Made by a program: the position numbers and the translations under genes | IMG/VR virus record: IMGVR_UViG_3300044631_000780 | Span: 1,672-65,671 of that record | Reading direction: 5' to 3' (one strand) | DNA: 64,000 bases | Source of the DNA: a virus | Taxonomy: Duplodnaviria > Caudoviricetes | Notes under the pieces: generated by a model | Told to the model about the DNA's origin: nothing | Database searches by the model: none | Seen by the model: the letters and a program-made list of their open reading frames with translations, nothing else | Shown here: piece by piece, positions 1 through 64,000 of the stretch | Layout: every line of letters starts with the position of its first letter | Numbering within the stretch: position 1 is the stretch's first letter

Positions 1-157
1 ATTCTTCATAATGGGCAACAAAATCGCTCTCGTCGTGCTCATCAATGAACTCCAACATGTCATCGAGAGCATAATTCTCTTCTAGCAATTCATCAACCTT
101 CTCAACAGTGTCAGCGTTGAGAGTTTCCTTGTAGTTAGCAGTCAAGGTGATGGACAT
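1..157 (-). CDS. acidic early protein, 5' part only (runs off window); possibly ArdA-like
   Basis: Hand translation MSITLTANYKETLNADTVEKVDELLEENYALDDMLEFIDEHDESDFVAHYEE; lies downstream of promoter copy 1. The ArdA-like call is from memory of similar cyanophage proteins only. Confidence 0.6.
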   Translation of the reverse strand, partial: MSITLTANYKETLNADTVEKVDELLEENYALDDMLEFIDEHDESDFVAHYEE

Positions 158-272
158 GATGTAAAGAATTGGTTTGAGATGGGGTGCCGATCTCCCCTAC
201 AGCAGTGAAGGATCTTACCTAGGACCTGTCCGATGTCGGGTGGTTTCGCTAGGAGGGTTCGCTTCTGAAAGT

Positions 273-330
273 ATTATAGGGGGTGAGGGGGGCAGATCAA
301 CGGGGTCTGTGCCACCTCTTCAACTGTCAC
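273..330 (-). promoter_or_regulatory. early promoter element copy 1 (palindrome 309-330; -10 TATAAT 273-278)
   Basis: gtgccacct-cttc-aactgtcac, 30 nt from the -10 box; TTGATC -35-like hexamer. Confidence 0.8.
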
Positions 331-554
331 CCCCCACCGTAGACATAGGAGACAATGCCAGCAGGATGATTCACACCCTCAATGACAGTAAACTCTCCAT
401 ACTTATCGAAATCATCAGCATGATAATCACCAAACTCTTTGATGAAGAAAACCCGAGCATCTTCTTTAGACTCGGCAGCGATCACACACATGCCAGAGGT
501 ATAATCAGAAAGAACTTCGTTCAGGATGTACAGATTCATTGCTTTGTTGTTCAT
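327..554 (-). CDS. hypothetical early protein
   Basis: ORF track; stop codon falls inside palindrome copy 1. Confidence 0.75.
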   Translation of the reverse strand: MNNKAMNLYILNEVLSDYTSGMCVIAAESKEDARVFFIKEFGDYHADDFDKYGEFTVIEGVNHPAGIVSYVYGGG

Positions 555-560
555 GAGACT

Positions 561-618
561 AGTATGGCAGCAGATGGGGCAGTGTGGGGGGTTTGGTGGA
601 CAGTTCGGGGACTGTCAC
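561..618 (-). promoter_or_regulatory. early promoter element copy 2 (palindrome 597-618; -10 CATACT)
   Basis: tggacagtt-cggg-gactgtcac, 30-nt gap to -10. Confidence 0.8.
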
Positions 619-776
619 ATCCCGTTCAGGAAGTCTGCCAATGCCTCTTTATAGTCTGCCTCAGTCTCAAAGGTCCGACCATGGATAGTACGGGGGTACT
701 GTGCCTTAGGGGCAGGCGCCTTGCTGGGCTCCTTGCCCTGGGCGATGATCTGAGCGATGTAGGGGTTGTTTGTCAT
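615..776 (-). CDS. hypothetical 53-aa protein
   Basis: Hand translation MTNNPYIAQIIAQGKEPSKAPAPKAQYPRTIHGRTFETEADYKEALADFLNGM; TGA inside palindrome copy 2. Confidence 0.7.
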   Translation of the reverse strand: MTNNPYIAQIIAQGKEPSKAPAPKAQYPRTIHGRTFETEADYKEALADFLNGM

Positions 777-782
777 GTAGAC

Positions 783-841
783 ATTATAGACACAGGGGGA
801 GGCGATCTGTGGCAGTTGGTGGACAGTGCCTCAACTGGCAC
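783..841 (-). promoter_or_regulatory. early promoter element copy 3 (palindrome 820-841; -10 TATAAT)
   Basis: tggacagtg-cctc-aactggcac, 31-nt gap. Confidence 0.8.
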
Positions 842-861
842 ACGGGCGGCTGACCAGTTAG

Positions 862-1035
862 CTATACTTCCAGCAGTTCGGGATAGTATTGCTGAACCTC
901 TTCATTCAGCTCTTCATCACTATACTTATCGTATCCCTCCATCATGTAATCATAGCAGAGACACATCACAGTTTTGAGATCCATGTCATCCAACATCTGC
1001 TGGACAAGTTGTTCCTGAAGTTCTTTGCGATCCAT
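862..1035 (-). CDS. hypothetical 57-aa acidic protein
   Basis: Hand translation MDRKELQEQLVQQMLDDMDLK...YYPELLEV. Confidence 0.7.
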   Translation of the reverse strand: MDRKELQEQLVQQMLDDMDLKTVMCLCYDYMMEGYDKYSDEELNEEVQQYYPELLEV

Positions 1036-1060
1036 GAGTTTGTGTTAGTTAGTGGTAAAA

Positions 1061-1180
1061 TCAGTTTGCTTCATCAAAACCAGAAAGATCCCATCCTGGT
1101 TCTTCATTTTCTTCCTGAACTTGCTTCCAATCTTCTACATCGAAGATCTCACCAGGCATGTCAGCGATTTCATCCCACAT
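1061..1180 (-). CDS. hypothetical 39-aa acidic protein
   Basis: Hand translation MWDEIADMPGEIFDVEDWKQ...; follows promoter copy 4. Confidence 0.65.
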   Translation of the reverse strand: MWDEIADMPGEIFDVEDWKQVQEENEEPGWDLSGFDEAN

Positions 1181-1208
1181 TGTCGGTTCGTTTCGTGTTG
1201 ACTTTTAT

Positions 1209-1266
1209 AGTATGGCACCCCTCAGGGTCATTTGGTGGGATACTGTGCCACTTCATCAACTGGCAC
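1209..1266 (-). promoter_or_regulatory. early promoter element copy 4 (palindrome 1245-1266; -10 CATACT)
   Basis: gtgccactt-catc-aactggcac, 30-nt gap. Confidence 0.8.
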
Positions 1267-1461
1267 ATAATCTATCTCAACAACGCACCAACCTGACTTA
1301 TCACTGACAGCATCAGATAAGGCATCTTCATTATCAACATTCCACACAGTCTCAACATAACGAGATGCTAACAAGTCTGCCGTCTCAACAGCATCATACT
1401 CATTCCAATCTTCATCCTCAAGGTAACAATCAAAAACGATGTGAGTGATCTTCAGGTTCAT
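1228..1461 (-). CDS. hypothetical acidic protein
   Basis: ORF track; reads through palindrome copy 4. Confidence 0.7.
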   Translation of the reverse strand: MNLKITHIVFDCYLEDEDWNEYDAVETADLLASRYVETVWNVDNEDALSDAVSDKSGWCVVEIDYVPVDEVAQYPTK

Positions 1462-1482
1462 TGGTTTTGTGTTGATGTTGTT

Positions 1483-1540
1483 AGTATGGCATCAAATTGT
1501 GCCAGTTTCAAGTGATAGTGGACAGTTCAGAAACTGGCAC
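1483..1540 (-). promoter_or_regulatory. early promoter element copy 5 (palindrome 1519-1540; -10 CATACT)
   Basis: tggacagtt-caga-aactggcac, 30-nt gap. Confidence 0.8.
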
Positions 1541-1560
1541 AATTGAACTTGACTTGTAAA

Positions 1561-1692
1561 CTATTCTTGAGTAGTGTAATCTATCTCTACAAAGGTATAG
1601 AAATCATCGTAGATATCTTGATCACTATATCCATTCAAGTTATCTTCAAGCTGTTGTTCTTTCATCTCTTGATACATCTCTTGAATAGTCAT
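1561..1692 (-). CDS. hypothetical 43-aa acidic protein
   Basis: Hand translation MTIQEMYQEMKEQQLEDNLNGYSDQDIYDDFYTFVEIDYTTQE. Confidence 0.55.
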   Translation of the reverse strand: MTIQEMYQEMKEQQLEDNLNGYSDQDIYDDFYTFVEIDYTTQE

Positions 1693-1746
1693 AGTTAACT
1701 CCAAGTGTTGTTAATAGTATATTATAACATATGAGTTATAATTTAT

Positions 1747-1797
1747 AAAATATTAAAAATCTCAATATTTTTAATTTATTGAGATTTCTAATATTTT
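1747..1797. repeat. AT-rich inverted repeat (21-bp arms, 1 mismatch, 9-nt loop)
   Basis: aaaatattaaaaatctcaata / tattgagatttctaatatttt. Confidence 0.85.
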
Positions 1798-1806
1798 GAG
1801 ATTTTA

Positions 1807-2136
1807 CTAGTTCAGACGCATACCAGAAAAGAAAGGAACAGTGACTTTCTGATTTTTACAATCAGTGAAGGTAACAAACCAGGCGAAGTTCTTCTGGAAG
1901 ACACCATCACCAGGGCAACCATTCTCTGCCAGAATAGCATTCAGGCGAGACTTGGTGGTGTTGGATTGCCAACCACCATCAAAGATCTCAACCCAAGTCT
2001 CACCCACACGAGCAATCAGATTGCCATGCAGGAACACATCAGACACATTGCTGCAGCAGATCACCTCAGTGTTGGCAGACTTCCAATCCTTGCCTGCCTT
2101 GATAGCGGCGTTCATCTGGCGTTCGATCTTACGCAT
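1807..2136 (-). CDS. conserved cyanophage early protein (MRKIERQMN-type)
   Basis: ORF track; directly downstream of promoter copy 6. Confidence 0.8.
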   Translation of the reverse strand: MRKIERQMNAAIKAGKDWKSANTEVICCSNVSDVFLHGNLIARVGETWVEIFDGGWQSNTTKSRLNAILAENGCPGDGVFQKNFAWFVTFTDCKNQKVTVPFFSGMRLN

Positions 2137-2162
2137 TGGGGTGAATTCCCGACGACCTATGT

Positions 2163-2220
2163 AAGATATCAGGGATCAGGGGGCAGTGGGGCGATCAGTG
2201 GACAGTTCAGAAACTGTCAT
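2163..2220 (-). promoter_or_regulatory. early promoter element copy 6 (palindrome 2199-2220; -10 TATCTT)
   Basis: tggacagtt-caga-aactgtcat, 30-nt gap. Confidence 0.75.
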
Positions 2221-2368
2221 ACCACTCATCGTCTTTGGTCTTGAATTTGGTAACTTTCTTTTTAGATTGCCTACGAATGTTCTTCACATCGTAGCCGTAG
2301 TCTTCAAAATCATCGTCGAATTCTTTAAACTTATCGTTGCTGTTGTAGCGATAGTTTTTGTTGCTCAT
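2207..2368 (-). CDS. hypothetical 53-aa protein
   Basis: Hand translation MSNKNYRYNSNDKFKEFDDDFEDYGYDVKNIRRQSKKKVTKFKTKDDEWYDSF; ends in palindrome copy 6. Confidence 0.65.
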   Translation of the reverse strand: MSNKNYRYNSNDKFKEFDDDFEDYGYDVKNIRRQSKKKVTKFKTKDDEWYDSF

Positions 2369-2400
2369 TGTCTTGGGTTTTAGTTACTCAAACTGTGTGA

Positions 2401-2649
2401 TTATTTAGATTGAACTAGGACTTTATCTTTGATCTGTTGGTTAATAAAACGACCAACAGATCCACTAGATTGTTCTAGTTCAATACCAATGAGTTCTTTA
2501 CTCAAATTCTGTTCAAATTCTTCTACATTTTCACAGTTAAATGTATATTCTTTGTCAATATTACTATTATACACCACTTTCACTACATTTTCTTCAATAG
2601 TAACACTATTAATAGCTGTACTATTGAAATTAGTAAAGGTTTTAGTCAT
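2401..2649 (-). CDS. KTSC-like domain protein
   Basis: STAINSV...KEYTF...SVGRFINQQIK matches the KTSC pattern (SS.I..V.Y...Y.Y...S.G.YFN..IK). Confidence 0.6.
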   Translation of the reverse strand: MTKTFTNFNSTAINSVTIEENVVKVVYNSNIDKEYTFNCENVEEFEQNLSKELIGIELEQSSGSVGRFINQQIKDKVLVQSK

Positions 2650-2679
2650 GTGTGTGTTAATCTTTAACGTTTAAGGGAT

Positions 2680-2805
2680 AAAAAAACAGAAAAACTCAAA
2701 AAACTTAAAAAACTTAATTTCTCAATTTTTCAAAAAACTTAAAAAACGAGATTTTTGACTTTTTAAGATTTTGAGTTTTCCACAATTTCCACAGGTTGTG
2801 GAAAA
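2680..2805. other. candidate replication origin: A-tract repeats plus three DnaA-box-like 9-mers
   Basis: TTTTCCACA 2776-2784, ATTTCCACA 2785-2793 and TGTGGAAAA 2797-2805, next to repeated aaaaaactt tracts in a non-coding gap. Confidence 0.45.
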
Positions 2806-2807
2806 CC

Positions 2808-2975
2808 TCAGAGGGACATCGCCTTCAGCATAACCACTTTAGCATACTGTAGGGCATTCTGTCTATCACCTGCCTCGTATGCTTGAATGAATTCCTCACA
2901 GACTTTCTGATTGTCCAGGGCAATCTTCTGCTGAGGGGTCAGGGGTTTCTCAATAACCTCAGTCGTGGTGAGCAT
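2808..2975 (-). CDS. hypothetical 55-aa protein
   Basis: Hand translation MLTTTEVIEKPLTPQQKIALDNQK...; follows promoter copy 7. Confidence 0.65.
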   Translation of the reverse strand: MLTTTEVIEKPLTPQQKIALDNQKVCEEFIQAYEAGDRQNALQYAKVVMLKAMSL

Positions 2976-3000
2976 TTGTGTGTCTCTCGATTACCTAGGT

Positions 3001-3058
3001 AGTATAAGGCACCTAGGAGGTCCTCTGAGGGGTTTTGTGACACTTTGAGTACTGGCAC
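3001..3058 (-). promoter_or_regulatory. early promoter element copy 7 (palindrome 3037-3058; -10 TATACT)
   Basis: gtgacactt-tgag-tactggcac, 30-nt gap. Confidence 0.8.
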
Positions 3059-3676
3059 ACCTGAACTTGACTTTCGATAGGTTACACGCTAAGACAACAA
3101 CACCTCCGCTCGATTCAGTTCTCTTCCTCTGTATCACTCGGTCATACTATATTTTTTTAACCATTTATTATTATTGATTCTCAATAACCTCAACCTTATT
3201 GAGAACCCTTGGTATAACTAGCGCGGAAGCACCTTGACAACAACGATCGTAGATCGTTTTTACTTGTTGATTCTCAATATCACTCTTGTTGAGATGATAT
3301 AATTGAGGCCATGTATCTCGTATGATTTCTGCTAGTTTGTAGGGTGTATTCTCGTCAATCATTCTTCTTGACAACTGCGATAACTTTCTTATCTGGGTGT
3401 AAGTATTTAATTACATCTCTAGCATCATCATAATCAATAGCATCTTCTACTGAATAATAACATACCATCTTGTTGTTATCATCCCATGCTTGTACTTCGT
3501 ATGTCATCGTTTTTTCTTTCTATCTATGACTTCTACATGTGATAGGAATTCTTTTGGTGTTTGAAACCAACGTGCTTGTAGTTCATCATACCATTCATAC
3601 TGTTCTACCTTACCATTTGTTAGATAGAGTTTATACTTGTGTCTATCGTATGGTTGATTACATGTTTGAGTGAATG

Positions 3677-3883
3677 TCATTTGAGTTGTTCTAATTCTTT
3701 TGACAGTGTGATGAGATCATTTCTATCAAGAACCTCTAGATTATTCATGGTAGATGCCTTGTATGTTTTTACATGAAATACTAGTTTGCGTAGGATAGCA
3801 GCTACAAGTTTATTTTCTGTATCTGCCCATGTATTTCTTTCATTCCATACTTGGTCCATGAATTGTTGTGCTCTAAGTGTCAT
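3677..3883 (-). CDS. hypothetical protein
   Basis: ORF track; tiles with neighbours. Confidence 0.7.
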   Translation of the reverse strand: MTLRAQQFMDQVWNERNTWADTENKLVAAILRKLVFHVKTYKASTMNNLEVLDRNDLITLSKELEQLK

Positions 3884-4505
3884 GATGAATGATGTTGTAA
3901 ATGTAATGATCGGACGTTTCGAATGATCGTTTGTTCTCTACTGAATAGACTGTGGTATCAATTTCGTATCCAGGATTTTGTGTGAGACGATTAAATGTCC
4001 ATGAACTATCATACCATACAATTCTATTATTTGGGTATGCGTAGTAATTACCTGTTTCCACTTTGAATAGATGGGCACATTTATGTTCTGGTGTTTCTGA
4101 GAAATTAAAATCAGTCATGGCTTTGTTTTCAAATCCCCAGTCAAGAGTGAACATGTATTCACCTTTCACTTTTATGTTATCAGGTCGAATGAGTTCAGCT
4201 TGTAGTCCAGCAAGACGATTTCTGCGTTGAACATCAATGTAGGAAGAGAAACAATCCCAGTACATGATTTGTTCAAGTGGTTCTATTTCAGCATCTGGTT
4301 TCCAACAGAGGGAATGAAGAGGTCTACGTGTCCAGTTCACACCATTTTCTAACAACACTTCAAACAATGGCACACGCTTTTCAATTGAGGCAACTGAATG
4401 TACATTACACAGACTGACTTCTTTGTGTCCTTTCTTATGATTATACAAGAACTCATTGCGAACATAGCAAGTCCAGTCTGGTAAGTTATGATTTAAATAT
4501 CCCAT
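3873..4505 (-). CDS. conserved phage hypothetical protein
   Basis: 210-aa ORF with YLNHNLP...FTLDW...EHKCAH...YPNNR motifs. Confidence 0.8.
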   Translation of the reverse strand: MGYLNHNLPDWTCYVRNEFLYNHKKGHKEVSLCNVHSVASIEKRVPLFEVLLENGVNWTRRPLHSLCWKPDAEIEPLEQIMYWDCFSSYIDVQRRNRLAGLQAELIRPDNIKVKGEYMFTLDWGFENKAMTDFNFSETPEHKCAHLFKVETGNYYAYPNNRIVWYDSSWTFNRLTQNPGYEIDTTVYSVENKRSFETSDHYIYNIIHHDT

Positions 4506-4684
4506 TCTTCGTATCGTGTATTAATTCTACCATTATTGAGAAAGATGTTTAGATGACCAGTTCTGTTGTCTGGGAAGTAGAATGCCATCCATACATGTTC
4601 ACCTTCATCCATCACTTCATAATGGTATGATTTGATGTTATCAAGGAGGAATTCGTCTGGATTAAAGAGTGTTTTATCGTCCAT
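4493..4684 (-). CDS. hypothetical protein
   Basis: ORF track; overlaps both neighbours. Confidence 0.7.
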   Translation of the reverse strand: MDDKTLFNPDEFLLDNIKSYHYEVMDEGEHVWMAFYFPDNRTGHLNIFLNNGRINTRYEEWDI

Positions 4685-4983
4685 TATGAGTAATTAACGT
4701 GTAAGTGTGCTTGCCAGGTGAAGAATGGTTGATCTCTACGATTGATTTGAACCTTTACATGTGGTGGAATAAGTTCTGAATACTTCTCCAGAAACTCTCC
4801 CTCTGTAAGTTCATCAAATCCATGTAGATAATGATCATCAGGAACAAACTTTGCAAATCTTTCATATTCACGATCTCGGTCAATCAATGGATAATTACGA
4901 CAGATTTGTAGCCAATACGATCGTCCTTCACCAGTGGCAAAATAATCAATCGCAAAGAAACGATAGAATGGTTCGTCAGTCAT
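4684..4983 (-). CDS. hypothetical protein
   Basis: ORF track. Confidence 0.7.
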   Translation of the reverse strand: MTDEPFYRFFAIDYFATGEGRSYWLQICRNYPLIDRDREYERFAKFVPDDHYLHGFDELTEGEFLEKYSELIPPHVKVQINRRDQPFFTWQAHLHVNYS

Positions 4984-5044
4984 TGTCCTACACTAGAAAT
5001 AAAGATAATAAAAGCAATTCCCACCACAGCAGCAAATAGAATAT

Positions 5045-5476
5045 TCATTCTTTTGGTCCCCAGGTTTGTTTTACTCTATTCAGAAATGAAATGGATTGTT
5101 GATACAGTGCTTCAATCAGATCTTCGATATCTGTAATGGCAATTTGATTGTATTCTTGATTGAGATATTCACACCGTAGGGCATCAATCATAGATTGTAG
5201 AGTAATCATCTGTTGTTGTTCTGGTGTGACGGGTGTGCCATGTGGCAAACTGGCACATTCCATGTTGTAATAATCGTTGTATCGTTGTAGAACACGGTTG
5301 CTCTTTTCCCTACGCTCAGCTTCTTCAAACATGGCATCGGGGTATGGTTCTTGATTGTTCATCAGTTGTTTCAGTCGTTGTTTACCGTATTCCGTGAGTT
5401 CATGTTTCTTTGCGCGGAGTTCATCTACTTCTTCTTGTGTGAGATTCACCCACGGCATATCTTCGTTTAATCCCAT
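5045..5476 (-). CDS. hypothetical protein
   Basis: ORF track. Confidence 0.7.
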   Translation of the reverse strand: MGLNEDMPWVNLTQEEVDELRAKKHELTEYGKQRLKQLMNNQEPYPDAMFEEAERREKSNRVLQRYNDYYNMECASLPHGTPVTPEQQQMITLQSMIDALRCEYLNQEYNQIAITDIEDLIEALYQQSISFLNRVKQTWGPKE

Positions 5477-5661
5477 GGTGCTTTGCGGTTCATAATTTTC
5501 CTGATGCTCTCGATTTGTTCTGGTGTTGGTGGTCGGTTAATCATCTCTACCAGTCTATCATAAGCTTCCTTGGAAACATAGATCTTTTCAGGGTTTTCAA
5601 ACATCTTCTTCCACATTTCCTCCTCTGAAAGTTCGTTTGAATGTTTCCCAGGCTTGATCAT
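5467..5661 (-). CDS. DUF1778/TacA antitoxin C-terminal-like protein
   Basis: KIYVSKEAYDRLVEMINRPPTP...IRKIMNRKAPWD resembles the DUF1778 C-terminal half; start chosen at MIKPG. Confidence 0.5.
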   Translation of the reverse strand: MIKPGKHSNELSEEEMWKKMFENPEKIYVSKEAYDRLVEMINRPPTPEQIESIRKIMNRKAPWD

Positions 5662-5762
5662 TTGCTTTATCCTGTTCAAAAGCAAACCGATAGTCATTTT
5701 CATTCTGAATAGCATATTTAATCTCCGCTTGTATCAGAGTGCGTAAAAGATCAATTTGTTGG

Positions 5763-6104
5763 TCAGTCATGATTGGTCCTCATCAAATAATTTTCTGCCA
5801 TCTTGATACCATCTAGGTTGTCACCCAACATACCAATGCCAGTGTTACATTTTCTACAAATCCAACCTCTGTATTGTCCTGTCTCATGACAATGATCAAT
5901 CAACAATCCATCAGTTATTTTACCACAACAATCACATTTGTTTGGTTTGGGATGTACTTTTTTGAGTGCTTTGACTTCTTGTTGATGTCTCTTGGTACAA
6001 CTCTTACAGTATGGGCTGAGATTATCACCCTTACAACGGTTCACACCAAAATGTGACAATGGAAGATCTTGTTTACAACCAGAACAGTATTTTTGATTAG
6101 TCAT
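5763..6104 (-). CDS. endonuclease VII-like HNH nuclease
   Basis: CxxC pairs and IDHCHETGQYRGWICRKCNTGIG (Endonuclease_7 motif). Confidence 0.85.
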   Translation of the reverse strand: MTNQKYCSGCKQDLPLSHFGVNRCKGDNLSPYCKSCTKRHQQEVKALKKVHPKPNKCDCCGKITDGLLIDHCHETGQYRGWICRKCNTGIGMLGDNLDGIKMAENYLMRTNHD

Positions 6105-6372
6105 ACGGTTGCTGTGGATCTTTTTTCCAAACTTCTTTGTAGATAATCCAAGGCTCTACATTTGTTTCCATTTGTGCTGACCAGTGCATTCCATTCTCAT
6201 CAACAGCATCAAGATAATGAATGCGTGTCTTAGGATCAATTGTGCGTGTGACAGAAATAAACTTTACTTTGTTCATAGTAAATACACCATCTTTCTTTGC
6301 TTGTTTCATAGCATTACGGAGACCTTCATTCACCTGCTCTGGTGTTTGTGGTGTTGGTTGATATTCAGTCAT
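6097..6372 (-). CDS. hypothetical protein
   Basis: ORF track. Confidence 0.65.
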   Translation of the reverse strand: MTEYQPTPQTPEQVNEGLRNAMKQAKKDGVFTMNKVKFISVTRTIDPKTRIHYLDAVDENGMHWSAQMETNVEPWIIYKEVWKKDPQQPYD

Positions 6373-6596
6373 TTCCTATCACCCCATAGCTGCTCAAAAT
6401 GCTTACCATCTCTACCACAATACATCTCAAAATCTCTGGCATTTTCACAACTTTGACTTTTTTTGTCTCCAGTTATAAAATCACCAGTTACGATGGGATT
6501 ATAGCACCGATCAAGTGAGTTGTTCCCAAAAAGATGACCCAACCAGCTTTTCCTATAATAGAGACAATCTTTACATAGTTTACGTTGTTCAGTCAT
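6369..6596 (-). CDS. Cys-rich hypothetical protein
   Basis: ORF track; CKDC...C...C...CG. Confidence 0.7.
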   Translation of the reverse strand: MTEQRKLCKDCLYYRKSWLGHLFGNNSLDRCYNPIVTGDFITGDKKSQSCENARDFEMYCGRDGKHFEQLWGDRK

Positions 6597-6597
6597 T

Positions 6598-6801
6598 TCA
6601 GTTCTTAAAGAGTTTGTAAATTGCGTCTGCTACTGCGAGTGCCTCTTCTTTTTCCATAGTAATGTGAGTATGTCGTTTTCCATCTTGCCAATAGGAAATA
6701 GTACAACCATCCATACTGGTGACAATATTTGAGTCTTCAACTGTGTAATACCATTCCTCATCAGGAAGGATGTTGATACAGGTGCTGGTGTCAATTGCCA
6801 T
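6598..6801 (-). CDS. hypothetical protein
   Basis: ORF track; start moved to MAIDTS, downstream of promoter copy 8. Confidence 0.7.
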   Translation of the reverse strand: MAIDTSTCINILPDEEWYYTVEDSNIVTSMDGCTISYWQDGKRHTHITMEKEEALAVADAIYKLFKN

Positions 6802-6826
6802 TTGGAGTTCCTTTGTGTATGAGAGT

Positions 6827-6884
6827 ATTATAGACCAAAAGACCACCAACCTCAAGGGTCAGTGGTCAGTTCGTCAAGTGTCCA
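6827..6884 (-). promoter_or_regulatory. early promoter element copy 8 (palindrome 6863-6884; -10 TATAAT)
   Basis: tggtcagtt-cgtc-aagtgtcca, 30-nt gap. Confidence 0.75.
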
Positions 6885-7088
6885 TCAACCTCCAACATCA
6901 GCAGAAACAACAATAGGTTCTACATCACTACAAACAACTTCTACATTCATAGTTGCCATAATCTCAATAATATCATTCATAGTTCGTTCTCTGGTTTCTG
7001 GGGTAAATCCACCACTAAAATTTTGAATTCGCAAACTATGATTGAGAGTATCTACAATCACCATCAAATCAGCAGCACGTAGTTTCAT
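6885..7088 (-). CDS. hypothetical protein
   Basis: ORF track; 4-nt overlap with upstream gene. Confidence 0.7.
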   Translation of the reverse strand: MKLRAADLMVIVDTLNHSLRIQNFSGGFTPETRERTMNDIIEIMATMNVEVVCSDVEPIVVSADVGG

Positions 7089-7660
7089 TTCTCATCCCTC
7101 CATTCAAATCCCATAAGTCGTTTCACAAACCAACGAAAAACTACATTTGGCTTCTTGTCCATATAAAACCTATAATTTCCACCATCAAGACCATAATATC
7201 CCACACCAGTATTTCCTCTGACCACAAAGGATGCGTTAGTGCTAATGGTACTACTCACACCAAGAGTAGAGTAATCTAATTTACCTACTGTAAGTTTGAG
7301 TGGGAAACTACCATATTTTTTTGCGTATTCAATATCCTCAATAATCTTGGTAATCTTTTTACTAAACTGATACTCTTGATAGTATTTAAGTTGTGCGAAC
7401 TTATACTCTACATCTTCAATCTGTTTATCAATCTTCTTATCAAACTCTTGTTGAATTTCTTCTAATGATTTGCGTGGATACTCAAACTTGAATTCTTGCG
7501 GAGGATTTGGGATAGTGAAGTATTCTTTGAGGAGTTCATACTGTTCGTTGCCTTCTTCAGCAGAAGCATACAAGTTCATACACTGAAAGACATTTCGCAC
7601 ATCTTTGAGTGTTTTGATTTTACTTGTGTCTAATTTATGGTTTAGTCGGTTTTCAGTCAT
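7085..7660 (-). CDS. hypothetical protein
   Basis: ORF track; 4-nt overlaps on both sides. Confidence 0.75.
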   Translation of the reverse strand: MTENRLNHKLDTSKIKTLKDVRNVFQCMNLYASAEEGNEQYELLKEYFTIPNPPQEFKFEYPRKSLEEIQQEFDKKIDKQIEDVEYKFAQLKYYQEYQFSKKITKIIEDIEYAKKYGSFPLKLTVGKLDYSTLGVSSTISTNASFVVRGNTGVGYYGLDGGNYRFYMDKKPNVVFRWFVKRLMGFEWRDEK

Positions 7661-7863
7661 TTCTCAAAAAGTTTTTCAAGTTGTCGTCTTTGTTTATTCA
7701 GTTCCTTAGAGTTCTTTCTTTCAAAAGCAAATCTGTCTATATGTCCGCAGATTTCTTTTTCTTCTGCGGTCATATCCATATTATGTTTTTCTTTCAGGAT
7801 AATAATAACTTTCAAATCTTTGAGAACACTATCTGGAATATCTAAAAACTCTTCGTAAGTCAT
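7657..7863 (-). CDS. hypothetical protein
   Basis: ORF track. Confidence 0.7.
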   Translation of the reverse strand: MTYEEFLDIPDSVLKDLKVIIILKEKHNMDMTAEEKEICGHIDRFAFERKNSKELNKQRRQLEKLFEK

Positions 7864-8023
7864 CGTTCAGCAACCACGATAAAGTCATTCATAGAAATAC
7901 TCCTCTTACTTTTAGCAAGAATACCTTGATTTGGGAAATAAGGAACTGCTACAAGATTATAGAATGGTCTCAACTGCTCATAGAGAGTATAAAGGTGTCC
8001 GTCTTTCTTGTATCGGTAGAGTT

Positions 8024-8206
8024 TCATAGTGCCTCCAGTTCCTCACACAATTCTAACACATCAGCACACATAATCACACCAGGGCTTTGCTGGAGTTGGT
8101 TGATAGTTTCACGGAGAGCAAGAATGAGAGCATACTTCTCAGTCCTTTCTGAATACTTTGGTTTCCACAGGAATGCTTCCCAGATTTTTTGTGCTCTTTC
8201 AGTCAT
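8024..8206 (-). CDS. hypothetical protein
   Basis: ORF track. Confidence 0.65.
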   Translation of the reverse strand: MTERAQKIWEAFLWKPKYSERTEKYALILALRETINQLQQSPGVIMCADVLELCEELEAL

Positions 8207-8354
8207 TTTTCTTCCCGATTGCTAATAAAAACTTTGAGAGTTCTTCCATCATCCTGAAAAGACAACTCTACCTTATTATTGTCGTCCCAATTCACATAAG
8301 ACCTTCCATCTTGGTCAATCACTTCTACACGGGTTACTTTATCAGTTGAGTAAG

Positions 8355-8606
8355 TCATACTACCTCACACATAGGAAAGATTTTGGTTCTTGTTATAAAT
8401 CCTGGTTTTGTGTATTTTTCTCTATAATCTGCTGCGAATACCTTTGCTTCTTCTCTTGTATCAAATGTTCCAAAGTATCTGTGAAGTGCCTCTACACCCT
8501 CATATTTGTTATAAAGTCCCACTATCCACTTATGAGAATGTTCTGGATAAGTATCATTTTCATCAATCCAATCGTAGTATGCGTCCTTATTCATTCCACC
8601 CCTCAA
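8355..8606 (-). CDS. hypothetical protein with AP2-like YFGTFDTREEA motif
   Basis: ORF track; true start may be slightly downstream. Confidence 0.65.
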   Translation of the reverse strand: MRGGMNKDAYYDWIDENDTYPEHSHKWIVGLYNKYEGVEALHRYFGTFDTREEAKVFAADYREKYTKPGFITRTKIFPMCEVV

Positions 8607-8847
8607 AGTATTCTGTGAAAAAGTTGAAACTCAATCCAACATCACCAAACTGAAAATCTGCTCCAAAAAGAGAAGAAGAAGTAAAAAATGAGAGCATGAT
8701 GTGTAATCCACCATTACTATGGACTAAACTACTGGGGTTCTCATAATTCACCCACAGTAATGAACGATTGTTGAGAATACCAAACTGCCAAGTGCGGTCA
8801 GTTTCACCATTATCCCAAACTTTTTTGTCGTGTTGAAAGAGTTTCAC
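8587..8847 (-). CDS. hypothetical protein
   Basis: ORF track. Confidence 0.65.
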   Translation of the reverse strand: MKLFQHDKKVWDNGETDRTWQFGILNNRSLLWVNYENPSSLVHSNGGLHIMLSFFTSSSLFGADFQFGDVGLSFNFFTEYFEGWNE

Positions 8848-9074
8848 TGTGGGTCTCCAATAAGTCCAGTAGGTCCAAAAGTATCAAATGTAGTATCTTC
8901 CATCCATTCCCTCAAATCAACGATTTCATACCAATCATTACTATACTTATCTTTAGATAGTTCTTCCCATTTTTCTTTTGCTTCTTCTTCGGTAGAATAA
9001 CAAGCAACCCAATCACCAGTATAAGCAGAAGGGTAATAGTTGTCCCCAACAATCAAAAGATAAGGTTTAGTCAT
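8844..9074 (-). CDS. hypothetical protein
   Basis: ORF track. Confidence 0.7.
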   Translation of the reverse strand: MTKPYLLIVGDNYYPSAYTGDWVACYSTEEEAKEKWEELSKDKYSNDWYEIVDLREWMEDTTFDTFGPTGLIGDPQ

Positions 9075-9243
9075 CGGTCAAAGTATCCAGAAGGTTTGTA
9101 ATCACTAATGTATTGAGTTTTTAGTTGAATATCAAATGGGTCAATATCAGGGTGTTTTTCTTTGATGAAGGTTTTACACTCATCACGGGTAGAAAAGGCA
9201 CAGAGAATGTTTCCATGATAAAGTGCGACTTCAATTGCTTCAA

Positions 9244-9498
9244 TCATTCTTCATCTTCCTCTTCATCACCCTCCCAGTCAATCTCAACAGTTTCAAACTG
9301 CTCTACATTAGTGTAAGGCATAGGATTTGCGGGTCCTCCCATCTCATAATGGATTTTATCAAACAATTGTCCAAGCACTAAACTCTCAAATCCTTCTTGA
9401 TCTGGATAATCCTCCCAGTCCTCAAACATTTCAGTTGTGGGAGAAACTGTGAGAGTTCGGGTGTAAGTTACTGTGACAGCTTTGAGTTGGATTTTCAT
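9244..9498 (-). CDS. hypothetical acidic protein
   Basis: ORF track; 4-nt overlap. Confidence 0.7.
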   Translation of the reverse strand: MKIQLKAVTVTYTRTLTVSPTTEMFEDWEDYPDQEGFESLVLGQLFDKIHYEMGGPANPMPYTNVEQFETVEIDWEGDEEEDEE

Positions 9499-9773
9499 TC
9501 GTACTTAGCCTCCACTTCTTTCACACGTTCCATAAAACTATCCTCACCATGATCACCCGAATACAGATAATCAATATGCCTCATAATCTCTGCCATCTTA
9601 CGCATCTTGGTAACCTGCTCTAACAGATACTCACAAACTTCTGGTGAATATTCGTGAGCAAAACCATACTCATCTTGCTCAAAGTTGTTACATACTTCTG
9701 CTTCAAGTTCATCAGCAAACTGTGCTACCTTGTAGTATTCGTAACCACAATCGTTAAAGTGTCCGCCGCTCAT
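9495..9773 (-). CDS. conserved phage hypothetical protein (MSGGHF...SGDHGED)
   Basis: ORF track. Confidence 0.75.
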   Translation of the reverse strand: MSGGHFNDCGYEYYKVAQFADELEAEVCNNFEQDEYGFAHEYSPEVCEYLLEQVTKMRKMAEIMRHIDYLYSGDHGEDSFMERVKEVEAKYE

Positions 9774-9973
9774 TCTTCTTCCTCCAGTTCATCATCTTCT
9801 ACAGGAAACATAGCATTATACTCTTCATCAGTCAAGGAGAGCATCTGAACAAACGCTCCATTCTCTTCTGCCTCAAAGACTTCATCTTCATATACCATCA
9901 GGTAATGGGCAAAATCTTCTGGGCTGGTGCTAGCAAATTCAAGCACACCATCAATAATACAAACGTAGTTCAT
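9770..9973 (-). CDS. hypothetical acidic protein
   Basis: ORF track. Confidence 0.7.
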   Translation of the reverse strand: MNYVCIIDGVLEFASTSPEDFAHYLMVYEDEVFEAEENGAFVQMLSLTDEEYNAMFPVEDDELEEEE

Positions 9974-10320
9974 TTGGTTTCCTTTAGTTCCTCAACAAGA
10001 TTAGCAAGTTGTCCAACAGTCGCCCAAGTCCAGATCTTGGGATCTCTCTTTACAGCGATGGTGCGCCCATCTTCAGCATCGTCATACCACAGTTTGTCAC
10101 ACCATTCTTCATGAAGATCATAGCTCAGATACTCAAGGTCTTCAAGAAGATCAAAGATGTGATCAGCAATAAACTCATGCTCAATCTTGTTCTTTACTGT
10201 TTCATACAGTTCAAACTGTTTCTCAACACTCAGATTTTCAATACCATCCAGAGGAGTGTAGTTCTGTACAGCAAAGTACAGATACTCCAGTTCTTCTTTG
10301 GTGAATTCAAGACGGATCAT
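9970..10320 (-). CDS. hypothetical protein
   Basis: ORF track. Confidence 0.7.
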   Translation of the reverse strand: MIRLEFTKEELEYLYFAVQNYTPLDGIENLSVEKQFELYETVKNKIEHEFIADHIFDLLEDLEYLSYDLHEEWCDKLWYDDAEDGRTIAVKRDPKIWTWATVGQLANLVEELKETK

Positions 10321-10517
10321 TTACGCACCTCGTTGATGATAGCAACCAGAAGGATAATAGCAAGAATAGCAAGAACAATCAAAAGACTGATCCAAATGGG
10401 AGACAGAACCCACACCCACGGCCAAGTAATCTGACCAGTCAGTTTGAGAGCAATAAACAGAATGGTCAGCCAACCCGTGAAACCCATACCAGAGCGAGTA
10501 GAAGTGTTGTTAGACAT
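10317..10517 (-). CDS. small two-TM membrane protein
   Basis: GFTGWLTILFIALKLTGQITWPWVWVLSPIW; start chosen at MSNNTS, downstream of promoter copy 9. Confidence 0.75.
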   Translation of the reverse strand: MSNNTSTRSGMGFTGWLTILFIALKLTGQITWPWVWVLSPIWISLLIVLAILAIILLVAIINEVRK

Positions 10518-10538
10518 GGTTGTTTCGTTGATGTAGTT

Positions 10539-10596
10539 ATTATAGGGCAAAGCACAGAGCCCGTGACGGACCCTGTGCCAGTTGTCAAAGTGTCAC
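10539..10596 (-). promoter_or_regulatory. early promoter element copy 9 (palindrome 10575-10596; -10 TATAAT)
   Basis: gtgccagtt-gtca-aagtgtcac, 30-nt gap. Confidence 0.8.
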
Positions 10597-11009
10597 TTGT
10601 TCATTTGTAAAGTCGGGACAGGCATACCACCCTCGGTAGGAACATAGATCGTAACGTTACCATTCTTACTACCATCTTCCAGACCAGTAATATACAGATA
10701 CTGGAGATACTCACGGTTATCTTTCAACGAGTTACCGATGATCTGGTTTGCTTTGGCAACACCTTGAGCACGGATCACTTCAGCATCAGCAAGCTGTTGG
10801 GCACTATCTTTCTTTGCTTGTGCCTCAAGAACTGCCACCTGTCGGGTATATTCTGCCTTCTGAAGTTCTGCTTTACCTTGAAGTGATTGTGCCCACACAT
10901 TATACAGCGGACCAACCACAGCGTTGATAACTAGCAGTGAGAGAAGAAACGAAACACCAATAATGGTGGCATTACGCATCGTGTTGTCGGGTTTAGTTCG
11001 GTCGTTCAT
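10593..11009 (-). CDS. membrane-anchored coiled-coil protein (SPFH/prohibitin C-terminal-like)
   Basis: N-terminal TM followed by AEVIRAQGVAKANQII...YLQYLYI. Confidence 0.65.
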   Translation of the reverse strand: MNDRTKPDNTMRNATIIGVSFLLSLLVINAVVGPLYNVWAQSLQGKAELQKAEYTRQVAVLEAQAKKDSAQQLADAEVIRAQGVAKANQIIGNSLKDNREYLQYLYITGLEDGSKNGNVTIYVPTEGGMPVPTLQMNK

Positions 11010-11209
11010 TCGTCAATCTCCATAATTTCAATAATAGATTTGATCTTTTGTAAATTTTCTAAGTGTTCTGCTACTGTATCCCACTCTTCAGATAACCAGT
11101 CTAAACTGTTATCTTCAAAGTTAGTTTCTTCACGTATCTGCCATGATAGATCTTCTAAATCTCCTTCACATTGCTGAATAAACTTATCAATGGTGTCAAT
11201 GAGATCCAT
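11006..11209 (-). CDS. hypothetical acidic protein
   Basis: ORF track. Confidence 0.7.
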   Translation of the reverse strand: MDLIDTIDKFIQQCEGDLEDLSWQIREETNFEDNSLDWLSEEWDTVAEHLENLQKIKSIIEIMEIDE

Positions 11210-11523
11210 TATTCTTGTGGGGTTTGATTAGGAACTGGGGGAGGTGGTGGCGTCACTGAAGGTAGTATAGCAGGTTTGGGTGCCGTCTGGGGTGCTACAG
11301 ACACTTGTGGAAGTGGCACAGGAGCAGGGGGATTAACGTTTGTTGCCTGCTTTTCTAATGTAGAAATCTTTTCTTGTAGCTCAGTGATATGTTGTTCGTA
11401 TGTTTGATTTACTTCTTCTGCTGGTTTTGTTTGATTTTCGTTTGCCAGTTTCCATCCAGCAGCACCAGCACCAAAGATACTGGCGAGCGCAGCAACAACA
11501 GAAATGGTCTTAGTAAAACTCAT
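11209..11523 (-). CDS. hypothetical protein: signal/TM segment, coiled coil, Pro-rich tail
   Basis: ORF track. Confidence 0.75.
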   Translation of the reverse strand: MSFTKTISVVAALASIFGAGAAGWKLANENQTKPAEEVNQTYEQHITELQEKISTLEKQATNVNPPAPVPLPQVSVAPQTAPKPAILPSVTPPPPPVPNQTPQE

Positions 11524-11696
11524 TCGCCCTCCTCAAAGTCAAAGTATTCGTAGATTGAAGACATTACATGCTCTTCAAGCGATTCAAGGATAGCACCTTC
11601 ACTCGGGCTATCATTGTGTTTAAAAGCACGATGATAACCACGACGCACACCTTCTTCGATTGCCATTTCTAAGATAACACGGGTTTTAGGTTTCAT
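11520..11696 (-). CDS. hypothetical 58-aa protein
   Basis: Hand translation MKPKTRVILEMAIEEGVRRGYHRAFKH...YEYFDFEEGE; 4-nt overlap. Confidence 0.7.
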   Translation of the reverse strand: MKPKTRVILEMAIEEGVRRGYHRAFKHNDSPSEGAILESLEEHVMSSIYEYFDFEEGE

Positions 11697-11826
11697 TCTT
11701 CATCCTCCACAACTGCCCAACGATTTAGTGCCTCACGGATAGTTTTCCTAACTTCAGGATAAAGATTGTAATACCCTCCAATCTCATCCCAAAGTTCATC
11801 AATTTGTTTATCAGTGGGAATGTTAG

Positions 11827-12063
11827 TCACAAGATTACATCCTTGATTTCAGTGATAACTTCCCAGTGTGCGTCAGCTTTATCACCGAAGCGATTGCTAC
11901 CAGTGCGAGTGCTGACCCAGAAGAAGTATTTGCGGTTTTCGGAAGCAAGAAACAACTCACTGCCAGTATCCTGCTCTACAATACAAACAGGATTATTATC
12001 CATGGTATTAGCTAGACGGTTCTTCGCCTTGCTGCTTTTGGGTTTGACTACTACCTTTCGCAT
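11827..12063 (-). CDS. conserved cyanophage hypothetical protein
   Basis: ORF track; VKPKSSKAKNRLAN motif. Confidence 0.75.
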   Translation of the reverse strand: MRKVVVKPKSSKAKNRLANTMDNNPVCIVEQDTGSELFLASENRKYFFWVSTRTGSNRFGDKADAHWEVITEIKDVIL

Positions 12064-12283
12064 TTCTAAGTTCCAGTTTAAGTTTGCGGATACCAGTAAT
12101 GAAATAAGCGAAGTCTCGTGTTTCAGTCACACGAGTTTCTTCACCACACACGCCACATGTACCATTCCAAACAGATGAACAACCTACAGAATACACACCA
12201 TACTTTTGACCACATTCCATACAGGTTGTGCCTGCTTGTTCAAGTTTCTTCAGTAGTGCTCGTTTTTCTCGGATAGTAGTCAT
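12008..12283 (-). CDS. Zn-ribbon hypothetical protein
   Basis: CMECG...CGVCG. Confidence 0.65.
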   Translation of the reverse strand: MTTIREKRALLKKLEQAGTTCMECGQKYGVYSVGCSSVWNGTCGVCGEETRVTETRDFAYFITGIRKLKLELRNAKGSSQTQKQQGEEPSS

Positions 12284-12434
12284 CGGGGAACTTTTTGTCT
12301 ATGAGGTAATCATACAGCAACTGGGCGAACCCGTAATGGGGTCGTATGCCAGTTTCTAAACTGCCACTCGTTGCCACCATCCACATCATATCGAGGCGTT
12401 TATTATCAGGTATCGGTTTCGGGTTCTCCATCAT
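12240..12434 (-). CDS. hypothetical protein
   Basis: ORF track. Confidence 0.6.
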   Translation of the reverse strand: MMENPKPIPDNKRLDMMWMVATSGSLETGIRPHYGFAQLLYDYLIDKKFPDDYYPRKTSTTEET

Positions 12435-12795
12435 GATCTTCTAACTCCAATTCATTTTTTAGATTTTCCATGACTTCATCCATGGAATAAGTTTCTACTT
12501 TACCTAGCTCAATGTCCTCACACATCTGCATCAGGTATTCAAGAAACTCTTTGGGATACACATCATCCTCGTTGAGTGATGCCCAGAACCATTCAGAACA
12601 CTCTGCTTCTGGATCTTCTACTGTTCTTGGCAGAGCATAACTGTCATAGTTGGATGTCATCAAATCAGCCCAGATACGAAATGTCATTCGCATACTCTGC
12701 CATCCTGTCATCCAACAGTGTCCAATCCAATACTCCCACCAATTCATAGTGGTTTTTTTATTTGCTGTTCCTCTGATTGGTGTGCTGTATGCCAT
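12406..12795 (-). CDS. Trp-rich hypothetical protein
   Basis: ORF track; start uncertain (12795 or 12747). Confidence 0.7.
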   Translation of the reverse strand: MAYSTPIRGTANKKTTMNWWEYWIGHCWMTGWQSMRMTFRIWADLMTSNYDSYALPRTVEDPEAECSEWFWASLNEDDVYPKEFLEYLMQMCEDIELGKVETYSMDEVMENLKNELELEDHDGEPETDT

Positions 12796-13094
12796 TATCG
12801 TGATGTCCCAGGTAGGCTTTCCATCTTCCATGTGTAGGTGAGAAAGTCAAGATCAAGTCCAAACTTATACACCCAGAATATAAAACCCACCACACCACTA
12901 CTACCAAATGTGAGTTGAATGTATGGCCAACTGGGATAGTCATTCCAAGAGAATGACCACTGTAGAAGTGATCGCCTCTTGAGAGGTACAGGAAAGTGCT
13001 TATTAAAATTCAGCAGTTGGAAGTACCATGTACCACCAAAATCTTCTGCGTATGTAAATCTAAACAGGTTTAGTCTTGCGCGTGAATAACTCAT
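12795..13094 (-). CDS. hypothetical protein
   Basis: ORF track. Confidence 0.6.
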   Translation of the reverse strand: MSYSRARLNLFRFTYAEDFGGTWYFQLLNFNKHFPVPLKRRSLLQWSFSWNDYPSWPYIQLTFGSSGVVGFIFWVYKFGLDLDFLTYTWKMESLPGTSR

Positions 13095-13467
13095 AGTCCA
13101 TTAACCTACCATATTTGAAATGTATTTTAGCACGGGGCCAGTCTTCCCACGCGCCACCCCATGTTGATGTGTAGACTTCAACATATTTGGTAATGGGATG
13201 TAATCGGATTACACCATGCTTACCGTTTGGCACCCACTCAAAGTTCAACCATGCTCGCTCTTCATTATACTCTGGATCGCCAGGATTATATATTTTAAGA
13301 TCCTGAGTGTGGGAATAATCAATTACATACAAATAACCAGCAGGATCTAACCAGTATTGGGTCATGGTGCCACCAATACCTTCCTCGATGTCTTTAGTCT
13401 GACACTCTACATTTGTGAGTTTTGGTCCTAGATCAAATGATGATCTGAAGTAATCGAACATGCCCAT
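13060..13467 (-). CDS. conserved phage hypothetical protein (MGMFD...QTKD)
   Basis: ORF track. Confidence 0.75.
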   Translation of the reverse strand: MGMFDYFRSSFDLGPKLTNVECQTKDIEEGIGGTMTQYWLDPAGYLYVIDYSHTQDLKIYNPGDPEYNEERAWLNFEWVPNGKHGVIRLHPITKYVEVYTSTWGGAWEDWPRAKIHFKYGRLMDYELFTRKTKPV

Positions 13468-13476
13468 GATAGTTAC

Positions 13477-13698
13477 TCAGCGTGATGTGACACAAGTTAC
13501 ACTAATGGCAGTATCTTTGGTTGCTTCTGCCATCTCACGATATCCAAGTCCAACATACAATTGTCCAGCACATACAGCTGCTGCCATGATGCCCCAGAAC
13601 ACATAGTACCATCTGGACTTTACTTGCTGAATTGTTTGACGAAAGGGGCGCTCGTGGATGGTCTGCCCCTTGTCGGGGCTCTCAAACACAGTTTTCAT
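13477..13698 (-). CDS. hypothetical membrane protein
   Basis: FESPDKG motif plus a TM segment. Confidence 0.65.
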   Translation of the reverse strand: MKTVFESPDKGQTIHERPFRQTIQQVKSRWYYVFWGIMAAAVCAGQLYVGLGYREMAEATKDTAISVTCVTSR

Positions 13699-13897
13699 CG
13701 TCTTCTACCTTACGGAGTACAATATGGTCATCTTCAATAATCCATTCAAGCAAATCATCTTCTTCCCATCCAAGTTCATCGAAGAAATCCTCGGGAATGG
13801 GCATCAGCAGATCACCATTCTCGTCTTCATCGAGAGTAACAGTATAGTCGGTAGTCTGGTTTGTATCGTTCGATGTATTTTTTAGCATGGTTTTCAC
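13682..13897 (-). CDS. AbrB/MazE-like small protein
   Basis: VTLDEDENGDLLMPIPEDFFDELGWEEDDLLEW fits the swapped-hairpin pattern. Confidence 0.6.
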   Translation of the reverse strand: MKTMLKNTSNDTNQTTDYTVTLDEDENGDLLMPIPEDFFDELGWEEDDLLEWIIEDDHIVLRKVEDDENCV

Positions 13898-14237
13898 ATT
13901 GGAAATAACAGGTTTTCTTTTCGCTTTGGTCTTCTAACCGATATGGGAATGTATCCACATATGGGAACAATGAAAGATCAGAAGAATAAACGAGGGAGGC
14001 GGGGGTCTTCTTCGTCTTTGCGGACGAAACCTTGGGTGCGGTTGATTTCTTGCTCTTTTTCGACTGCGGACTTGATGGCGTCTTCGATTTTGACTTGCTC
14101 GTTGTCAGGGTCGTCAGATTGTCTGAGAGCTTCTTCGCAGTGCGAGCGGAGACACTCGATGAAGTCTTCTTCTGTCCAGTCGTTGAGGACTTTTTCTTGG
14201 GGGTCGTTTTGGTCCCAGTCAATTGTGAACGTGCCAT
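13827..14237 (-). CDS. hypothetical protein with basic K/S/T-rich N-terminus (overlaps next gene)
   Basis: ORF track; C-terminal FPYRLE...CYFQCENHAKKYIERY looks like a folded domain; start uncertain. Confidence 0.55.
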   Translation of the reverse strand: MARSQLTGTKTTPKKKSSTTGQKKTSSSVSARTAKKLSDNLTTLTTSKSKSKTPSSPQSKKSKKSTAPKVSSAKTKKTPASLVYSSDLSLFPYVDTFPYRLEDQSEKKTCYFQCENHAKKYIERYKPDYRLYCYSR

Positions 14238-14265
14238 CAGAGTTTTCAGTTACTGAGATTGTCAT
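13978..14265 (-). CDS. hypothetical acidic protein
   Basis: ORF track; VTENSDGTFTIDWD...WTEEDFI. Confidence 0.7.
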   Translation of the reverse strand: MTISVTENSDGTFTIDWDQNDPQEKVLNDWTEEDFIECLRSHCEEALRQSDDPDNEQVKIEDAIKSAVEKEQEINRTQGFVRKDEEDPRLPRLFF

Positions 14266-14575
14266 TTGCTTCTTCCAATGCTTCTTTAATTGCTGCCTTT
14301 AGATCACGATGGGGAATGAATACTTCATCAATCTCATCTTTGTATTCTGGTTTTTCATGCTTGAACATGGTGGATGTTTGAAAAACAAGAGAGCGTGTGA
14401 TGTCATTCATGACTTCAAAACATGACCCAGGCAAATTAGAATAGTTGCCATTACCTTTACCATACAGCTCCTCTCTCACTTTGTCAAGCATATATTTGTA
14501 TGTGGAGAGATTATCATCAAAGATGCTGTAATACAGAGTTTCATCTTCAGATGATTTAAATTTAGGAAAGTCCAT
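14246..14575 (-). CDS. hypothetical protein
   Basis: ORF track; start moved to MDFPKF. Confidence 0.65.
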   Translation of the reverse strand: MDFPKFKSSEDETLYYSIFDDNLSTYKYMLDKVREELYGKGNGNYSNLPGSCFEVMNDITRSLVFQTSTMFKHEKPEYKDEIDEVFIPHRDLKAAIKEALEEANDNLSN

Positions 14576-14715
14576 TATCATCAGGGTTTTTGGGGTTTTT
14601 AAATGTGCCGTAGTTGTATGTGTAATACAGGAAGTTGTTGATACTACGGTCAATACCTAAGCTTTCTTTGACTGCCAACCAACTCTCATACTCTAGTTGA
14701 AGATCTGGTCCCAAC

Positions 14716-14898
14716 TCAATCGTTACTTCCATTTTCCTCTCGTTTCTTTTTGATTTGAAAGAGCAGATCTTCTGCTAGGGCATGATTGTCAGTATTATAT
14801 GCCATAATATAATCTAGAATTAGAGACCTGAGTTCAGGATCTAATGGATTGGTAGAGTTCTCCAAGTTCATCTGCGTCAAAGAATAATGTAACTTCAT
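14716..14898 (-). CDS. hypothetical protein
   Basis: ORF track; start uncertain. Confidence 0.5.
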   Translation of the reverse strand: MKLHYSLTQMNLENSTNPLDPELRSLILDYIMAYNTDNHALAEDLLFQIKKKREENGSND

Positions 14899-15058
14899 TA
14901 TCTAGTTGCTCAGGATCCAACCACTCAAAGAACTCGTCAGCAAATGCCAACGCATTCTCCACTTGTTCTTCAGCAATCAGTTGTTTGAAACGGTCACATG
15001 CCCAATCGTAAATGTCATCACGATACTGGGAGATCCGCAGGCAATCTTCGTTGTTCAT
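14834..15058 (-). CDS. hypothetical acidic protein
   Basis: ORF track. Confidence 0.7.
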   Translation of the reverse strand: MNNEDCLRISQYRDDIYDWACDRFKQLIAEEQVENALAFADEFFEWLDPEQLDNEVTLFFDADELGELYQSIRS

Positions 15059-15309
15059 TTCTTGAAAAGAGTAAGTTTGTTCTGGAGGTGGTCGTAAGAT
15101 CTGAATTCTACATCATGTGGTAGCGATCTGGCAAGGGCAGCAGCGAACTCATTAGGAAATCTACTGAATACACGCCAGTATTTGGCATTCTCCTCATATG
15201 TCAGATCTTGACGAGGAGAGACGCTGATACTATACTCACCCATCGTATAACGATTGGGGAATGGTTCTACAAGCGTCTGGATGTATTCAACCAGCGGATT
15301 GTATTTCAT
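15055..15309 (-). CDS. hypothetical protein
   Basis: ORF track; 4-nt overlaps. Confidence 0.7.
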   Translation of the reverse strand: MKYNPLVEYIQTLVEPFPNRYTMGEYSISVSPRQDLTYEENAKYWRVFSRFPNEFAAALARSLPHDVEFRSYDHLQNKLTLFKK

Positions 15310-15584
15310 TTGATAAAGACCTCCAAGTGTTCTTCTGACAGTTTAGCAATCTCTTGAAGATGATAAGCTACGTGAGCAATATACTCACGCTCTTCGTCAT
15401 CTAGATGATCCCACGCAATATCGTATGATCCATCCCAATCAACGTTGCCATCTTCAAGCACAGGAGCACCGTAAATGGCATCTTGGGGATGATCAATAGC
15501 GTAGGCGTTGCCGTTAGTAACGATGTAATGCATGGTAAAGACGAACTCTGTAAGTAATTTAGCAGGGCGAACGCGGAATGTCAA
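15306..15584 (-). CDS. hypothetical protein
   Basis: ORF track. Confidence 0.65.
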   Translation of the reverse strand: MTFRVRPAKLLTEFVFTMHYIVTNGNAYAIDHPQDAIYGAPVLEDGNVDWDGSYDIAWDHLDDEEREYIAHVAYHLQEIAKLSEEHLEVFIK

Positions 15585-15587
15585 GCA

Positions 15588-15941
15588 TCACCGCATGTAC
15601 AGGTAACCGCCTGCCCAATCACACTTCTCAAGCATCTCTTCACGCTCGTTGATCACAAGCAGATTGTAGCGCACACCTTTAGCAGGAGCTTTCAGACTGG
15701 CAGGTTTGTACACATAACCGTTGGTCTTGTCAATGAAAGCATGGATGCTATCACGACGACCGTTGATGGTCATGAAGATTTTGTGATACTTACGACCAGA
15801 ACTATCCAGTTCATAACCGTAACCATCGGGAGCAACTTGCTGGAGAGCATCACACAGCATCAAGCAATACTTGACGATGTTAAGTTGAATAGTGTTACGA
15901 GCGGTTTGCTCGGAAGCGAACTGGGCGAAGGTGGTGGTCAT
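15588..15941 (-). CDS. conserved cyanophage early protein
   Basis: KYHKI...HAFIDK..G.VYKPAS.KAPAKGVRYNL motif; follows promoter copy 10. Confidence 0.8.
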   Translation of the reverse strand: MTTTFAQFASEQTARNTIQLNIVKYCLMLCDALQQVAPDGYGYELDSSGRKYHKIFMTINGRRDSIHAFIDKTNGYVYKPASLKAPAKGVRYNLLVINEREEMLEKCDWAGGYLYMR

Positions 15942-15967
15942 GGGTGGTGTCCTTTGCTGATGTAATC

Positions 15968-16025
15968 AGTATAGGGTGGATCAGAGCAGTTCCAGGGCTT
16001 CGGGTGACAGTTCTTCAACTGGCAC
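15968..16025 (-). promoter_or_regulatory. early promoter element copy 10 (palindrome 16004-16025; -10 TATACT)
   Basis: gtgacagtt-cttc-aactggcac, 30-nt gap. Confidence 0.8.
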
Positions 16026-16114
16026 ATCGCTGTCCCAGTCATGCTCAGAAAGGTCTAGATCATAACTATCCAGTTGATCCAGAATGTAACGGTCAAGCAA
16101 AACTTCTTCCATAA

Positions 16115-16420
16115 TTAACCAATAATACGATAACAAACAGTAGCGTTACCCTTGCGGGTGGATTGAATGTGCGCGAACGCAGCGTATGATAAATCTAGGT
16201 CGGCATGAGAGTAAGGTCCACGGTCATTAACACGAACAATAACCTGCTTGCCGTTGTCTTGATTAGTTACCCTAATTTTGCTGCCCATAGGCAAATGAGG
16301 ATGAGCTGCAGTCCAACGATAAGCATCAAACCGTTCTCCATTAGCGGTTTTTTGTCCATGGAAACCATCGCCAACACCGTAATATGTAGCGATGCCACAC
16401 ATCAAAGCGGCAATAATCAT
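16115..16420 (-). CDS. RlpA-like double-psi beta-barrel (lytic transglycosylase-like) protein
   Basis: GIATYYG..FHGQKTANGE...TAAHPHLPMG...VRVNDRGP...DLSYAAF. Confidence 0.9.
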   Translation of the reverse strand: MIIAALMCGIATYYGVGDGFHGQKTANGERFDAYRWTAAHPHLPMGSKIRVTNQDNGKQVIVRVNDRGPYSHADLDLSYAAFAHIQSTRKGNATVCYRIIG

Positions 16421-16572
16421 TTTTTCTTAGCGTAGATACAGTCAGGATGCCCGACAGGCATAGTAGCACACGCTCTATCGTATGCTTCAAACATCTTCTG
16501 ATCTCGTTTGATCAGCATACCATTCCACATCAGAATGGCAATAACAAGAAAGAACCAGTGATAAGTTTTCAT
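16417..16572 (-). CDS. hypothetical 51-aa membrane protein
   Basis: Hand translation MKTYHWFFLVIAILMWNGMLIKRD...; 4-nt overlaps on both sides. Confidence 0.65.
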   Translation of the reverse strand: MKTYHWFFLVIAILMWNGMLIKRDQKMFEAYDRACATMPVGHPDCIYAKKK

Positions 16573-16772
16573 TTGATGTTACCTTCAGCAATCTGGTTGA
16601 CAACGTTGCGAGCAGATTTCATGAATTGAAACGGAGTGTAGAGACCCATATCAACATAATCAAGAACATCAGAACCGTTGTAGGTGTTGACGATCAACAG
16701 ACAAGCATCGTACAAAGCAGCAAGATGTTCTTCCTTGGAGTTAAATTGGAGAGCGTTGTAGGAAGGAAGCAT
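16569..16772 (-). CDS. hypothetical protein
   Basis: ORF track; follows promoter copy 11. Confidence 0.7.
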   Translation of the reverse strand: MLPSYNALQFNSKEEHLAALYDACLLIVNTYNGSDVLDYVDMGLYTPFQFMKSARNVVNQIAEGNIK

Positions 16773-16794
16773 TGGTTTGATTGATTACTTTGTA

Positions 16795-16852
16795 AGTATA
16801 GGGTCAATCCAGCTCGGACAGGGCACTCTGTAGACAGTTCCACAACTGGCAC
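16795..16852 (-). promoter_or_regulatory. early promoter element copy 11 (palindrome 16831-16852; -10 TATACT)
   Basis: tagacagtt-ccac-aactggcac, 30-nt gap. Confidence 0.75.
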
Positions 16853-16998
16853 TGTACAGCGATGTCATCCACGCCATGGTGCTTTGCTGTGCTGCGAGCA
16901 TCACGGGCATCGTGACCCCACATCAGGTCAATCAGAAACTTGATCTGCTGGGTGTCTAGGGTCACGTTGGTGACCACAGAGGGGCAAGGATAGGTCAT
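16804..16998 (-). CDS. hypothetical protein
   Basis: ORF track; reads through palindrome copy 11. Confidence 0.55.
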   Translation of the reverse strand: MTYPCPSVVTNVTLDTQQIKFLIDLMWGHDARDARSTAKHHGVDDIAVQCQLWNCLQSALSELD

Positions 16999-17003
16999 AG
17001 GGG

Positions 17004-17906
17004 TTAGAGGGGGGTTACAGGCGCTCCTAGAGGGATCTCAGAGCATTCGGATGCTACTCGGTCATGAGCGATTTGGCAATAGTGCTGGTCAAGGTCAACA
17101 CCAACGAACTGGCGCCCCAGGCGCACAGCAGCAACACCAGTGCTGCCAGAACCACAGAACGGGTCAAGCACCGTGGAATTGACAGGAGAATAGATCTTGA
17201 TAAGATATTCCATCAAACTCAGTGGTTTGACTGTAGGATGGTCGTTGCCTTCACCTTTCTCTTTGCGTGTGGCACGAGGAGCATAGAAATACTTTTGGTG
17301 CTCTGGTTCTACCTCACCAATGATATTAGATGGATAACGACCAGCTGGATTAGCATCTACTGTACCACACTCAGCACCAGAACCTTTGGTGTTACCATCA
17401 CGACCAAATGTACGGCGACTGGCACCACCTTTTACCCAACCAGTGGGAGGTTTCTTATCCCATGGCACACGGGTATTCTCAACATCAATGAGACCACATC
17501 CCCACTGCTCAAAGTTATCTTTGAGAGTGCCAGAATAAGGTTTCTGTGCTACAACGATCGGTTCATGTGCTGGTTTCAACCGATTATGCTTGGGCATCTT
17601 CGTGGTAGTCATCCACATAATCTGATCTTTGATTGTAAAACCAGCATCTTCAACATTACATGCCAGACGGTGATACAATTCAGGTGAACAGAAAGCTAGG
17701 CAAAAAGCACCAGGACGAAGTGTACGAAACACCTCTTGCCAAATGTCTACACTGGGCACAGAATGATCCCAGTGATCCATACCCATGCCATAGGGAGGAT
17801 CAGTGATACATGAGTGAAATGAATTCTCATCATAGGTAGAGAGAATTTCCTGGCAATTACCAGTCAAAATTGAGAACTCGTTGTTCACAGTAGGCACGTT
17901 GTTCAT
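17004..17906 (-). CDS. DNA N6-adenine/N4-cytosine methyltransferase (beta class)
   Basis: TDPPY (motif IV) precedes HPTVKP and VLDPFCGSGST (motif I); start moved to MNNVPT. Confidence 0.92.
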   Translation of the reverse strand: MNNVPTVNNEFSILTGNCQEILSTYDENSFHSCITDPPYGMGMDHWDHSVPSVDIWQEVFRTLRPGAFCLAFCSPELYHRLACNVEDAGFTIKDQIMWMTTTKMPKHNRLKPAHEPIVVAQKPYSGTLKDNFEQWGCGLIDVENTRVPWDKKPPTGWVKGGASRRTFGRDGNTKGSGAECGTVDANPAGRYPSNIIGEVEPEHQKYFYAPRATRKEKGEGNDHPTVKPLSLMEYLIKIYSPVNSTVLDPFCGSGSTGVAAVRLGRQFVGVDLDQHYCQIAHDRVASECSEIPLGAPVTPL

Positions 17907-18390
17907 GAGTGAAATAGTTAGTTTTTGTTTTACCGCCAGATTGAGTATACATCGCCCGCATGTAGAAGTCAAATCCACGATCATCTTCAGACCACTCATC
18001 ATCTACCTGATAGGTCTTTAGAACAGCATTAAGATCTTCTACAAGTTGAGCATACATCTCACGCTTACGATCAGAAACTACATCGTCAGCAAAATAGATG
18101 GTAGTTTCATTGTACTTTTTACTGCTAAAGATGTAGACTACACCTTTCTTAGGAAGACCGCCGTTGTAGGTAGGAAAAGGTTGCTGAGAAGATTTACACT
18201 CAATGTCTACAGTTTTACCAGAGGGAAGATGAACGCGAAAATCAGGAGAGTTTTGCTCACCATTCGGTTGATAGTCATACTTGTAACCAAACTTATCAAG
18301 CAGCGCACGAACTTGCTGCTCATGAAGTGGATTATCTTGAGAGTTAGATTTGTATGGGAGGAGCAAAACCTCTTGCCAAAATTGTTTCAT
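17857..18390 (-). CDS. PD-(D/E)XK endonuclease (restriction-enzyme-like)
   Basis: QPNG..NSPDF...DIECKS; overlaps the MTase start. Confidence 0.75.
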   Translation of the reverse strand: MKQFWQEVLLLPYKSNSQDNPLHEQQVRALLDKFGYKYDYQPNGEQNSPDFRVHLPSGKTVDIECKSSQQPFPTYNGGLPKKGVVYIFSSKKYNETTIYFADDVVSDRKREMYAQLVEDLNAVLKTYQVDDEWSEDDRGFDFYMRAMYTQSGGKTKTNYFTHEQRAYCEQRVLNFDW

Positions 18391-18392
18391 GA

Positions 18393-18674
18393 TTAAACGA
18401 ACTGAAGGACGCTAGGACGTAAAGGTTTTAGGATTTGCATGGCACTATAAGGTGTGGTATCTTGAATGTCAACCACTTTGCCAACAGTTTTAGCATTTAC
18501 TGGCGCATAATAGCACCGTTTCTTTGTATCATAGAAACCCCAGATAGACTTAGGAGTTTCATCAGTGTAGCTAAACTGACCATGATTACAGATCCATATA
18601 GCAACCATGTTACGTTTATGTTCTGTAGTCTCGTAAGAGTATCCGTGCGGAGGTGTATGCGGAAATTCAAACAT
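18393..18674 (-). CDS. conserved cyanophage hypothetical protein
   Basis: FPHTPPHGYSYE...IWGFY...TTPYSAM. Confidence 0.8.
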   Translation of the reverse strand: MFEFPHTPPHGYSYETTEHKRNMVAIWICNHGQFSYTDETPKSIWGFYDTKKRCYYAPVNAKTVGKVVDIQDTTPYSAMQILKPLRPSVLQFV

Positions 18675-18855
18675 TTTTATTCAGATGCTCACGGACACAA
18701 CCGACGAACTGTTGCCATTCTTTTTCTGAGAAGTTGTCAGAAGCATAAGGGATGCCAACAACAGCAGCACAATGGCGACGGATATTTTCTGGAGCAACAT
18801 AAGGATCTTGAAGAGCGGTGACAGTAGCGAGAAGAATGCTAAACATCAGCAGCAC
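18667..18855 (-). CDS. hypothetical protein with signal-peptide-like N-terminus
   Basis: ORF track; C...GIPYASDNF...C. Confidence 0.65.
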   Translation of the reverse strand: MLLMFSILLATVTALQDPYVAPENIRRHCAAVVGIPYASDNFSEKEWQQFVGCVREHLNKNV

Positions 18856-19067
18856 ACCATGAATTTGATACGGGGAGAAGTGTTAAACTTGGTCACTTGA
18901 TAACCATACTGATTGATACGCTCATCTGCTTGGCGCTCCATATCACGCTTGCTGATCAAACGCTCGCTCATCTCCGCACCATCAAACGAGGTGACTTGAA
19001 CAAACTTATCAGTCATACCAGCAGCAGGGTAAAAATCAACCTGCATGGCGCCTTGGACGAGTTGCAT
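18846..19067 (-). CDS. hypothetical protein
   Basis: ORF track; start moved to MQLVQG, downstream of promoter copy 12. Confidence 0.65.
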   Translation of the reverse strand: MQLVQGAMQVDFYPAAGMTDKFVQVTSFDGAEMSERLISKRDMERQADERINQYGYQVTKFNTSPRIKFMVCC

Positions 19068-19091
19068 CGTGTGTCTCTCGATTACCTTGTT

Positions 19092-19150
19092 ATTATGCCA
19101 CAAAAAAAGGGGTCTTGACCAGACCCCTGTGCCACTTGCTCAACTGTCCC
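19092..19150 (-). promoter_or_regulatory. early promoter element copy 12 (palindrome 19129-19150; -10 CATAAT)
   Basis: gtgccactt-gctc-aactgtccc, 31-nt gap that contains a terminator. Confidence 0.75.
19102..19128 (-). terminator. rho-independent terminator
   Basis: Minus strand AGGGGTCT-GGTCA-AGACCCCT followed by a T-run. Confidence 0.75.
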
Positions 19151-19191
19151 CAAATACTGGGTGAATTTCAGTTTTAGCATGTTCTGTCATG

Positions 19192-19464
19192 TTAACATGC
19201 TGCTCCCACAAGATCGCATCCTCTAGATTGTAGAAAATAGCTTGTTGTTTTGCCTTCTTGTTCTTCTTTTGTTTGATCCACACAACAGCGTACTTCATTC
19301 CAATGCTCACGAAAAACTAGTAAATTTGCCTGATACCTACCATTATGCTTGGTTTTATCAGGAATGTCAAGGAAACAAATTGTGATGTAATCTGAATCAA
19401 TAAAATTGACCCATCCACGAGTATTACGATACTCTACGAAAGTGCCATATTTAAGTTCCATCAA
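19192..19464 (-). CDS. hypothetical protein
   Basis: ORF track. Confidence 0.6.
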   Translation of the reverse strand: MMELKYGTFVEYRNTRGWVNFIDSDYITICFLDIPDKTKHNGRYQANLLVFREHWNEVRCCVDQTKEEQEGKTTSYFLQSRGCDLVGAAC

Positions 19465-19658
19465 TTGATTTCTTCAAAAAATTTGCGTGTTTGTTTTTCT
19501 GCCTCTGGCAGTTTGAACCACTCTCGCATGTTATTAAGATCAGTAATTTGTTTTTGTAGTTGATCTATCTGTGCTTGTAGAATTTGAAAATTATGATCAT
19601 TGTTATTTTGCATCATCAGCAGATTTTTTACTGCCTCTTTAAACTCTTCTTCAGTCAT
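19461..19658 (-). CDS. coiled-coil hypothetical protein
   Basis: ORF track. Confidence 0.7.
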   Translation of the reverse strand: MTEEEFKEAVKNLLMMQNNNDHNFQILQAQIDQLQKQITDLNNMREWFKLPEAEKQTRKFFEEIN

Positions 19659-19799
19659 AATGGCTCAGTTGTCGTGTCAGTTCTACATCAATACCGATCA
19701 GTTTAGAATACAAAAATTGTTCGTATTCATTACCTTTCAGCAATTCAACGAGGTTATTTATCTGCTGCCTGGCAAGGATCAGCTTGATTTTCTCATCCA

Positions 19800-20108
19800 T
19801 CAGTAGGAAGGATCACCTGGGATGTCATCATCGCATTTTTCGTCCCTGGGTTTGCCATGGACCAGCAGCAGGGCACCCTCAGCTTTCTCAGCGAAGGTTT
19901 TGTGATAAGTGTTCATCTCTACGATGATGTCACGCAGATCGTTATAGAATTCTAGGATAGATGTGTTAACATCATCCAAATAGTCATGGACAGCATCAGT
20001 CAGACGATCTTTACGCTGCTCACGGTAACGTGCTTCCCAATCTTCTTGGATTTCGGGGCGTCCTTCAACAGTAGTCATGGTGAATTCGTAGGGGTTCTTG
20101 AGTTTCAT
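19800..20108 (-). CDS. hypothetical protein
   Basis: 3' part of track ORF 19800..20303; start moved past the helicase stop. Confidence 0.6.
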   Translation of the reverse strand: MKLKNPYEFTMTTVEGRPEIQEDWEARYREQRKDRLTDAVHDYLDDVNTSILEFYNDLRDIIVEMNTYHKTFAEKAEGALLLVHGKPRDEKCDDDIPGDPSY

Positions 20109-20118
20109 TTTAGCACAA

Positions 20119-21363
20119 TCATTCGGTAGGGGCAATACCTTTGACAAAGATGGCATCAACCACACGCTGAAGTCGCTTCTCGGTCTGCTGACCATAGTTG
20201 CTGAACACAGGCACGGTGACGAAACCAGTCTTCTTACGGTAGAATTCCAACTGACCAGCAGGAATTTTACCAGATTGTATATCAGCAGCGTCCTGTTTGT
20301 CAAGTCGGATCACACGACCGATGGTTTGCGCCATCTCGATCACAGGCAGGTTACGCAGCAGGATACAATGGGTCAGACCAGGAACGTTGATACCCTCAGA
20401 CAGAATGCTGTAGTGGAACATGATAAACTTACGGCTGGGATCTTTACCCCAAAGGTCAAGAGTGTCAAAGAATTCTTGACGACCAACCTTTTGCTTGTTA
20501 ATGTAAGCACCATGCTTGCTAGTGATGTGAAGCACATCATAACCACGAGCAGCAAACTCTGCCATCACATCAGTGCTAGAGAGCAAACGCCACAGCACAC
20601 GAGTGTTAGGAGCAGCAACCAGGATCTTCTGAGCACTATCCTCATCAAGTTGCTCTACGATATCAATCAGAACCTCACGGTCATTCTCTGCTGCCAACAG
20701 AGACTTGTGACGCTCGATGTCAACAACGTGGGACTTGATGGTAGGAGGAATGATGCTACCATTGGACACAAGTTCAGGAGCAGGAACGTTGATCAGTTCC
20801 TTACCATAAACAGCAGTGTTGTTCATACTGATCTGACCACCACGATACTTAGGAGTGGCAGTAAAATAGTATGCGTTCTTGGCAGTCAACGAAGCAGCAG
20901 CAACTTCTTTGTAGAAGTCACGACGAACGGAATTGTGTGCCTCATCAAAATAGATCAAGTCAACATCAATACCTGCTTCGTTGATACGACGCAGAGAATT
21001 GTAGGTGGTGAAGATAATCTGGTGAGAATTGGCAGCTTTACAGATGCTATCGTGAATAACAATCTCACGAACTTTGGTGGTGTGATGGCAATCAACCTCA
21101 CCGCTGTGAACGTGAAGCACAGTAGCATCAACTTTGCCGTTCAGTTCAGACCAGAACTCTTCATACAACTGAACTGCGAGCAGGATGCGAGGAGCGCACA
21201 CTACAACGGTCTGAGGGGTCTGTGCTGCCTGAAGGCGACGCAGACAGTCAAGGATCATCACAAGGGTCTTGCCGCCGCCCGTGGGGCAGGTGACACGACC
21301 GATACCAGCAGTCAGCAGGGCATCGAGCATACGCTGCTGGTGGGGGCGGAGGGTCAGGGTCAT
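20119..21363 (-). CDS. superfamily II (DEAH/ResIII-type) helicase
   Basis: LRPHQ, PTGGGKT, FDEAH, FTATP, LSEGINVP, QTIGRVIR. Confidence 0.93.
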   Translation of the reverse strand: MTLTLRPHQQRMLDALLTAGIGRVTCPTGGGKTLVMILDCLRRLQAAQTPQTVVVCAPRILLAVQLYEEFWSELNGKVDATVLHVHSGEVDCHHTTKVREIVIHDSICKAANSHQIIFTTYNSLRRINEAGIDVDLIYFDEAHNSVRRDFYKEVAAASLTAKNAYYFTATPKYRGGQISMNNTAVYGKELINVPAPELVSNGSIIPPTIKSHVVDIERHKSLLAAENDREVLIDIVEQLDEDSAQKILVAAPNTRVLWRLLSSTDVMAEFAARGYDVLHITSKHGAYINKQKVGRQEFFDTLDLWGKDPSRKFIMFHYSILSEGINVPGLTHCILLRNLPVIEMAQTIGRVIRLDKQDAADIQSGKIPAGQLEFYRKKTGFVTVPVFSNYGQQTEKRLQRVVDAIFVKGIAPTE

Positions 21364-21385
21364 GCGGTTCGCTGTTGGTGAAATA

Positions 21386-21444
21386 AGTATAGGGCATGAA
21401 AAAGGGGTCCGAAGACCCCTGTGTGACAGTTTTTAAACTGGACT
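21386..21444 (-). promoter_or_regulatory. early promoter element copy 13 (palindrome 21423-21444; -10 TATACT)
   Basis: gtgacagtt-ttta-aactggact, 31-nt gap that contains a terminator. Confidence 0.75.
21399..21420 (-). terminator. rho-independent terminator with UUCG loop
   Basis: Minus strand AGGGGTC-TTCG-GACCCCT-TTTT. Confidence 0.8.
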
Positions 21445-21446
21445 GA

Positions 21447-22538
21447 TCAAAAATACATACGAAAGGGTTCAGTTTCACCTTCAATTTGATCCTTTACCCA
21501 AATTTCCATGTTGAAATCATTAAGCGTTTTACGATAAATGATATCTGGATTGAGAATATTTTCAATTGGTTTCAAAGCACTGTCACGACGAAGTTCCCAC
21601 TGATTCATAATCTTTTCTCGGAATACTTTGCGAGAGTTAGCAATCTTTTTGGATTGTTTGTTAGACTGATTATACAAGAGAACCTTGATTAACTTTTCAG
21701 AACCATATTCTTTCTCAACTTCACAGACTTTACGGGTAATATCATCAGCATATTTGGAAAGAAATCCACTATTATCTTCAATAGCTTTGACAATATAAAC
21801 CGTAGTTTCAGTCACAGTTCCATCTGGTTGCCACTCTTTAGATTCTTCAATAAAATTGTTGATAGCATCTTTATCAGTATCATAAGACATTTTGTTAGCA
21901 ACAGTATTGGGATCGCCAAGTTCCCCTAAAACATCAGTGATAATGCGGTTGATAACAGATTTGTTAAAACCATAACGCTCTTGAACTCCCATATAGTTAA
22001 GAACTTCACCAACTTGCTGTCTATCTGGAGAAATATCTTCATTTTTAAAGATACTAACAGCAGCTGCTACAAAGTGGTGATCCTTGGCATCATCTTTGAT
22101 CGGACCAAAAACATTTCCCCAGACACCAGCCATGGTAAGAATGGAATCTGTAGAAAACTCATTTATCATATCAAATCCTTCTGGAAAGACCCGTTCATAT
22201 TGAGCAGCGGGAACATCAATAACAGAAGAAAGTGCCTTAAGAACTTTTAGCGTGTGGCGACGATCAAAAATCTTCAAAAAACCTTTGATGTTTAAATACG
22301 GAATAGGAAGAGAAGTTCTATCCCATCCATCTGGCAAAGATCCACTAAGACCAGTAATCTTAGAATCATCTGTACCATACATTCCACGAACAAGATTGTC
22401 AGTTACTTCCAACAAGTTCTTTGAGACCATCTCAAAGCATACCAGTCGTAAGAAGGGAAATTTTACGAAAATATCATCATCTGCATCTACACGCAGATCT
22501 TGGATACTAAAAGTACCCCATTCTAATTGTTTTGCCAT
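21447..22538 (-). CDS. hypothetical protein, possible degenerate ParB/Srx-like N-terminus
   Basis: ORF track, start moved to MAKQLE; PIP...IFDRRHT resembles the ParB DGxHR motif. Confidence 0.6.
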   Translation of the reverse strand: MAKQLEWGTFSIQDLRVDADDDIFVKFPFLRLVCFEMVSKNLLEVTDNLVRGMYGTDDSKITGLSGSLPDGWDRTSLPIPYLNIKGFLKIFDRRHTLKVLKALSSVIDVPAAQYERVFPEGFDMINEFSTDSILTMAGVWGNVFGPIKDDAKDHHFVAAAVSIFKNEDISPDRQQVGEVLNYMGVQERYGFNKSVINRIITDVLGELGDPNTVANKMSYDTDKDAINNFIEESKEWQPDGTVTETTVYIVKAIEDNSGFLSKYADDITRKVCEVEKEYGSEKLIKVLLYNQSNKQSKKIANSRKVFREKIMNQWELRRDSALKPIENILNPDIIYRKTLNDFNMEIWVKDQIEGETEPFRMYF

Positions 22539-22584
22539 TTGGAATCTCCAAGATAGAGCATAAAATGCTCCGATGTACAAACTA

Positions 22585-22613
22585 ATAATAACACGGTTTT
22601 GGGGGAGTGTCAA
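22585..22613 (-). promoter_or_regulatory. sigma70-type promoter TTGACA-17-TATTAT
   Basis: Consensus hexamers with 17-nt spacing upstream of 21447..22538. Confidence 0.75.
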
Positions 22614-22634
22614 CCCCCCGAACGATAAGAGTTT

Positions 22635-22862
22635 CTAATCGTCCATACAATCCACAGAACCGATGTCGCACACAGGAACTTCATGCTCACCAGCAATCAG
22701 ATACCAATGCATGAGTTGACCGTGATATTCTGGATGTCCTTTGAAATGCTCAGGATAGACACGTTCTCCAATATACTTCAGTTCAGTCTCAGGAACGTTA
22801 TGCTCACGCAACATCGCTTGAAGTTGTAGGTGCGTGAGCTCATATTGTGTGGGGACTTTCAT
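22635..22862 (-). CDS. conserved cyanophage hypothetical protein
   Basis: ORF track. Confidence 0.75.
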   Translation of the reverse strand: MKVPTQYELTHLQLQAMLREHNVPETELKYIGERVYPEHFKGHPEYHGQLMHWYLIAGEHEVPVCDIGSVDCMDD

Positions 22863-23383
22863 TTGTTACGAATGTTGAAAGAGAAAATAATTCTTTCAGA
22901 GTCAGACTGTACTGGTTTACATTGATGCATCAACACAGATGGGAAAAAAGCAATGTCTCCCTCTGAAACTTCAGGAACAAATTCTATCACATCACCTTCA
23001 ATGAAGTCAACATATGGGGCATAAAAAGTTGTTGGTTTATGATCTTCTTCAAGAGAAGCATAAAATATGGCACTATATCCGAGAGCACCATGATTATGAA
23101 GAGAATGATGACCTCCTCTCAAATATTTCTGAGCCCATACGTTATGAATTTCAAATTCTCTGGGATATATCTGATCAAATTCTTCCAGCGATGGTTTTAA
23201 TAGATCAAACAACACGTCAGCATATTGTGGAACAATCCCATTCTGATGATACTTATAATAATCAGTAAAATGTCCATCTCTTTCTTCAAGATCAAGAAGG
23301 GAAAGGACATCATCTTTTTTATCTTTCCATTCATTCACAGTGTATGTGAGAAATGGTATCACAAAAGCATTTGTTGTAATCAT
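22859..23383 (-). CDS. 2OG-Fe(II) oxygenase-like protein
   Basis: WAQKY..GGHHSLHNH...FFPSVLMH...RIIFSFN. Confidence 0.85.
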   Translation of the reverse strand: MITTNAFVIPFLTYTVNEWKDKKDDVLSLLDLEERDGHFTDYYKYHQNGIVPQYADVLFDLLKPSLEEFDQIYPREFEIHNVWAQKYLRGGHHSLHNHGALGYSAIFYASLEEDHKPTTFYAPYVDFIEGDVIEFVPEVSEGDIAFFPSVLMHQCKPVQSDSERIIFSFNIRNK

Positions 23384-23769
23384 TGTCTATTGTTTCCTGG
23401 TCGCAGTGCTTTGTTGTCATATTCAACAACGCCATCTTTTCTTACGATATAACATTGATACCAATATGGTTCACCTTCTTCGCCTTCTGGCAACTCATCT
23501 CTGCGAGGAAAATAATCAGTAACAAAATCAAATGCTACATCAGCATCACGAAATTTGATGTATCCATAATATTTCAATCTCATGTTTGAAATTAACTCTA
23601 CTGGTACATCTTCTTGAAATTGATAATAATCAATTACAGATTCTTTTACAAGATCATCAGCAGATTCAAGTCGAGGGTTTTCAAAGTAAACAATAGCTCC
23701 ATCAAAGGATGCGGCATATTCTTCTATTTGATCCCAATCTGCTGCTTCATCAAGCATCTGTATGTTCAT
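23380..23769 (-). CDS. hypothetical acidic protein
   Basis: ORF track. Confidence 0.75.
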   Translation of the reverse strand: MNIQMLDEAADWDQIEEYAASFDGAIVYFENPRLESADDLVKESVIDYYQFQEDVPVELISNMRLKYYGYIKFRDADVAFDFVTDYFPRRDELPEGEEGEPYWYQCYIVRKDGVVEYDNKALRPGNNRQ

Positions 23770-24280
23770 TTTTATTCTCCACTTTCTTTAATTTATAAGC
23801 AGCGGTAACACGAATACCATAAAACTCTCGTGATGTGTCTTCAGCATAATGTAAAATGTCCGATGGAAATAAGATTGCTGATCCTGGTTTAGGAAACACA
23901 GTGTCAAATCTGCCATCATCTTGGACAAATATTGTTTTACCTCCCCAGGTTAAGTCCCACACTGGATTACAAAACAAAACAAATGTGTAATCGGCATCAT
24001 CTGTGTGAGGAGATCCATCAAGTCCTCTAGTATGACCATTCAGATAATAATCAAGAATTTCAAATTCAAAGGGAACTAATATTTTAAGTTTTTCTGGAAT
24101 TATTTGATCAAACATTGCTGTTCCAGTCACATCCATTTTCCAGAAACGTTTAAATGGCGTAGCAGTATCACTAGCAGCACCAAAGAACCATCTTGGACGA
24201 CTGGCAATACGATCTATCTCATTCATTTCATCTTTGGTGAGAATTGTATCGTATGATCTTATATCTGTAAGTAATGACAT
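23750..24280 (-). CDS. 2OG-Fe(II) oxygenase
   Basis: HTD...WGGKT...LFPSDILH...R. Confidence 0.88.
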   Translation of the reverse strand: MSLLTDIRSYDTILTKDEMNEIDRIASRPRWFFGAASDTATPFKRFWKMDVTGTAMFDQIIPEKLKILVPFEFEILDYYLNGHTRGLDGSPHTDDADYTFVLFCNPVWDLTWGGKTIFVQDDGRFDTVFPKPGSAILFPSDILHYAEDTSREFYGIRVTAAYKLKKVENKNEHTDA

Positions 24281-24281
24281 A

Positions 24282-24929
24282 TTAGTTTCTAAAAATACTA
24301 TTTCGTTTGATCATACCCATGCGAATTAAATCAAAATTCACAAGATCTTCCCTTTCCATTGATCCTTCGATTTTATGGTAAAGTTTATTAAGTTCAACCA
24401 AATAATATCTCATTGTGGGATCAACGATTGAACTTTCCATCCAAAACGTTAAACACTTTCGGACACCTTTGGTTACTGGATTTACCCCATGAAGAAATTC
24501 GGTTGGATAAACTAGAGCTTTGCCTGGTTCCAACTTTCTTTCAATTCTTTCGGATCCAATTTTAATAAAATGCTCGCCACCTTCATAGTCATCATTTAAA
24601 TTAACAACAACTGTGTAATCTGTTCTAGTTCCCCACATTTCAAAGAAGTCACTATGATCAGCATAGTGATTGCCCTCTTCATATTTTAGCATGAGAGATG
24701 GGGAACATTTATTTAAAATGTGAATTTTTGAAATTTCAGATTCTCTAATCAATTTATGGACGGCAGCATTTACCATCTTATTGATTTCTATATTTTCCTG
24801 CTCAGAATTGTGCTTATATTCTTTGTTTTTTGGTCCAGAAATAGCACCATCAATAAACTTTCCTGAGTCAAATAGACTCAGCATTTGCCTTAGTTTATTT
24901 TTGTCCAAAAAATCATATTCATAGATCAT
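24282..24929 (-). CDS. PKHD-type (PiuC-like) 2OG-Fe(II) hydroxylase
   Basis: FIDG...YADHSD...RTD...YEGGE...HGVNPVTKGVR...WMES. Confidence 0.88.
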   Translation of the reverse strand: MIYEYDFLDKNKLRQMLSLFDSGKFIDGAISGPKNKEYKHNSEQENIEINKMVNAAVHKLIRESEISKIHILNKCSPSLMLKYEEGNHYADHSDFFEMWGTRTDYTVVVNLNDDYEGGEHFIKIGSERIERKLEPGKALVYPTEFLHGVNPVTKGVRKCLTFWMESSIVDPTMRYYLVELNKLYHKIEGSMEREDLVNFDLIRMGMIKRNSIFRN

Positions 24930-25269
24930 TATTCTTAGCTCTTTCGTTCAAAGTTTCAATGAAAAAGTTTACAGCATCTTTGTAAGAGTTTAATACATTT
25001 GGAAGGGGAGCACACATGTTAACAACATAATCATATCCGATCAAAAATTGTGTATCAGCAGAATATTCTTTCCATGGGGAAAACATCACAGTTTTTTGAC
25101 CCTTTTCATCAACAGATTGTTCTCTCATTTTAAATGGATATACTAGATTATAACACACTTCAACTGGTTTATCTTCAATCATCTCAGTGTGTTTTTTTAC
25201 ATTAGCAATCACTTCCTCACCAGTTACCAGAGTGAGAATAAGAATATTGAGTTGTGTTGTCATAATCAA
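24919..25269 (-). CDS. hypothetical protein (Sm-like T4-type small protein)
   Basis: LVTGEEVIA...PW motif. Confidence 0.7.
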   Translation of the reverse strand: MIMTTQLNILILTLVTGEEVIANVKKHTEMIEDKPVEVCYNLVYPFKMREQSVDEKGQKTVMFSPWKEYSADTQFLIGYDYVVNMCAPLPNVLNSYKDAVNFFIETLNERAKNNDL

Positions 25270-26096
25270 ATGTTATTATTTTGAATTGTTTCTAATAGGT
25301 TATCCAACTCTTCTTGCGTTTGAGCAGTGGATACGACAGGATTATTTGTTGGAGCAAAAATAGCATCAGGATTTTTAATCTTGTAATAGTTTGCTATCTG
25401 AGCTGTAATTCTCTTGGCATATTCGCTAATGGTGGTTGCTGTGAACACACCAAATTGATCTTCTGTTTGGAGATATTCTTTCTCAGAGTTTCCTTCAATT
25501 CTCTTAAATGTTGATTCAAAGAAAACTGGATTGATTGGAAATCTTACATCGTCAGCATCTTGACCAGAATAATCTGTTGGAATATTTCTGAGTTTTTGTC
25601 TGTAAGCAGACCAGTTTGCTTTACTCTCTTCCGATAGTTGAGCATCTGGCATTTGTGTCCAATCACTATCATCAAGCATAAAGTTGCGAATCATTCTGAT
25701 CCCTTCCCAGGAAACTTTATTCCAACGACCATATTCGTTATAAATTTTTTCCTGAATAATTTCTTGTTCGGTATCTTGATATTCAAAATACTTTTCTTTT
25801 AGAAGTTCGGCAATTTCTTTAACTTGATCTGCCGTTGGTTCTCTCCATTCATAAGTTTGCCATTTTCTTTCACCTGTTTTACGGTCAAGAACATACTTCT
25901 TCTTTTCAATTCCAAAAGAACCATCCGAAAAATAATTCAGATAAATGAGTCTATCTCTATCCGAAGACCAGAATGGAAATAATAAATTTTGAATTTTATC
26001 ATTCCAATAATCTTCACCAATTACCAATGTTTTACCATTGACAATCATCATGCGCTCTAGAGCATTAACTTGAATTACTACACGTACTTCTGACAT
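25266..26096 (-). CDS. tail fibre assembly chaperone-like protein
   Basis: IRMIRNFMLDDSDWTQMPD...WSAYRQKLRNIP. Confidence 0.8.
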   Translation of the reverse strand: MSEVRVVIQVNALERMMIVNGKTLVIGEDYWNDKIQNLLFPFWSSDRDRLIYLNYFSDGSFGIEKKKYVLDRKTGERKWQTYEWREPTADQVKEIAELLKEKYFEYQDTEQEIIQEKIYNEYGRWNKVSWEGIRMIRNFMLDDSDWTQMPDAQLSEESKANWSAYRQKLRNIPTDYSGQDADDVRFPINPVFFESTFKRIEGNSEKEYLQTEDQFGVFTATTISEYAKRITAQIANYYKIKNPDAIFAPTNNPVVSTAQTQEELDNLLETIQNNNI

Positions 26097-26100
26097 TATT

Positions 26101-26721
26101 CTATGGGAGTTTTAGGAACCAGCCTGTCGCAATATATTTATCATGGGTGAAGACAGTGTTTCCACGATGAACATGTGTCATACCAGCTGGCCAAATTAAT
26201 AATGTTCCAGTTGTTGGTTTATATCTCTTTTTCTGAAAGAGAAACTCTGTCTCTGCCTCACCATCTGGCATATCATTTAGATAAATCATCCAAGCAAGTT
26301 CACGATTTGCTGCTCTAAAACTAGAGTTTTCATAATGCCATACATGATATCCACCGCCAGGGGGGGTTTTTTGTAATTTAATCCCAATCGTCTGTATGTT
26401 TATTCTTGAAATGTGATCGTATTCAGTCTTGTAGTTTTCAAAAGCAGTATTAATGTACTGATATAGATGTTGTGACAGTCTCAAATCAACATCATCAAGC
26501 ATCATTCCAACATCATTTCTTCCCAATTTTTTCTCTGCAAATTGATCTTTGCCATGCTGTAAAAATCCAGGATTTGTCGTCAAATATTTTTCAAATTGAT
26601 CTACAATTGCGGTACACAACTCATGGTGAACAAACCTATGGTAAACTCCAATAAAATCCTCATATTTTCCATTAACTTGTTCTGGATCACAAATGTGTCC
26701 ACAATCTTTACCAAGTAGCAT
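26101..26721 (-). CDS. 2OG-Fe(II) oxygenase (prolyl-hydroxylase-like)
   Basis: GYHVWHYE...YLND...ETEF...THVHRG...KYIATGW. Confidence 0.9.
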   Translation of the reverse strand: MLLGKDCGHICDPEQVNGKYEDFIGVYHRFVHHELCTAIVDQFEKYLTTNPGFLQHGKDQFAEKKLGRNDVGMMLDDVDLRLSQHLYQYINTAFENYKTEYDHISRINIQTIGIKLQKTPPGGGYHVWHYENSSFRAANRELAWMIYLNDMPDGEAETEFLFQKKRYKPTTGTLLIWPAGMTHVHRGNTVFTHDKYIATGWFLKLP

Positions 26722-29700
26722 CAGTACGCACGAATAATGTATTTTACTAGATGATACCTTGTTAAGAGAGGAATGTCAATCTCTGGTTGTAATTGATAAG
26801 TAACGTTTAACTTTACAGCAGAGGATAATGTAAATTGTCCATCATTAACATCAATTCCAGCAGAACTGATTGGATTCCCCTGTGGAGCAATTACTTCTGT
26901 TAATGATTCAACACCAAGATCAACTTTGCCAGATGTTGTAACAATTGTGGTAACTTCCCCCTCAGCATGGTTAAATGTGACTTTTGCTATCCCATAATTA
27001 TCATTACTGCTATTTCCTGAAGAAGACCTATCTTGTCTAACTTCTAGTAATAAATTATTAACTTGATAATCTTCTGGAATCGAAACAGTGGCATTCGCCC
27101 AAGTAGTAGATCCAGATGGAGTAGAAATAGTTCCAAGCTTATTATAACTTCCGCCAGAATCATTGCTAGCAAAAAGTTCTAAAGGTTCATTTGGAACTTC
27201 CCCACCGTTGCTACCATTCCCTCTTATAACTTGGAAAGTCACAGATTCCATAGGAGTTCCTTTAGGACCAGTTGATGAAGCATTGATTTCAATTGTTCTT
27301 GCCCATCTATTTGCTTCATTGCCAACGAATCTCAAATATTTGTATCCGTCTGGTGAAACAAATCCACCAGTTGATCCAGATCCAGTTCCAGATTCAATAT
27401 AGTCCACACCAGTACTTGCTCTATCAAAAACGCCAGCAGTTACAGAAGTGCCACTGCTGCCACCACTAGTTCCACTAACTTGATAACCAACAGATGCTCT
27501 TCCAGAAGTATTTCCACTACCAATGACTACAGATCCAGCACTGCCATTACCAACATTGCTGAACTGTATTTCAAAGAAAGCACCAGATCCACCGCCGCCA
27601 CCACCTGATCCATAAAAAGTTTGATTCTCCGTAGCCGTAAAAGTGACAGATCCAGCCCCACCATTTGCGGTTTGACCCAAACTGACAACACCACCATTAC
27701 CAGCTCCACTTTCGCTAACAAGAGCTGCTGTTGGACCAGTACCACTATTTTTTACTGCCGACTGTCCTCTAGCCCCACCAAATCCATCTCTACGAGCATT
27801 AGATCCACCACCGCCACCGCCGCCGCCGCCGATACCAGATCCAATACCAACTCCACCACCACCGCCGCCGCCGCTGGCGCCAGAACATTCAGAGTTCGCA
27901 CCATTTGCTCCAGTACCAGAAAACAAAGAACTTAAACCTTGTACGGCATCCGTAGAATTAAGTTGACCATTTTGATCGGACCCCTGTGCTCCATCACCAG
28001 CACCACCACCAGCACCACCACCGCCAGCGCCAACAATAATCGCAGAAGCAGTACCAACGGCAGAAGCACCGCCACCACCGCCGCCTGCGCCACCGCCACT
28101 AGAAACACCACCATTACCACCACCAGCAAAACCTACGCCACCAGTTCCACCACTTCTATTTCCACCAGCATTACCTCCACCACCAACATAAACTCTCAAT
28201 GATCCATTATTACCTGGATTGATATTTGCTACAACTCTCTTTCCAGGAAGACCAGAACCAGCGAACCACCCAGTTCCACCATCACCAAGACCACCAGATC
28301 CTCCACCACCGCCTCTTACTTCTACTTGAAGATTAGAAAGAGGCCAAGTATTTGGAATATTATATGAATAGAAACTTGAAGATGGGGTACTGAAACTCTC
28401 AACTACATTATTTGATCCAGTAAATAGTGTTCTAGCTCCATCACCACCTTCTCCACCAACATAAGAAGAAATAGCACCAGCTCCACCCTGAGAAGAACTG
28501 CCACCTCCACCTGGAAGACCATCATAATAAGAAACACGAGTTAGAGTAGCACCACCAGTAAGAGAAGTTGATCCCCCATTGGAAAGTGAACTTATATCAA
28601 CGGTTTGTACTGTACTTCCACCACTTTTAACATATACAAATCCATCTCCCCCAGCACCACCAGTACCACCCGAATCTCCCCTAACTCCACCACCAGCTCC
28701 AGTTGCTCGTGCTTCGTAAGTATATCCGTTTGCGCTGAAAGAATAATAGGTAGCACCACCAGAACTGCCAGCTGTATTAGTTGTAGCACCGCCGCCACCA
28801 GCACCACCCAATGCCACAGCAATGCTGATTAATGGAAGTTCAGCAGAAGTTGGAGCAGAAACAGCATAGCTTCCAGCAGTAGTTTGATTTAATTTGTTTA
28901 TTGTGGTTGTAAATGTATCCCCAGGAATAAAAATTGGTTTTCCACCAATTACATAATTATTATCAATATCATAAACTGTTGGATCTGGTGTTCTAATTTC
29001 CACAATAATTTGTGATGGGAAATTACCAGCGGCTAGATAATGCGTTTCAAGTACAATTGTTCCGCCACTACCATTTGTAGCAAATGTCAGTGCTGTTCCT
29101 CTCAAAGCATTATATCTACTGGATGCTAACTTTATTCTATTGGCATCTACTTTAATAACATACCATTCGGTATTTGCGCTGAAAGGTGCTGTAGTTCCAT
29201 TTAAATTTACTTGAGCAAGTGTAGTCTGATCATTTGATTGAACTCTAATTTTATATCCAGACTGAAGTTCATGACCAGTTATCGTTATTGTTGTTTCTCC
29301 ACCAGTGCTAATGATAGCAGAACTTGAAATTGTTTTTGTTGTTTTAGATCCTATTCCACCAACATTACCATAAGTAGAAGCATTTGGATCTGGAATAACA
29401 TAATCAACAATTCCATGACTATGGAAAAGTGGTACACCAGATTCTGGCGTAAAGAAATTAACCTGTCCCGTACCACTCTTATATCCAGCAGCATGATTGT
29501 CAGCAAAAGCACCAGATCCTTCAAATGTACCAGCCTGAGGAGCATCTGATGTAAGAATAGCATGTTCATGTTCTGGAACAGCTGCGATTGGTTTTTCTTG
29601 TAATGGTCCAATTTGAATTGAAACTTGACCAGTAAGAAAACCAGAAACAAATTCAGTTACATTATCATATCCAGAGATAACAATATTACCAACATCAAAT

Positions 29701-30941
29701 AAATCTTCCTGTTGTGTTTTCGAGAAAAACCATCTACCTCCAGTGGCACCAACTGTAGAGATTACGTTACCAGAGACTGGCGATCCTCCACCAGATACAC
29801 CTCCACCAGCACCAACTAATTTTCTAGTTTTATAATCTGGAACAGCAAAAGTAACGGAACTACTAGATCCAAAGCTAGATGGATTATATGTTCCTCCAGT
29901 GCCACCATATTGATTTCCAATTGCTCTGTAAAGCAAAGGATAATCATCGGCATCATAAACAGATCCATCACAATATAAAAATCCTGGATATTGATGAATT
30001 GGGTCTGTAGATGTGGTATTACTTACAGTAACAATTTCAACTCTAGCAGTTCCACTACTTCCTGGTTGATCAATGTAAACAACATCCCCAGTAGAATATC
30101 CGTATCCAGATCTTTTGATAGTGGCAAAATTAACAGATCCATCCAAATTTGCTGATACACCAACTCTAAGTCCAAAACCAGTTGCTGTTGCTAATGTAAA
30201 ATTACCAGATGATCCAATATCAGTAATATTATAATATTTTCCAGCTGTAACATCACCATTACTTCTTGTCAATCTAAAAGTATTATTATTTACTTTCTTA
30301 ACATAAAAAGTAAATCCTCTTTCAAATTGAACACCACCAAGTCCACCAGAAGATAAATTAGCAGTCGCCGTGGCATTACTACCACCTCCACCAGTTATAG
30401 AGACTTGTGGAAATTGATATCCTTCTCCACCATCAACAACATTAATTGCTGACACAGAACCATTCGTTAAAACACACTGAAAAGATCCAGCAGTGAAAGG
30501 ACCACTACCATTATCTGTAACTTGAACAGAGGGAACACTAGTGTATCCAGAACCACCATTTGTAATAGTAAAACTTTGTATTGATGCTCCAAGTTTACAT
30601 TTATTTGGTGCTTGTTCTGCTTCAATTACAGTTACTTTATCTCCATCAACAAATGGATGGTTTGGATAAGTAATTACATCAGTTGTTGCTCCAATGTTGC
30701 CAGTAACTATTCCAAGTGTAATAGGAACTGTAGCAAATCCAGCAGTACTAGAAAGATCGGTATAATAATTGCTTCCACCACCAGATCCAGAAACAACAGA
30801 TCCTAAAGCAAGAACTACTCCATTATCAGCTACTTTGTTATCATCAACTTTAAGAACTGGAACTATCGCTCCAATTGGAAAAGTTGATGATGTAAAGGTT
30901 ACTTTATCAGTTAGATAATTAGAACGTGTGGATCTTGCCAT
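26721..30941 (-). CDS. tail fibre protein with tail-collar domain and Gly-rich repeats
   Basis: PIGAIVP...GFLYCDGS..YPLLYRAIG...FAVPD collar motif; long Gly-rich tracts; ends YIIRAY. Confidence 0.88.
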   Translation of the reverse strand: MARSTRSNYLTDKVTFTSSTFPIGAIVPVLKVDDNKVADNGVVLALGSVVSGSGGGSNYYTDLSSTAGFATVPITLGIVTGNIGATTDVITYPNHPFVDGDKVTVIEAEQAPNKCKLGASIQSFTITNGGSGYTSVPSVQVTDNGSGPFTAGSFQCVLTNGSVSAINVVDGGEGYQFPQVSITGGGGSNATATANLSSGGLGGVQFERGFTFYVKKVNNNTFRLTRSNGDVTAGKYYNITDIGSSGNFTLATATGFGLRVGVSANLDGSVNFATIKRSGYGYSTGDVVYIDQPGSSGTARVEIVTVSNTTSTDPIHQYPGFLYCDGSVYDADDYPLLYRAIGNQYGGTGGTYNPSSFGSSSSVTFAVPDYKTRKLVGAGGGVSGGGSPVSGNVISTVGATGGRWFFSKTQQEDLFDVGNIVISGYDNVTEFVSGFLTGQVSIQIGPLQEKPIAAVPEHEHAILTSDAPQAGTFEGSGAFADNHAAGYKSGTGQVNFFTPESGVPLFHSHGIVDYVIPDPNASTYGNVGGIGSKTTKTISSSAIISTGGETTITITGHELQSGYKIRVQSNDQTTLAQVNLNGTTAPFSANTEWYVIKVDANRIKLASSRYNALRGTALTFATNGSGGTIVLETHYLAAGNFPSQIIVEIRTPDPTVYDIDNNYVIGGKPIFIPGDTFTTTINKLNQTTAGSYAVSAPTSAELPLISIAVALGGAGGGGATTNTAGSSGGATYYSFSANGYTYEARATGAGGGVRGDSGGTGGAGGDGFVYVKSGGSTVQTVDISSLSNGGSTSLTGGATLTRVSYYDGLPGGGGSSSQGGAGAISSYVGGEGGDGARTLFTGSNNVVESFSTPSSSFYSYNIPNTWPLSNLQVEVRGGGGGSGGLGDGGTGWFAGSGLPGKRVVANINPGNNGSLRVYVGGGGNAGGNRSGGTGGVGFAGGGNGGVSSGGGAGGGGGGASAVGTASAIIVGAGGGGAGGGAGDGAQGSDQNGQLNSTDAVQGLSSLFSGTGANGANSECSGASGGGGGGGVGIGSGIGGGGGGGGGSNARRDGFGGARGQSAVKNSGTGPTAALVSESGAGNGGVVSLGQTANGGAGSVTFTATENQTFYGSGGGGGGSGAFFEIQFSNVGNGSAGSVVIGSGNTSGRASVGYQVSGTSGGSSGTSVTAGVFDRASTGVDYIESGTGSGSTGGFVSPDGYKYLRFVGNEANRWARTIEINASSTGPKGTPMESVTFQVIRGNGSNGGEVPNEPLELFASNDSGGSYNKLGTISTPSGSTTWANATVSIPEDYQVNNLLLEVRQDRSSSGNSSNDNYGIAKVTFNHAEGEVTTIVTTSGKVDLGVESLTEVIAPQGNPISSAGIDVNDGQFTLSSAVKLNVTYQLQPEIDIPLLTRYHLVKYIIRAY

Positions 30942-30951
30942 CTTATTTTAC

Positions 30952-32238
30952 TTATGCCTTGATTAAAAAATCTACCATGATAAATGGAGCAATCAAACCA
31001 TCCAATTTAGTGTCTGTCTCTGGTTGAACATTTACAGTGGCAGACATTCCATCAGTACTTACAAAGAACTCATTAGTATTTAACGTATAAGCAGTTGGTG
31101 TAATTGTGTAACTTATAGTATGAGTATGCTCAGTTGGATCCTCTTCATAATCAAATGCTTCTGTTGTTTCGACAATGTTTGAAACTTGAGGAAATGCTGG
31201 TGTTGTTCCATCAATAGCAGTATCAAATGGTAAAACATTACGAAGAGAAGAATTATGCGAATAACCATTAGTTCCGCTTTGTGGAATATTATCATCACCA
31301 ACACCTTCAGCACCTTCAACATAATTAGCAGAAACTGTTCTACTTGAAGAAGCGCACCCCATCTGAAATCTTCCAAGTAAGATAACGTTAACATAACAAG
31401 GACCTTCTGGAGTTGTATCAACTGGATAACTTTTACCAGTTGGAACTAAACAACTAGTAATAAAACCAGAACAAGAACCTTTACATATTCCATAATATTC
31501 AAAAGTAGTTCCAGTTCCACCACCAGTGTATGCTCCGCTATTCCAAGTTTCAGACTGCGCGTAAAATTTACATGCTGGTTGTTCACTAGTAGCGTCAAAC
31601 CAGTTTCCAACACCAATCGTAGATGCGTTTGTATAATAGTTTAATTCAAACACATCACTTCCGCCAGCTCTCTTAATTCTACATCTATATGTTGTAGTGT
31701 AGTGAGCGTGTGGTTGGAATGCTGTTGCTGGGACAATTTCAACATCTGGTGCTCTAGGTCTTGTAAATCCAACATTTCCCCTAAGATCTACAGATAATGG
31801 AGGTATTCTAAATTGACCAGATAAATCAATGTTGACTGTTGTACCTACATTTGATGTAGCAGATATAGCAACACCAGATCTGTCTATTGTCAATCCAGTT
31901 CTACTAACAACTGTACTGTCATTGATAACACCCTGATCAGAACCACTACTTGCTTTAATAAATTTAGATCTTAAATCTGGAACTTGAAATTGATTCTCAT
32001 TCAGAGTTATTCCTTCCTGTTTAAAAGCACAAGCATCACCTGTTCCCAAAATTTCAGCAAGAGCTGGATATGTAGTTGAATTATAAATGCTCCCGTCACA
32101 TCTCAAATATCCAGAAGGTAGCAATGTTAGGCTAAGTCCCAGTTGAGGATCATTGACATCAAGTTCTCGTGGAAAAGCTACAATTGTTCCAGTTGTTGTT
32201 CCTATCTTGGTTCTTTCTTGATTTAAAAATACTGCCAT
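30952..32238 (-). CDS. tail-collar domain fibre protein
   Basis: GTIVAF...GYLRCDGS...YPALAEILG...FQVPDL. Confidence 0.88.
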   Translation of the reverse strand: MAVFLNQERTKIGTTTGTIVAFPRELDVNDPQLGLSLTLLPSGYLRCDGSIYNSTTYPALAEILGTGDACAFKQEGITLNENQFQVPDLRSKFIKASSGSDQGVINDSTVVSRTGLTIDRSGVAISATSNVGTTVNIDLSGQFRIPPLSVDLRGNVGFTRPRAPDVEIVPATAFQPHAHYTTTYRCRIKRAGGSDVFELNYYTNASTIGVGNWFDATSEQPACKFYAQSETWNSGAYTGGGTGTTFEYYGICKGSCSGFITSCLVPTGKSYPVDTTPEGPCYVNVILLGRFQMGCASSSRTVSANYVEGAEGVGDDNIPQSGTNGYSHNSSLRNVLPFDTAIDGTTPAFPQVSNIVETTEAFDYEEDPTEHTHTISYTITPTAYTLNTNEFFVSTDGMSATVNVQPETDTKLDGLIAPFIMVDFLIKA

Positions 32239-32239
32239 A

Positions 32240-33433
32240 TTAGTATGCCCTTATAATCATTATGATTGTTTGAGATGGAGTATTTGTTTCCATTTGTAGA
32301 TTTAATGCTTTATCAATACTAGAAACATTTACTGTATATGATTGGATATTATTGAGTGCTATGTTAGTTGGTGCTCTCAATCCAGAACGAGTCATACTAA
32401 TATCAAAACTAAAATGATTGTGTGCTGCTAAGCTAGCTTCGGTAAAATTTTCTCCAGCGTGACTAAGATTAGTTGGATATGTTTCAGTAGTGTCACCATT
32501 TAAATAATTTGGTCTACCAAGAAGACTAGGATAAGCAATTGGAAATGTTCCAGTATGCGCTACTTCTTGGTGATTGTAGTTGTATGTATCTGAAAAAGCA
32601 CCAGTGTATGCTCCAGATGCTGGAATATTTCTGGTCAATCCAACAGCAGGAATTGTTGCTTGTTGAAATGTCTTTGTAGTATCAGTGAGAACCATTGTAT
32701 TCTCATCATAATAAGTGATCGGTCCATATCCATTTGTCCAAACATCTGGTCCATCAGCGGAAGTAACACCAGTTAAGTTTGCTGATTCGTAATTTGGAGA
32801 TCCAGAGACTTGATATGTTGGAGCTTCAAAAACTTGAACATATCTACCACTAGTTACAGCAGTTGTATATTGTCCACTATGTTTGTGACCTGGAGTATGG
32901 TCAATTCCCAATTTTCTACCAACCACATAATAAGTTTTAGACCAAGTTGGATCATTCAAACTGAATTCTGTAATTCTTCCAGCCATATTATCAATTGGAT
33001 CCATCTGAAAGATAAGATCAGTATCAGCACTATAAAGTGCTGGTGGAGTAACTCCAGTTCCATCTTCAGATATCAGACCACCAACAACATCATAAGCATT
33101 TGATTGATTGTATTGATACTTTGTTTCTAACAGATAATCTTTTTCAAGATCAACCATTGCTCTTCCGTTTAGATTTGGAACTCGGAAAAGATCACTTTCT
33201 TCAAAGTCAGGAAAATTTCCTTGAATAGCATCTTCAGTTGGTCCATAGGTATTACCAAGTATTGAAGCTAACAAAGGATATCTTTCTGCTGGATATGTAG
33301 ATCCATCACATAATATCCACCCATGTGGAACACCATTAGGATTATTTCCAGTAACGGAAGAGCTGCCGCCCCAGGGCATAATAGTACCCACTGGGGCGCT
33401 CTTCATTGTTTTTAGACGATTGTAGAATGCCAT
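32240..33433 (-). CDS. tail-collar domain fibre protein
   Basis: PVGTIMPW...PHGWILCDG...YPLLASILG...FRVPNL. Confidence 0.88.
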   Translation of the reverse strand: MAFYNRLKTMKSAPVGTIMPWGGSSSVTGNNPNGVPHGWILCDGSTYPAERYPLLASILGNTYGPTEDAIQGNFPDFEESDLFRVPNLNGRAMVDLEKDYLLETKYQYNQSNAYDVVGGLISEDGTGVTPPALYSADTDLIFQMDPIDNMAGRITEFSLNDPTWSKTYYVVGRKLGIDHTPGHKHSGQYTTAVTSGRYVQVFEAPTYQVSGSPNYESANLTGVTSADGPDVWTNGYGPITYYDENTMVLTDTTKTFQQATIPAVGLTRNIPASGAYTGAFSDTYNYNHQEVAHTGTFPIAYPSLLGRPNYLNGDTTETYPTNLSHAGENFTEASLAAHNHFSFDISMTRSGLRAPTNIALNNIQSYTVNVSSIDKALNLQMETNTPSQTIIMIIRAY

Positions 33434-36400
33434 CAGAGTTCAGTCAACCACCAACCTTGATACGTAGCAGGAATAAAGTTATCTCCATCAGTTTGTCCAA
33501 CATAGATTAGACCAAATGAAGCGTTCTTATTCTGAACTACTAGTTCTCCAGAAGCATATGGAGTTGATAAACCACCCAATCTAGTTCCTTCAGTATCACC
33601 TTGAATTGCTACTGGTTCACCTCCAACAATTGGAGCACGAATTACTAGAGAGTTGTTGTATGTTAGTTGTCCACCAACTTCAGTAATCCTGATTGTATCT
33701 CCAGTTTTTGGATTGGATGGTAAGGTCAGAACAAGAGCACCTGTAGAAGGAGCTACTGCTACAATATAATTTATATTGACTTGAAGAGTGGTATTTGCGT
33801 TCACAAACTTGGTGATATGACCACCATTTGAATTCTTCCATCCTTCATATCCAAAAGCATCAACAGAGCAATCTTGTCTAATTGTGAAATTCTTCGTTCC
33901 ACCATCTCCAAGATTTCTGATATCTAGGATCTTTTGAGATTGAGCAGCAATACTGGAACTAATACCAGCAACATCAAGCAGACGACCAACAAATGTATCA
34001 CCAAAGTTTGGTTCTACTCTAAACGTTGGTAAGAATGATCTATTACTAAACTGAATAGCATCTGGTTCTTCAACACAAGTTGTTGGGAACACTCTAAACA
34101 ATCCACTAACATCTGTAGCAGCATTGATAGAAAGTTTTCCTCCTTCAAAATGGTGCTCTTCGTTGTTAACTAGATTAATAATTGGAACATTGTTGTCAGT
34201 GCCGCTAATTCTAAAGTTAGATCCGACAAAATTTACATCATCATATACTGTTAGGCGACCATGATGATAATCTTTCTTGACTAGTTTTGTTCCACCATCA
34301 TTTGTGATTGTACTTGTAACTTCAAATACTTCACTGTCAATAACCATGAAATATTCACGATCCAAGAAGAATGGAACAAGATCACTGTTCTTTAATCCAA
34401 TTTCAATATTTGTTCCGCCAGTTGTTCCAATAGCAGATGTTGTAGTTGTTGTTTCTCTAATGAGAACTCTCCATACACTTTCACCATCTTGGTGAGTTTT
34501 AGCAGTTCCAGCAAGAGGAGAACGAGTTACAGGTAAGTAACCAGAGTTTCCAGAAGTTGCTACTGGATTTGAAGAAATTCTCATAAATTCTTCATTTCCA
34601 CCAGAACCGTACCCAACTAAGATATAATCACCATTGGCAAAATCACTAATATCATCAACTGGTAGTTGGGTTGCGCTTGTAGTAATCGCAGTAACAGTAT
34701 CAACAAATGTTGTTGCGATAGAGTTATCAACCTTTGGATCTTTCAAGATTACATAAACAGTTGCTCCACTGGAATGTGCCGCTACGCTAGTACCAAACTT
34801 TGCTCTCTGAGCAAGAATTGTTCCGCTAGGATTACCAACAATAGTGTCTCCAGAGCAAGCGTCAACAGAGAAAATATCACGAACTCTATCAGTAATACTG
34901 AACTTTTCATTCTTATTGGCAACAAATGTAATACCTTCCTGACTACCAGTTCCAGTGAATGGAAGATTTAGTGTAATTGTAGAACCGCTAATGCTTACAA
35001 CTTGTGGATCTGTTAGTCTAGTTTCACCAGAATCAATCGGGAATCTATTTTGAGTTAATGTTACAGTTCCGCCGCCTGTCACAATTTGAACATAATCTCC
35101 AACTTCAATACCAGAAGTATTCGTAACAGCAGTGATAGTTGTCAATCCAGCTTGAGCATTTCCAGTAAACTGCTGCGAAGAAGCAGTCTTACATCCACCA
35201 ACGAAAGTAAATGATCCATTGACAGTTAATTTGCCATTCTCTCCAGAAACACCATCATTACCAATAATTGTTTCACCAGTTACACTATCAACAGAGAAGA
35301 GAACGTTTCCATTTGGACATCCGCTTAGGATAGAGAATGTCTTGTTCTCTTGAACCAAAGTAGAAACTAGTTTAAATACCTCACCCTGATCAAATACTCC
35401 ATCACTATTTGTATCAGTACGATCAATAACAATATAGTCAACCCCAGTTCTTAAGGTTCCACCAAACGTTGCCAGATAAACATTTTCGGTAGTTCCAGAA
35501 GCATCAATTGATTGCTCAGTCCAAGTAGCATCAAACGCGATGTTACACTTATAAATTGGAGTTCTATTGTTTGGTTCATCTGGATGATTGGTCTTAACCG
35601 CTGTAAATGTTCCCAGTGGTCTTCTTTGAACTGTTAAGTAATATGGAGCAGTTTCAGCTCCCGCCAATCCACCAGGAGCAACACGTAGAATTTCTGGATG
35701 AGTTCCAGCAACAGAATCAACAACTGTATCAAGGATCAGATAATCACCCTCTCTGAAGTAATCTCCAGGTGGATTTAGAAGTGGTAAGTAGTATAGATCT
35801 CCAGTTAGTGCTGGAAGATCAGATCCTTCTGGACCACCACCAGGAATTAGTTCTTGGAAATCAGTGCTGCCCCAATCAGCAGAACCTGCTGTATCCAATC
35901 TATTAAAGTTAGGATCACTATCAGGAACTTGAAGAACATTAATCAAATCTACATTTTGATTAAATGTTGTTGGTCCAAGAATACCATCATCATGAGCAAA
36001 AGCGGTTGTTCCCAACTGTGCTCTATTGGCGGTGAATGAGAACGCAGCGACGCCACCACAGAGATGAACATTACCATTGAAAATTGTTTCACCATCAATC
36101 TCCAAACTATTTCTAATGGTTGTTGTTCCACCCTGACCAGCAATTCTAACCTCAGAAGCATTCAAGGCAAAATCCATCGTCTGGGTATTGCCAGAGAAGA
36201 AACTTACAATTCCTGCTTCTGTGCTTAGAGTTACAACTTGCTCTGGATTTGTTCTGTCACCACCAAGAGACTTAAATGAACCAAATGTTACATCTCCAGC
36301 AAACTTGACTTGTTTTGTTTCAAAGTCAACGTAGCTGAGTGATGATAGGCGATCATAAGCACCACCAATCTTGGTCTTAGAAATAGCAGCATCTCTATCA

Positions 36401-39400
36401 ATGTTACCAATGAATAGATTACTGTGATTTGCGCTATTACCGATCTTGATAAACTGATCGTTAGTAGCTTTATCTCCAATATAAATCCACTGATTAGCAG
36501 TTGTATGATCACCAATTCTAATTGTCTTAGAATAACCAGCAAGATTTAATCCACCAGTGTTGTCTCCACCAACGAATGTGCTGTCGTTTAGAAGATTGAA
36601 GGTTCCAGTAGTAATGCCAGTTCTGACTTCACCAGTAGCAGTGCCACTATCTGTGTAGATTTCAATATCTCTTTGGAATCTAGCATCTTCTGTAAATCTA
36701 GAATCACCAACAACTACAAGTGCTCTATTGAGTTGACTATTTGTAACTGATTGATTGGTATTAATTCCAAGTCTACCTAGGTTATTACCTCTGCCAGATT
36801 CGGAAATAGCAACCGTAGTAGTATCAACTCTTAAAGTGCTGTAGTTTGTTGGAGCAAGACTATCCCCACCAACTACAAGGGCGTCAGAAATCGCATTAAA
36901 TGTTCTGTTTGTTGGATTGGAGTTTGATAAGTAGTTATTTGGTGCTGTAGAAAGAGTTCTACCACTGATATATGCTTTACCAACAACATCAAGGTTAGCA
37001 CGAGGATCTGTTGTAGTAGGATCAACAAATCCATTAGCATATGCCGAGTGTGGAGAACGAGCAACAGTGTTGATGCCCAACTTATAGTTTCCAATGGATT
37101 CAGTTTCAGTTCTAAGTGCTTCAGAACCAATTACACCAACTTCCTTCCAAGAAGCATTTGAGAATTCAACACTTGGAGGTGTAGCTCCAATTGCTGTTCC
37201 AGCAATGATATCTGCCCAGTTCTCTACGGCAGCTGGAATTTGATCAATTACTTGGAAGTGAACATAATTATTAGTTGGCGAGAAAGCATCTCCTGGTTTG
37301 TTGTATACAACCCAAGTTAGATTTAGTCTAGGATCATAGTAGAAGTTGTTAACTCTGATTTGAGAACCAGAAGTGATACCAATATCTTGGTTTGTAATAT
37401 CAAGACCAGACTGACTATTCTTAAATGTTAGTTTTACTACATTGCTACCATCAAATGTAATTGTAAAGATGCTGTTATCAGCAATCTTTTGATAGTAGTT
37501 GGCAAGAATCCATCCAATAGATCCAGTTTTACCGATTTCAGAACCCTTAAGAAGAACATCACCAGGAACTGGTAATACACCACCATAAGTTACATATTGA
37601 GCAGAATTTACTCTGGTTCCACCATCAGCAACAAGAGGAGACTGGTTTGGAGTAATGTTTGCTGGAACACCAGAAGAAGTATGTGTTTGGAACATATACT
37701 TCTGTCCATTACCTCTGGCATTGAATTCAAATACAGCAGCGGTAACTTTATTCTTACTAATACGAATGTCACCAGCTGTTGGTGGTCTGAACGTTGTTCT
37801 ATCAAGACCTTGATCTTGCTCCAGTTGCGTAACTGGATCAACAGATGATACATTAGATCTGATGATTAGAACATCTCTTTGCTGAACTAGATCATTATCT
37901 TGTACAGCAATTAGAACTGGCGATTCAAACGAAGATACAAGAGTTCCATCTCCACCAACAACTGTTAGGTTCTGATTGAATGTAACTGGAGTATCAAATG
38001 TAGTAACTAGACCGCCAATTACATCATTCTCATCACCATCATCTTGTAAAGTCGCTGCGTCAATGAATGTTTCTTGACCAGTAATAGCATTGATTCTTCT
38101 ATTACCAATATAGAGATCACCCTGAGAGTTAATACCCGTGTAGAAGACGATACCAGCGTCTTGTTTCTTAGATTGGGCATAGAAGTCCTGCTCTGGTGTT
38201 AGAACGACTTCCTGACGCGCAGGGAGACCAGTAGAGTAGTTACCAGGACCGAAACCAAGGTATTCAAACGTATGGTTACCAGCACGAGCAATGGATGGTC
38301 TACGGAGTTCAACGTAGTAACGTTGATCATTAGCAACCGTGCTATCTCCAGAAATAGGAATTAAACGATCTTCCGATCCAGAAGTAGCATTTCCTTCCTG
38401 TGCTCTAATAGCATTAGATCCAGTGTAAGTGTTTTCAATGAAAGCTGGTTGACTGATAAGATCTTCAACAAGTTCTCTTGTTACAGAGTTCTTGTAATCG
38501 TTAACAGTAACAAGTCCATGAACATAGTTATCAGCGGCAGAGAATGCCTGTGGAGGATCAATCAGTGCTGCGTAATAATCCTTCTCTTCATTTGTAGTTC
38601 CATTGTTCTTAAACCAGAGAGGATCGTTTCTGTAGTTTAGAGGATATAGTCTGCTGACTGGTTGCGAGAACTTAAAGTTCTTGAAGTTGTTGATAACTCC
38701 AGCACCAGTTGGGAATGGAGAGATGTTACCACGTAGGCAAGTTAGATAGTAGATACCATCTTGCTGACCAGCAATACGGCGCTGTAGTGTTTCCGAAGCA
38801 AAGATATAGAATGTATCATCAATGATACCAGCATCTTCTACAGACTCAACATAGTATTCGATACCAGCGTCATCCTGAATGCGGTCACCAGGAGTAATGG
38901 TATAAACGTTGGCACCATTCTGTCTCCAGTAATATTCTGGATAACCCTTACGAATAAGAGTCTTCAGTGGCAACGATTTGCCCATATCCTGATCTTCCAG
39001 CATATCTGCGAAGACAGAACCTTGGGTAAATCTTACACTATCATACTCGCTATATTCTAGTTTACCACCACGAATATTCTTAATGATGAGGTAGTGATCA
39101 CCACCAACACTATAATAAGCATGAATGTTAGCAAGACCAGAGGAATATCCTGTAAATGTTACTTGGTTAGCAGTGATATTCTGAGTCTTGTTGGTTACAA
39201 AATCTCCACCTTGAGGAGCAGTGATCTTAATTGTTGTAAAGATCTCATTTCTCAAACCAGGGAAGTTCTTAGAGTCAACAGTGTGGTCATAAACTGTTAA
39301 TTCAAGATACTTAATATTAGAATTAAGAGCATCTGTTACATAACGACCACCTTGAATTGTTGCTTGAATACCAGAATTGAAACGAGCAAAAGCACGATAC

Positions 39401-42400
39401 TCAATACCAGCACCAGTCAAGTCTTTCTTGAATGGATCGTATGCTGCGTCAGTGTTAAGACCGTTCGTAGCAAACTGTGCTGCTGTGTATCCAATATATT
39501 CTCCAGCTTGAACTGGGTTTTCAAATCTAGCACCATACACAGAACCAGTAACTGGCTTGAGTAAGATCTTCTGAGGAATTAGTTTACGTGTATCGTCAGT
39601 TCTTGTCTTAAGAACAAATCCATTGATTGGATCTCTAGCATTCTGGAGATACTTAGGAATGACATAACGGATCTTATAAGTTCTATCGTCGGCTTCTCTA
39701 GTGTCATCTAAACGCTCATACCACATGTCCGTGGTTCTTGGTCTATCAGAATAATCAGATTGATTGATTCTCCAGAAAATATTCTCTTGCTGAACAGAAG
39801 ATGGTTGAGCAGTTACTTGATCCTTACACTGAATATACCACTTACCTGTTGTAGAAACAGAGTCAGTATAAGCAGGATCAAATCTCATTGGAGATCTACG
39901 CTTGTTAGCCCAAACATCAAATTTTAGTGAAGTTTGACCAGAAGCAAATGTAATTGGATTTACATTGTTGATCGCATCAGCATGTGTCTTGTGAATGGTG
40001 AATACTTTATCATTCTGATAACGAGCGAAGAATTCGATCTGAGGATTGATTCTACCGACATTAGAATTTGTGATGTCGGTAACAGCTACCGTGGGATCGT
40101 TAGCATAGGTGCTAGCAACAATTGGTAGAGATCCACCCTCAATTGCTCTAAAGAATACTCTATGTGGAGTTGTTGCTGCTGATGGAACGTCAAAAATGTG
40201 TGATACATCAGTCTCAATGCCAGCATTAACAGTATTTGTTAGATTACACTCATAGTTGTGTAATGTATACTTGTCATCGAGAACAAACTGATAGAGATCA
40301 ATTTCAACATCTGGATCAATACTGTCAGTTTCTGACGCATAGATGTAAATACCAGCAGCAGCATTCTCTTTAGAAGTTGCGAGCATCAGTTTTGTCTGAT
40401 CGCTTCCGTTAAAGAATGTAGTTGTACTGTAATCTGCTGGTTGAGTTCTTCTGCCAGGAGCAATTACATAGTAAGTTCTGTTTGGTTCAAATCCTTTTGG
40501 AAGTCTGATAAGACGCTTATCAATCTCAACATACTTACCAGTCTCAACATCAAATCTAGGACGAGGTACAAGTCTTACTGGTGTTCCAGTTTCAAAGTTA
40601 TGAGCATTTGTTGCTCCATATCCAGTAATATCAATCGTAAAGATTGTAGCACGAGAAGAAAGAAGTGCTGTGTTAACTGTCTGCTCTTGACGAGTAACAG
40701 TTCCAAGTCCACTGTTAATAATGGTTGTGATATTACCAACCAATGTGGTGATAGCATTAGCAACGTCGGCACATTCTCTTTGTGTTGGAGCTGATGGTGT
40801 ATATGCTTGAGTATCCTGAATAACATCTGGATTTGTATTCTCTGGTCCTACAGTTACTCTCTGTGGTAGAGTATTTGCCCAAGATCCTTTCTCATATGTA
40901 AAGTATAGTCTCGTTGTTGTGCTACTTTGTAGAGCATTTACTGTATTTCCAGTATCAAATCTAGAATTAGCAACTCCAAGTTCAATCGTAGTGTTACTTA
41001 CAATTCTCTTTACAAATGTATCTTTTGGAATATTTGTATAAATTGGAACCGCATTGTTTTGAAGTAGACCATTAACGTAAGGAGTTGGAGATGAAGCATA
41101 CTCAACAACTCTCATACCAATTACAATGCCACGAGTATCAGAAACGTTAACGAGAGCAGATCCAGTAGTTGTAACACAATTAATGGCAAGAACATCAAAG
41201 TTACGCATTGCTGCGATTGCCAGTTGTCCAACATAATTCCAAGCATCAATTGTCTCCGTCTTTTCTCCATCAATATATGTTAGATTATTTCCAACATAAT
41301 ATGCTTCACCAGCCTGAATGGAGTTAATATTTCCGCCAAGTCTCAAGTCGTTGACAACAGCATCAACAATATATGAAACGTCACGATAACACTTAGATTG
41401 CTTAGCATTTACAATAAAGTCTCCAGCATTTGCTGTTGGCAATCCAGCAAGAGATCCAGTGCCGATAGCATCGGTAACAATATCAAATAAGTTTTCAATT
41501 GATGAGCGAACATTAGCGCAATCCCACTCTCCATTAGTTAGAGGTGGAAGAGTATTGAGATTGCCAGCTTGAAGAGCATCACAAACAATACCAACTAATG
41601 TATCAACTGTTGCTAGAACATCAGAACAATTGCCAAGAGTATAGGTTGTTGGTTGTGCTGGGGCAGTTCTTGTAATACCAGTTAGATTTCCTACACCACC
41701 ATCGTTTCCAATTGCTTGTAGAAGAATGCCAAATAGGGTGTCAAGTGCTCCAACAGCAGAACCACACTTTGGTAGTAGTTCATCAGAATCCCAGTCATTA
41801 ACAATAGTAAGATCCTTCTTCTGCGTGAAAGTATTGCCAGATGTAACTGTTACTGTTTCGTTTCTAAGAACTTGAATTGCGATGTTCTTAACTTCCGTGA
41901 ATACTTTAGCAGCTTCATCACGCTCAGCATCAAGGAATGTCTGAATTGGTTGACCATTGAATATGTTTGTTACATAGATATTCGCTGCGTCATAAGTCTT
42001 GGAGTTTCCACCAAACTTGACATCCCACATCACTTCTTCTAGAACATCATAAACATCATCGAGACAATCTTGCTCAGTATTTCCAGTTTGTGGAACATAT
42101 GAAGGATATGCTGCCTTCATGCGTAGATATGCTTCCTTCGCAATGAATTCCTTGTTATCAAGAACAAGATTATAGGCATCAGCATGAATGTCAGCAACAA
42201 ATGCTGGATCTTCTGTGTTATCAAGTGTGAGTGTTAAGTCTCTTACATAATATTGATTGTTGATGGCACGATTCATCAAGTCAGCAGATCTCTTGAATGC
42301 TGTAATTGATGGATTAATTTCATTAACAAGACCGTTTGGAAGTAAGGTTGTATTATTAGTAAAATACTCCTTAGTTGCTGCGATGGTATATTCATTACCA

Positions 42401-45400
42401 CCAAACCAGAGATCCTGAGCAACAGCATCAACAATGTGACCGATATCTCTACGGCACTTGGTTTCACCAGTCAAGAATGTTCCAGCATTCTCAGCAGGAA
42501 GTGAATTGAGATTTCCAGCAGTTACAGCAGCAGTTACAATGCCAGTGAGAGTAGTGATTGCTGACTGGACGTTTGAACATGAAGATGAACTCTGATTATT
42601 GCCAGTCGCAGGATCTGCTGTGACAGTAAGATCTTTGTGGTAGAGTTGGTTTGTAATTGCTCTACGCATGAATTCAGCAGCTTCATTGAATGCTACATTG
42701 CTCTGAGCAGTTTCTCCAACTAAACCATTGCTGATTGGAGTTGTAACGTTAGTAAAATACTGCTGAATAAATGTTCTGGTGTGCTTATTACCGCCAGTGA
42801 ATAGGTCAACAGAAATGGCATCAATAAAGTATCCGATATCACGAGCACACTTTCTCATGCCAGCAGGAGCAGATCCTTTGTTGATCGTCTGTGGCATTGA
42901 ATTTAGATTGCCATCGTTAATAATTGTAGTTACGATGCCAGCAAGAGTGTCAATAGCAGAGCGAACGTTAGCACAAGAATTAGCATCAGTGTTGCTACCA
43001 GTAGCAGGATCAGCAGTAATAGTAAGATCCTTAACTGTGAGTTGGTTAGTGATAGCAAGTCTCATCAAGTTTCTTGCTTGATTGAAAGCATAGATGCTTT
43101 CTGTAACTTCACCAACTAGACCATTGCTGATTGGAGTTGTAGCATTTGAGAAATACTCAGCAGCAAATCTGTATGAATACTCGTTACCACGAATGAAAAG
43201 GTCAAGCGAGATCGCATCAACAAAGTATCCAAGGTCTCTCTTACACTTCGTTTCAGTAGAAGCAACACCAGGATACAGAGTGACCATATTGGTCCAAGCA
43301 GTATTGACAATTTCTGTCTTGTTCTGCTGAATTAGACGGTAGCTATCATAGAAACGCGAATCTGCTGTAGTTTGAGCATCGCCAGGGAAGTAGAAATCTG
43401 GATAATCAACAGCGATCTTAGCAAGTGCTCTATCAGTAATCTCTTTGCTATTGCGACGAATGAGACGGAACGCATCAGCAAAACGAGATTGTGCGTTGCT
43501 CTGAGTATCACCAGGCATGTAGAAATCTGGATGATAAACAGCAACTTCAGCAAGTGCTGCGTCAAGAATAAATTCTCTGTTAGCAAGAATACGATTACGA
43601 GCATCCTTATAACGACCAGCAGGATCTTGCTTATTTGCGGCATCAACTGTTACACCTTCACTATTCAATCCTAAAGCAGCAGATCCAGTGCTTCCTGCGA
43701 TCACACCATATGGACTTAGGATGCTAGGGTTCTCTGGATCATAAATTGCTGCTTTAACTGTAAGTAGATTAGCAACTGCTTTCTTACAAAGATCTCTTGC
43801 TCTGTTAAAAGCAAATACAGCATAGGTTTCTTCACCAACCAGACCGTTCTGTAATGGCGTACCGTCACCATTGAAGTAGAACTTGGTAGCTTCGATGGTG
43901 TTGAGGTTTCCGCCGTCTCTAAGGTCTTCTGCGATGGCATCTACAATAAATCCAATGTCACGCTTACACTTACCATTTGCAACACCTTGGATATTTCCAA
44001 TACCAAAAGTTTCAACCATTTGGTTGAATGCTGTGTCAACGATTTCTTGGCGGTTCGCAAGGATTAAGTTGCGAGCATCGAAGTAACGACCAGCAGCAGG
44101 ATTTAGACCAGGGTTGACATAAGGAATGTTTTGAAGTGCTGGATACTTCTCAAGAATATATCCAAAAACTTCCTCTTGGATCATTGTGCGATTGCTTTCA
44201 ATCAAGTTAGCAGCATCAGCGTAGATGCCATTGATTGAGATACCAGAAGGATTTAAAATTGATCCTTTCGCAATATACTTAACAAAACCAGTTGGTTCTA
44301 ATTCTACGTTAAATACTTCTCCAGTTCCAGCAGCAGGATCAAGTTTTACATATAGTTTGTCACCAGTTTTTGCTCCAAGTCTATAACCATCAATGGTCGC
44401 AGCTGGACGCTCTGTTGGAATAATAATGTCATCGCTACCCAAGAACAACTTAGTATAGTTGTTAGGATTTTGAATTGTTCCTTGAATATCAATCGTATAA
44501 TAAGTAACTTTTTTGATATTCTCAGCAGTTTCCTCTGCTTGCTGTGGTGGAATGATGTGAGTAATGTATCCACCTTTGTCTTGGTTGAACGCAAATCCTT
44601 TGAAACCAATCGCGTGTAGAGAGGTATTACCAAAGTTTGAGTTGGAGTTGGTGATGGACATGTCTCCACCACTTTCCATTAGGAAGTGATCAGCAAAACC
44701 AACGGCGAAGATGGAAACGTTCTGAATGAATGCGTCTTCTGAAGCACGAACGTGGAAGTTTCTCCACTCATCCTTCCAGTAACTATCACCCTTTGCGTGA
44801 TAAGGAACAGTAGCAAATGCGTCTGTTAGTGATGCTTGATTCCAAGTGTTTGAATACTCATCGTAACGGATGAATGCTCTATCGTCTTTCTGTAGAGAAA
44901 CACCAGTGTACTGAGCAATAACCATGGATCTAAATCCAGTGGCTTTTAGACCATTTGCCCAGATACCACAAATACCCCAGGTAGAACGAATTGAAACGTT
45001 GAAGACGTATGGAGAAGCAGATTCGACGCTATCAACCTCAGCAAGAGTTTGTGCGTTTTGTCCAAGGGCAGGAGTTGTATCTACACTGATTGTTTGTCCA
45101 GAAACAATGTTAGTGCCAATTCCACCAACAACGAATGGAACTTCATATTTAAATTTGCGAGGGTCATTCTCGTCAATCTCTTTGATTGGGAAAAATCCTT
45201 CAAGAACATCATCAATATTTGTATTTGAAATAGCAACAAATTGACCAGCAAAATATCCATGATCAACTTTAGTCGTTACTTCAACTTCAGTTGTGGATGC
45301 TGGAATGCTAGGATCAGTTGTCGCATCTACAAACTTCAGTGATTCAATAACACGAGAGTCAGATAAAGGACCAACAATTCTATTTTCTTGAATGTTGAAA

Positions 45401-46167
45401 TCAAATTCACCTGGATCATCAATTGTTGGTTGATAAGATGAAAATGCCTTAGCGATCTTTCTGTAGAATAATCCTAGCTCTTCACTATCAGCATATTCAA
45501 ATACTGTTAGTTTGTGGTGAGAGAAATTAGGAGCAGTAAGTTTGGTGAAGTCTTGAGGATCATAATAAACTTCACCAGTTCCTTCAGCAGAATTGAAAAG
45601 AGGAGATTCAGAAGTTGTTTGACCATCTTTAATAGTGAACTGCCAGAAGTAACATCCACCAGTTACATTAAAGATCGCAGAACGTGGGACAGTTACAGAA
45701 GCAGGATCAGGAACGTAGAGAGGTCTGATCGTTGTTCTACGAAGGTCATAACCAACAAGTGAAGAACCACGAGGAATAATAGCACCGCCTTCAGTGTTAT
45801 TAAACTTGTATAGTACGTTGTTTGGATTGGAGATATCAAGAATGCTATTATCAGTCCAAGCATTTAGAGCTTGATCAAATCCAAATACATCAATGCCATT
45901 AGTATCTACAAGACCAGGACGGTTATCAATATAGTGAATACCAGGCATCAGCATGATGCTGAACTGGTCAAAACGGTCATTATTCTTACCAGGAAGGTAA
46001 GAATATCTTGCGATTTCTAGGAAAGCACGCTGAATACTCTTGAATGGTGTAATTGGTGAATTACCTCTGTTGGATAACGCATCGGTTGCGTTAAAATCAT
46101 CAGGAGAAACATAAAGATACTTACCAGTTTTTGAACTGATAAGATTATCCAGACGTGTTAATGGCAT
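33433..46167 (-). CDS. giant (4244 aa) virion structural protein with six phycobiliprotein-like segments
   Basis: Late promoter upstream; N-terminal YVSP...PFKSIQRA beta-helix cap; C-terminal T4 baseplate/fibre-type LTLPSNPKTGDTIRI...GWW; CxRD repeats at about aa 650-1820. Confidence 0.85.
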   Translation of the reverse strand: MPLTRLDNLISSKTGKYLYVSPDDFNATDALSNRGNSPITPFKSIQRAFLEIARYSYLPGKNNDRFDQFSIMLMPGIHYIDNRPGLVDTNGIDVFGFDQALNAWTDNSILDISNPNNVLYKFNNTEGGAIIPRGSSLVGYDLRRTTIRPLYVPDPASVTVPRSAIFNVTGGCYFWQFTIKDGQTTSESPLFNSAEGTGEVYYDPQDFTKLTAPNFSHHKLTVFEYADSEELGLFYRKIAKAFSSYQPTIDDPGEFDFNIQENRIVGPLSDSRVIESLKFVDATTDPSIPASTTEVEVTTKVDHGYFAGQFVAISNTNIDDVLEGFFPIKEIDENDPRKFKYEVPFVVGGIGTNIVSGQTISVDTTPALGQNAQTLAEVDSVESASPYVFNVSIRSTWGICGIWANGLKATGFRSMVIAQYTGVSLQKDDRAFIRYDEYSNTWNQASLTDAFATVPYHAKGDSYWKDEWRNFHVRASEDAFIQNVSIFAVGFADHFLMESGGDMSITNSNSNFGNTSLHAIGFKGFAFNQDKGGYITHIIPPQQAEETAENIKKVTYYTIDIQGTIQNPNNYTKLFLGSDDIIIPTERPAATIDGYRLGAKTGDKLYVKLDPAAGTGEVFNVELEPTGFVKYIAKGSILNPSGISINGIYADAANLIESNRTMIQEEVFGYILEKYPALQNIPYVNPGLNPAAGRYFDARNLILANRQEIVDTAFNQMVETFGIGNIQGVANGKCKRDIGFIVDAIAEDLRDGGNLNTIEATKFYFNGDGTPLQNGLVGEETYAVFAFNRARDLCKKAVANLLTVKAAIYDPENPSILSPYGVIAGSTGSAALGLNSEGVTVDAANKQDPAGRYKDARNRILANREFILDAALAEVAVYHPDFYMPGDTQSNAQSRFADAFRLIRRNSKEITDRALAKIAVDYPDFYFPGDAQTTADSRFYDSYRLIQQNKTEIVNTAWTNMVTLYPGVASTETKCKRDLGYFVDAISLDLFIRGNEYSYRFAAEYFSNATTPISNGLVGEVTESIYAFNQARNLMRLAITNQLTVKDLTITADPATGSNTDANSCANVRSAIDTLAGIVTTIINDGNLNSMPQTINKGSAPAGMRKCARDIGYFIDAISVDLFTGGNKHTRTFIQQYFTNVTTPISNGLVGETAQSNVAFNEAAEFMRRAITNQLYHKDLTVTADPATGNNQSSSSCSNVQSAITTLTGIVTAAVTAGNLNSLPAENAGTFLTGETKCRRDIGHIVDAVAQDLWFGGNEYTIAATKEYFTNNTTLLPNGLVNEINPSITAFKRSADLMNRAINNQYYVRDLTLTLDNTEDPAFVADIHADAYNLVLDNKEFIAKEAYLRMKAAYPSYVPQTGNTEQDCLDDVYDVLEEVMWDVKFGGNSKTYDAANIYVTNIFNGQPIQTFLDAERDEAAKVFTEVKNIAIQVLRNETVTVTSGNTFTQKKDLTIVNDWDSDELLPKCGSAVGALDTLFGILLQAIGNDGGVGNLTGITRTAPAQPTTYTLGNCSDVLATVDTLVGIVCDALQAGNLNTLPPLTNGEWDCANVRSSIENLFDIVTDAIGTGSLAGLPTANAGDFIVNAKQSKCYRDVSYIVDAVVNDLRLGGNINSIQAGEAYYVGNNLTYIDGEKTETIDAWNYVGQLAIAAMRNFDVLAINCVTTTGSALVNVSDTRGIVIGMRVVEYASSPTPYVNGLLQNNAVPIYTNIPKDTFVKRIVSNTTIELGVANSRFDTGNTVNALQSSTTTRLYFTYEKGSWANTLPQRVTVGPENTNPDVIQDTQAYTPSAPTQRECADVANAITTLVGNITTIINSGLGTVTRQEQTVNTALLSSRATIFTIDITGYGATNAHNFETGTPVRLVPRPRFDVETGKYVEIDKRLIRLPKGFEPNRTYYVIAPGRRTQPADYSTTTFFNGSDQTKLMLATSKENAAAGIYIYASETDSIDPDVEIDLYQFVLDDKYTLHNYECNLTNTVNAGIETDVSHIFDVPSAATTPHRVFFRAIEGGSLPIVASTYANDPTVAVTDITNSNVGRINPQIEFFARYQNDKVFTIHKTHADAINNVNPITFASGQTSLKFDVWANKRRSPMRFDPAYTDSVSTTGKWYIQCKDQVTAQPSSVQQENIFWRINQSDYSDRPRTTDMWYERLDDTREADDRTYKIRYVIPKYLQNARDPINGFVLKTRTDDTRKLIPQKILLKPVTGSVYGARFENPVQAGEYIGYTAAQFATNGLNTDAAYDPFKKDLTGAGIEYRAFARFNSGIQATIQGGRYVTDALNSNIKYLELTVYDHTVDSKNFPGLRNEIFTTIKITAPQGGDFVTNKTQNITANQVTFTGYSSGLANIHAYYSVGGDHYLIIKNIRGGKLEYSEYDSVRFTQGSVFADMLEDQDMGKSLPLKTLIRKGYPEYYWRQNGANVYTITPGDRIQDDAGIEYYVESVEDAGIIDDTFYIFASETLQRRIAGQQDGIYYLTCLRGNISPFPTGAGVINNFKNFKFSQPVSRLYPLNYRNDPLWFKNNGTTNEEKDYYAALIDPPQAFSAADNYVHGLVTVNDYKNSVTRELVEDLISQPAFIENTYTGSNAIRAQEGNATSGSEDRLIPISGDSTVANDQRYYVELRRPSIARAGNHTFEYLGFGPGNYSTGLPARQEVVLTPEQDFYAQSKKQDAGIVFYTGINSQGDLYIGNRRINAITGQETFIDAATLQDDGDENDVIGGLVTTFDTPVTFNQNLTVVGGDGTLVSSFESPVLIAVQDNDLVQQRDVLIIRSNVSSVDPVTQLEQDQGLDRTTFRPPTAGDIRISKNKVTAAVFEFNARGNGQKYMFQTHTSSGVPANITPNQSPLVADGGTRVNSAQYVTYGGVLPVPGDVLLKGSEIGKTGSIGWILANYYQKIADNSIFTITFDGSNVVKLTFKNSQSGLDITNQDIGITSGSQIRVNNFYYDPRLNLTWVVYNKPGDAFSPTNNYVHFQVIDQIPAAVENWADIIAGTAIGATPPSVEFSNASWKEVGVIGSEALRTETESIGNYKLGINTVARSPHSAYANGFVDPTTTDPRANLDVVGKAYISGRTLSTAPNNYLSNSNPTNRTFNAISDALVVGGDSLAPTNYSTLRVDTTTVAISESGRGNNLGRLGINTNQSVTNSQLNRALVVVGDSRFTEDARFQRDIEIYTDSGTATGEVRTGITTGTFNLLNDSTFVGGDNTGGLNLAGYSKTIRIGDHTTANQWIYIGDKATNDQFIKIGNSANHSNLFIGNIDRDAAISKTKIGGAYDRLSSLSYVDFETKQVKFAGDVTFGSFKSLGGDRTNPEQVVTLSTEAGIVSFFSGNTQTMDFALNASEVRIAGQGGTTTIRNSLEIDGETIFNGNVHLCGGVAAFSFTANRAQLGTTAFAHDDGILGPTTFNQNVDLINVLQVPDSDPNFNRLDTAGSADWGSTDFQELIPGGGPEGSDLPALTGDLYYLPLLNPPGDYFREGDYLILDTVVDSVAGTHPEILRVAPGGLAGAETAPYYLTVQRRPLGTFTAVKTNHPDEPNNRTPIYKCNIAFDATWTEQSIDASGTTENVYLATFGGTLRTGVDYIVIDRTDTNSDGVFDQGEVFKLVSTLVQENKTFSILSGCPNGNVLFSVDSVTGETIIGNDGVSGENGKLTVNGSFTFVGGCKTASSQQFTGNAQAGLTTITAVTNTSGIEVGDYVQIVTGGGTVTLTQNRFPIDSGETRLTDPQVVSISGSTITLNLPFTGTGSQEGITFVANKNEKFSITDRVRDIFSVDACSGDTIVGNPSGTILAQRAKFGTSVAAHSSGATVYVILKDPKVDNSIATTFVDTVTAITTSATQLPVDDISDFANGDYILVGYGSGGNEEFMRISSNPVATSGNSGYLPVTRSPLAGTAKTHQDGESVWRVLIRETTTTTSAIGTTGGTNIEIGLKNSDLVPFFLDREYFMVIDSEVFEVTSTITNDGGTKLVKKDYHHGRLTVYDDVNFVGSNFRISGTDNNVPIINLVNNEEHHFEGGKLSINAATDVSGLFRVFPTTCVEEPDAIQFSNRSFLPTFRVEPNFGDTFVGRLLDVAGISSSIAAQSQKILDIRNLGDGGTKNFTIRQDCSVDAFGYEGWKNSNGGHITKFVNANTTLQVNINYIVAVAPSTGALVLTLPSNPKTGDTIRITEVGGQLTYNNSLVIRAPIVGGEPVAIQGDTEGTRLGGLSTPYASGELVVQNKNASFGLIYVGQTDGDNFIPATYQGWWLTEL

Positions 46168-46206
46168 GATTATACAGACCCTGCGGCGTGACTTATTCCT
46201 TCAAGT

Positions 46207-46214
46207 TATTTATA
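46207..46214 (-). promoter_or_regulatory. T4-type late promoter TATAAATA
   Basis: Exact gp55 consensus about 40 nt upstream of the giant gene. Confidence 0.85.
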
Positions 46215-46326
46215 CGGAAGGTTTATAGTTGTCTCCCTCTATCTGCATTTTGATAATTTCTCTGACACATAACCAGATATATCCAAATTGTTCAGACCAA
46301 GTACAATCACCTTTAATTTTATTCAT
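46210..46326 (-). CDS. hypothetical 38-aa protein
   Basis: Hand translation MNKIKGDCTWSEQFGYIWLCVREIIKMQIEGDNYKPSV. Confidence 0.45.
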   Translation of the reverse strand: MNKIKGDCTWSEQFGYIWLCVREIIKMQIEGDNYKPSV

Positions 46327-46342
46327 ATGTTTTTTGAAACAA

Positions 46343-46417
46343 CACTCTCTGTAGGATTCGAACCTACGACACCTTGATCCGTAGTCAAGTGCTCTATATC
46401 CACTGAGCTAAGAGAGT
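46343..46417 (-). tRNA. tRNA-Arg(ACG)
   Basis: Cloverleaf; anticodon arm CTTGA-CTACGGA-TCAAG. Confidence 0.92.
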
Positions 46418-46420
46418 AGG

Positions 46421-46492
46421 CGAAGGGTGAGAGATTCGAACTCCCATCGCAAGGTTTTGGAGACCTGCATCTTACCGTTAGACCAACCCAAC
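46421..46492 (-). tRNA. tRNA-Trp(CCA), two U-U mismatches in the acceptor stem
   Basis: Anticodon loop CTCCAAA; T-loop TTCGAAT; acceptor GTTGGGT/ACCCTTC. Confidence 0.8.
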
Positions 46493-46567
46493 TGGTTCTG
46501 AGGGTAGGATTCGAACCCACGAATGGCGGGACCAAAACCCGCTGCCTTACCGCTTGGCGACCTCAGA
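46493..46567 (-). tRNA. tRNA-Gln(TTG)
   Basis: Cloverleaf with encoded CCA. Confidence 0.93.
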
Positions 46568-46568
46568 A

Positions 46569-46642
46569 TGGGGTGACGTATGGGAATTGAACCCATCTAG
46601 GTGGTTCCACAAACCACTGCCTTACCACTAGGCTAACGTCAC
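46569..46642 (-). tRNA. tRNA-His(GTG)
   Basis: Cloverleaf; C73 and encoded CCA; position -1 is T rather than G. Confidence 0.92.
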
Positions 46643-46643
46643 A

Positions 46644-46717
46644 TAGCAGTAGGTAGATTTGAACTACCGACCATAGGCGTATGAAACCCGTGCTCTGCCA
46701 GACTGAGCTATACTGCT
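46644..46717 (-). tRNA. tRNA-Met(CAT)
   Basis: Cloverleaf; loop TTCATAC; weak anticodon stem. Confidence 0.82.
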
Positions 46718-46721
46718 AAAA

Positions 46722-46802
46722 TGGACGCTGACCTGCTGGTTACTCTTTCTGCGGAGGGAGGCGTCAGTCTTTTATATCCGAGCAAGCACCTTGCTGGAGT
46801 CC
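46722..46802 (-). ncRNA. candidate structured ncRNA A in the tRNA array
   Basis: GGAC/GTCC closing stem ending in CCA; AGCAAG/CTTGCT hairpin; CTGAC/GTCAG stem; fills a tRNA-sized slot. Confidence 0.55.
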
Positions 46803-46804
46803 TA

Positions 46805-46891
46805 CGGAAGATGTTGGATTCGAACCAACGGAAAGATTACTCCTTCGACGGTTTAGCAAACCGTTGCTTTAGACCTCTCAGCCAATCTTCC
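46805..46891 (-). tRNA. tRNA-Ser(GCT)
   Basis: Cloverleaf with long variable arm; G73. Confidence 0.93.
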
Positions 46892-46895
46892 AAAG

Positions 46896-46967
46896 TGGAA
46901 CCGACAAGATTTGAACTTGTGACCGCTCGGTTATCAGCCGAGTGCTCTACCACTGAGCTACGATTCC
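46896..46967 (-). tRNA. tRNA-Ile(GAT)
   Basis: Anticodon arm CTCGG-CTGATAA-CCGAG. Confidence 0.93.
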
Positions 46968-46970
46968 AAA

Positions 46971-47042
46971 TAGTCTCAACGGGACTTGAACCCGTGTCTA
47001 CACTGTGAAAGAGTGTTGTCCTAACCACTAGACGATGAGACC
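46971..47042 (-). tRNA. tRNA-Glu(TTC)
   Basis: Anticodon arm ACACT-CTTTCAC-AGTGT. Confidence 0.92.
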
Positions 47043-47045
47043 ATA

Positions 47046-47119
47046 CGACCCATACGGGATTCGAACCCGTGATCTCCACCGTGACAGGGTGGCGTGATAA
47101 GCCGCTACACTAATGGGTC
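47046..47119 (-). tRNA. tRNA-Asp(GTC)
   Basis: Anticodon arm CCACC-CTGTCAC-GGTGG. Confidence 0.93.
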
Positions 47120-47123
47120 AAGG

Positions 47124-47205
47124 TGGGAGGAACAGGATTTGAACCTGTGAAGGCAGAGCCGTCTGATTTACAGTCAGATTCCTTTAACCACTCGGAAATC
47201 CTCCC
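47124..47205 (-). tRNA. tRNA-Tyr(GTA)
   Basis: Anticodon arm TCTGA-CTGTAAA-TCAGA; long variable arm. Confidence 0.93.
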
Positions 47206-47209
47206 ACGA

Positions 47210-47282
47210 TGGGTCTGGTCGGGCTCGAACCGACGACTTACAGGTTAAAAGCCCGCTACTCTACCAACTGAGTTACAGACCC
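47210..47282 (-). tRNA. tRNA-Lys(TTT)
   Basis: Cloverleaf; loop CTTTTAA. Confidence 0.93.
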
Positions 47283-47293
47283 AAAGGGTTAAA

Positions 47294-47348
47294 TTGTCAA
47301 GGTGCTGGTCGGGGTGGTTCCCCTTCCGTTGATGGATGTATCATAGCA
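47294..47348 (-). promoter_or_regulatory. tRNA operon leader: extended -10 promoter, boxB-like hairpin, boxA-like GCACCTTGACAA
   Basis: TGC-TATGAT at 47340-47348; GGGG-AACCA-CCCC hairpin 47311-47323; boxA-like 12-mer 47294-47305. Confidence 0.55.
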
Positions 47349-47376
47349 AAAGGGGGCGGTTTTTGACCTGCCCCCC
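47348..47376 (-). terminator. probable rho-independent terminator
   Basis: Minus strand GGGGGGCAGGT...ACCGCCCCC followed by TTTT. Confidence 0.55.
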
Positions 47377-47408
47377 TGATAAATCTTGCTTATGTGTCAG
47401 ATGTTAGA

Positions 47409-47510
47409 TCATCGTTTCCACTTATGAGCAAGCAGGGGCGCTTGAGCGATATGCCAATAGCGGCAATCGCTTTCCATAATAATATCAATTTGCTTGCTGA
47501 AGTTAGACAT
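47409..47510 (-). CDS. hypothetical 33-aa late peptide
   Basis: Hand translation MSNFSKQIDIIMESDCRYWHIAQAPLLAHKWKR; TATAAATA at 47533-47540. Confidence 0.5.
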   Translation of the reverse strand: MSNFSKQIDIIMESDCRYWHIAQAPLLAHKWKR

Positions 47511-47553
47511 GATTTTCGACCTTTAGTGTGTTTATTTATAAGGGTTTTTGAAA

Positions 47554-47625
47554 CTGGGGCGGCGGGATTCGAACCTGCAACCGATCGGTTAACAGCCGAT
47601 AGCTCTGCCGTTGAGCTACACCCCA
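47554..47625 (-). tRNA. tRNA-Asn(GTT)
   Basis: Anticodon arm ATCGG-CTGTTAA-CCGAT. Confidence 0.92.
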
Positions 47626-47631
47626 ATGAAA

Positions 47632-47802
47632 TCAGGACTGTTGAGTGTCCATCATATATTCTACAGTATTTGCTATGTCATTCATAGCATCACGTAGATG
47701 TGGTTGTTGTCCGCTTTCTTGACGAACAATTGGTCTATGATCATCTGTGAGTGACCAGCGCCATTGTTTCATTATAGCACAGTACCACAGATTAATTTTC
47801 AT
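47632..47802 (-). CDS. conserved cyanophage hypothetical protein
   Basis: MKINLWYC..MKQWRW...; start moved from the track call. Confidence 0.7.
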   Translation of the reverse strand: MKINLWYCAIMKQWRWSLTDDHRPIVRQESGQQPHLRDAMNDIANTVEYMMDTQQS

Positions 47803-47947
47803 GTTTGAAACTTTCCAATCGAATCCAGTTGGCAAGGGCGTTAAGTTGCATTCTTTTGTCTTCAGTAAAGTCATATTTTTTATTAAAAAGATAGAACTCA
47901 ATTGCTTCAAGTGCTAATTGTCTGTCTGCTTGTGAAATGAGTGACAT
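47792..47947 (-). CDS. hypothetical protein
   Basis: MSLISQADRQLALEAIE; start moved past tRNA-Ala. Confidence 0.65.
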   Translation of the reverse strand: MSLISQADRQLALEAIEFYLFNKKYDFTEDKRMQLNALANWIRLESFKHEN

Positions 47948-47966
47948 AGTGAGTATATAGAACTCA

Positions 47967-48039
47967 TGGAGAATAGGAGACTCGAACTCCTGACAGCCTG
48001 CTTGCAAAGCAGGTGCTCTACCAACTGAGCTAATTCCCC
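47967..48039 (-). tRNA. tRNA-Ala(TGC)
   Basis: Cloverleaf with G3:U70. Confidence 0.94.
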
Positions 48040-48042
48040 TAA

Positions 48043-48131
48043 TGGTAGGAGGGGGGAGCATCACCTTAAGCCCCCCTCTTTACTTCACTTAGCCACAGAA
48101 TACTAGACCAAGGAGAGGTTTTGGTTCCTAC
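48043..48131 (-). ncRNA. candidate structured ncRNA B
   Basis: GTAGGA/TCCTAC closing stem ending in CCA; GGGGGGC/GCTCCCCCC hairpin; ACCAA/TTGGT hairpin. Confidence 0.55.
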
Positions 48132-48134
48132 ATT

Positions 48135-48196
48135 TGGGGGGATGATCGGACTTCACCCAGAAGGCAAAGTCCTTAAGACCCTGCCAAATCATCCCC
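48135..48196 (-). ncRNA. candidate structured ncRNA C
   Basis: 9-bp GGGGATGAT/ATCATCCCC stem plus unpaired CCA; internal hairpin. Confidence 0.55.
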
Positions 48197-48245
48197 TTAC
48201 GACGCTACGGAAGATACCCGTAGTAGAAGTTGGCATTACTGCCAA

Positions 48246-48319
48246 AGCCCAAGGTCGGACTTGAACCGACGACCTACGGTTTACAAAACCGTTGCTCTAT
48301 CCAGCTGAGCTACTCAGGC
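48246..48319 (-). tRNA. tRNA-Thr(TGT)
   Basis: Anticodon arm ACGGT-TTTGTAA-ACCGT; first 10 nt overlap the end of cpeT. Confidence 0.92.
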
Positions 48320-48834
48320 ATTTTTACAAATTTGAATGCTCCCCAGTCAGAACCCCAAATTTTTTCATGTGTCTCTGCGTGTAATCCACGATCAACAACA
48401 TGATATTCAGTTTTAGTAAGAGTGACTTCGTTTTGAACATAGGTTTTTATACCTTGCCAATCAACCCAGCACTCACAGGTGGAGGTTCCACCCTGGAACA
48501 TTTCAGGTCCCGTCTGTGTCATAATAATATCACATCCCTCTCGGTATGTCAAGATGTCATCTGTGATGAGTTCAAGGTTTTGACACTCAACAAATCTAGA
48601 AGCATCTTGGATTTCGTAGTTTTTGAGACGGAACTGCCCCTTCTCAACCTCTACATCAATCACAAACTGACGATATGGGTTATTTAGAAGGTAATTGTAT
48701 GCTTGTTCTCCATAGAAACGATAATCGGAAATTTTCCGATGTTGTACCCGAATATGAGCATAACGAGTAGGATGAGATTGTGCTTGCCGTTTGTTAGCAA
48801 AGGTTCCTTCAAGATATTCAAGAAACTGGTTCAT
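48310..48834 (-). CDS. cpeT: CpeT/CpcT (T-type) phycobilin lyase
   Basis: FANKRQAQSHPTRYAHI...YGEQAY...PYRQ...GCD...DRG...WGS..GAFKF. Confidence 0.92.
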   Translation of the reverse strand: MNQFLEYLEGTFANKRQAQSHPTRYAHIRVQHRKISDYRFYGEQAYNYLLNNPYRQFVIDVEVEKGQFRLKNYEIQDASRFVECQNLELITDDILTYREGCDIIMTQTGPEMFQGGTSTCECWVDWQGIKTYVQNEVTLTKTEYHVVDRGLHAETHEKIWGSDWGAFKFVKMPE

Positions 48835-49099
48835 CGGGTAAAACTTCGGGATTAACTAAATCTAACTCAAACAATACGGGGTGGCATTCTTCAGCAATCA
48901 AATAATCAGAATAACGGAAGATATCTTCCATAGTATATTCTTGATTGAGTGCTGCTTCTGCTAAGATCCACTTATCGTGTTTCTCGTTTTCTTCTAAGAT
49001 GTCAAAAGCAAATGGTATGTTCTCAATATAATACATCAGCACAGGTTCGCTGTCAACAAAGACATGCTTTCGAGTGATGGTGTATCTGAAAACTGCCAT
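48818..49099 (-). CDS. conserved cyanophage hypothetical protein
   Basis: ORF track; GTAAATA late-type promoter at 49130-49136. Confidence 0.75.
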   Translation of the reverse strand: MAVFRYTITRKHVFVDSEPVLMYYIENIPFAFDILEENEKHDKWILAEAALNQEYTMEDIFRYSDYLIAEECHPVLFELDLVNPEVLPDEPVS

Positions 49100-49143
49100 T
49101 ACATTTGATCTCTCAAAATTTCCTGTTACTATTTACACAGGAA

Positions 49144-49216
49144 TACCCGTGGTCGGATTCGAACCGACACTGGAGGGATTTTAAGTCCCCTGTCTCTGCC
49201 GTTGGACTACACGGGC
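49144..49216 (-). tRNA. tRNA-Leu(TAA), short variable loop
   Basis: Anticodon arm GGGGA-CTTAAAA-TCCCT; 5-nt variable region. Confidence 0.9.
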
Positions 49217-49220
49217 AAGG

Positions 49221-49293
49221 TGCTCCTTGAGGGGATCGAACCCACCTTAGGCGAATTATGAGTTCGCTGCATTCACCAGATTGCTAAAGGAGC
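49221..49293 (-). tRNA. tRNA with CAT anticodon (Ile2/lysidine type or Met)
   Basis: Anticodon arm GCGAA-CTCATAA-TTCGC. Confidence 0.85.
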
Positions 49294-49296
49294 GAA

Positions 49297-49368
49297 TGGG
49301 GATACTGGGAGTTGAACCCAGACTAACCCGTTATAAGCAGGCCGCTCTAACCATTAAGCTATACCCCC
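49297..49368 (-). tRNA. tRNA-Ile(TAT)
   Basis: Anticodon arm GCCTG-CTTATAA-CGGGT; A73. Confidence 0.9.
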
Positions 49369-49382
49369 ATAAAATTAGGGCA

Positions 49383-49508
49383 TCATATTCGCACTAACAG
49401 TTTTGCTTTTAATGCTTGCCTACGCTTCTTAGCATCTCTCAATGCTTGAGGCTTGAGAGAACGCTTCTGTTCTTTTTTGGAGTGGTGCTGCCAGTTCGGA
49501 ACTTTCAT
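49383..49508 (-). CDS. basic 41-aa conserved cyanophage peptide
   Basis: Hand translation MKVPNWQHHSKKEQKRSLKPQALRDAKKRRQALKAKLLVRI. Confidence 0.65.
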   Translation of the reverse strand: MKVPNWQHHSKKEQKRSLKPQALRDAKKRRQALKAKLLVRI

Positions 49509-49534
49509 CGTTCTCTCGTGTTCTGTATGTATGT

Positions 49535-49592
49535 ATAATACCCGATTATTAGGCGTTCGTCAAGGGCAGTGTGACAGTTGCTTTTCTGGCAC
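49535..49592 (-). promoter_or_regulatory. early promoter element copy 14 (palindrome 49571-49592; TTGACG-17-TATTAT)
   Basis: gtgacagtt-gctt-ttctggcac, 30-nt gap; faces the tRNA/cpeT region. Confidence 0.75.
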
Positions 49593-49678
49593 TCTGCTGG
49601 GCAATAAATGCCCGAAGCTCTGGGGTTTCTTCCCATTCCCAGGTGCGACCTTTCTTATCAATCCATTGCTTTTTAGGA

Positions 49679-49870
49679 TTACTCACTTTTCAATTCCTCC
49701 AGTTTGTCTAAAATTGTATCAAATGATCCGATGCCTTCAATCTCAGAGATCATTTTAGCGATCTGAGTACAAACAATCGGTCGTTCTTGCCTAGCAGCAT
49801 ATGCTAGAGCATTTCGTAGAGAAGCAGAAGCTTCTTTCAAGCTTTCCTCTACTGATTTTGATAGAGCCAT
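49679..49870 (-). CDS. conserved hypothetical protein
   Basis: ORF track. Confidence 0.75.
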   Translation of the reverse strand: MALSKSVEESLKEASASLRNALAYAARQERPIVCTQIAKMISEIEGIGSFDTILDKLEELKSE

Positions 49871-49921
49871 TACTCACCCGAACCTTGAACAGAGTTATCT
49901 TACTCGGTTTCTGAGGTTCTG

Positions 49922-50248
49922 TCAATCCCTCTGGCGCCAGTCTTCGGGTTTATCTCTGCCTTCAGTAAAGAAATCAACAATTTCATCAACAGAGTTGAAC
50001 CTGCTGATGCCTCTGCCTTCGTGTCCAGTCCCACCAATATCTAAGGCATTTAGAAATCCATCCATACTATCTTCAGTCATGTCTGGATTTTCTGCTCTTC
50101 GTCTTGCTTGACGAAGCATTGTCCCAGCTGTTCTATTTGCTTTTGCTAACTTTTCCGCCCATATCATCTCTTCCAAACTCACTTCTTGATGTGCTATAAT
50201 TTTGTCACAGATCGCTTCCAAACGAAGACGATATTGCGTAGAAAGCAT
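49922..50248 (-). CDS. conserved cyanophage hypothetical protein (MLSTQYRLRL)
   Basis: ORF track; CTAAATA at 50272-50278. Confidence 0.8.
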   Translation of the reverse strand: MLSTQYRLRLEAICDKIIAHQEVSLEEMIWAEKLAKANRTAGTMLRQARRRAENPDMTEDSMDGFLNALDIGGTGHEGRGISRFNSVDEIVDFFTEGRDKPEDWRQRD

Positions 50249-50274
50249 AAAGACCCTTTCACAACTACGTTTAT

Positions 50275-51447
50275 TTAGTTTAGGAGAATAAGAGCACCCT
50301 TAATACTGACATTTCCAGCACCAACAATATCAACAGTAGCACCAGCTTTGAAACTTGCTGCTGCTCCAGCTTCAATATTTACTGCTGCTCCTGCCTTCAT
50401 GTCAATTGTAGCTCCAGAAGTTTGATCAATAGATCCACCAGCTTTGATTGACATAGCGCCAGTTGCCAGAATATCAAATGTAGCACCAGCATCATCCATA
50501 ATTGCCGCAACTGCCTTTCTATTAATAAAGTCAGCAGAATCATATGTTTGACCGCCAACAGCAGTCTTTACAGAATAAGCACTATCTCTTGCTTTAATCA
50601 AAGGTGGAACTGGAGTGCCACCAGCAACAATATGTTGCTCCGCTCCACCAATCCATTGTTGATAATCTCCAAGAATTTTCCAGTTTACATGTCCTGGAGA
50701 AACCCAGTTTGCGGAAGCACGAGGATCAAAAGAAATCGTAGTATCTTCAGATACTCCAAATTTCATAACTTGTCCAAGAACAATATCTTTTTTATTAGCA
50801 GTAGTTTGTTCAACATTTCCAGCAAATAACTGAATTGTACCAGTTCCATTGTTAGCAGCGAGAACTATGTTTTGACCAGATAAGTAGAGTTCTGTTGCTG
50901 CTGTAATAAAAATCTTTTCTGCTTTTATTGTTCTTTGCGATCCTTTAGCATCTTCTGTAACATCACCATACGCTATAATATTAACAGCACATTTTTCGGA
51001 ATCATCACCAGCAGAATATTCAAAGTTAGATCTTCCCTCATGTTTCTGTTGTTGACCACCATAGGTATGAACATTTAATTTACCACTACCAGCACCAACT
51101 TGTTTACTATATTTTCCAGAAACAATATGAATTGTGCCTTGATTTCCGAGAGCGAAAAAACTATCCCCAGGACCATCTATTCTAAGTGTTGATGTAATGC
51201 CATCTGGATACAATCTTTCATAAATGTGAGATCTTCCTAAAGAAGATTTCCAGCAAGTTAAAATTCTTGGAGTTTCTGATAATGTTTGAGTTTCATTTGG
51301 TGTAGATGGTTTTGCTGGTCCTTTTGTAGTTAAATTATTATACGTTGATTTTGAAGCAGATTTCTGCTTTGTCAAATTTTCTATTTTTGCGTTTCCCCTT
51401 GGATCATAACCACCTCTTAATGATGGATCTTCTCTATTTCCTGCCAT
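50275..51447 (-). CDS. baseplate spike gp5 C-terminal (beta-helix) part
   Basis: 8-residue beta-helix repeats; ends IKGALILLN; follows the gp5 N-terminal gene. Confidence 0.75.
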   Translation of the reverse strand: MAGNREDPSLRGGYDPRGNAKIENLTKQKSASKSTYNNLTTKGPAKPSTPNETQTLSETPRILTCWKSSLGRSHIYERLYPDGITSTLRIDGPGDSFFALGNQGTIHIVSGKYSKQVGAGSGKLNVHTYGGQQQKHEGRSNFEYSAGDDSEKCAVNIIAYGDVTEDAKGSQRTIKAEKIFITAATELYLSGQNIVLAANNGTGTIQLFAGNVEQTTANKKDIVLGQVMKFGVSEDTTISFDPRASANWVSPGHVNWKILGDYQQWIGGAEQHIVAGGTPVPPLIKARDSAYSVKTAVGGQTYDSADFINRKAVAAIMDDAGATFDILATGAMSIKAGGSIDQTSGATIDMKAGAAVNIEAGAAASFKAGATVDIVGAGNVSIKGALILLN

Positions 51448-51459
51448 AATTTACAACTC

Positions 51460-54339
51460 CTATGGACAATCAACGTAACGACCAGTTCCGATCTTAGTAG
51501 AACCAACAGTTGTAAGATCATTAGTATCTAGACATACTAATGATGGCAATAATTTAGCTCCATATCCACCGCCACCGACAACAATAATTTCTGGAAATTT
51601 ATCAAAAGTTTTAGTACGATCCAATATCCTTCCACCTATTACAAATCCATCTTCATTAATGATTGCTTCTGCGATTCCAAGTTTTCCATTAACATACATA
51701 TCTGGAACTGTTGTATATCCGATTCCTGGTCGGATCAATGTAAAACTATCTATGATACAACGGACATCGTTTTCCTGTGCTAGATTCTTTCTATAACCAT
51801 ACCCAGATGATTTGACACGAATCTCGGTTAGATAACCGTTTTCGTCTAGAAGAGCAGTTGCTGTTGCTCCAATTCCTTCTCCACCAACAAATACATATGG
51901 AGGTTCTGCCCATGGATCTCCAGGATTATCAATTGGAATTTGAATAATTCCTCCAGTATCGTCAGTAATAATTTTATCTGGATTTACAGTAGGCAATTCA
52001 AATTCATCATATGTCGTTTGTGTTCCATCACCAACTCCAATATCATATTCTTCAATGGATGATCCACCACCTTCTTTATTTGAATCTGGTACAATCAAAA
52101 CACTAGTCGTTGCTCCAGTGCCATTAATAGAAAATGTTAATGTTTCATAGTCTTCTGGTCTATCATCTTCTTCAATTCCAATTGTGACCTTTGCTGTGCT
52201 ATTATTGATAATGAAAGATCCTACTAAACTGCCACCAACAACATCATCATTGGAGACACCACTTAAGGTATAAAAGGCAGCAGTTCCATTGGGAACATTT
52301 TTTGTTGTAATTGTGAACACAACAAATTCTCCCTCTTTTACTGTAGATCTATCAGCAATAACTTTATATGAAGGGGAAGAAAAACTCTTTTTTTGACCTG
52401 GATTTCCACCAGTGTTTGTATCTTCATCACCAGTTTCTTCACCAACTAACGAAGTTGGAAAATTATTATCAATATTATCAAATGGATTGATTGGTTTTGG
52501 ATTAAATCTATCTCCTTCTTCAGTTAGATCAATTTCTGTAATGACGCACTTTCCAATATTTTTAATAAATTCCGAAGATACACCACTTCCACTACCAGGA
52601 CTGTTTAGAGCAAGTTCTACAAAAAAGTCCTCATCCTTTTCAACAGCATCAGAATAGAAAGTTTTGAAAGTTATTTTCTTTTGAGTTTCTCCAGGAGCAA
52701 ATCCGAGAATGTCTTCTGCTGGTAGATAATCAGAATTTGCTGTCGCTGTACCTTGCTCTGTTAAAGATTTAAATGTTACGGAAGAAGCTGCTGATGTATA
52801 TCCAGATCTAGTTACTGTAAATATAGCGTCTTTTCCTTCTTCTACTTGAATGTCATCAATTGTGTAGATAATTTTTAACTTTTCTGTGGAAGATCCAGTT
52901 CCACCAGGAAGAGGAATTCCGCCAGTAAATCCAACAGTGGTAACTGCTAAACTATTTCCAGTATAGGCTTCTTCGCATGTGTATGATGTGTAATCAGCTC
53001 CAGTGACTGGGAATAGATTATCAATTCCAGAAAGTAAATCATCGAGAAAATCCTTTCCATCATCAGATGATTCATCCCTACTTCCATCTGTACAAACTTT
53101 TTTATATTCCGAACAGGTTTGGTCTGGTCCAGAACAAGAAATTCCTAGTAAAGATAAAACATAATTAATTGCTCCACCAATGATATTCAATGGTCCAGCA
53201 ATAGCACCAAGGATATCTTCTAGTGGACCCAAAATATTACCAAGTAATTCTTCTATCAAAGAATTAATTTTAGATAATATGCCATTAACTAAAGTATCAA
53301 TTTGACAAGCAACTGCCTGATAAATCTGTGTGACAAGATCCATCAAAACATTTGTTAACCATTCTGCCAAGCGATCTCCAAGATCTGCCATTTGACATCC
53401 AAGGTCTTTCAATAATTTATTAAAAAACTCAGTAACTGGGGTTAAGGCATTACCTTCTTCTGATGGGTATAGTAAAGCATTAATTAGATCCCTAACAGCA
53501 GCTTCTAATTTTTCAATGATAAATCCTTTAACTTTTGCGATAAAATGCTGTACGACAAATAAAATTTTATTTGTATATCTTCTAGCTTCTTCTACAGCAC
53601 TGTATAGTCCACCAGTATATTTGTTTATTAAAAAATCTCCTATTTGCCCACCATTATTTTGAACTGCTGCCAATAGTTCTGAAAGAATATACTTAATCGA
53701 AGATCCAAGATCATCTTTCTCACATTTTTCTGCTACAGATTGACACCACTTCTCTTCTTCATCTCCTTGTGCTGGACCTTGGGGAATAGGAACTCTTGGT
53801 TTTCCATCTTTACCTAAAGAACCATCTGGCAATCCACCTGTGCTTTGATTTGTATTCTCAGATTGTCCGCCTTCTTTATTTTCTGGTGCTGGAGTACCAT
53901 CCTTTGCTGGTTGAACAGTCGCTGGTATTGCTGTAGTAAATGGTGGGTCTTCTGGTCTGGCGTTTTTAACAATTGTTGTGGCACCAGGGGTTTGACCAAT
54001 TGACCCCATTATTATCGGTTTTTGTCTTTCTGGATCTAAGTAAAATCCAACAACCCAACATCCAGGTTTTAATTGAGAACCTGCTCCGCCTTCGTTCCCA
54101 GGCATAAAGGGAACGTTAACTGGCATCATCACACTACACCATGGTAAATCAGCAGTGTCAAGTATTTCTTTGCTTTGAGGATGTTCGCCAACAATCCTCA
54201 CCTTATAACGAATTCCACCTTTGTTATTAGGTTCGTCTGCTGCTGTTCCTTCTACTTGACCAACCCACCAATTAAAACCATCATTACCAATTTTATTTGT
54301 TGGGATGAGTTGAGATAATAGTTGATCCATATCACTCAA
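51460..54339 (-). CDS. gp5: baseplate hub gp5 (OB-fold N-terminus) with Calx-beta-like domains
   Basis: FNWWVGQVE...RYKVRIVGEH...DLPW...WVVGFYLD...QKPIIMG; GTATANSDY...FAPGETQK. Confidence 0.88.
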   Translation of the reverse strand: MSDMDQLLSQLIPTNKIGNDGFNWWVGQVEGTAADEPNNKGGIRYKVRIVGEHPQSKEILDTADLPWCSVMMPVNVPFMPGNEGGAGSQLKPGCWVVGFYLDPERQKPIIMGSIGQTPGATTIVKNARPEDPPFTTAIPATVQPAKDGTPAPENKEGGQSENTNQSTGGLPDGSLGKDGKPRVPIPQGPAQGDEEEKWCQSVAEKCEKDDLGSSIKYILSELLAAVQNNGGQIGDFLINKYTGGLYSAVEEARRYTNKILFVVQHFIAKVKGFIIEKLEAAVRDLINALLYPSEEGNALTPVTEFFNKLLKDLGCQMADLGDRLAEWLTNVLMDLVTQIYQAVACQIDTLVNGILSKINSLIEELLGNILGPLEDILGAIAGPLNIIGGAINYVLSLLGISCSGPDQTCSEYKKVCTDGSRDESSDDGKDFLDDLLSGIDNLFPVTGADYTSYTCEEAYTGNSLAVTTVGFTGGIPLPGGTGSSTEKLKIIYTIDDIQVEEGKDAIFTVTRSGYTSAASSVTFKSLTEQGTATANSDYLPAEDILGFAPGETQKKITFKTFYSDAVEKDEDFFVELALNSPGSGSGVSSEFIKNIGKCVITEIDLTEEGDRFNPKPINPFDNIDNNFPTSLVGEETGDEDTNTGGNPGQKKSFSSPSYKVIADRSTVKEGEFVVFTITTKNVPNGTAAFYTLSGVSNDDVVGGSLVGSFIINNSTAKVTIGIEEDDRPEDYETLTFSINGTGATTSVLIVPDSNKEGGGSSIEEYDIGVGDGTQTTYDEFELPTVNPDKIITDDTGGIIQIPIDNPGDPWAEPPYVFVGGEGIGATATALLDENGYLTEIRVKSSGYGYRKNLAQENDVRCIIDSFTLIRPGIGYTTVPDMYVNGKLGIAEAIINEDGFVIGGRILDRTKTFDKFPEIIVVGGGGYGAKLLPSLVCLDTNDLTTVGSTKIGTGRYVDCP

Positions 54340-54548
54340 TCATCATATACTCTACATTCCAAAGCACCTGGATTGCTATCACAAAAGAGTTCTAATGATG
54401 TTGGATCATGATCATCATTTGGATGACGCTCTTTGTATGCTTCTAGAGCGGTAAGTTCTTCTTGTGTATGTCTACGAGCTTGTGGAGATGTTTGTGGATC
54501 ATCGAGAATTTTTTTATCTTGTTCAATATGTACGTCAATATTTTCCAT
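54336..54548 (-). CDS. cp12: CP12 Calvin-cycle inhibitor
   Basis: C-terminal DPTSLELFCDSNPGALECRVYDD; CTAAATA at 54571-54577. Confidence 0.9.
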   Translation of the reverse strand: MENIDVHIEQDKKILDDPQTSPQARRHTQEELTALEAYKERHPNDDHDPTSLELFCDSNPGALECRVYDD

Positions 54549-54573
54549 TTTTAGTTTCCTCCTGTTACATTAT

Positions 54574-55995
54574 TTAGTTGCCATGTTGAGAGACACGATC
54601 TTTAACACCATGAGTATCTCTAGCAAGACGAAGTGTAGTTGTAAATCTCCCATTTGATCCTATTAAAGTATCATATGAATGCGTGACTTCCATAATCAAA
54701 TATATTCCACTATATTCTGGATCAAAAGGATCATCTTTGGCAAATTTGCTAGGTTGTTTGTTTGTAATGCGAATATCTATCCTATCTCCAGCACAAATTT
54801 GAGAATTTCCAGGTATGACTACTGTAACTTTTTGATTTGATAAAGTTTCGTATCTTGCCATAGATTGGGCAGCATATTCTAAATGTCTATCGGAATATTG
54901 TGATGGATTTGTTGCGCCATCCTTTTCATATGGAGATGCTGGTTTATCTTCATTATACCAAGTTTCATGATCCAATATCATGGACATAATTTTAGTGGGA
55001 TAGTCTGCCAATGTTTGATTGGCAGATATTCTAACTAAAGTTGGTTCTTCTTGACTGCCCAAATGCTTCATGTCATCAAAAGCTTCTTTCATATTATAGA
55101 TGTATTCGTCATATTGTCCAGTAGAATGATTAAAAAAGCATACTTTTGTGGAATACTTTCCAAATCTTAATCCAGATATCAAGTCTACTTCGGAATTAAA
55201 ATTAATTTCGCTAATTGTAAATCTATCATCTGCTCCATCATCTTGGTTTAGTATTTTTTCTACATATGGTCCCCAAGGTTTTATCTTATAATTCTCAGTT
55301 TCTTTGTCCGAGCATAAAGTATCAACTGAGTAAAAATTAAATCCTCTCTTATTTTCCCAAAAGAAAAATCCAGCACTTCCACCTATAATCTGTTCTTTAT
55401 CCTTTACTGATGTAGAATTACTTTTTGAAGACGTTGTTACAGAAACACTTTTTTGTTCAGATGGTACAGATTTTGGCATTAACATTGCCGCAATGTCAAA
55501 AACTCTTTTTCTGGCAGCAATTATTTTTGTTTCAAATAAACAAGGCTCACTATTTAAAGTTTTTTCTGTCTTTAAGTATTCTTTCAAGAGTTTTGCGATA
55601 ATTTCATCTGGTTTGCCAGTTAATGGAACTTCAACTCTCACACATTCGTTGTTTAGTGCTTCTTCAGAGATTAATCCAAGAGTGTAAGACTGATCTTGAT
55701 TTTTTACATATCTATTCGCAATTTTCCATATTCTTAAATTATACTCTTCACCAGATTCGTTAGTATTTGTCTGTATTCTTACCTTTATCAATTCTCCACC
55801 TTGGATTGGCATAGAATTAATCAGACCACCACTATCAACAATTGCCATTGTTCCCATTAGAAAAGCAAAATTTGTGCTTTCAACATAATTAAAAATCTGA
55901 ACAAGATTTTTTATGTCATAAGACTTTTTGCCATCAGCGGATGTTATCGTGATGGATGATATTTTAAAATCTGTTGTTGATTGAAATTCTGCCAT
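54574..55995 (-). CDS. baseplate hub protein (gp27-like)
   Basis: Position between tape measure and gp5; PIQGGE, FFFWENKRGFNF, VIPGN...SGIYLI..VTH motifs. Confidence 0.7.
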   Translation of the reverse strand: MAEFQSTTDFKISSITITSADGKKSYDIKNLVQIFNYVESTNFAFLMGTMAIVDSGGLINSMPIQGGELIKVRIQTNTNESGEEYNLRIWKIANRYVKNQDQSYTLGLISEEALNNECVRVEVPLTGKPDEIIAKLLKEYLKTEKTLNSEPCLFETKIIAARKRVFDIAAMLMPKSVPSEQKSVSVTTSSKSNSTSVKDKEQIIGGSAGFFFWENKRGFNFYSVDTLCSDKETENYKIKPWGPYVEKILNQDDGADDRFTISEINFNSEVDLISGLRFGKYSTKVCFFNHSTGQYDEYIYNMKEAFDDMKHLGSQEEPTLVRISANQTLADYPTKIMSMILDHETWYNEDKPASPYEKDGATNPSQYSDRHLEYAAQSMARYETLSNQKVTVVIPGNSQICAGDRIDIRITNKQPSKFAKDDPFDPEYSGIYLIMEVTHSYDTLIGSNGRFTTTLRLARDTHGVKDRVSQHGN

Positions 55996-55999
55996 AATA

Positions 56000-58870
56000 T
56001 TAACTCTGTACTCTTAATGCCAGCGCCGCTAGTCCTGTAGAACTTGAACCACCAGCTGGTCCTGCTGCTGCTACCTGAGCACCGCTGCCCGCTTGAGTGT
56101 TATTGTTATTAATAATTGTCGTTCCACCACCTCTGGTGTTTCTCATACTAGAACTGTAGGATGCCGATGCTTGTGCTACTTCATTGCCAGTAGTACGATT
56201 TGCTGGTGCCGTTGTTGGCATCGCTCTTAGAGAACCAGGAGAAGATCCAGATCCTCTACCACCTCCAGATCCAGTTGGTTTTTTAGCAGCTGCTGCTGTT
56301 GGAGTTGGAGTTCCAGATGGTTTTCCTGCTTTTGCTGCCACACCAGCTGGCATTCTGTAAATTTTACCTTTTCCACGATAATAAGAATTATATCCAGCAA
56401 CTGTGTCTACCCAACTAAATTGTGCTCCACTCGAAGAATTAGAAATTACTTTTCCATCTGGTGTTATGACACCAATATGTTTCTGTCCAGGAGCAACATA
56501 GAGGTCTCCTGGTTGCGGGGAGGATACTTGAGTGTATCCAGCCTTGATCATCATTTCTTCTGCTGTAGGAACATATTCTGATGTTCCCCACGGTGTAGGA
56601 ATACCAGCTTTAGCAAAAACTTTATTTACCGCCCAAACACAACCATTTCTACCACCATCAGGTGCCGCTTTACTCGACATTCCTTTCATGGAAGCAGCAG
56701 CTTGTGCTAAAGCAGCAGCACCTCCAGATCCTCTCATCGTACTACCAAAGTCTTTTGTGGCAGCAAGTTTAGCAGCATTTTTCATTCTATTTTCAAATCC
56801 AGCAGATCCTGCCTTTTCCCCAGATCGTTCAAATTTTTCCAAGAACATCGTAGCAGATTCTCTGGATGTTTTTGCTCCTTTTAAAGTTTTTAAGCTAAGT
56901 CCGCCAGCGCCAGTTCTCATTTCTTCCATAATCCACTGAAGCTGTGCTTCTCGTGTGTTCACATCCAAATCCTTTTGTTTTGCCCATTTTTCAAAATTTC
57001 CCCATCTGTTTTTATCCCACTGGGCAATTCCGCGATGTCCAGTAGCATTCTTTGCTTTTGGATCAATTCCAGCTCCAGATTCTTGCATTAAGTTACCAAC
57101 AATACCAGCAGCCTGATCTTTTGTTAATCCTTGGCTCATGAAATAATTCATTGCTTGAGCTTGTCCGCTAGTTCCACTGAAATCTCCAGCACCATTCAAA
57201 TAATCTGCTGGATTTCCAGTAGGAGCAGCTTGAGCAGCTCCACCAAGTAAAGTGGTTAAAGTTCCACTAAACAATGATCCAAGAACACCTCCAATTTTAC
57301 CCCAAACACTAGCAAGATTTTTTCCTAATCTTTCTCCACCACCTTCATTTTCATAATATTGTCTCAGTCCTTGAGATTGAATTCTCGCAAAATCTCTACT
57401 ATTTGCTTTTTGAGCATCAATCATTCCTTCACCAAACAACTTAAACATTTGCTTGGATTTTGCCTTATCCCCACCAACCAAACCACCTTGATTATATGCT
57501 TTCCCCCCAGTAGGATTATTGGATCCACCACCCATCGCATTCATCGCCAATAGTGTACCTCTACCCCAAGCATTACCAGCAGCATTACTCATCACAACTT
57601 CGCCCTCATCGGCACGAATAGGCACATCATCAACAACACTCTTCTTACCACCAGTGACTAAACCTCCTCTAGCCATTCCTTTTCCACCACCAGATACATC
57701 TCTGGCAACATCAGCTGCCAGAAATCCCCACCCAATTGGTCCTGGTATCGCAGATCCTGCTGATAGAGCAGCGCCTAAAATATCACCTCTACTCAATGCT
57801 TCTCCAGCAAGTCCAAGACCAATTGCTGTTTGAGCACCTGGGATCATTCTTGCTGCTGTTTTTCCACCAATTTTCATCAATGCCTTGGCGCCGCCTTTAC
57901 CAGCAACCGCTGCTCCAGCCCTTGGCAATACCCTAGCAGCTCCTCTTGCGCCGATGCCTGGTGCCGCTTTGCCGATGATCTTACCAGCTGCTCCCAAAGC
58001 AGTTCCAAGACCCAATCCACCGCCTCCACCACCGCTGGAACCACCACCAGTAAGTGAACCCAATCCACCAGTTGGAGTGATAAATCCAGAATTATCAGTT
58101 CCAGCTTCCAATGCTTTTTCTTCATCTCTTGCTAGAGATCTATTTGCAATCTTTTCTGCTGATGATTTCGCATTCTGAGCAATTTGCTTGTCTGCCGCTG
58201 TTTGTGCTTTTACAGCATCAACCAAAGAACTAACTACATTCGTTAAATTATCAACAGATCCTACAACTGCTTCATCTCCTTTAGTCATGAGAGAAGAAGC
58301 ACTAGAAATTCCTGGTGCTGCTGCTGATGCTACACTCGCAGTAGCATTTAACTGTGATTTTGATTTTTTTAGAAATTCCTTTCTTTCTTCACTACTAAGA
58401 TATCTTCCAGTTTCTGGGTCTACTCCAGTTTGTGCTGCTTTGAAAAATGCTTCGCTATCTAATTTTTTTGGAGCAGCAGAAATACCAGAAAGATTTGTAA
58501 ATGTTCCACCTTTTGTTGGAGATGCTCCACCAGGAAGTCTTGGTCCCCCTGGTGGTAGTGCTAATTGTTCTTTTTTTACAATAGCATCAGATCCAGCACC
58601 AAGGACACCAGCAACAGCAGATTGCTTGAGCATCTTTAGTGCTGGTGGTTCACTCTTTTGTGCTTTTGAGGCAGTAACATCAGAAACTCTTACCGCTTTT
58701 AATCCTGGATCATAGATATCTGGTTTTGGAGTTGTTGCTAATGCGCCACCACTTTCTTCTTTTTTTTCTTTCTCTTCCTTCTCTTTGTTTAGTTTTTTCC
58801 ACAACCATTCAACGTTTTTCCAGAAGTTATCTCCTGATACTGGTGTGGGTGTAAGAAAACCGTGTGCCAT
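56000..58870 (-). CDS. tape-measure/hub-like protein with phage tail lysozyme and NlpC/P60-like domains
   Basis: Ala/Gly-rich; AAGIVGNLMQESG...GIAQW (Phage_lysozyme2); GCVWAVN...HIGV Cys-His motif. Confidence 0.75.
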   Translation of the reverse strand: MAHGFLTPTPVSGDNFWKNVEWLWKKLNKEKEEKEKKEESGGALATTPKPDIYDPGLKAVRVSDVTASKAQKSEPPALKMLKQSAVAGVLGAGSDAIVKKEQLALPPGGPRLPGGASPTKGGTFTNLSGISAAPKKLDSEAFFKAAQTGVDPETGRYLSSEERKEFLKKSKSQLNATASVASAAAPGISSASSLMTKGDEAVVGSVDNLTNVVSSLVDAVKAQTAADKQIAQNAKSSAEKIANRSLARDEEKALEAGTDNSGFITPTGGLGSLTGGGSSGGGGGGLGLGTALGAAGKIIGKAAPGIGARGAARVLPRAGAAVAGKGGAKALMKIGGKTAARMIPGAQTAIGLGLAGEALSRGDILGAALSAGSAIPGPIGWGFLAADVARDVSGGGKGMARGGLVTGGKKSVVDDVPIRADEGEVVMSNAAGNAWGRGTLLAMNAMGGGSNNPTGGKAYNQGGLVGGDKAKSKQMFKLFGEGMIDAQKANSRDFARIQSQGLRQYYENEGGGERLGKNLASVWGKIGGVLGSLFSGTLTTLLGGAAQAAPTGNPADYLNGAGDFSGTSGQAQAMNYFMSQGLTKDQAAGIVGNLMQESGAGIDPKAKNATGHRGIAQWDKNRWGNFEKWAKQKDLDVNTREAQLQWIMEEMRTGAGGLSLKTLKGAKTSRESATMFLEKFERSGEKAGSAGFENRMKNAAKLAATKDFGSTMRGSGGAAALAQAAASMKGMSSKAAPDGGRNGCVWAVNKVFAKAGIPTPWGTSEYVPTAEEMMIKAGYTQVSSPQPGDLYVAPGQKHIGVITPDGKVISNSSSGAQFSWVDTVAGYNSYYRGKGKIYRMPAGVAAKAGKPSGTPTPTAAAAKKPTGSGGGRGSGSSPGSLRAMPTTAPANRTTGNEVAQASASYSSSMRNTRGGGTTIINNNNTQAGSGAQVAAAGPAGGSSSTGLAALALRVQS

Positions 58871-59034
58871 TAGCGTTGTGCTGCTCGTTCTTGTTCTTGT
58901 CTATCTTGTTCCAGATACTGCATCAGAAGAGTAGTATAAACCTGCCTCTCCCATGGCATCATATTTTCAATATCAGTCAAGCTATATTTATGGTGCTGCA
59001 TCAAAGCAAAGTTGGTTTTATAGTACCCTTCCAA
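58870..59034 (-). CDS. gp51: baseplate hub assembly catalyst gp51-like (possibly made as a gp26 frameshift fusion)
   Basis: Hand translation LEGYYKTNFALMQHHKYSLTDIENMMPWERQVY...; TAA overlaps the next ATG. Confidence 0.8.
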   Translation of the reverse strand: MEGYYKTNFALMQHHKYSLTDIENMMPWERQVYTTLLMQYLEQDRQEQERAAQR

Positions 59035-59051
59035 ACTGTTATGGAAGAGTG

Positions 59052-59768
59052 CTATCCGAAAAAATTGGTCAGTCCCGAAATCGTGTACTCAGAAACAATT
59101 CCAGTTTTTGGATTTTTGAGAGAAAATGTATGTTCTAGTCTTGGTGTATCAGCAAAAAACTGCTGTACTTTCTCAAATTGCTTGTTTGTAAATCCTTCAA
59201 CAAATTCAATAAATTCTTTTTTACTGGTTGTTGAACTATCATAAACATCTTCACCGTTGTAAATTTGATCAATACAATCAGCAAGATTTTCAATTACTCC
59301 ATCAGCGGTGATAGGAGCACCAAGAATAGAAGTTTTGATAAAATCGTCAAATGATGGATATTTCATGATCACACCCATTTCATCAGTGAGATCAATTTTG
59401 TTAGAATGTCCTTCTGGTTTATTTACTTTGACTTCTAGTAAATTGAGATTATATTTTACAACAGTCTCTTCATCATCTCTACAGGTGATATTCATCTCAA
59501 TTGTTTCACCAACCGAAACGGCACGAATTTGAAGAAAAATGTATTCTAGGTCAAAAGATGCCAATTCTTCAACTTTGATACCTTTAGTTTGAATACAACC
59601 TTTCAGCAATGTCTTCATTGCCTCTTCAACTTGTTTTTCGTCATTTGTCTCTAATGCCAGTAAAAGCAGTTTTTCTTCTTTTACTACAAATGGACGATAT
59701 TTGATTTTTTTGCCATTAGATGGAATTTCCAACTCATACGTTGGAAGAACAACTTGTGGTAATGCCAT
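59052..59768 (-). CDS. gp26: baseplate hub assembly chaperone gp26
   Basis: MALP...YELEIPS..KIKYRPFVVKEEK...FDLEYIFLQIRAVSVGE...GLTNFF; CTAAATA at 59793-59799. Confidence 0.9.
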   Translation of the reverse strand: MALPQVVLPTYELEIPSNGKKIKYRPFVVKEEKLLLLALETNDEKQVEEAMKTLLKGCIQTKGIKVEELASFDLEYIFLQIRAVSVGETIEMNITCRDDEETVVKYNLNLLEVKVNKPEGHSNKIDLTDEMGVIMKYPSFDDFIKTSILGAPITADGVIENLADCIDQIYNGEDVYDSSTTSKKEFIEFVEGFTNKQFEKVQQFFADTPRLEHTFSLKNPKTGIVSEYTISGLTNFFG

Positions 59769-59859
59769 TATGTTTAGACCAGATCATATGTATATTTAGC
59801 GCGACTTTTTCAGCGATTTTTTGGCGGAAAAATTTTTTCCAATTTCATAGAATTGAAAA

Positions 59860-60597
59860 TCACGTTTTGGAACCAGGAACTACCTTTTGTTGAACATCTG
59901 CTTTTGCTTTGCCAGTATACATTCCGTTTAAAGTACCAGCCACAGAAGTAATGTTATTAGGAATAGTATAGTGTCTGGAATATGAGAACTGTGCTGAGAC
60001 CTGAGTGATCTGAGAGTTTCCATAGGACAATGGTATTGCGTCAATCGCATATGGATACGCATTTTCTAAGACGTAAGTAATTGGAGCTCTTTGATTTGCT
60101 GCGTATGGTCCTTGTTCTGTCTTACTGATCAACATAGTACAAGCATATTCATCTCTATATTTTAGACGAACTGCTCTATTTTCTGGTCGTATACTTGTTG
60201 TAGCCAAAGATTGTAGTTGGGATAATGACTTATTGTTCTGTTGATCTTGCCATTCTTGAACCGTTCCTAACTTTCCATCGCCACTAAAAATAAAATCCAA
60301 CCATTTGTTCAAAAATTTCAATGCTGATAGATTAGCATCCAGCATAAATCCAAGTTGTAATTCAGTGTACACTCTTGTATGTGGATATTGTACAGTGCCA
60401 CTGCCAACATACAATCCATTAACACTGCCTTGAGCAGTATTGGTGTTAGGTAGCTGAGCTTCATTACAAAACAATGACACGATGGTATCTAAGTCATTGA
60501 AAGTAACTTTAGGATTAATGAACTTAACCTCAAAGTTATTACTATATGACATTCCGCCATACTTAGCAATAGTATTGATGAAGTTATTTACTGACAC
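59860..60597 (-). CDS. baseplate-tail tube initiator (gp54/gp19-like)
   Basis: C..AQLP...LENAYP..I..IPLSYG tail-tube-fold motifs. Confidence 0.7.
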   Translation of the reverse strand: MSVNNFINTIAKYGGMSYSNNFEVKFINPKVTFNDLDTIVSLFCNEAQLPNTNTAQGSVNGLYVGSGTVQYPHTRVYTELQLGFMLDANLSALKFLNKWLDFIFSGDGKLGTVQEWQDQQNNKSLSQLQSLATTSIRPENRAVRLKYRDEYACTMLISKTEQGPYAANQRAPITYVLENAYPYAIDAIPLSYGNSQITQVSAQFSYSRHYTIPNNITSVAGTLNGMYTGKAKADVQQKVVPGSKT

Positions 60598-60598
60598 G

Positions 60599-60630
60599 CT
60601 AAATACCTATGTTGGTACAACTATATTTAT
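60599..60630. promoter_or_regulatory. pair of oppositely oriented late promoters
   Basis: CTAAATA (+) at 60599-60605; ATAAATA (-) at 60624-60630. Confidence 0.65.
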
Positions 60631-61060
60631 GGCATACTCTGGGTTATACAAACCTGTAAATCCTAGTAAGTATCGTGGAAACCCAACTCGTGTTATCTAT
60701 AGGTCGCTATGGGAACGAAAGTTCATGGTGTTCTGTGATAACAACTCCTCAATAATAGAGTGGGGGAGCGAAGAGGTAATCATTCCTTATCGTGCTCCCG
60801 ATGGTAAGGTGAGGCGATACTATCCAGATTTCTACATCAAGGTTCGTGAAAAGGATGGAAAGATCTCCAAGTATATTATTGAGATTAAACCCAAAAGACA
60901 AACTCAACCCCCGAATGAAAAAAACAAACGCACAACTGCCTATCGTGAAGCAGTTTTAACATTCGCAAAGAACCAAGCTAAATGGTCCGCTGCTCGTGAG
61001 TATTGTGAAGATAGACAGATGAACTTCTTGATACTCACCGAAGACCATTTAGGAGTATAA
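60629..61060 (+). CDS. gp4: head completion nuclease gp4
   Basis: MAYSG.YKP.NP.KY.G...YRSLWE...RYYPDF...EIKP; start moved from the track call. Confidence 0.92.
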   Translation: MAYSGLYKPVNPSKYRGNPTRVIYRSLWERKFMVFCDNNSSIIEWGSEEVIIPYRAPDGKVRRYYPDFYIKVREKDGKISKYIIEIKPKRQTQPPNEKNKRTTAYREAVLTFAKNQAKWSAAREYCEDRQMNFLILTEDHLGV

Positions 61061-61062
61061 CA

Positions 61063-61749
61063 ATGGCACAAGGATTCGCAGCAATTCAAAGAAACAAAGT
61101 CAATAAACAACCAGGATACAAAACACTCTTTGAAAGAGTAACAGCAGCAACTGGTGGAGAAGCAAAGAGTTATAGTTGGTATCTCGCCGCAGTAAAATCA
61201 GAGGCAGGAAAATACAAGAAAAATTTTAATAAGTATGTTCTAGATGAAAAAAGTGATAAAGGTGGTCTAGCAAAAGAACAAGACCAAAATGAACTAAGAA
61301 AATTTGTAGTTCAAGGTCACCTTTATATGTTTGAATACAAGGCAAAAATGAAATGGTTGCCTTACTATGATAGATTTCCTCTAGTTTATGTTTTTAAATC
61401 AAGTAAAGATGAATTTTGGGGGGCAAATCTCCATTACTTACCTATCAAAAAAAGAATTATTGCCGTCAAAAAATTGATGGAAGGAAAAATTGATATGCCG
61501 AAGGCATGTTTCCATAAATACATACACGATCATGTCCAGGGATTATATATTGATCTTGCTTCTGCTGAATGGGACACTGCTATTCTTCTACCCACAGAAG
61601 ATTTTGTCAAAGATGTGAATGGTGTCAAATTTCCTATCAACAAAGAAGAGGTTTGGAAAGAAACACTTGACAAATATTATGACAAAATTACTGGTCACAG
61701 AACAATAAAAGGATACGGAACAAAGCAAAGTAGGGAGATGACACAGTAA
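61063..61749 (+). CDS. gp2: DNA end protector gp2
   Basis: YMFEYKAK...LPYYDRFPLV...GANLHYL...HKY. Confidence 0.9.
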   Translation: MAQGFAAIQRNKVNKQPGYKTLFERVTAATGGEAKSYSWYLAAVKSEAGKYKKNFNKYVLDEKSDKGGLAKEQDQNELRKFVVQGHLYMFEYKAKMKWLPYYDRFPLVYVFKSSKDEFWGANLHYLPIKKRIIAVKKLMEGKIDMPKACFHKYIHDHVQGLYIDLASAEWDTAILLPTEDFVKDVNGVKFPINKEEVWKETLDKYYDKITGHRTIKGYGTKQSREMTQ

Positions 61750-62843
61750 TGTCGTATGATCCATGGAAATCTGGAGAATTATTAATAACTCCTGGCATGA
61801 CTATGACTGCCACTGGGCAAGTTAAAGATGTAGATGGAAAACCAGTTGCTTCTGCCTCAACTGCGGCTGCTAATAAAGTAGCTCAGGAAAATGCTGTAAA
61901 GGAACAGGAAAAAATTACAATATCTGGTCCCAAAAAATCAAGTGTTACTGCTGGATCCAGTAATGCTTTACGATATCCAAACAATCCTCCCATTGGAGCA
62001 GAAACTGACTACGTAGTGTTTGAATTTTACGAATACAATCCTCCATTTAAAAATGATGGAAGTACCTCTGAGTTTGGATTGGAATCTTTAGCAAAATATA
62101 ATTCTTCCGTTGAACAATATAATCCAACCAATTTAAAATCTATCATTCTTTATATGCCAGAAGATATATCAACTGGTTTCAAAGCAAATTGGACTGGCAA
62201 GAATTTTAGCAATATTGGTGCTGGTATTTTAAGAACTGCTGGCGGAACCGATCTTATGGCAAAACTTAAAAGTTTTGGTGAAACAGCAAATGAAGGTTTG
62301 GATAGGTTTACAACAATTGCTGGAGCGCAAATAATATCAGGAGCAATTAGTAAAATTACTGGAGAAAGTGTATCTCTTGATGATATTTTTTCTAGCACCC
62401 GTGGAGTAATTCTCAATCCAAATACAGAACTTTTATTTACTGGATTGGATCTTCGTAACTTTACTTTAACATTTAAACTAGTTCCTAGAAATGCTTCTGA
62501 AGCAAACCAAATAGAAGAAATTATTAGAACCTTCAAAAAAGCAATGCTCCCATACGCCAATTCTGGAGCAGAAGCTTTGAAAGAATCATTTGATGAACAA
62601 GGTTATCAAGCTGGATTTATCAAAGTTCCAGACCTAACTAAGGTTACATTCATGCGTGGATCTGATTTAAATAAGAATGTTCCACAGTTTAAAATGTGTG
62701 CTCTTACTCAAGTTGATGTGAACTATACGCCAGATGGAACATATGCCACAACAAGAGATGGACGTATGGTTGCTTATCAAATGAGTTTAAACTTCCAAGA
62801 AACAAAACTCATCTTCAGAGAAGATGTAAACGCAGGATACTAA
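61749..62843 (+). CDS. gp48: baseplate tail tube cap gp48
   Basis: LRYP...ILYMP...NPNTELLF.G..LRNF...CALTQVDVNYTPDG...LNFQE. Confidence 0.88.
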   Translation: MSYDPWKSGELLITPGMTMTATGQVKDVDGKPVASASTAAANKVAQENAVKEQEKITISGPKKSSVTAGSSNALRYPNNPPIGAETDYVVFEFYEYNPPFKNDGSTSEFGLESLAKYNSSVEQYNPTNLKSIILYMPEDISTGFKANWTGKNFSNIGAGILRTAGGTDLMAKLKSFGETANEGLDRFTTIAGAQIISGAISKITGESVSLDDIFSSTRGVILNPNTELLFTGLDLRNFTLTFKLVPRNASEANQIEEIIRTFKKAMLPYANSGAEALKESFDEQGYQAGFIKVPDLTKVTFMRGSDLNKNVPQFKMCALTQVDVNYTPDGTYATTRDGRMVAYQMSLNFQETKLIFREDVNAGY

Positions 62844-62844
62844 A

Positions 62845-63474
62845 ATGTTTTTTTCAATCGTTCCCAATATCTCATACGATGAGAAACCAATCAGTTATCC
62901 TTTCTCTGAAGCAGACTTCATTACTGCTAAGAACTTCTTTCGTAGATATAAAGTTAATGATGAAGTCTTCTCTTACGTTGTATTCTTCACAAAATATACA
63001 ATCAACGATGGTGAAAGACCAGATACATTAGCAGACAAACTGTATGGTAATCCATTTTATGATTGGGTGATCCTACTAACAAATAATATGGTGAATGCTC
63101 AATATGATTGGCCGATGACCAATTATGAATTATCTAAAGTAGCAGAGAAAGAATTTGATGATCCATACGGAACCATTCATCACTATGAAACCTATGAGTA
63201 TGGTCCATATCCAGAAGGATTACATGTAGATCAGACTTTTTATAATACAACCCACAAATTAAATATAAATGGTCAAATAGTGGTGAAAAGCGGCAACGAG
63301 TTATGCCGTCCAGTCACAATTATAGAACATTATACACAAGAGAACGAGAAAAAAAGAAAAATTTATCTTCTAAAACCAAGATACCTACAATCATTTGTAG
63401 ATGATTTCAGAAAGCAAAATCTCTACAAGAAATCTGGTAACTACGTCACTCAGCAACTCAAAAAAACTGGTTGA
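62845..63474 (+). CDS. gp53: baseplate wedge subunit gp53
   Basis: GERPDTLA.KLYG...WVILLTNN...WP...HHYET...NEKKRKI.LLKP. Confidence 0.9.
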   Translation: MFFSIVPNISYDEKPISYPFSEADFITAKNFFRRYKVNDEVFSYVVFFTKYTINDGERPDTLADKLYGNPFYDWVILLTNNMVNAQYDWPMTNYELSKVAEKEFDDPYGTIHHYETYEYGPYPEGLHVDQTFYNTTHKLNINGQIVVKSGNELCRPVTIIEHYTQENEKKRKIYLLKPRYLQSFVDDFRKQNLYKKSGNYVTQQLKKTG

Positions 63475-63487
63475 ACTTTTTAGACAA

Positions 63488-63520
63488 AAAATTGGCGGAA
63501 AATTTTTTTCCCGCCAATGA
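63488..63520. terminator. hairpin between convergent gp53 and gp32
   Basis: attggcgg...ccgccaat stem flanked by A/T tracts. Confidence 0.6.
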
Positions 63521-63542
63521 AAATCAATTTTTGATTTTGAAA

Positions 63543-64000
63543 TCAGTCTTCTTCAGCTAGACGAGCGAAGTAACTGAGAGCATCGTCATCATCCACGACT
63601 GCTTCTTCCTTCACTGGAGTGGGGACAGCAGCAACACGGGAACGGAACGAAGGCAGGGCAGGTTCTTCTGCCACAGGTTCAAAGTCTTCCTCATCTTCAC
63701 TATAGGAAGGGCGAGCAGGACGGGAAGTAACGCCAAGCACGAGGTTCAGACGTGCTTCCAGTTCTTCGTAGGTCTTGAAACTATCAGGAGCAGTGAAGGC
63801 TGCGAGAGAGTATTCACTCTTCCAAACTTTCTCAAGTTGAGTGTCATCAGCAGACAGAGCAGAGACACTATCAAACTCAGAACTGTCGTAGTTCCAGTAA
63901 CCAGCAACCTTCTTGATCTTCAGTTTGAAGTTAGCACCTTCCCAAAGATCGAACACATTCACAGGGGTTTCATCTTGAAACTCAGGTTGCATCGCAGCAA
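63543..64000 (-). CDS. gp32: single-stranded DNA-binding protein gp32 (3' part; 5' end outside window)
   Basis: FDLWEGANFKLKI..VAGYWNYDSSEF; acidic tail DDALSYFARLAEED. Confidence 0.93.
   Translation of the reverse strand, partial: AAMQPEFQDETPVNVFDLWEGANFKLKIKKVAGYWNYDSSEFDSVSALSADDTQLEKVWKSEYSLAAFTAPDSFKTYEELEARLNLVLGVTSRPARPSYSEDEEDFEPVAEEPALPSFRSRVAAVPTPVKEEAVVDDDDALSYFARLAEED

What the first reader, a model, noticed from the sequence alone, without database searches (positions are those of the whole stretch)
40720..44230. Giant virion protein carries six phycobiliprotein-like domains with both bilin-attachment cysteines: candidate pigmented virion
Seen: three segment types each occur six times in the 4244-aa protein. 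(N) x-D-A-x-x-L/R-I-x-x-N-x-x-x-I...A...YP, with Asp at aa 651, 697, 855, 898, 941 and 1330. (M) KCKRDIGF (C734), KCKRDLGY (C975), KCARDIGY (C1107), KCRRDIGH (C1238), DCLDDVYD (C1368), KCYRDVSY (C1593), each followed by ..DA/E...DL..GGN. (C) SCANVRSAI (C1065), SCSNVQSAI (C1197), KCGSAVGAL (C1468), NCSDVLATV (C1514), DCANVRSSIENLFD (C1550), ECADVANAI (C1799). Established: alpha-phycocyanin Cys84 sits in KCARDIGY, where Asp87 binds the bilin. The beta subunit has RLD(39)...ITSNASTIV..A...P and the Cys155 site GDCS.L..EI..YFD, with Asp39 contacting the beta-155 bilin. Inference: these are globin-fold phycobiliprotein homologues that keep both sites (up to 12 cysteines per chain), so the particle could be covalently pigmented for photoprotection, light-gated adsorption or host mimicry. 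The alignment is by eye. I do not know of a description of this, although automated domain hits may exist.
Basis: partly seen in the sequence, partly recalled or inferred. Interest (0 to 1): 0.93.

Follow-up and report, generated by a model that had tools for sequence, protein, structure and literature searches.

The report
Phycobiliprotein-like domains nested in cyanophage fibre
A giant tail-fibre-type protein of a marine cyanobacterial virus contains six domains, nested inside one another, that are distant relatives of its host's light-harvesting pigment proteins and keep the pigment-attachment residues, so one can now test whether the virus particle carries pigment and senses light.

Summary
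All 12 cysteine motifs and six N-helices sit where stated in the 4244-aa ORF (33433-46167, minus strand), and the repeats are real.

The fold reading is supported:
- Pfam PF00502 passes its threshold for the whole protein only.
- The unit profile matches CpcA by hhalign (87%, E 3.7e-6).
- AlphaFold models are confident (pLDDT 93 and 90).
- The best structural matches are phycobiliproteins (Z 16.0, rmsd 1.9 Å over 136 residues).

The domains lack the X/Y helices. They are nested like brackets, not tandem. The Cys84-Arg86-Asp87 equivalent is kept in 97/94/99% of 1432 copies in 151 proteins. The second cysteine sits where beta-Cys153/155 would, but it is not family-wide and the sequence support is weak.

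A T-type bilin lyase gene, cpeT, lies 2.1 kb upstream. Among named phage records the module was found only in cyanophages (351 of 351 matching records). It co-occurs with cpeT in 21 of 22 genomes, but the three joint absences form one clade and S-SKS1 is discordant.

Pigment on the virion is untested. I put it at about 0.5. No searched paper describes the module. Automated Pfam hits exist, and this scan has noted the same module on other DNA.

The parts
33433..46167 (-). Giant ORF, 4244 aa, tail-fibre or baseplate-type virion protein
   Evidence: PHROG tail-fibre families phrog_4527, phrog_529 and phrog_5342. Homologues are annotated short tail fibre, tail protein or structural protein.
40693..44229 (-). 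Array of six phycobiliprotein-like domains (aa 647-1825), order NNMNNNMCMCMNMCCCMC
   Evidence: Pfam PF00502 scores 34.5 bits for the whole protein.
42895..43359 (-). Domain E, contiguous (aa 937-1091: N941, Cys975, Cys1065), innermost
   Evidence: AF2 pLDDT 93.1, pTM 0.91. VIA Z 16.0 to phycoerythrin beta.
43387..43488 (-). Domain D, N-helices (aa 894-927), separated from the rest of the domain by domain E
   Evidence: pLDDT 96 and 95 in the 340-aa model, pTM 0.90. Two globin rows span model residues 2..331 and 6..334.
42499..42858 (-). Domain D, M and C parts (aa 1104-1223: Cys1107 in KCARDIGY, Cys1197)
43516..43617 (-). Domain C, N-helices (aa 851-884)
   Evidence: Bracket parse.
42214..42465 (-). 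Domain C, M part (aa 1235-1318, Cys1238)
41548..41634 (-). Domain C, C part (aa 1512-1540, Cys1514)
41686..42192 (-). Domain F, contiguous (aa 1326-1494: N1330, Cys1368 in DCLDD with Arg lost, Cys1468), inserted between the M and C parts of domain C
43729..44091 (-). Domain B, N and M parts (aa 693-813, Cys734)
41440..41526 (-). Domain B, C part (aa 1548-1576, Cys1550)
44128..44229 (-). Domain A (outermost), N-helices (aa 647-680)
41155..41400 (-). Domain A, M part (aa 1590-1671, Cys1593)
40780..41154 (-). About 125 aa (aa 1672-1796) that match none of the N, M or C models, lying between the M and C parts of domain A
   Evidence: Gap between HMM hits; sequence. Not folded here.
40693..40779 (-). 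Domain A, C part (aa 1797-1825, Cys1799)
48310..48834 (-). cpeT, T-type phycobilin lyase family gene (174 aa), 2.1 kb upstream on the same strand
   Evidence: PF06206 at 145.4 bits against a cut-off of 21. Homologues are annotated CpeT or chromophore lyase.
46342..49369 (-). Cluster of 17 tRNA genes that surrounds cpeT and separates it from the giant gene

Best explanation
Shown in silico: aa 647-1825 of this giant tail-fibre or baseplate-type protein of a T4-like cyanomyovirus is built from six phycobiliprotein-derived globin-fold domains. They lack the N-terminal X/Y hairpin. They are inserted into one another: one domain sits in the loop between the N-helices and the Cys-bearing helix of the next, or between its M and C parts. 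Each domain keeps the Cys-x-Arg-Asp bilin-attachment signature of Cys82/84 (five of six keep the Arg). Each also has a second cysteine directly before the last helix, where beta-Cys153/155 lies.

Inferred, at about 0.5: during assembly in the infected cell these domains receive a covalently bound host bilin at the first cysteine. The bilin would be added autocatalytically or by host S/U-type lyases. In this clade a bilin would also be added at the second cysteine by the phage's own T-type lyase CpeT, encoded 2.1 kb upstream. The fibre would then be a chromoprotein.

The most likely use, at about 0.2 overall, is light sensing that gates adsorption. Photoprotection and plain stabilisation of the fold by the ligand are alternatives.
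For: Homology:
- PF00502 scores 34.5 bits, E 2.4e-8, against a cut-off of 22.2.
- All 19 PDB sequence hits of the region are phycocyanin alpha chains, aligned on KCARDIGY...GG.
- With a profile of 51 units, 29 of 30 PDB hits are PBPs or PBP-derived, and the match now covers the N-helix, YP, CxRD and GG.
- hhalign against a 14-sequence CpcA alignment gives 87.4%, E 3.7e-6, over 81 columns.

Fold:
- AF2 gives pLDDT 93.1 and pTM 0.91.
- The top 8 VIA rows are all PBP or ApcE chains, Z 16.0-12.7. The best is rmsd 1.9 Å over 136 residues, model 1-150 against chain 31-184. Other globins reach at most 11.5.
- All Foldseek rows shown are PBPs or derivatives.

Nesting:
- The window's order parses as well-formed brackets.
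- 30 of 35 complete, non-duplicate arrays do so, in 9 architectures.
- The 340-aa model of D around E has pTM 0.90, with the outer N-helices at pLDDT 95-96.
- Two globin rows span residues 2..331 and 6..334.

Constraint on the site: Cys 97%, Arg 94% and Asp 99% in 1432 M copies from 151 proteins (150 representatives at 50% identity plus the window's own). Tandem-type relatives keep this cysteine without any second cysteine. That argues against an M-C disulfide as the general role.

Context:
- cpeT lies next door. The same neighbourhood is seen in S-RSM4, S-WAM2, S-CAM4, ACG-2014j, S-CAM1, Syn1 and S-RIM44 (coordinates).
- All 351 phage records with a match are cyanophages or a marine virus.
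- 18 of 19 module-bearing genomes have a CpeT-family ORF, and 0 of 3 genomes without the module do.
- P-HM1 and P-HM2 do not adsorb in the dark and S-PM2 adsorption is light-dependent, while P-SSM2 adsorbs in the dark (passages of PMC6628666). The first three carry the module and P-SSM2 does not.
Against: - No chromophore has been shown, and none of the tools can show one.
- No single unit reaches the Pfam cut-off (11.9-14 bits in 3 of 6 pieces, no hit in the other 3).
- PDB sequence E-values are 0.0037 at best.
- No Foldseek match reaches E<=0.001.
- The tool warns that helical models can reach Z about 14 without a true relative.
- hhalign to CpcB gives only 17.7%, and the second-cysteine register only 1.9%.
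- In the CpcA alignment, the CpcA Trp128/Tyr129 positions (residues that I recall as lining the alpha-84 bilin pocket) are not conserved in the phage units.
- Some units read xCxDD, or lack the cysteine, in this window (DCLDD) and in P-HM2, Syn19 and P-SSM4.
- The co-occurrence with cpeT rests on one independent event. The three genomes lacking both form one clade (92/93) on a gp48 tree of 11 rows, with 4 of the 14 panel genomes left out for lack of a hit.
- S-SKS1 has the module but no CpeT match.
- In S-PM2, Syn9, S-RIM2 and P-HM2 cpeT is far from the module.
- No bilin reductase, heme oxygenase or CpeS is found in the 65.7-kb record, which is only 34% complete.
- P-SSM2 adsorption is still enhanced by light.
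- I recall no report of coloured cyanophage preparations.
Confidence: 0.5

Rival explanations
1. Apo structural module. A PBP domain captured from the host is used only as a rigid helical building block or spacer of the fibre, without any chromophore. The conserved Cys, Arg and Asp serve folding or inter-domain contacts.
For: The module is amplified to as many as 35 matched stretches per protein, like a structural repeat. It lacks the X/Y helices and the Trp128/Tyr129 wall. It has phage-specific conserved polar residues that PBPs do not share, such as Asp at Cys+14 (98%) and Asn at Cys+20 (83%). Some units have lost Arg or Cys. No pigment is reported in the papers searched.
Against: Copies have diverged to about 25-30% identity, yet they keep exactly the three residues that bind bilin in PBPs, at 97/94/99%. 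Buried Arg-Asp and a free thiol on an extracellular protein are hard to explain without a ligand (inference). The neighbouring cpeT and its distribution would be coincidence.
Confidence: 0.33
2. The conserved cysteines form disulfide or other cross-links (between domains or between chains of a trimeric fibre), or bind a metal. They stabilise the particle in sea water and do not carry bilin.
For: Conserved cysteines in extracellular proteins are usually disulfide-bonded (general knowledge). In this clade the M and C cysteines are equal in number, 6 and 6. Nesting brings domains into contact.
Against: Tandem-type relatives keep the M cysteine with no C cysteine. Within one PBP fold the two sites are far apart (recalled geometry, not measured here). 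The Arg-Asp that follows the cysteine has no role in a disulfide.
Confidence: 0.12
3. No true homology. An unrelated helical repeat happens to carry a CxRD motif, and AlphaFold forces it into a PBP-like bundle.
For: Single-unit sequence scores are marginal. No Foldseek match reaches E<=0.001. Helical models can score Z about 14 by chance (note).
Against: Independent lines agree. The summed Pfam score is above the cut-off. hhalign gives E 3.7e-6 over 81 columns, collinear from the N-helix through YP, CxRD and GG. PBPs fill the top of three structure and sequence searches. The best match has rmsd 1.9 Å over 136 of 161 residues. The module is found only in phages of PBP-bearing hosts or their relatives.
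Confidence: 0.05

Closest known systems
Phycobiliprotein subunits (Pfam PF00502: CpcA/CpcB, CpeA/CpeB, ApcA/ApcB)
   Same: Globin-like fold from helix A/B to helix H. The order is B-helix, YP, loop, K-C-x-R-D-[IL]-G-Y, then GG. A cysteine sits directly before the last helix, as in beta subunits.
   Different: No X/Y hairpin, so no alpha-beta monomer is expected. The domains are part of a 4244-aa virion protein, are nested, and are not free 160-180-aa subunits. The Trp128/Tyr129 side of the pocket is not kept. A chromophore is not shown.
ApcE (core-membrane linker) bilin-binding PB domain
   Same: A PBP domain embedded in a large multidomain protein. It ranks second in the structure search: 4xxi_A, Z 14.8, rmsd 2.0 Å over 116 residues, and full-length ApcE chains reach Z 13.2. 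I recall that ApcE carries a loop insertion inside the domain and attaches its bilin autocatalytically.
   Different: ApcE has one such domain, is cellular, and is part of the phycobilisome. I recall that its bilin cysteine is not at position 84. Here whole domains are inserted into domains, six deep in total.
Photocobilins (B12- and biliverdin-binding photoreceptors with a globin-like domain)
   Same: A PBP-like globin domain used outside light harvesting. Structural match at Z 11.5 and 10.8 (8j2w_B, 8j2y_B).
   Different: Lower structural similarity than to PBPs. I recall that the bilin is bound non-covalently. Bacterial cytoplasmic proteins. No CxRD motif was examined here.
Cyanophage CpeT (PhiCpeT of P-HM1) and cellular CpcT/CpeT lyases
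   Same: The neighbouring 174-aa ORF is a full-length PF06206 member. T-type lyases serve the beta-Cys153-equivalent site (review passage in PMC10452541). That is the position of the second cysteine here.
   Different: The published view is that phage CpeT acts on host antenna proteins (passages in PMC2984593 and PMC10452541). A phage structural protein as its substrate is my inference. The primary paper (PMC5336146) was not held.

Membership tests
Phycobiliprotein family (Pfam PF00502) | Sequence match to the family model above the curated cut-off | tested here: met
   Whole protein scores 34.5 bits against 22.2. In the genome scan, 25.4 bits with neighbours in the frame. No single unit passes: 11.9, 12.3 and 14.0 bits in 3 of 6 pieces, no hit in the other 3. 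Precomputed PF00502 on 92 of 120 listed homologues.
Phycobiliprotein family (Pfam PF00502) | Globin-like helical fold (helices A, B, E, F, G, H) | tested here: met
   AF2 pLDDT 93.1. VIA Z 16.0, rmsd 1.9 Å, 136 residues aligned to phycoerythrin beta. The top 8 rows are PBP or ApcE chains. This is a prediction, not an experiment.
Phycobiliprotein family (Pfam PF00502) | N-terminal X/Y helical hairpin that builds the alpha-beta monomer | tested here: not met
   Model residue 1 aligns to chain residues 31-33. In both hhalign alignments the aligned part of the PBP profile begins at residue 38 (CpcB) or 41 (CpcA). In the array each domain starts directly with the N (B-helix) segment.
Phycobiliprotein family (Pfam PF00502) | Cys82/84 followed by Arg86 and Asp87 on helix E | tested here: met
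   Six of six units have Cys and Asp; five of six have Arg. They are aligned to C84/R86/D87 of CpcA and C82/R84/D85 of CpcB. Family-wide: 97/94/99% in 1432 copies.
Phycobiliprotein family (Pfam PF00502) | Second attachment cysteine of beta subunits (Cys153/155) before helix H | tested here: inconclusive
   The cysteine is directly before the last helix, 19 residues from the end of the aligned fold, as in CpcB. hhalign puts it on C153 but at 1.9% probability. It is absent from tandem-type relatives.
Phycobiliprotein family (Pfam PF00502) | Covalently bound bilin chromophore | not testable with these tools
   Needs absorbance, Zn-fluorescence or MS of virions or of a recombinant domain.
Phycobiliprotein family (Pfam PF00502) | Assembly into (alpha-beta)3 discs and phycobilisomes | not tested
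   Unlikely without X/Y helices and within a 4244-aa fibre protein (inference).
T-type phycobilin lyases (Pfam PF06206, CpcT/CpeT), for the neighbouring ORF 48310-48834 | Full-length match to the family model | tested here: met
   145.4 bits, residues 4-171 on profile positions 2-181 of 181.
T-type phycobilin lyases (Pfam PF06206, CpcT/CpeT), for the neighbouring ORF 48310-48834 | Lyase activity on a Cys153-equivalent site | not testable with these tools
   Needs a co-expression assay.

The most novel reading that the evidence does not exclude
The cyanophage particle carries its own biliprotein photoreceptor. The nested PBP-like domains of the fibre or baseplate protein are chromophorylated in the infected cell, and the phage's CpeT serves the second cysteine. 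Light absorbed by these bilins switches the fibre into an adsorption-competent state. This would explain two things: why adsorption of phages such as S-PM2, P-HM1 and P-HM2 needs light independently of host photosynthesis, and what phage cpeT is for.
Probability: 0.2. Interest if true: 0.95.

Novelty: new variant of a known kind. Interest (0 to 1): 0.78.

Why it matters
Two open questions in cyanophage biology become directly testable. The first is the role of the phage-borne lyase gene cpeT, whose assumed target is the host antenna. The second is the mechanism of light-dependent adsorption. [quoted passage not shown] A bilin-bearing virion protein would be a light-absorbing structural component of a virus particle; I know of no precedent (recall, not searched). 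Even without pigment two things are unusual. A light-harvesting protein has been recruited into phage fibres: 1210 representative proteins at E<=0.001. And it has a Russian-doll domain architecture.

Tried and rejected
- Self-BLAST of the region gave only the self hit. phmmer was used instead.
- The first 640 aa have no PDB sequence relative at E<=0.1.
- Neither the N-terminal part nor the C-terminal part (aa 1830-4244) was folded.
- VIA on the 340-aa model was meant to show the outer, discontinuous domain against PBPs. All PBP rows chose the inner domain (43..202). Only two weak globin rows (Z 6.4 and 6.3) span 2..331 and 6..334, so this test of nesting is only suggestive.
- hhalign of the six short C segments against CpcB gave the expected register without significance.
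- Co-occurrence with cpeT looked perfect at first: 14 of 14. It was then downgraded. The three joint absences are one clade on a gp48 tree (4 of the 14 genomes had no gp48 hit at E<=1e-10 and were left out, all four carrying both features). Of 8 further module-bearing genomes, picked because they were not in the displayed CpeT list, 7 have CpeT and S-SKS1 has none.
- The tblastn totals, 351 records against 210, are not comparable, because many CpeT hits lie at the E-value limit.
- Searches of the 65.7-kb record for bilin reductase, heme oxygenase and CpeS were negative. They say little, because the record is 34% complete.
- The statement in the 2010 review that P-SSM4 lacks cpeT (passage) is not borne out by the HMM search, which finds a 148-aa ORF at 37.4 bits.
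- Literature: eight searches found no description of PBP-like domains in phage structural proteins. For PMC2984593, PMC10452541 and PMC6628666 I saw passages only. PMC5336146 (Gasper et al. 2017) is not held and is cited from recall. Jia et al. 2010 is known to me only through its citation in PMC6628666. Supplements were not opened.

Full report
**What is there.** The window comes from a 65.7-kb virus record that is about 34% complete. It is related to T4-like Synechococcus phages such as S-WAM2, S-RSM4 and S-CAM4. The finding lies in one ORF of 4244 aa on the minus strand, 33433-46167. The gene sits in a tail and baseplate module:
- upstream, a gp5-like hub protein with Calx-beta, a tail lysozyme, and baseplate hub, wedge and tube-cap genes;
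- downstream, three tail-collar-domain fibre proteins, a 2OG-Fe(II) oxygenase and a tail-fibre assembly chaperone.

PHROGs place the protein in tail-fibre families. Homologues are annotated as short tail fibre, tail protein, baseplate wedge initiator or structural protein, including the 'structural protein; putative fiber' of Syn9.

**The observation.** All 12 quoted cysteine motifs and the six N-helices are at the stated residues. The repeats are truly homologous (phmmer; HMMs).

**Are they phycobiliprotein relatives?** Sequence evidence:
- PF00502 passes its gathering score for the whole protein (34.5 against 22.2 bits, E 2.4e-8). No single unit does.
- Against PDB sequences the region hits only phycocyanin alpha chains (19 of 19, best E 0.0037), through KCARDIGY...GG.
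- A profile of unit aa 935-1095 was built from 47 IMG/VR orthologues and three other units of the window. It hits 29 PBP or PBP-derived chains among 30. Each hit is weak (E 0.015-1.9), but the match extends over the N-helix, YP, the loop, CxRD and GG.
- Profile against profile gives 87.4% and E 3.7e-6 over 81 columns to CpcA, but only 17.7% to CpcB. The CpcA and CpcB alignments have 14 sequences each, taken from cyanobacterial loci.

Structure evidence:
- AlphaFold2 gives pLDDT 93.1 and pTM 0.91.
- An all-against-representatives structural search puts eight PBP or ApcE chains on top (Z 16.0 to 12.7). The best is phycoerythrin beta, rmsd 1.9 Å over 136 residues, model 1-150 on chain 31-184.
- Photocobilin, RsbR-type and sensor globins follow at Z 11.5 or less.
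- All Foldseek rows shown are PBPs or PBP-derived proteins, but none reaches E<=0.001.
- The tool warns that helical models can score about Z 14 by arrangement alone.

So I rest the case on the agreement of several lines, not on one score. I put PBP ancestry at about 0.9. The domain starts at PBP residue about 31, so the X/Y hairpin that makes alpha-beta monomers is missing. These are therefore not canonical PBP subunits.

**Nesting.** The order of segments is N N M N N N M C M C M N M C C C M C. Read as brackets (N opens, M continues, C closes), this is well formed:
- A = N651, M1593, C1799. It encloses B.
- B = N697, M734, C1550. It encloses C.
- C = N855, M1238, C1514. It encloses D, and also F.
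- D = N898, M1107, C1197. It encloses E.
- E = N941, M975, C1065, contiguous.
- F = N1330, M1368, C1468, contiguous. It lies between the M and C parts of C.

For six domains, only 1428 of 17,153,136 orderings are well formed (my count). Among the fetched orthologues, 30 of 35 complete, non-duplicate arrays are well formed, in nine different architectures (for example NNMCMC, NNNMCMCMC, NMNNMCMCC).

A 340-aa model of D enclosing E has pLDDT 90.4 and pTM 0.90, with the outer N-helices at 95-96. Two globin chains aligned over residues 2..331 and 6..334, while all PBP rows took the inner domain. I tested it and agree.

**The attachment sites.** The first cysteine and the Arg and Asp after it align with Cys84/Arg86/Asp87 of CpcA and Cys82/Arg84/Asp85 of CpcB. 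An exhaustive profile search found 1210 representative proteins at E<=0.001, mostly giants of 2000-7900 aa with up to 35 matched stretches. In 1432 M copies from the best 150 representatives plus this protein, Cys is kept in 97%, Arg in 94% and Asp in 99%.

The second cysteine lies directly before the last helix, the same 19 residues from the end of the fold as Cys153 of CpcB. The sequence support for that register is not significant. Tandem-type giants with 30-34 units have no cysteine there. Units with both cysteines occur in P-HM2 and Syn19, and some units there read xCxDD or lack the cysteine.

The M cysteine is conserved without a partner. I take that as evidence against an M-C disulfide as the general role. 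I could not measure distances, because coordinates are not returned.

**Context.** A full-length T-type lyase gene, cpeT, lies at 48310-48834 on the same strand, inside a cluster of 17 tRNA genes. The same neighbourhood holds in the clade that has the module in the 'short tail fibre' (S-RSM4, S-WAM2, S-CAM4, ACG-2014j, S-CAM1, Syn1, S-RIM44). It does not hold in S-PM2, Syn9, S-RIM2 or P-HM2.

All 351 phage records with a tblastn match are named Synechococcus, Prochlorococcus or Cyanophage, apart from one 'Marine virus'.

Co-occurrence with cpeT:
- In a panel of 14 reference genomes the module and a CpeT-family ORF are both present in 11 and both absent in 3: P-SSM2, S-SM2 and S-SSM7.
- On a gp48 tree these three form one clade (92/93). 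That makes one event, not three.
- Of eight further module-bearing genomes chosen to break the rule, seven have CpeT and S-SKS1 has none.
It is not strict and is statistically weak.

**Light.** According to passages of PMC6628666, four things hold:
- P-HM1 and P-HM2 do not adsorb in the dark.
- S-PM2 adsorption is light-dependent and independent of host photosynthesis.
- P-SSM2 adsorbs in the dark, though less well than in the light.

The first three phages carry the module and P-SSM2 does not. That is four phages, related in the same way as above, so it is a lead and no more.

**Verdict.** Shown in silico: six nested, PBP-derived, X/Y-less globin domains with the Cys-x-Arg-Asp site under very strong constraint, in a virion fibre or baseplate protein, next to a phage T-type bilin lyase. 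Inferred: covalent bilin on the virion (about 0.5) and light-gated adsorption (about 0.2). Rivals: an apo structural module (0.33), cysteine cross-links or metal binding (0.12), no true homology (0.05).

**Novelty.** Eight literature searches found no description. Automated PF00502 hits are already attached to 92 of 120 listed homologues, including the S-RSM4 'putative short tail fibre'. BFVD holds predicted pieces of the same fold from cyanophage giants. This scan has reported the same module on other genomes. Those notes were leads, and I re-tested their claims here.

Noticed in passing
window 46342-49369 (-): Seventeen tRNA genes in one cluster, with cpeT (48310-48834) and a 93-aa ORF (48818-49099) embedded in it. 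The last tRNA (Arg, 46342-46418) ends 175 bases upstream of the giant gene's start.
   Followed up: partly
W02 (Prochlorococcus phage P-SSM4, NC_006884.2) 16642-17064: A 148-aa ORF matches the CpeT family (37.4 and 22.9 bits). A 2010 review states that P-SSM4 has no cpeT.
   Followed up: partly
W15 (Synechococcus phage S-SKS1, HQ633071.1) 17280-17780: This 208-kb phage is outside Kyanoviridae. It has one PBP-like unit in a hypothetical protein (15531-18317) but no CpeT-family match. It was the only discordant genome of 22.
   Followed up: partly
P0010, P0011, P0012 (representative proteins, 4799-6382 aa): Giant proteins hold 30-34 tandem units, spaced about 136-165 aa apart. They keep the CxRD cysteine but have no second cysteine. 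This branch of the family is tandem, not nested.
   Followed up: partly
window 40780-41154 (-), aa 1672-1796: About 125 aa that match none of the N, M or C models lie between the M and C parts of the outermost domain. The stretch was not folded or searched on its own.
   Followed up: no
window 51460-54339 (-): The gp5-like baseplate hub protein (959 aa) carries a Calx-beta domain (50.4 bits) besides the Gp5 OB domain.
   Followed up: no
window 26101-26721 (-): A 2OG-Fe(II) oxygenase gene lies between the tail-collar fibre genes and the tail-fibre assembly chaperone gene.
   Followed up: no
W04/W08 (P-HM1, P-HM2) about 54.5-57.6 kb and 82.4-83.9 kb; W12 (Syn1) 21.6-26.3 kb and 96.3-97.2 kb: In these phages the module occurs in two different giant ORFs of one genome: 4448/4458 aa and 3681/3682 aa in P-HM1/P-HM2, and 4026 aa and 3381 aa in Syn1.
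   Followed up: no

What the first reader, a model, noticed from the sequence alone, without database searches (positions are those of the whole stretch)
40720..44230. The six domains are nested like brackets, not tandem
Seen: the order of segments is N N M N N N M C M C M N M C C C M C. It parses with nothing left over as D1[N651 D2[N697 M734 D3[N855 D4[N898 D5[N941 M975 C1065] M1107 C1197] M1238 D6[N1330 M1368 C1468] C1514] C1550] M1593 C1799]. N855, N898 and N941 are exactly 43 aa apart, and the M-to-C distance is 90 aa in both D4 and D5. Inference: repeated insertion of the domain into two loops of itself, giving an out-and-back branched stalk. This nesting would also explain why linear domain searches could miss the homology.
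Basis: partly seen in the sequence, partly recalled or inferred. Interest (0 to 1): 0.7.

Follow-up and report, generated by a model that had tools for sequence, protein, structure and literature searches.

The report
Nested phycobiliprotein-like domains in phage fibre
A giant cyanophage tail-fibre protein carries six copies of a light-harvesting-pigment-protein fold inserted one inside another like Russian dolls, and they keep the pigment-attachment residues next to a phage pigment-lyase gene, so the fibre itself may bind pigment.

Summary
The region is aa 640-1830 of one 4244-aa ORF (window 33433-46167, minus strand), an orthologue of the S-RSM4 'putative short tail fibre'. My own HMMs find exactly 6 N, 6 M and 6 C segments at the stated positions. 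Their order parses as nested brackets; 160 of 2,000,000 shuffles do.

Of 121 homologues, 99 parse at E<0.01 and 102 at E<1, in 9 architectures of 5 to 13 domains (nesting depth measured up to 10). A split-chain fold (ipSAE 0.87, best control 0.00) puts N651 against M1593 and M734 against C1550, as predicted.

It is a phycobiliprotein-like globin fold (Pfam PF00502; profile against PDB; VIA Z 16.9, 2.2 A over 139 residues). N is helices A/B, M is E-G and C is H. Children sit in the B-E and G-H loops.

The M cysteine and its aspartate, the C cysteine and the N aspartate are 95-100% conserved and map to the two bilin sites of beta-phycobiliproteins. A cpeT lyase gene lies 2.1 kb upstream, with the same synteny in 9 isolates and 5 metagenomic records.

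Bilin binding is inferred, not shown.

The parts
33433..46167 (-). Giant 4244-aa tail-fibre/baseplate protein gene that holds the nested region
   Evidence: ORF. PHROGs phrog_4527 'short tail fiber protein' (aa 1795-4244) and phrog_529 'tail fiber protein' (aa 1-619). Orthologue of S-RSM4 SRSM4_214.
44107..44229 (-). N651 (aa 647-687): N segment of outermost domain D1, helices A/B
   Evidence: HMM hit. Predicted to touch M1593 in 17 of the 25 best pairs.
43972..44094 (-). N697 (aa 692-732): N segment of D2
   Evidence: HMM hit; coordinates checked.
43735..43971 (-). M734 (aa 733-811): M segment of D2, helices E-G, with the Cys-x-Arg-Asp motif
   Evidence: HMM hit. Predicted to touch C1550 in 4 of the 25 best pairs.
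43495..43620 (-). N855 (aa 850-891): N segment of D3
   Evidence: HMM hit.
43366..43491 (-). N898 (aa 893-934): N segment of D4
   Evidence: HMM hit. Two helices with block pLDDT 81-95 in the D4[D5] model.
43267..43359 (-). N941 (aa 937-967): N segment of innermost domain D5
   Evidence: HMM hit. Aligned to phycobiliprotein helices A/B.
43009..43254 (-). M975 (aa 972-1053): M segment of D5
   Evidence: HMM hit. Part of the Z 16.9 match to phycobiliprotein beta chains.
42892..42981 (-). C1065 (aa 1063-1092): C segment (helix H) of D5
   Evidence: HMM hit.
42613..42855 (-). M1107 (aa 1105-1185): M segment of D4
   Evidence: HMM hit. Best Pfam PF00502 stretch aa 1089-1137.
42490..42582 (-). C1197 (aa 1196-1226): C segment of D4
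   Evidence: HMM hit.
42220..42465 (-). M1238 (aa 1235-1316): M segment of D3
   Evidence: HMM hit.
41674..42192 (-). D6 (aa 1326-1498): contiguous N1330-M1368-C1468 unit of a second sequence type, sitting in the M-C loop of D3
   Evidence: HMM hits; alignment A2.
41542..41634 (-). C1514 (aa 1512-1542): C segment of D3
   Evidence: HMM hit.
41434..41526 (-). C1550 (aa 1548-1578): C segment of D2
   Evidence: HMM hit; predicted contacts with M734.
41164..41397 (-). M1593 (aa 1591-1668): M segment of D1
   Evidence: HMM hit; predicted contacts with N651.
40783..41160 (-). Beta-rich insert (aa 1670-1795) in the M-C loop of D1; not a phycobiliprotein-like unit
   Evidence: Beta strands at model residues 1019-1118 with block pLDDT 81-91.
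40687..40779 (-). C1799 (aa 1797-1827): C segment that closes D1
   Evidence: HMM hit; in the predicted interface.
48310..48834 (-). cpeT (T-type bilin lyase family), 2.1 kb upstream on the same strand; a possible functional partner
   Evidence: PF06206 at 145 bits. Same synteny elsewhere.

Best explanation
Residues 640-1830 of this giant cyanomyovirus fibre protein are six phycobiliprotein-like (globin-fold) domains nested inside each other. Each domain has three pieces. N is helices A/B and carries a conserved Asp. M is helices E to G and carries Cys-x-Arg-Asp. C is helix H, preceded by a Cys. A child domain sits in the parent's N-M loop (the B-E loop of phycobiliproteins) or its M-C loop (the G-H loop). 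The result is D1[D2[D3[D4[D5] D6]]] plus a beta domain in D1's M-C loop.

The chain enters and leaves the region through D1. The array must therefore be a side arm hanging off the fibre, not a link in its length (inferred). Its length changes by whole domains at the tip.

Shown here: the segment families, the parse in this protein and its homologues, and the fold of D5. Predicted here: the D1 and D2 closures, and the confident fold of D4[D5]. Inferred: the arm geometry, and growth by register-shifted double recombination between the similar N copies and the similar MC copies.

On function, I put retention of covalent bilin binding at about 0.4, with the M Cys at the Cys84-like site and the C Cys at the beta-153/155-like site. 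I put a purely structural arm at about 0.5.
For: Segments and parse. Homologues: 99 of 121 parse at E<0.01 and 102 of 121 at E<1, in 9 valid architectures; nesting depth was measured up to 10. Seven-domain relatives differ from this protein by a coordinated +43 aa (one N) and +130-146 aa (one M+C) at the tip. Other large inserts fall in the N-M or M-C loops in most cases.

Fold: PF00502 at 34.5 bits against a cut-off of 22.2. A profile of 26 contiguous units matched 141 PDB sequences at E<=10. The 60 shown are all phycobiliproteins, the best at E 4.7e-5, aligning profile positions 8-64 to residues 40-102 with the Cys on the canonical bilin Cys. VIA-align: all 50 rows are phycobiliproteins, with Z 15.2-16.9, for example 7s96_B at 2.2 A over 139 residues. 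The same holds on the whole-region model.

Closure: split-chain fold scored 0.87 with best of 3 controls 0.00. That mark was reached by 58 of 80 solved complexes and 2 of 110 mismatched pairs. Runs share at least 78% of contacts, and partner pLDDT is at least 77. All 25 best pairs fit the nested pairing. D4[D5] gave pLDDT 89.1 and pTM 0.89. An independent BFVD model of the S-CAM1 homologue superposes at TMq 0.89 and 1.6 A.

Bilin residues: C-segment Cys in 100% of 894 segments, M Cys 95.4% and M Asp 96.6% of 945, N Asp 95.3% of 916. cpeT lies 2.1 kb upstream.
Against: No contact map or coordinates were available. The D3 and D4 closures rest only on model confidence. Every structural-search row fell on the contiguous D5.

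The split-chain pass is a completion of a fold with many solved examples, so it may reflect likeness to phycobiliproteins. Any N copy might also complement any MC copy.

The whole-region model is only moderate (pLDDT 76.7, pTM 0.62).

Sequence similarity to phycobiliproteins is confined to N plus the start of M. A profile of the rest finds none, and the single D5 sequence finds none. NCBIfam phycocyanin alpha scores 18.7 bits against a cut-off of 269.

19-22 of 121 homologues do not parse.

Against bilin binding: the equivalence of the C Cys with beta-153/158 and of the N Asp with beta-39 is arithmetic from alignment ranges, not a residue-level alignment. cpeT is detectable in 86 phage records, against 353 with these domains. 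P-SSM2 has bilin reductase genes (PMC2984593, passages) but no such domain.
Confidence: 0.85

Rival explanations
1. The N copies and the M+C copies are two independent repeat families. The N copies form a helical-hairpin array and the M+C copies form truncated domains, and they do not pair. On this view the bracket parse is a by-product of two tandem arrays.
For: Long runs such as N10 followed by (MC)7 look like tandem arrays.
Against: Counts stay balanced across 9 architectures of 5 to 13 domains. Contiguous N-M-C units fold as one phycobiliprotein-like domain in which N supplies helices A/B. N651 is predicted to pack on helices of M1593.
Confidence: 0.03
2. The pairing is real but occurs between chains. 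In the assembled, probably oligomeric, fibre the N segments of one chain complete the M+C segments of a neighbouring chain (domain swap).
For: None directly. Fibres are usually oligomers (general knowledge), and the split-chain fold shows that the pieces can complement in trans.
Against: The tip domains D5 and D6 are contiguous, with N-M linkers of only a few residues, which favours closure within one chain. The monomer models are confident.
Confidence: 0.07
3. On function, the domains are a purely structural, pigment-free scaffold co-opted from a host phycobiliprotein. The conserved Cys and Asp residues would serve folding, metal binding or disulfides, and cpeT lies nearby only through inherited gene order.
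For: No pigment evidence exists. cpeT is found in 86 phage records against 353 with the domain. In 7 isolate groups present in both listings the two genes are tens of kb apart by best match: P-HM1, P-HM2, S-RIM12, S-B64, S-H35, ACG-2014g and S-SCSM2R. The X-Y helices are lacking, and the second half of the domain has no sequence similarity to phycobiliproteins.
Against: Three of the 9 invariant columns of 26 diverse units map to hallmark positions of the two bilin sites (the M Cys, its Asp, and the C Cys), and the N Asp is kept in 95% of N segments. In the split-chain fold Cys734 is not in the interface that holds Cys1550, so a disulfide within the domain is not predicted.
Confidence: 0.5

Closest known systems
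Phycobiliprotein beta subunits (C-phycocyanin beta, phycoerythrin beta; Pfam PF00502)
   Same: Globin-like fold from helix A to helix H, with Z up to 16.9 and 2.1-2.2 A over 131-139 residues. The Cys-x-Arg-Asp motif aligns with the canonical bilin cysteine. By range arithmetic a second Cys precedes helix H where beta-153/158 sits, and an Asp sits where beta-39 does.
   Different: There is no X-Y helical hairpin. Identity is only 12-21%. The second half is unrecognisable by sequence. The unit is a domain within a 4244-aa virion protein, interrupted by other copies of itself, rather than a free 160-180-aa subunit of an antenna. Chromophore binding is unknown.
ApcE (core-membrane linker), alpha-allophycocyanin domain with the PB-loop
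   Same: A phycobiliprotein domain that tolerates a 50-70-residue insertion and still carries a covalently bound bilin with or without that loop (PMC11789067, passages read). The position of that loop between helices B and E is recalled, not seen in the passages.
   Different: The insert there is a loop, not a folded copy of the same domain, and there is one level only. It is a cellular antenna protein.
S-RSM4 'putative short tail fibre' SRSM4_214 and homologues in Kyanoviridae
   Same: Orthologue, 54.5% identical over 99% of the region, with seven domains in the same nested order (P0026). The same g5 - cpeT - tRNAs - fibre synteny is present.
   Different: It has one more domain at the tip. 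The name is by similarity only. My searches found no description of its domain structure.
Discontinuous or nested domain insertions in other proteins, and fold-back arms such as SMC proteins (both recalled, not tested)
   Same: A parent domain is built from sequence pieces that flank an inserted domain, and the chain runs out and back.
   Different: Here the insert is the same fold as the parent and the recursion is 5 deep (measured up to 10 in relatives). I know of no precedent. One listing search gave none (titles and abstract starts only).

Membership tests
Phycobiliprotein family (Pfam PF00502) | Sequence match above Pfam's gathering score | tested here: met
   Whole protein scores 34.5 bits against a cut-off of 22.2, E 2.4e-8. 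No single stretch passes alone. PF00502 is precomputed on 92 of 120 listed homologues by my count.
Phycobiliprotein family (Pfam PF00502) | Globin-like fold with helices A, B, E, F', G and H | tested here: met
   D5 gives Z 15.2-16.9, and all 50 rows are phycobiliproteins. The discontinuous domains D1-D4 were not tested by any row.
Phycobiliprotein family (Pfam PF00502) | N-terminal X-Y helix hairpin used for alpha/beta pairing | tested here: not met
   Units start at about phycobiliprotein residue 31-40. In some rows the parent's second N helix occupies the X/Y position (model ranges 17..194 and 268..445).
Phycobiliprotein family (Pfam PF00502) | Bilin-attachment cysteine at position 84 with the following Arg and Asp | tested here: met
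   The HMM alignment puts the M Cys on the canonical Cys. Cys is kept in 95.4% and Asp in 96.6% of 945 M segments. D6 has Asp in place of the Arg.
Phycobiliprotein family (Pfam PF00502) | Covalently bound bilin chromophore | not testable with these tools
   Needs virion or recombinant protein spectroscopy, or mass spectrometry.
Named phycobiliprotein subfamilies (NCBIfam equivalogs) | Score above the curated cut-off | tested here: not met
   TIGR01338 phycocyanin alpha scores 18.7 bits against a cut-off of 269.45.
Nested (discontinuous) domain architecture | Balanced segment counts and a valid bracket parse in this protein and its homologues | tested here: met
   99-102 of 121 parse; the chance of a valid order is 8.3e-5.
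Nested (discontinuous) domain architecture | Sequence-distant pieces of one domain touch in three dimensions | tested here: inconclusive
   Predicted for D1 and D2: ipSAE 0.87 against 0.00, with 25 of 25 best pairs as expected. D3 and D4 rest only on model confidence. These are predictions, not measurements.
T4-type short tail fibre (gp12-like) | Homology to gp12 or a demonstrated role as short tail fibre | not tested
   Only PHROG and GenBank labels exist. The N-terminal 640 aa has no PDB relative by sequence.

The most novel reading that the evidence does not exclude
The nested arm is a covalently pigmented antenna on the virion. Each domain would keep the two bilin sites of a beta-phycobiliprotein. 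The phage's own CpeT, encoded just upstream, would load the C-segment cysteines, and host lyases would load the Cys84-like ones. This phage-borne chromoprotein would then be the unknown light sensor behind light-dependent adsorption of cyanomyoviruses.
Probability: 0.2. Interest if true: 0.95.

Novelty: new variant of a known kind. Interest (0 to 1): 0.8.

Why it matters
There are three reasons.

**Architecture.** The same fold is inserted into its own loops five levels deep here, and up to ten measured in relatives. I could find no description of such a recursive architecture. It shows how a repeat protein can grow by whole domains at a tip while keeping both ends of the chain at the base.

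**Origin.** A host light-harvesting fold has been recruited into virion baseplate and fibre proteins. It appears in 353 phage records, all from cyanophages.

[quoted passage not shown] Phage cpeT also has no established substrate; that last point is recalled, because the key paper is not held. Conserved bilin-site residues in a fibre protein, next to cpeT, turn both puzzles into direct experiments.

Tried and rejected
- **Single D5 sequence against PDB sequences:** 0 hits at E<=10.
- **Profile of the second half of the unit (A6) against PDB:** no phycobiliprotein; only Rab27B at E 0.22, taken as chance.
- **ESM Atlas with D5:** no usable hit.
- **Earlier findings of this scan:** nothing held.
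- **VIA-align on both models, to catch a discontinuous domain:** every row chose the contiguous D5, so D1-D4 were not tested this way.
- **Search for stand-alone single-domain forms (89-336 aa):** 41 hits. By their segment content and internal starts they look like fragments of giant genes. No canonical phycobiliprotein appeared at E<=10 on that database scale.
- **cpeT in genome contigs, hoping to reach cyanobacterial phycobiliprotein genes for a residue-level alignment:** one locus only, a phage-like contig in a MAG. The equivalences with beta-39 and beta-153/158 therefore remain range arithmetic.
- **Bilin reductase PF05996 in the window's own record:** none, but the record is only 34% complete.
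- **N-terminal 640 aa against PDB:** nothing credible.
- **Covariation or paralogue matching to assign each N to an MC:** considered and dropped. Any fixed positional pairing would look conserved among orthologues.
- **Gasper et al. 2017 on phage CpeT:** not held, so statements about it are recalled.
- **Supplementary files of papers:** not consulted.


Full report
**The object**

The finding lies inside one open reading frame of 4244 codons on the minus strand, window 33433-46167. PHROGs place the first 619 residues in a 'tail fiber protein' family and residues 1795-4244 in a 'short tail fiber protein' family. A database search found 570 giant relatives, among them the 4482-aa 'putative short tail fibre' of Synechococcus phage S-RSM4. 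The window is part of a 65.7-kb virus record estimated to be 34% complete.

**Checking the observation**

The three segment kinds align as three families. HMMs built from them and rebuilt on homologues find exactly 6 N, 6 M and 6 C in the 4244 residues and nothing elsewhere, with domain E-values from 1e-9 to 2e-37.

- D1 = N651 / M1593 / C1799
- D2 = N697 / M734 / C1550
- D3 = N855 / M1238 / C1514
- D4 = N898 / M1107 / C1197
- D5 and D6 are contiguous.

Only 1428 of 17,153,136 orders of 6+6+6 letters are valid. 160 of 2,000,000 shuffles were valid.

**Homologues**

I annotated 121 proteins: the query and the 120 listed relatives. With strict thresholds and simple merging of split M hits, 93 parse. 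With a better merge 99 parse at E<0.01, and 102 parse at E<1. There are nine distinct valid architectures:
- 7 domains in 48 proteins
- 6 domains, this protein's form, in 21
- 12 domains as N10(MC)7NN(MC)5 in 16
- 5 domains in 12
- 5 singletons of 7, 9, 10, 12 and 13 domains.

Nesting depth was measured up to 10.

The 19 failures are all near-misses. In some, one M is split by an insert of several hundred residues. In others, one to four N or C copies go undetected. The rest are proteins cut at an end. I saw no homologue with a gross violation, but the failures have not been resolved one by one.

Among IMG/VR loci the 7-domain forms differ from this protein by two coordinated insertions: 43 aa (one N) and 130-146 aa (one M+C), 45 residues apart at the tip. 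Together they amount to one whole domain added in the innermost N-M loop. Most other large insertions fall in M-C loops (after aa 1055/1058, 1187 and 1504) or N-M loops.

**What the unit is**

Pfam scores the protein at 34.5 bits against 'Phycobilisome protein' PF00502 (cut-off 22.2). The best stretch lies on an M segment and covers profile positions 55-106.

A profile of 26 diverse contiguous N-M-C units (alignment A2) matched 141 distinct PDB sequences at E<=10. The 60 shown are all phycobiliproteins, the best at E 4.7e-5. Profile positions 8-64 align with residues 40-102, that is helix B, the B-E loop and helix E. The unit's cysteine falls on the canonical bilin cysteine followed by Arg-Asp.

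The piece D4[D5] (aa 891-1232, 40-sequence alignment) folds with pLDDT 89.1 and pTM 0.89. In VIA-align all 50 rows are phycobiliproteins, mostly beta subunits, with Z 15.2-16.9. Examples are 7s96_B at 2.2 A over 139 residues and 2vjr_B at 2.0 A over 131 residues, running to the last residue of the chain. This is above the tool's caution level for helical proteins.

So N corresponds to helices A/B, M to helices E through G, and C to helix H. The two insertion sites are the B-E loop and the G-H loop. The X-Y hairpin of true phycobiliproteins is absent. In some rows the parent's second N helix lies where X/Y would be.

Results that limit the claim:
- D5 alone finds nothing in PDB by sequence.
- The second half of the unit finds no phycobiliprotein by sequence.
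- NCBIfam's phycocyanin-alpha model scores far below its cut-off.
- The ESM Atlas gave nothing.

This is a divergent relative of the fold, not a member of any named subunit family.

**Do the distant pieces meet?**

I had no access to coordinates or contact maps, and every structural-search row landed on the contiguous D5. I therefore folded the outer shell as two chains. Chain 2 was aa 640-815 (N651, N697, M734) and chain 1 was aa 1545-1832 (C1550, M1593, beta insert, C1799). Each came with its own alignment, and D3-D6 were left out.

The score was 0.87 (runs 0.87, 0.90, 0.84) against 0.00 for the best of 3 controls. That mark was reached by 58 of 80 solved complexes and 2 of 110 mismatched pairs in the tool's calibration. 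The runs share at least 78% of contacts, and the partner's pLDDT is at least 77.

Of the 25 pairs with least expected error, 17 join M1593 to N651, 4 join C1550 to M734, and 4 join aa 1763-1764 to N651. This is the nested pairing. The alternative, first N with first M, would instead put N697 on M1593.

There are caveats. This is a prediction. It is the completion of a fold with many solved examples, so it may pass by likeness. Paralogous copies might complement each other.

The whole region (aa 640-1830) folds with pLDDT 76.7 and pTM 0.62. Confidence is low only in linkers, and most helical blocks of the outermost pieces score 74-89. An independently made BFVD model of the S-CAM1 homologue superposes on my D4[D5] model with TMq 0.89 and 1.6 A over 343 columns.

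**Consequences of the topology (inferred)**

The chain enters at N651 and leaves after C1799, both parts of D1. The array is therefore a side arm of the fibre, and its copy number changes the arm and not the N-to-C length of the fibre.

Balanced growth is hard to obtain by one tandem duplication. It is easy by a double crossover between misaligned copies: one exchange within the N run and one within the MC run, shifted symmetrically about the tip. It could also arise by insertion of a copy of the tip domain into its own N-M loop.

**Conserved residues**

Across the 121 proteins:
- The cysteine before helix H is present in 100% of 894 C segments.
- The M cysteine is present in 95.4% of 945 M segments, and the aspartate three residues later in 96.6%.
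- The N aspartate is present in 95.3% of 916 N segments.

Among only 9 invariant columns of the 26 diverse units, 3 are these Cys, Asp and Cys positions.

The M Cys aligns with the canonical Cys84 site. The other two equivalences come from range arithmetic:
- Model residue 194 aligns with residue 172 of phycocyanin beta and with 177 of phycoerythrin beta. The C Cys at model residue 175 then falls at 153 and 158.
- Profile position 4 aligns with beta residue 35. The N Asp at profile position 8 then falls at beta-39.

That these positions are the second bilin-attachment cysteine and its partner aspartate is recalled from the phycobiliprotein literature. A review confirms that T-type lyases serve Cys-153 of phycocyanin beta (PMC10452541, passages read).

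In the split-chain fold, Cys1550 lies in the interface next to the start of N697, while Cys734 is not in the interface. This fits that geometry and argues against a disulfide within the domain.

**The neighbouring lyase gene**

A cpeT gene (PF06206, 145 bits) lies at window 48310-48834 on the same strand, 2.1 kb upstream. It is separated from the fibre gene by 14 tRNA genes.

The same arrangement holds in the following records:
- 5 of 5 other metagenomic records examined. The gaps of about 0.4-1.9 kb are my arithmetic from locus ranges.
- S-RSM4, where cepT, 5 tRNAs and one small ORF precede the fibre gene.
- 8 further isolates where cpeT ends 1.0-3.2 kb before the first match to the domain region: ACG-2014i, -j and -e, S-CAM3, Syn1, S-RIM44 and S-CAM1, and S-PM2.

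It does not hold in P-HM1, P-HM2, S-RIM12, S-B64, S-H35, ACG-2014g or S-SCSM2R. There the best domain match is tens of kb from cpeT.

The domain region matches 353 phage records, all cyanophages. cpeT matches 86. The link is therefore not general.

In three reference phages the two go together. P-SSM2 has neither. P-SSM4 has weak matches to both. S-PM2 has 13 domain matches in two giant ORFs and a cpeT.

**Literature**

Four full-text searches returned no paper whose title or abstract start describes phycobiliprotein-like domains in phage virion proteins. The combinations were cyanophage + tail fiber + phycobiliprotein; cyanophage / phycobilisome protein / PF00502; phycobiliprotein-like + phage; and cyanophage + virion + globin-like. 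Apart from PMC2984593, where I read passages, the listed papers were not opened. Papers in subscription journals are not covered.

Light-dependent adsorption is documented for S-PM2, P-HM1 and P-HM2. P-SSM2 still adsorbs in the dark. The effect does not depend on host photosynthesis and is ascribed to host receptors and/or tail fibres (PMC6628666 and PMC2984593, passages read). ApcE shows that a phycobiliprotein domain can carry a 50-70-residue insertion and still bind bilin (PMC11789067, passages read).

**Verdict**

The nested reading is supported by comparative and predicted-structure evidence. It still lacks a contact map for D3 and D4, and it lacks any experiment. The new element is the identity of the unit and the possibility that the arm carries pigment.

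Noticed in passing
window 46342-48319 and 49143-49369: Seventeen tRNA genes on the minus strand. Fourteen lie between the fibre gene and cpeT, and three lie upstream of cpeT. This explains the higher G+C of 46-48 kb.
   Followed up: partly
window 51460-54339 (minus): A 959-aa ORF with a Gp5 N-terminal OB domain and a Calx-beta domain, probably the baseplate hub. S-RSM4 has g5 at the matching place.
   Followed up: no
window 40783-41160 (aa 1670-1795), and homologues in L022-L070: Beta-rich inserts occupy M-C loops. Here one sits in D1. Relatives carry further inserts of 80-430 aa after aa 1058, 1187 and 1504. Their fold was not identified.
   Followed up: no
NC_006884 (P-SSM4) 16642-17064: A 148-aa frame matches the CpeT family in two stretches (37 and 23 bits), although a review states that P-SSM4 lacks cpeT (PMC2984593, passage).
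   Followed up: no
P-HM1 and P-HM2, about 57 kb; other cyanophage records: The same domain type occurs in genes annotated 'gp7 baseplate wedge initiator', 'virion structural protein' and 'large exoprotein', in up to 5 places per genome. S-PM2 has it in two giant ORFs of 3340 and 3792 aa.
   Followed up: partly
L082 (genome contigs): The only cpeT relative found in the prokaryote genome collection sits on a 4.4-kb contig of a MAG labelled Lewinella. At 63% identity to the phage cpeT it is probably a phage contig binned by mistake.
   Followed up: no
aa 794 (within window 43735-43971): A further cysteine in helix G of M734 is kept in at least 90% of 50 orthologues and lies in the predicted interface with the C1550/M1593 chain.
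   Followed up: no
P0122-P0162: All 41 short database 'proteins' with this domain look like pieces of giant genes, with partial segment strings and internal starts. This suggests frequent frameshifts or fragmented assembly of these repetitive genes.
   Followed up: partly

Follow-up and report, generated by a model that had tools for sequence, protein, structure and literature searches.

The window analysed here, 64,000 nucleotides from a virus of the Caudoviricetes that infects marine cyanobacteria (IMG/VR record IMGVR_UViG_3300044631_000780), carries a full-length gene for a T-type phycobiliprotein lyase, cpeT, upstream of a giant tail-fibre-like gene whose product, as judged from sequence, contains six true relatives of phycobiliproteins with the attachment motif kept. 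The putative attachment sites of these units are of the Cys84 type, and the units accompany cpeT in every cpeT-bearing phage of the sample, cpeT the units in most of those that bear units. Phage cpeT has been listed as a helper of the host antenna since the earliest cyanomyovirus genomes, and we favour, with somewhat less than an even chance, the explanation that the gene in the window is likewise a host-directed auxiliary gene; its timing in the window phage and its host target are what we infer.

cpeT and the region around it

The predicted product of cpeT matched the Pfam family CpeT (PF06206) with an E-value of 2.2e-42 and 145.4 bits (cut-off 21), residues 4-171 spanning profile positions 2-181 of 181, and was also matched by PHROG 488 ('CpeT-like antenna protein'). 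Residues 7-172 aligned with residues 13-187 of the active lyase CpcT, whose structure is solved (Nostoc, 4o4o; E 2e-22), so that a whole-domain profile match and full-length likeness to an active lyase both place it in the T-type family. It further matched the phage 'antenna protein' 5hi8 (E 8.4e-15), which we take to be the short cyanophage CpeT of P-HM1/P-HM2 studied by Gasper and colleagues in 2017. The P-HM form belongs to the same family and is found at the corresponding place in the genome, between the gp5 hub genes and the fibres, but it has 134-135 aa and aligns well only with residues 2-62 of the window CpeT. Short phage CpeTs in general are open frames of 134-161 aa without part of the full-length fold, matched by Pfam in two pieces or partially in 20 of the 21 records tested. 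Among 29 sequences of the long type, with identity down to 44%, 31 columns show no variation. Phage cpeT/cpcT genes cluster with picocyanobacterial genes (PMC10665884), and the gene in the window is a genuine one of host descent, encoding a T-type bilin lyase that is probably active. Unlike its cyanobacterial counterparts, phage cpeT is not accompanied by the rest of the host's cpeESTR operon (PMC3037559, Sullivan et al. 2010). The same paper treats it as a sporadic 'host' gene of T4-like cyanophage islands, present in 12 of 16 genomes; in the window, cpeT shares the stretch between two conserved structural modules with tRNAs and small ORFs.

Table 1. Positions of cpeT, the giant gene and associated features in the window
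Feature	Position	Strand	Details
cpeT, T-type phycobiliprotein lyase gene	48310..48834	-	174 aa, full length; PF06206, phrog_488
Giant tail-fibre-like virion gene	33433..46167	-	4244 aa; phrog_4527 'short tail fiber' 4808 bits, phrog_529, others
Six tandem phycobiliprotein-like units, ~125 aa each	41203..44154	-	aa 672-1655; each with Cys84-type C-x-R/D-D
14-gene tRNA array in the gap from cpeT to the giant gene	46342..48319	- (all)	ARAGORN
Three tRNA genes upstream of cpeT and the ORF overlapping it: Leu-taa, Met-cat, Ile-tat	49143..49369	-	ARAGORN
Small conserved phage ORF within the tRNA array	47632..47910	-	phrog_2818, E 1.4e-26
Conserved 93-aa phage ORF	48818..49099	-	phrog_4134, E 6.3e-40; overlaps cpeT start by 17 nt
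GTAAATA, imperfect late-promoter-like heptamer	49130..49136	-	30 nt before ORF 48818-49099; read from sequence
TATAAATA, T4-type late-promoter consensus	46207..46214	-	~40 nt before the giant gene ATG

The sequence-only reading that preceded this work had put cpeT about 2.1 kb upstream of the giant gene on the same strand, with tRNAs and tiny ORFs between them, and this agrees with the gap of 2,142 nt between the two minus-strand genes, its 14 tRNA genes and one or more small conserved ORFs. A phage-family match was obtained for one of the seven gap ORFs tested (nine small ORFs were scanned overall), that at 47632-47910; it is limited to residues 37-90, and the true gene there probably encodes about 56 aa. 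For the ORF overlapping cpeT the Pfam search found no family; in S-PM2 the ORF S-PM2p216 occupies the same position. The two motifs of the earlier reading were both present, each with a qualification: GTAAATA, which falls in the 43-nt spacer after tRNA-Leu 49143-49217, is the T4-type late consensus minus one base, and TATAAATA, found before the giant gene, occurs twice in the window where chance alone would give 3.0, so that the argument for a promoter there is its position only.

Phycobiliprotein-like units and their attachment sites

Homologues of the giant protein carry a short tail fibre annotation in S-RSM4 and ACG-2014e/i/j. PF00502 matched the protein with 34.5 bits (cut-off 22.2), covering only profile positions 55-106 of 155. 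When the unit profile A2 was compared with the PDB, the best 60 of 97 matches (E <= 1) were phycobiliproteins or a derived fluorescent protein, with CpcA at the top (E 5.7e-6) and profile positions 20-83 aligned with CpcA 41-104; a scan of the phage's own genome gave six strong and four partial matches. An AlphaFold model of the unit has four helices in 132 aa (pLDDT 78). Foldseek with this model returned no match at E <= 0.001, and the best score in a wide structural search was Z 5.8, in a range that the tool calls common among helical proteins; bilin-binding globins accounted for 7 of the best 12 rows, aligned over model residues 50-132, and the stretch matched was phycobiliprotein residues 71-145 (4xxi_A, Z 5.6; 8or7_A, Z 5.4).

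The units have helices B and E and Lys-Cys84-x-Arg86-Asp87 in common with the alpha subunits of phycocyanin and allophycocyanin and the bilin-binding domain of ApcE (PF00502), but they are shorter, repeated in tandem inside a virion fibre, and their bilin binding is putative. The complete fold comprises helices X, Y, A, B, E, F, G and H in 160-175 aa, against the four of the model; the units showed nothing that corresponds to helices X, Y, A and H or to the G-H loop. The model suggests a truncated four-helix version of the phycobiliprotein fold.

In the giant protein the motif reads C-x-R-D at Cys 734, 975, 1107, 1238 and 1593, and C-L-D-D at Cys 1368. The sequence-only reading had called these six sites Cys155-like, an assignment that we rejected, because in the HMMER alignments they fall on helix E, at Cys84 of phycocyanin alpha ('KCARDIGYY'), and not in the G-H loop. 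Sequence alignments of the units reach phycobiliprotein residues 32-105, structural alignments of the model mostly stop near residue 145, and none of the best-stretch ranges among the matches listed extends into the beta-153/155 region. For the enzymes, the same reading gave the beta-Cys155 site. According to a review (PMC10452541), T-type lyases serve beta-Cys153 of phycocyanin; they are known for the beta-153/155-type site only and not for Cys84, whereas the only phycobiliprotein-like sites of the phage's own are of the Cys84 type. Among 72 non-redundant units, Lys-Cys-x-Arg-Asp, the bilin-contacting residues of helix E, retains Cys in 65, Asp in 69, Arg in 58 and Lys in 57. Arg is replaced in many distant units (C-E-D-D, C-K-T-D, C-I-D-D). 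The cysteine kept by nearly all units is the one that aligns with Cys84; a second, at profile column 23 and thus within the portion matched to helix B, is present in 33 of the 72 and occurs alongside Cys63 in 32.

Co-occurrence, synteny and expression timing

The sample for co-occurrence comprised 31 phage genomes, 25 with cpeT and 6 without. Both features were present in 25 and neither in 4; two had units without cpeT, none had cpeT without units, and 29 were thus concordant. The two exceptions, B23 and ACG-2014f, retain C-x-R-D (in 5/5 full units and 2/2, respectively) without any PF06206 match, and in B23, which has no T-type lyase, no S-type lyase was found either. Of a panel fixed beforehand, namely the 16 genomes listed in Table 3 of Sullivan 2010, 14 were tested directly (11 with both features, 3 with neither), and same-species proxies for the other two, Syn2 and S-RIM12, have both. 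On the gp48 tree, however, all cpeT-less phages fall within one unresolved part, and the absence of cpeT amounts to one change and hence to one independent contrast only; the two features are therefore not uncorrelated, but the correlation has this single contrast and two unit-bearing genomes without cpeT to set against it. We found no description of the co-distribution of cpeT with a phage phycobiliprotein-like domain family in the literature searched.

Adjacency of cpeT and the units is restricted to the clade with long cpeT, in which the giant gene follows 253-2209 nt after cpeT in all 58 loci whose downstream sequence runs to 2.5 kb or more. The content of the spacer varies: related loci have 0-10 tRNAs in it, and 60 of 66 have at least one. 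Conserved synteny, for which the earlier reading proposed a test, holds in this clade but not beyond it, the units lying at least 30 kb from cpeT in 21 of the 25 cpeT-bearing genomes. In P-HM2, for example, cpeT lies after gp5 and before fibre genes without units, and the units are 34-62 kb away, in gp7 and a 3682-aa ORF. Expression timing does not pair the two either: in P-HM2, cpeT is classed as 'Mid' together with the three genes upstream of it (PHM2_028-031), genes 014-027 and 032-037, which flank this block, as 'Late', and g7 as Late (PMC5082946 S2 Table). A transcription unit or timing shared by lyase and substrate is thus indicated neither in the window, where 14 tRNAs and a separate TATAAATA intervene, nor in P-HM2, where cpeT is Mid and both g7 and the fibres are Late.

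Possible acceptors of the phage lyase

In the window, cpeT is carried by a variable, tRNA-rich island between two late structural modules, the baseplate hub genes upstream and the tail-fibre genes downstream. If it is a host-directed auxiliary gene, it would most likely be transcribed separately from the giant gene, which is preceded by a late-promoter consensus of its own. CpeT would most likely work mid-infection, like other auxiliary metabolic genes, and act on bilins and the Cys153/155-type site of host phycobiliprotein beta subunits. Its closeness to the giant gene would then reflect a position, immediately ahead of the fibre module, that cpeT holds throughout the family, the first fibre gene of the window lineage happening to bear phycobiliprotein-like units. 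This reading draws on the PF06206 identity and full-length alignment with CpcT, on the beta-Cys153 specificity of T-type lyases as against Cys84-type units, on the grouping of phage cpeT/cpcT with picocyanobacterial genes, on P-HM2, where cpeT stands beside unit-less fibres and is Mid among Late genes, on the distance to the units in 21 of 25 genomes, on the giant gene's own TATAAATA, and on units without a lyase in B23 and ACG-2014f. Other observations go against it: cpeT without units was seen in 0 of 25 genomes and units are missing in 4 of the 6 cpeT-less ones, the giant gene follows cpeT in 58/58 long-clade loci, and the units keep Lys-Cys-x-Arg-Asp.

The P-HM1 protein, moreover, reportedly bound phycoerythrobilin tightly, in a stable fluorescent complex, and did not transfer it directly to the host beta subunit (the 2017 work of Gasper and colleagues). 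This report also speaks for another explanation, in which CpeT is a bilin holder and not a transferase: it would bind free phycoerythrobilin or phycocyanobilin that the infected cell releases or makes in excess, and would buffer or deliver it with no covalent transfer to host subunits or phage units. The unit cysteine would then serve some other purpose in the extracellular fibre, for instance a structural, redox or metal-related one. The incomplete fold of short phage CpeTs is compatible with such a holder, and the second cysteine could indicate a disulfide. We nevertheless consider it quite improbable, as the window cpeT is of the full-length type and aligned throughout with an active lyase, the 31 invariant columns argue that a surface for catalysis or binding is conserved, and the absence of genomes with cpeT but no units would be left unexplained.

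That absence is the pattern expected of an enzyme needing its substrate, and it may suggest, although we doubt it, that CpeT attaches, or chaperones the attachment of, bilin to the Cys84-type cysteines of the phage's own fibre and baseplate units, yielding a pigmented virion. The bilin would be host-made or, in some phages, derive from phage ho1/pebS/pcyA, and attachment would occur in the cytoplasm during folding of the giant fibre and baseplate proteins. The concordance of 29/31 genomes, the Sullivan 2010 panel with its proxies, the synteny within the long-cpeT clade, the kinship of the units with phycobiliproteins, their conserved motif and the bilin-binding globins among the best structural matches are all in line with this; PMC3037559 calls the role and target of phage CpeT unresolved, as the sequence-only reading had also said of the target. 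On the other side stand the described specificity of T-type lyases, the single contrast left by phylogenetic control, two lineages with C-x-R-D units and no cpeT, the substitution of Arg in many distant units, the middle class of P-HM2 cpeT (PMC5082946), and a truncated unit with no significant Foldseek match and a best Z of 5.8; no report of pigmented cyanophage particles was found in the literature searched. That CpeT loads bilins covalently onto truncated phycobiliprotein-like domains of cyanomyovirus giant fibre and baseplate proteins, which would explain why a host target was never found, seems to us unlikely.

Should the conventional, host-directed reading hold, cpeT is one more auxiliary gene of the usual kind, lodged in a variable island, and the pigment-protein-like repeats are a separate curiosity. 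If the phage's own units were the acceptor, a gene classed as 'metabolic' would turn out to serve virion maturation, a chromophore would be carried on virus particles, and light-dependent cyanophage adsorption, a long-standing puzzle (PMC6628666), would become directly testable. The whole chain, in which pigment loaded by CpeT makes the adsorption apparatus light-sensitive and adsorption light-gated, is in our view very improbable. In this context, P-SSM2, which adsorbs in the dark (PMC6628666), has neither cpeT nor units; the three other phages in the same adsorption comparison have both.

Site class and fold of the repeat units

The giant tail-fibre-like protein carries five C-x-R-D sites (Cys 734, 975, 1107, 1238 and 1593) and one C-L-D-D site (Cys 1368), each of which sits in one phycobiliprotein-like repeat unit of about 125 aa. 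The sequence-only reading had taken these six sites to be 'Cys155-like' and thereby the substrate of the T-type bilin lyase encoded by cpeT, but both phmmer and profile alignments to the Cys84 region identify them as Cys84-type. The Pfam Phycobilisome model matches the protein above its cut-off (34.5 vs 22.2 bits; profile positions 55-106), and phmmer aligned RKCARDIGYFIDAISVDLFTGGN to 'KCARDIGYY...GG' around Cys84 of phycocyanin alpha. A unit profile (A2) was built on 78 units, comprising the six of the window and 72 representatives (<=70% identity) drawn from 206 near-full unit copies in related loci. Searched against the PDB, it retrieved 97 sequences at E <= 1, the best 60 of which are either phycobiliproteins or a phycobiliprotein-derived fluorescent protein; the top match among those listed is CpcA (E 5.7e-6; profile positions 20-83 against CpcA residues 41-104), and the matches to beta subunits cover residues 32-100, again the Cys82/84 region. 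Helix-E columns are among the best conserved in the 72 representatives (Lys62 in 57, Cys63 in 65, Arg65 in 58 and Asp66 in 69).

The AlphaFold model of one unit shows four helices (pLDDT 78). Foldseek returned no match to this model in the PDB at E <= 0.001, and a wide structural search (VIA) gave Z-scores of only 5.1-5.8, which is weak support for the fold, not proof; among its best 12 rows, however, 7 belong to globins that bind bilin (a photocobilin protein, ApcE domains and allophycocyanins), and these alignments span model residues 50-132, most of them stopping near residue 145 of the globin. Judged by the extent of the profile, structure-model and VIA alignments, the unit looks like a truncated phycobiliprotein consisting of helices B, E, F and G, without a counterpart of the G-H loop, which in phycobiliprotein beta subunits carries beta-Cys155. 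A second cysteine, seen in the giant protein at, e.g., Cys1065, 1197 and 1550 (about 41500-43000 of the window), occupies profile column 23, where the first helix begins ('CANVRSAI'). It is present in 33 of the 72 non-redundant units, 32 of which also have the Cys84-type cysteine; it could form a disulfide or be a second linkage site.

Gene order around cpeT

The T4-like cyanomyovirus fragment to which the window belongs is 65.7 kb long (completeness estimate 34%), and its closest named relatives are S-RSM4, S-H9-1 and S-WAM2. The cpeT product is a full-length T-type lyase (PF06206, E 2.2e-42), of which residues 7-172 align with the solved CpcT structure 4o4o (E 2e-22), whereas the alignment with the short phage protein 5hi8 is less complete. 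Gene order and motif positions were confirmed, so the anatomy described from the sequence, with cpeT, tRNAs and the giant gene in succession, TATAAATA ahead of the giant gene and GTAAATA ahead of the ORF overlapping cpeT, is correct. TATAAATA occurs in the window no more often than chance predicts (2 matches vs 3.0 expected), and scans of 46000-50400 for sigma-70 promoters and terminators remained at chance level (9 vs 7.1 and 5 vs 3.4, respectively).

Features of the cpeT region and other genes in the window, in gene order
Feature	Position	Strand	Remark
Tail tube and baseplate hub genes	upstream end of gene order	minus	
gp5-type hub/lysozyme gene	51460-54339	minus	
Second hub gene	50275-51447	minus	
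Small conserved ORFs	between hub genes and three-tRNA block	minus	
Three tRNAs	49143-49369	minus	
GTAAATA	49130-49136		30 nt ahead of the ORF overlapping cpeT
93-aa ORF	48818-49099	minus	phrog_4134; overlaps cpeT
cpeT	48310-48834	minus	
Fourteen tRNAs	46342-48319	minus	at least one small conserved ORF in array
Small conserved ORF in tRNA array	47632-47910	minus	phrog_2818
Second TATAAATA	47533-47540	minus	22 nt before ATG of 33-aa ORF
33-aa ORF	47409-47510	minus	
TATAAATA	46207-46214		about 40 nt ahead of giant ATG
Giant gene	33433-46167	minus	4,244 aa
Further fibre, collar and fibre-chaperone genes	past giant gene	minus	2OG-Fe(II) oxygenase genes lie between them
Three 2OG-Fe(II) oxygenase genes	22859-23383, 24282-24929, 26101-26721	minus	
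'Ferredoxin' PHROG ORF	3873-4505	minus	210 aa

The second TATAAATA, the sole other copy in the window, lies inside the tRNA array, and the 33-aa ORF behind it had no match in a PHROG search; the ORF could be a very small gene expressed late, the motif could be a late promoter for the downstream tRNAs, or the pairing could be due to chance. Seventeen tRNA genes in all flank the cpeT pair in two blocks, and by megablast this region (46342-49369) also matches tRNA regions of Aeromonas, Erwinia, Vibrio and Gordonia phages. S-PM2 has one 2OG-Fe(II) oxygenase gene between cpeT and the giant gene. For the 210-aa ORF, the PHROG match is to a family named 'ferredoxin' among the auxiliary genes (E 8.7e-51), but it has no match in Pfam and is longer than a plain ferredoxin would be.

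Synteny was assessed in 80 IMG/VR loci encoding relatives of the window CpeT (43-94% identity). In every one of the 58 loci that extend at least 2.5 kb downstream of cpeT, the N-terminus of a giant gene follows on the same strand at a distance of 253-2209 nt (median 921), and the spacer contains 0 to 10 tRNAs in related loci; no giant gene was seen in L056, the only locus whose downstream sequence measures 2.3-2.5 kb. S-PM2 and Syn1 are arranged like the window. This adjacency, however, is limited to the clade of phages with a full-length CpeT like that of the window (long-cpeT clade): among 25 cpeT-bearing genomes examined, the units lie at least 30 kb from cpeT in 21, in giants with open frames mostly of 3,700-7,400 aa. 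P-HM2, for example, has a 135-aa cpeT in the same slot behind gp5, followed by genes for a YadA-domain protein and fibre proteins that contain no units, and its units are found in gp7 (54.7-57.4 kb) and in a 3682-aa ORF (82.6-83.8 kb). On the 96% complete IMG/VR contig of locus L006 (G001), units next to cpeT (10.3-13.3 kb) fall in open frames of only 693 and 967 aa instead of a single giant one; a split or a frameshift in the giant gene could account for this, as could an assembly error.

Co-occurrence of cpeT and the units

Scoring with PF06206 and profile A2 over 31 genomes found both cpeT and units in 25 (P-HM2, S-PM2, S-RIM2, ACG-2014d, S-RIM12, S-ShM2, Syn2, S-SM1, P-SSM7, P-RSM1, P-TIM40, S-CAM22, S-RIM8, ACG-2014a, S-H25, S-P4, S-TIM4, P-SSM4, P-HM1, P-RSM4, Syn9, S-SSM5, Syn1 and two near-complete IMG/VR contigs), neither in four (P-SSM2, S-SM2, S-SSM7 and S-CRM01), and cpeT without units in none. 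The remaining two, B23 and ACG-2014f, have units without cpeT. The sample is non-random: 18 genomes were chosen for units already found by tblastn, six cpeT-bearing and three cpeT-less genomes came from Table 3 of Sullivan et al. 2010 (PMC3037559), and the remainder were S-CRM01, included as an outlier, ACG-2014f, drawn from the gp48 list, and two contigs drawn from the cpeT loci. The a-priori panel from that Table 3, 14 genomes tested directly, gave 11 with both and three with neither. The same table lists Syn1 without the gene cluster, contrary to the Syn1 record, which holds a 187-aa open frame matching PF06206 (E 1.5e-35). False negatives of the fast first pass were rejected as an explanation of the unit-negative genomes: in the four double-negative whole genomes, unfiltered HMMER with two unit profiles gave no unit match better than E 1.8, while B23 yielded six unit matches in the same run. 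The long-type CpeT profile reached at best E 0.85 in these four genomes. Collection-wide counts (353 records with units, 86 with long cpeT, 249 with short cpeT, overlapping the long list, and gp48 in 452 cyanophage-named records) are margins that give no joint distribution, and nothing firm is drawn from them.

The weight of the co-occurrence is reduced by phylogeny. A gp48 tree was built by a quick method from the window and 28 of the 31 genomes and has several long branches. In it, S-SSM7, P-SSM2, S-CRM01, S-SM2 and B23 share a single unresolved region with the clade of the window, S-PM2 and Syn1; cpeT absence requires one change and unit absence two, and because the tree offers only one independent contrast, no test can reach significance. 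B23 is sister to S-SM2 (support 97). All 5 full units of B23 retain a motif of the K-C-K-R-D type, and ACG-2014f keeps Q-C-K-R-D and K-C-A-R-D in its two units, although a T-type lyase is absent from both. A replacement lyase was rejected as an explanation for B23, because a search for the S-type lyase (PF09367) was negative in five of the six cpeT-less genomes, B23 among them. The unit cysteine, whatever its role, can persist without cpeT. The C-x-R-D motifs are intact in the units of B23 (MN695335.1, 206.3-208.7 kb) and ACG-2014f (KJ019052.1, 180.7 and 189.5 kb). The B23 units are very near the window's type (E down to 7e-40), though by gp48 B23 is sister to the unit-less S-SM2, which suggests transfer of a fibre module. 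Giants of the short-cpeT phages keep Cys and Asp and often replace Arg (N-C-E-D-D, R-C-K-T-D, D-C-I-D-D), motifs that fit canonical propionate binding poorly. Lyase type and unit motif did not co-vary in a clean pattern, P-HM2 combining K-C-A-R-D with the shortest lyase.

Possible acceptors of CpeT and its expression timing

Sullivan et al. 2010 (PMC3037559), where they treat phage cpeT, call its role unresolved, and the section of a 2023 review (PMC10452541) on lyases gives the standard reading, in which T-type lyases serve beta-Cys153 and phage cpeT may support light harvesting. According to the relevant part of PMC10665884, phage cpeT/cpcT cluster with picocyanobacterial genes, and cluster C cyanophages have an S-type lyase instead; PMC13198022 and PMC7948978 held nothing useful about phage CpeT. 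Our literature searches found no published link of cyanophage virion proteins to bilins or PF00502.

The observation that prompted the virion-substrate idea is real except for the site class. We consider the conventional explanation the most likely single one, at somewhat less than an even chance: cpeT would be a lyase gene of host origin that sits in a variable island, its product would act on host-type acceptors, and its closeness to the fibre gene would be positional. A serious rival, which we hold to be possible but doubtful, has CpeT attaching bilin to the Cys84-type units that the phage itself encodes; it retains this standing because cpeT was never found without units among the 31 genomes and the attachment motif is conserved, while B23 and ACG-2014f keep that motif in cpeT-less genomes. 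That CpeT might instead be a bilin holder appears improbable. In the adsorption experiments of Liu et al. 2019 (PMC6628666), dark adsorption was absent in P-HM1 and P-HM2 and present in P-SSM2, and the same light dependence, described as mechanistically unexplained, is cited for S-PM2; this matches the presence or absence of cpeT and units in these four phages, which represent three lineages at most.

The proposal that cpeT is a virion-maturation gene was also compared with one expression data set, P-HM2 on Prochlorococcus MED4 (PMC5082946, S2 Table), in which cpeT (PHM2_031) and the upstream genes 028-030 are 'Mid', while the runs on either side (014-027 and 032-037) and the unit-containing g7 (PHM2_086) are 'Late'. 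The P-HM2 cpeT is thus a member of a middle-class island between late modules. This speaks against cpeT being a maturation gene of the late class but leaves the enzyme-substrate idea as such untouched, because a middle-class enzyme could still be around when late proteins fold. The four genes of the island (NC_015284.1; locus L086, 6727-8267), which breaks a long run of late structural genes, encode a hypothetical protein, an ACP-like protein, endonuclease V and CpeT.
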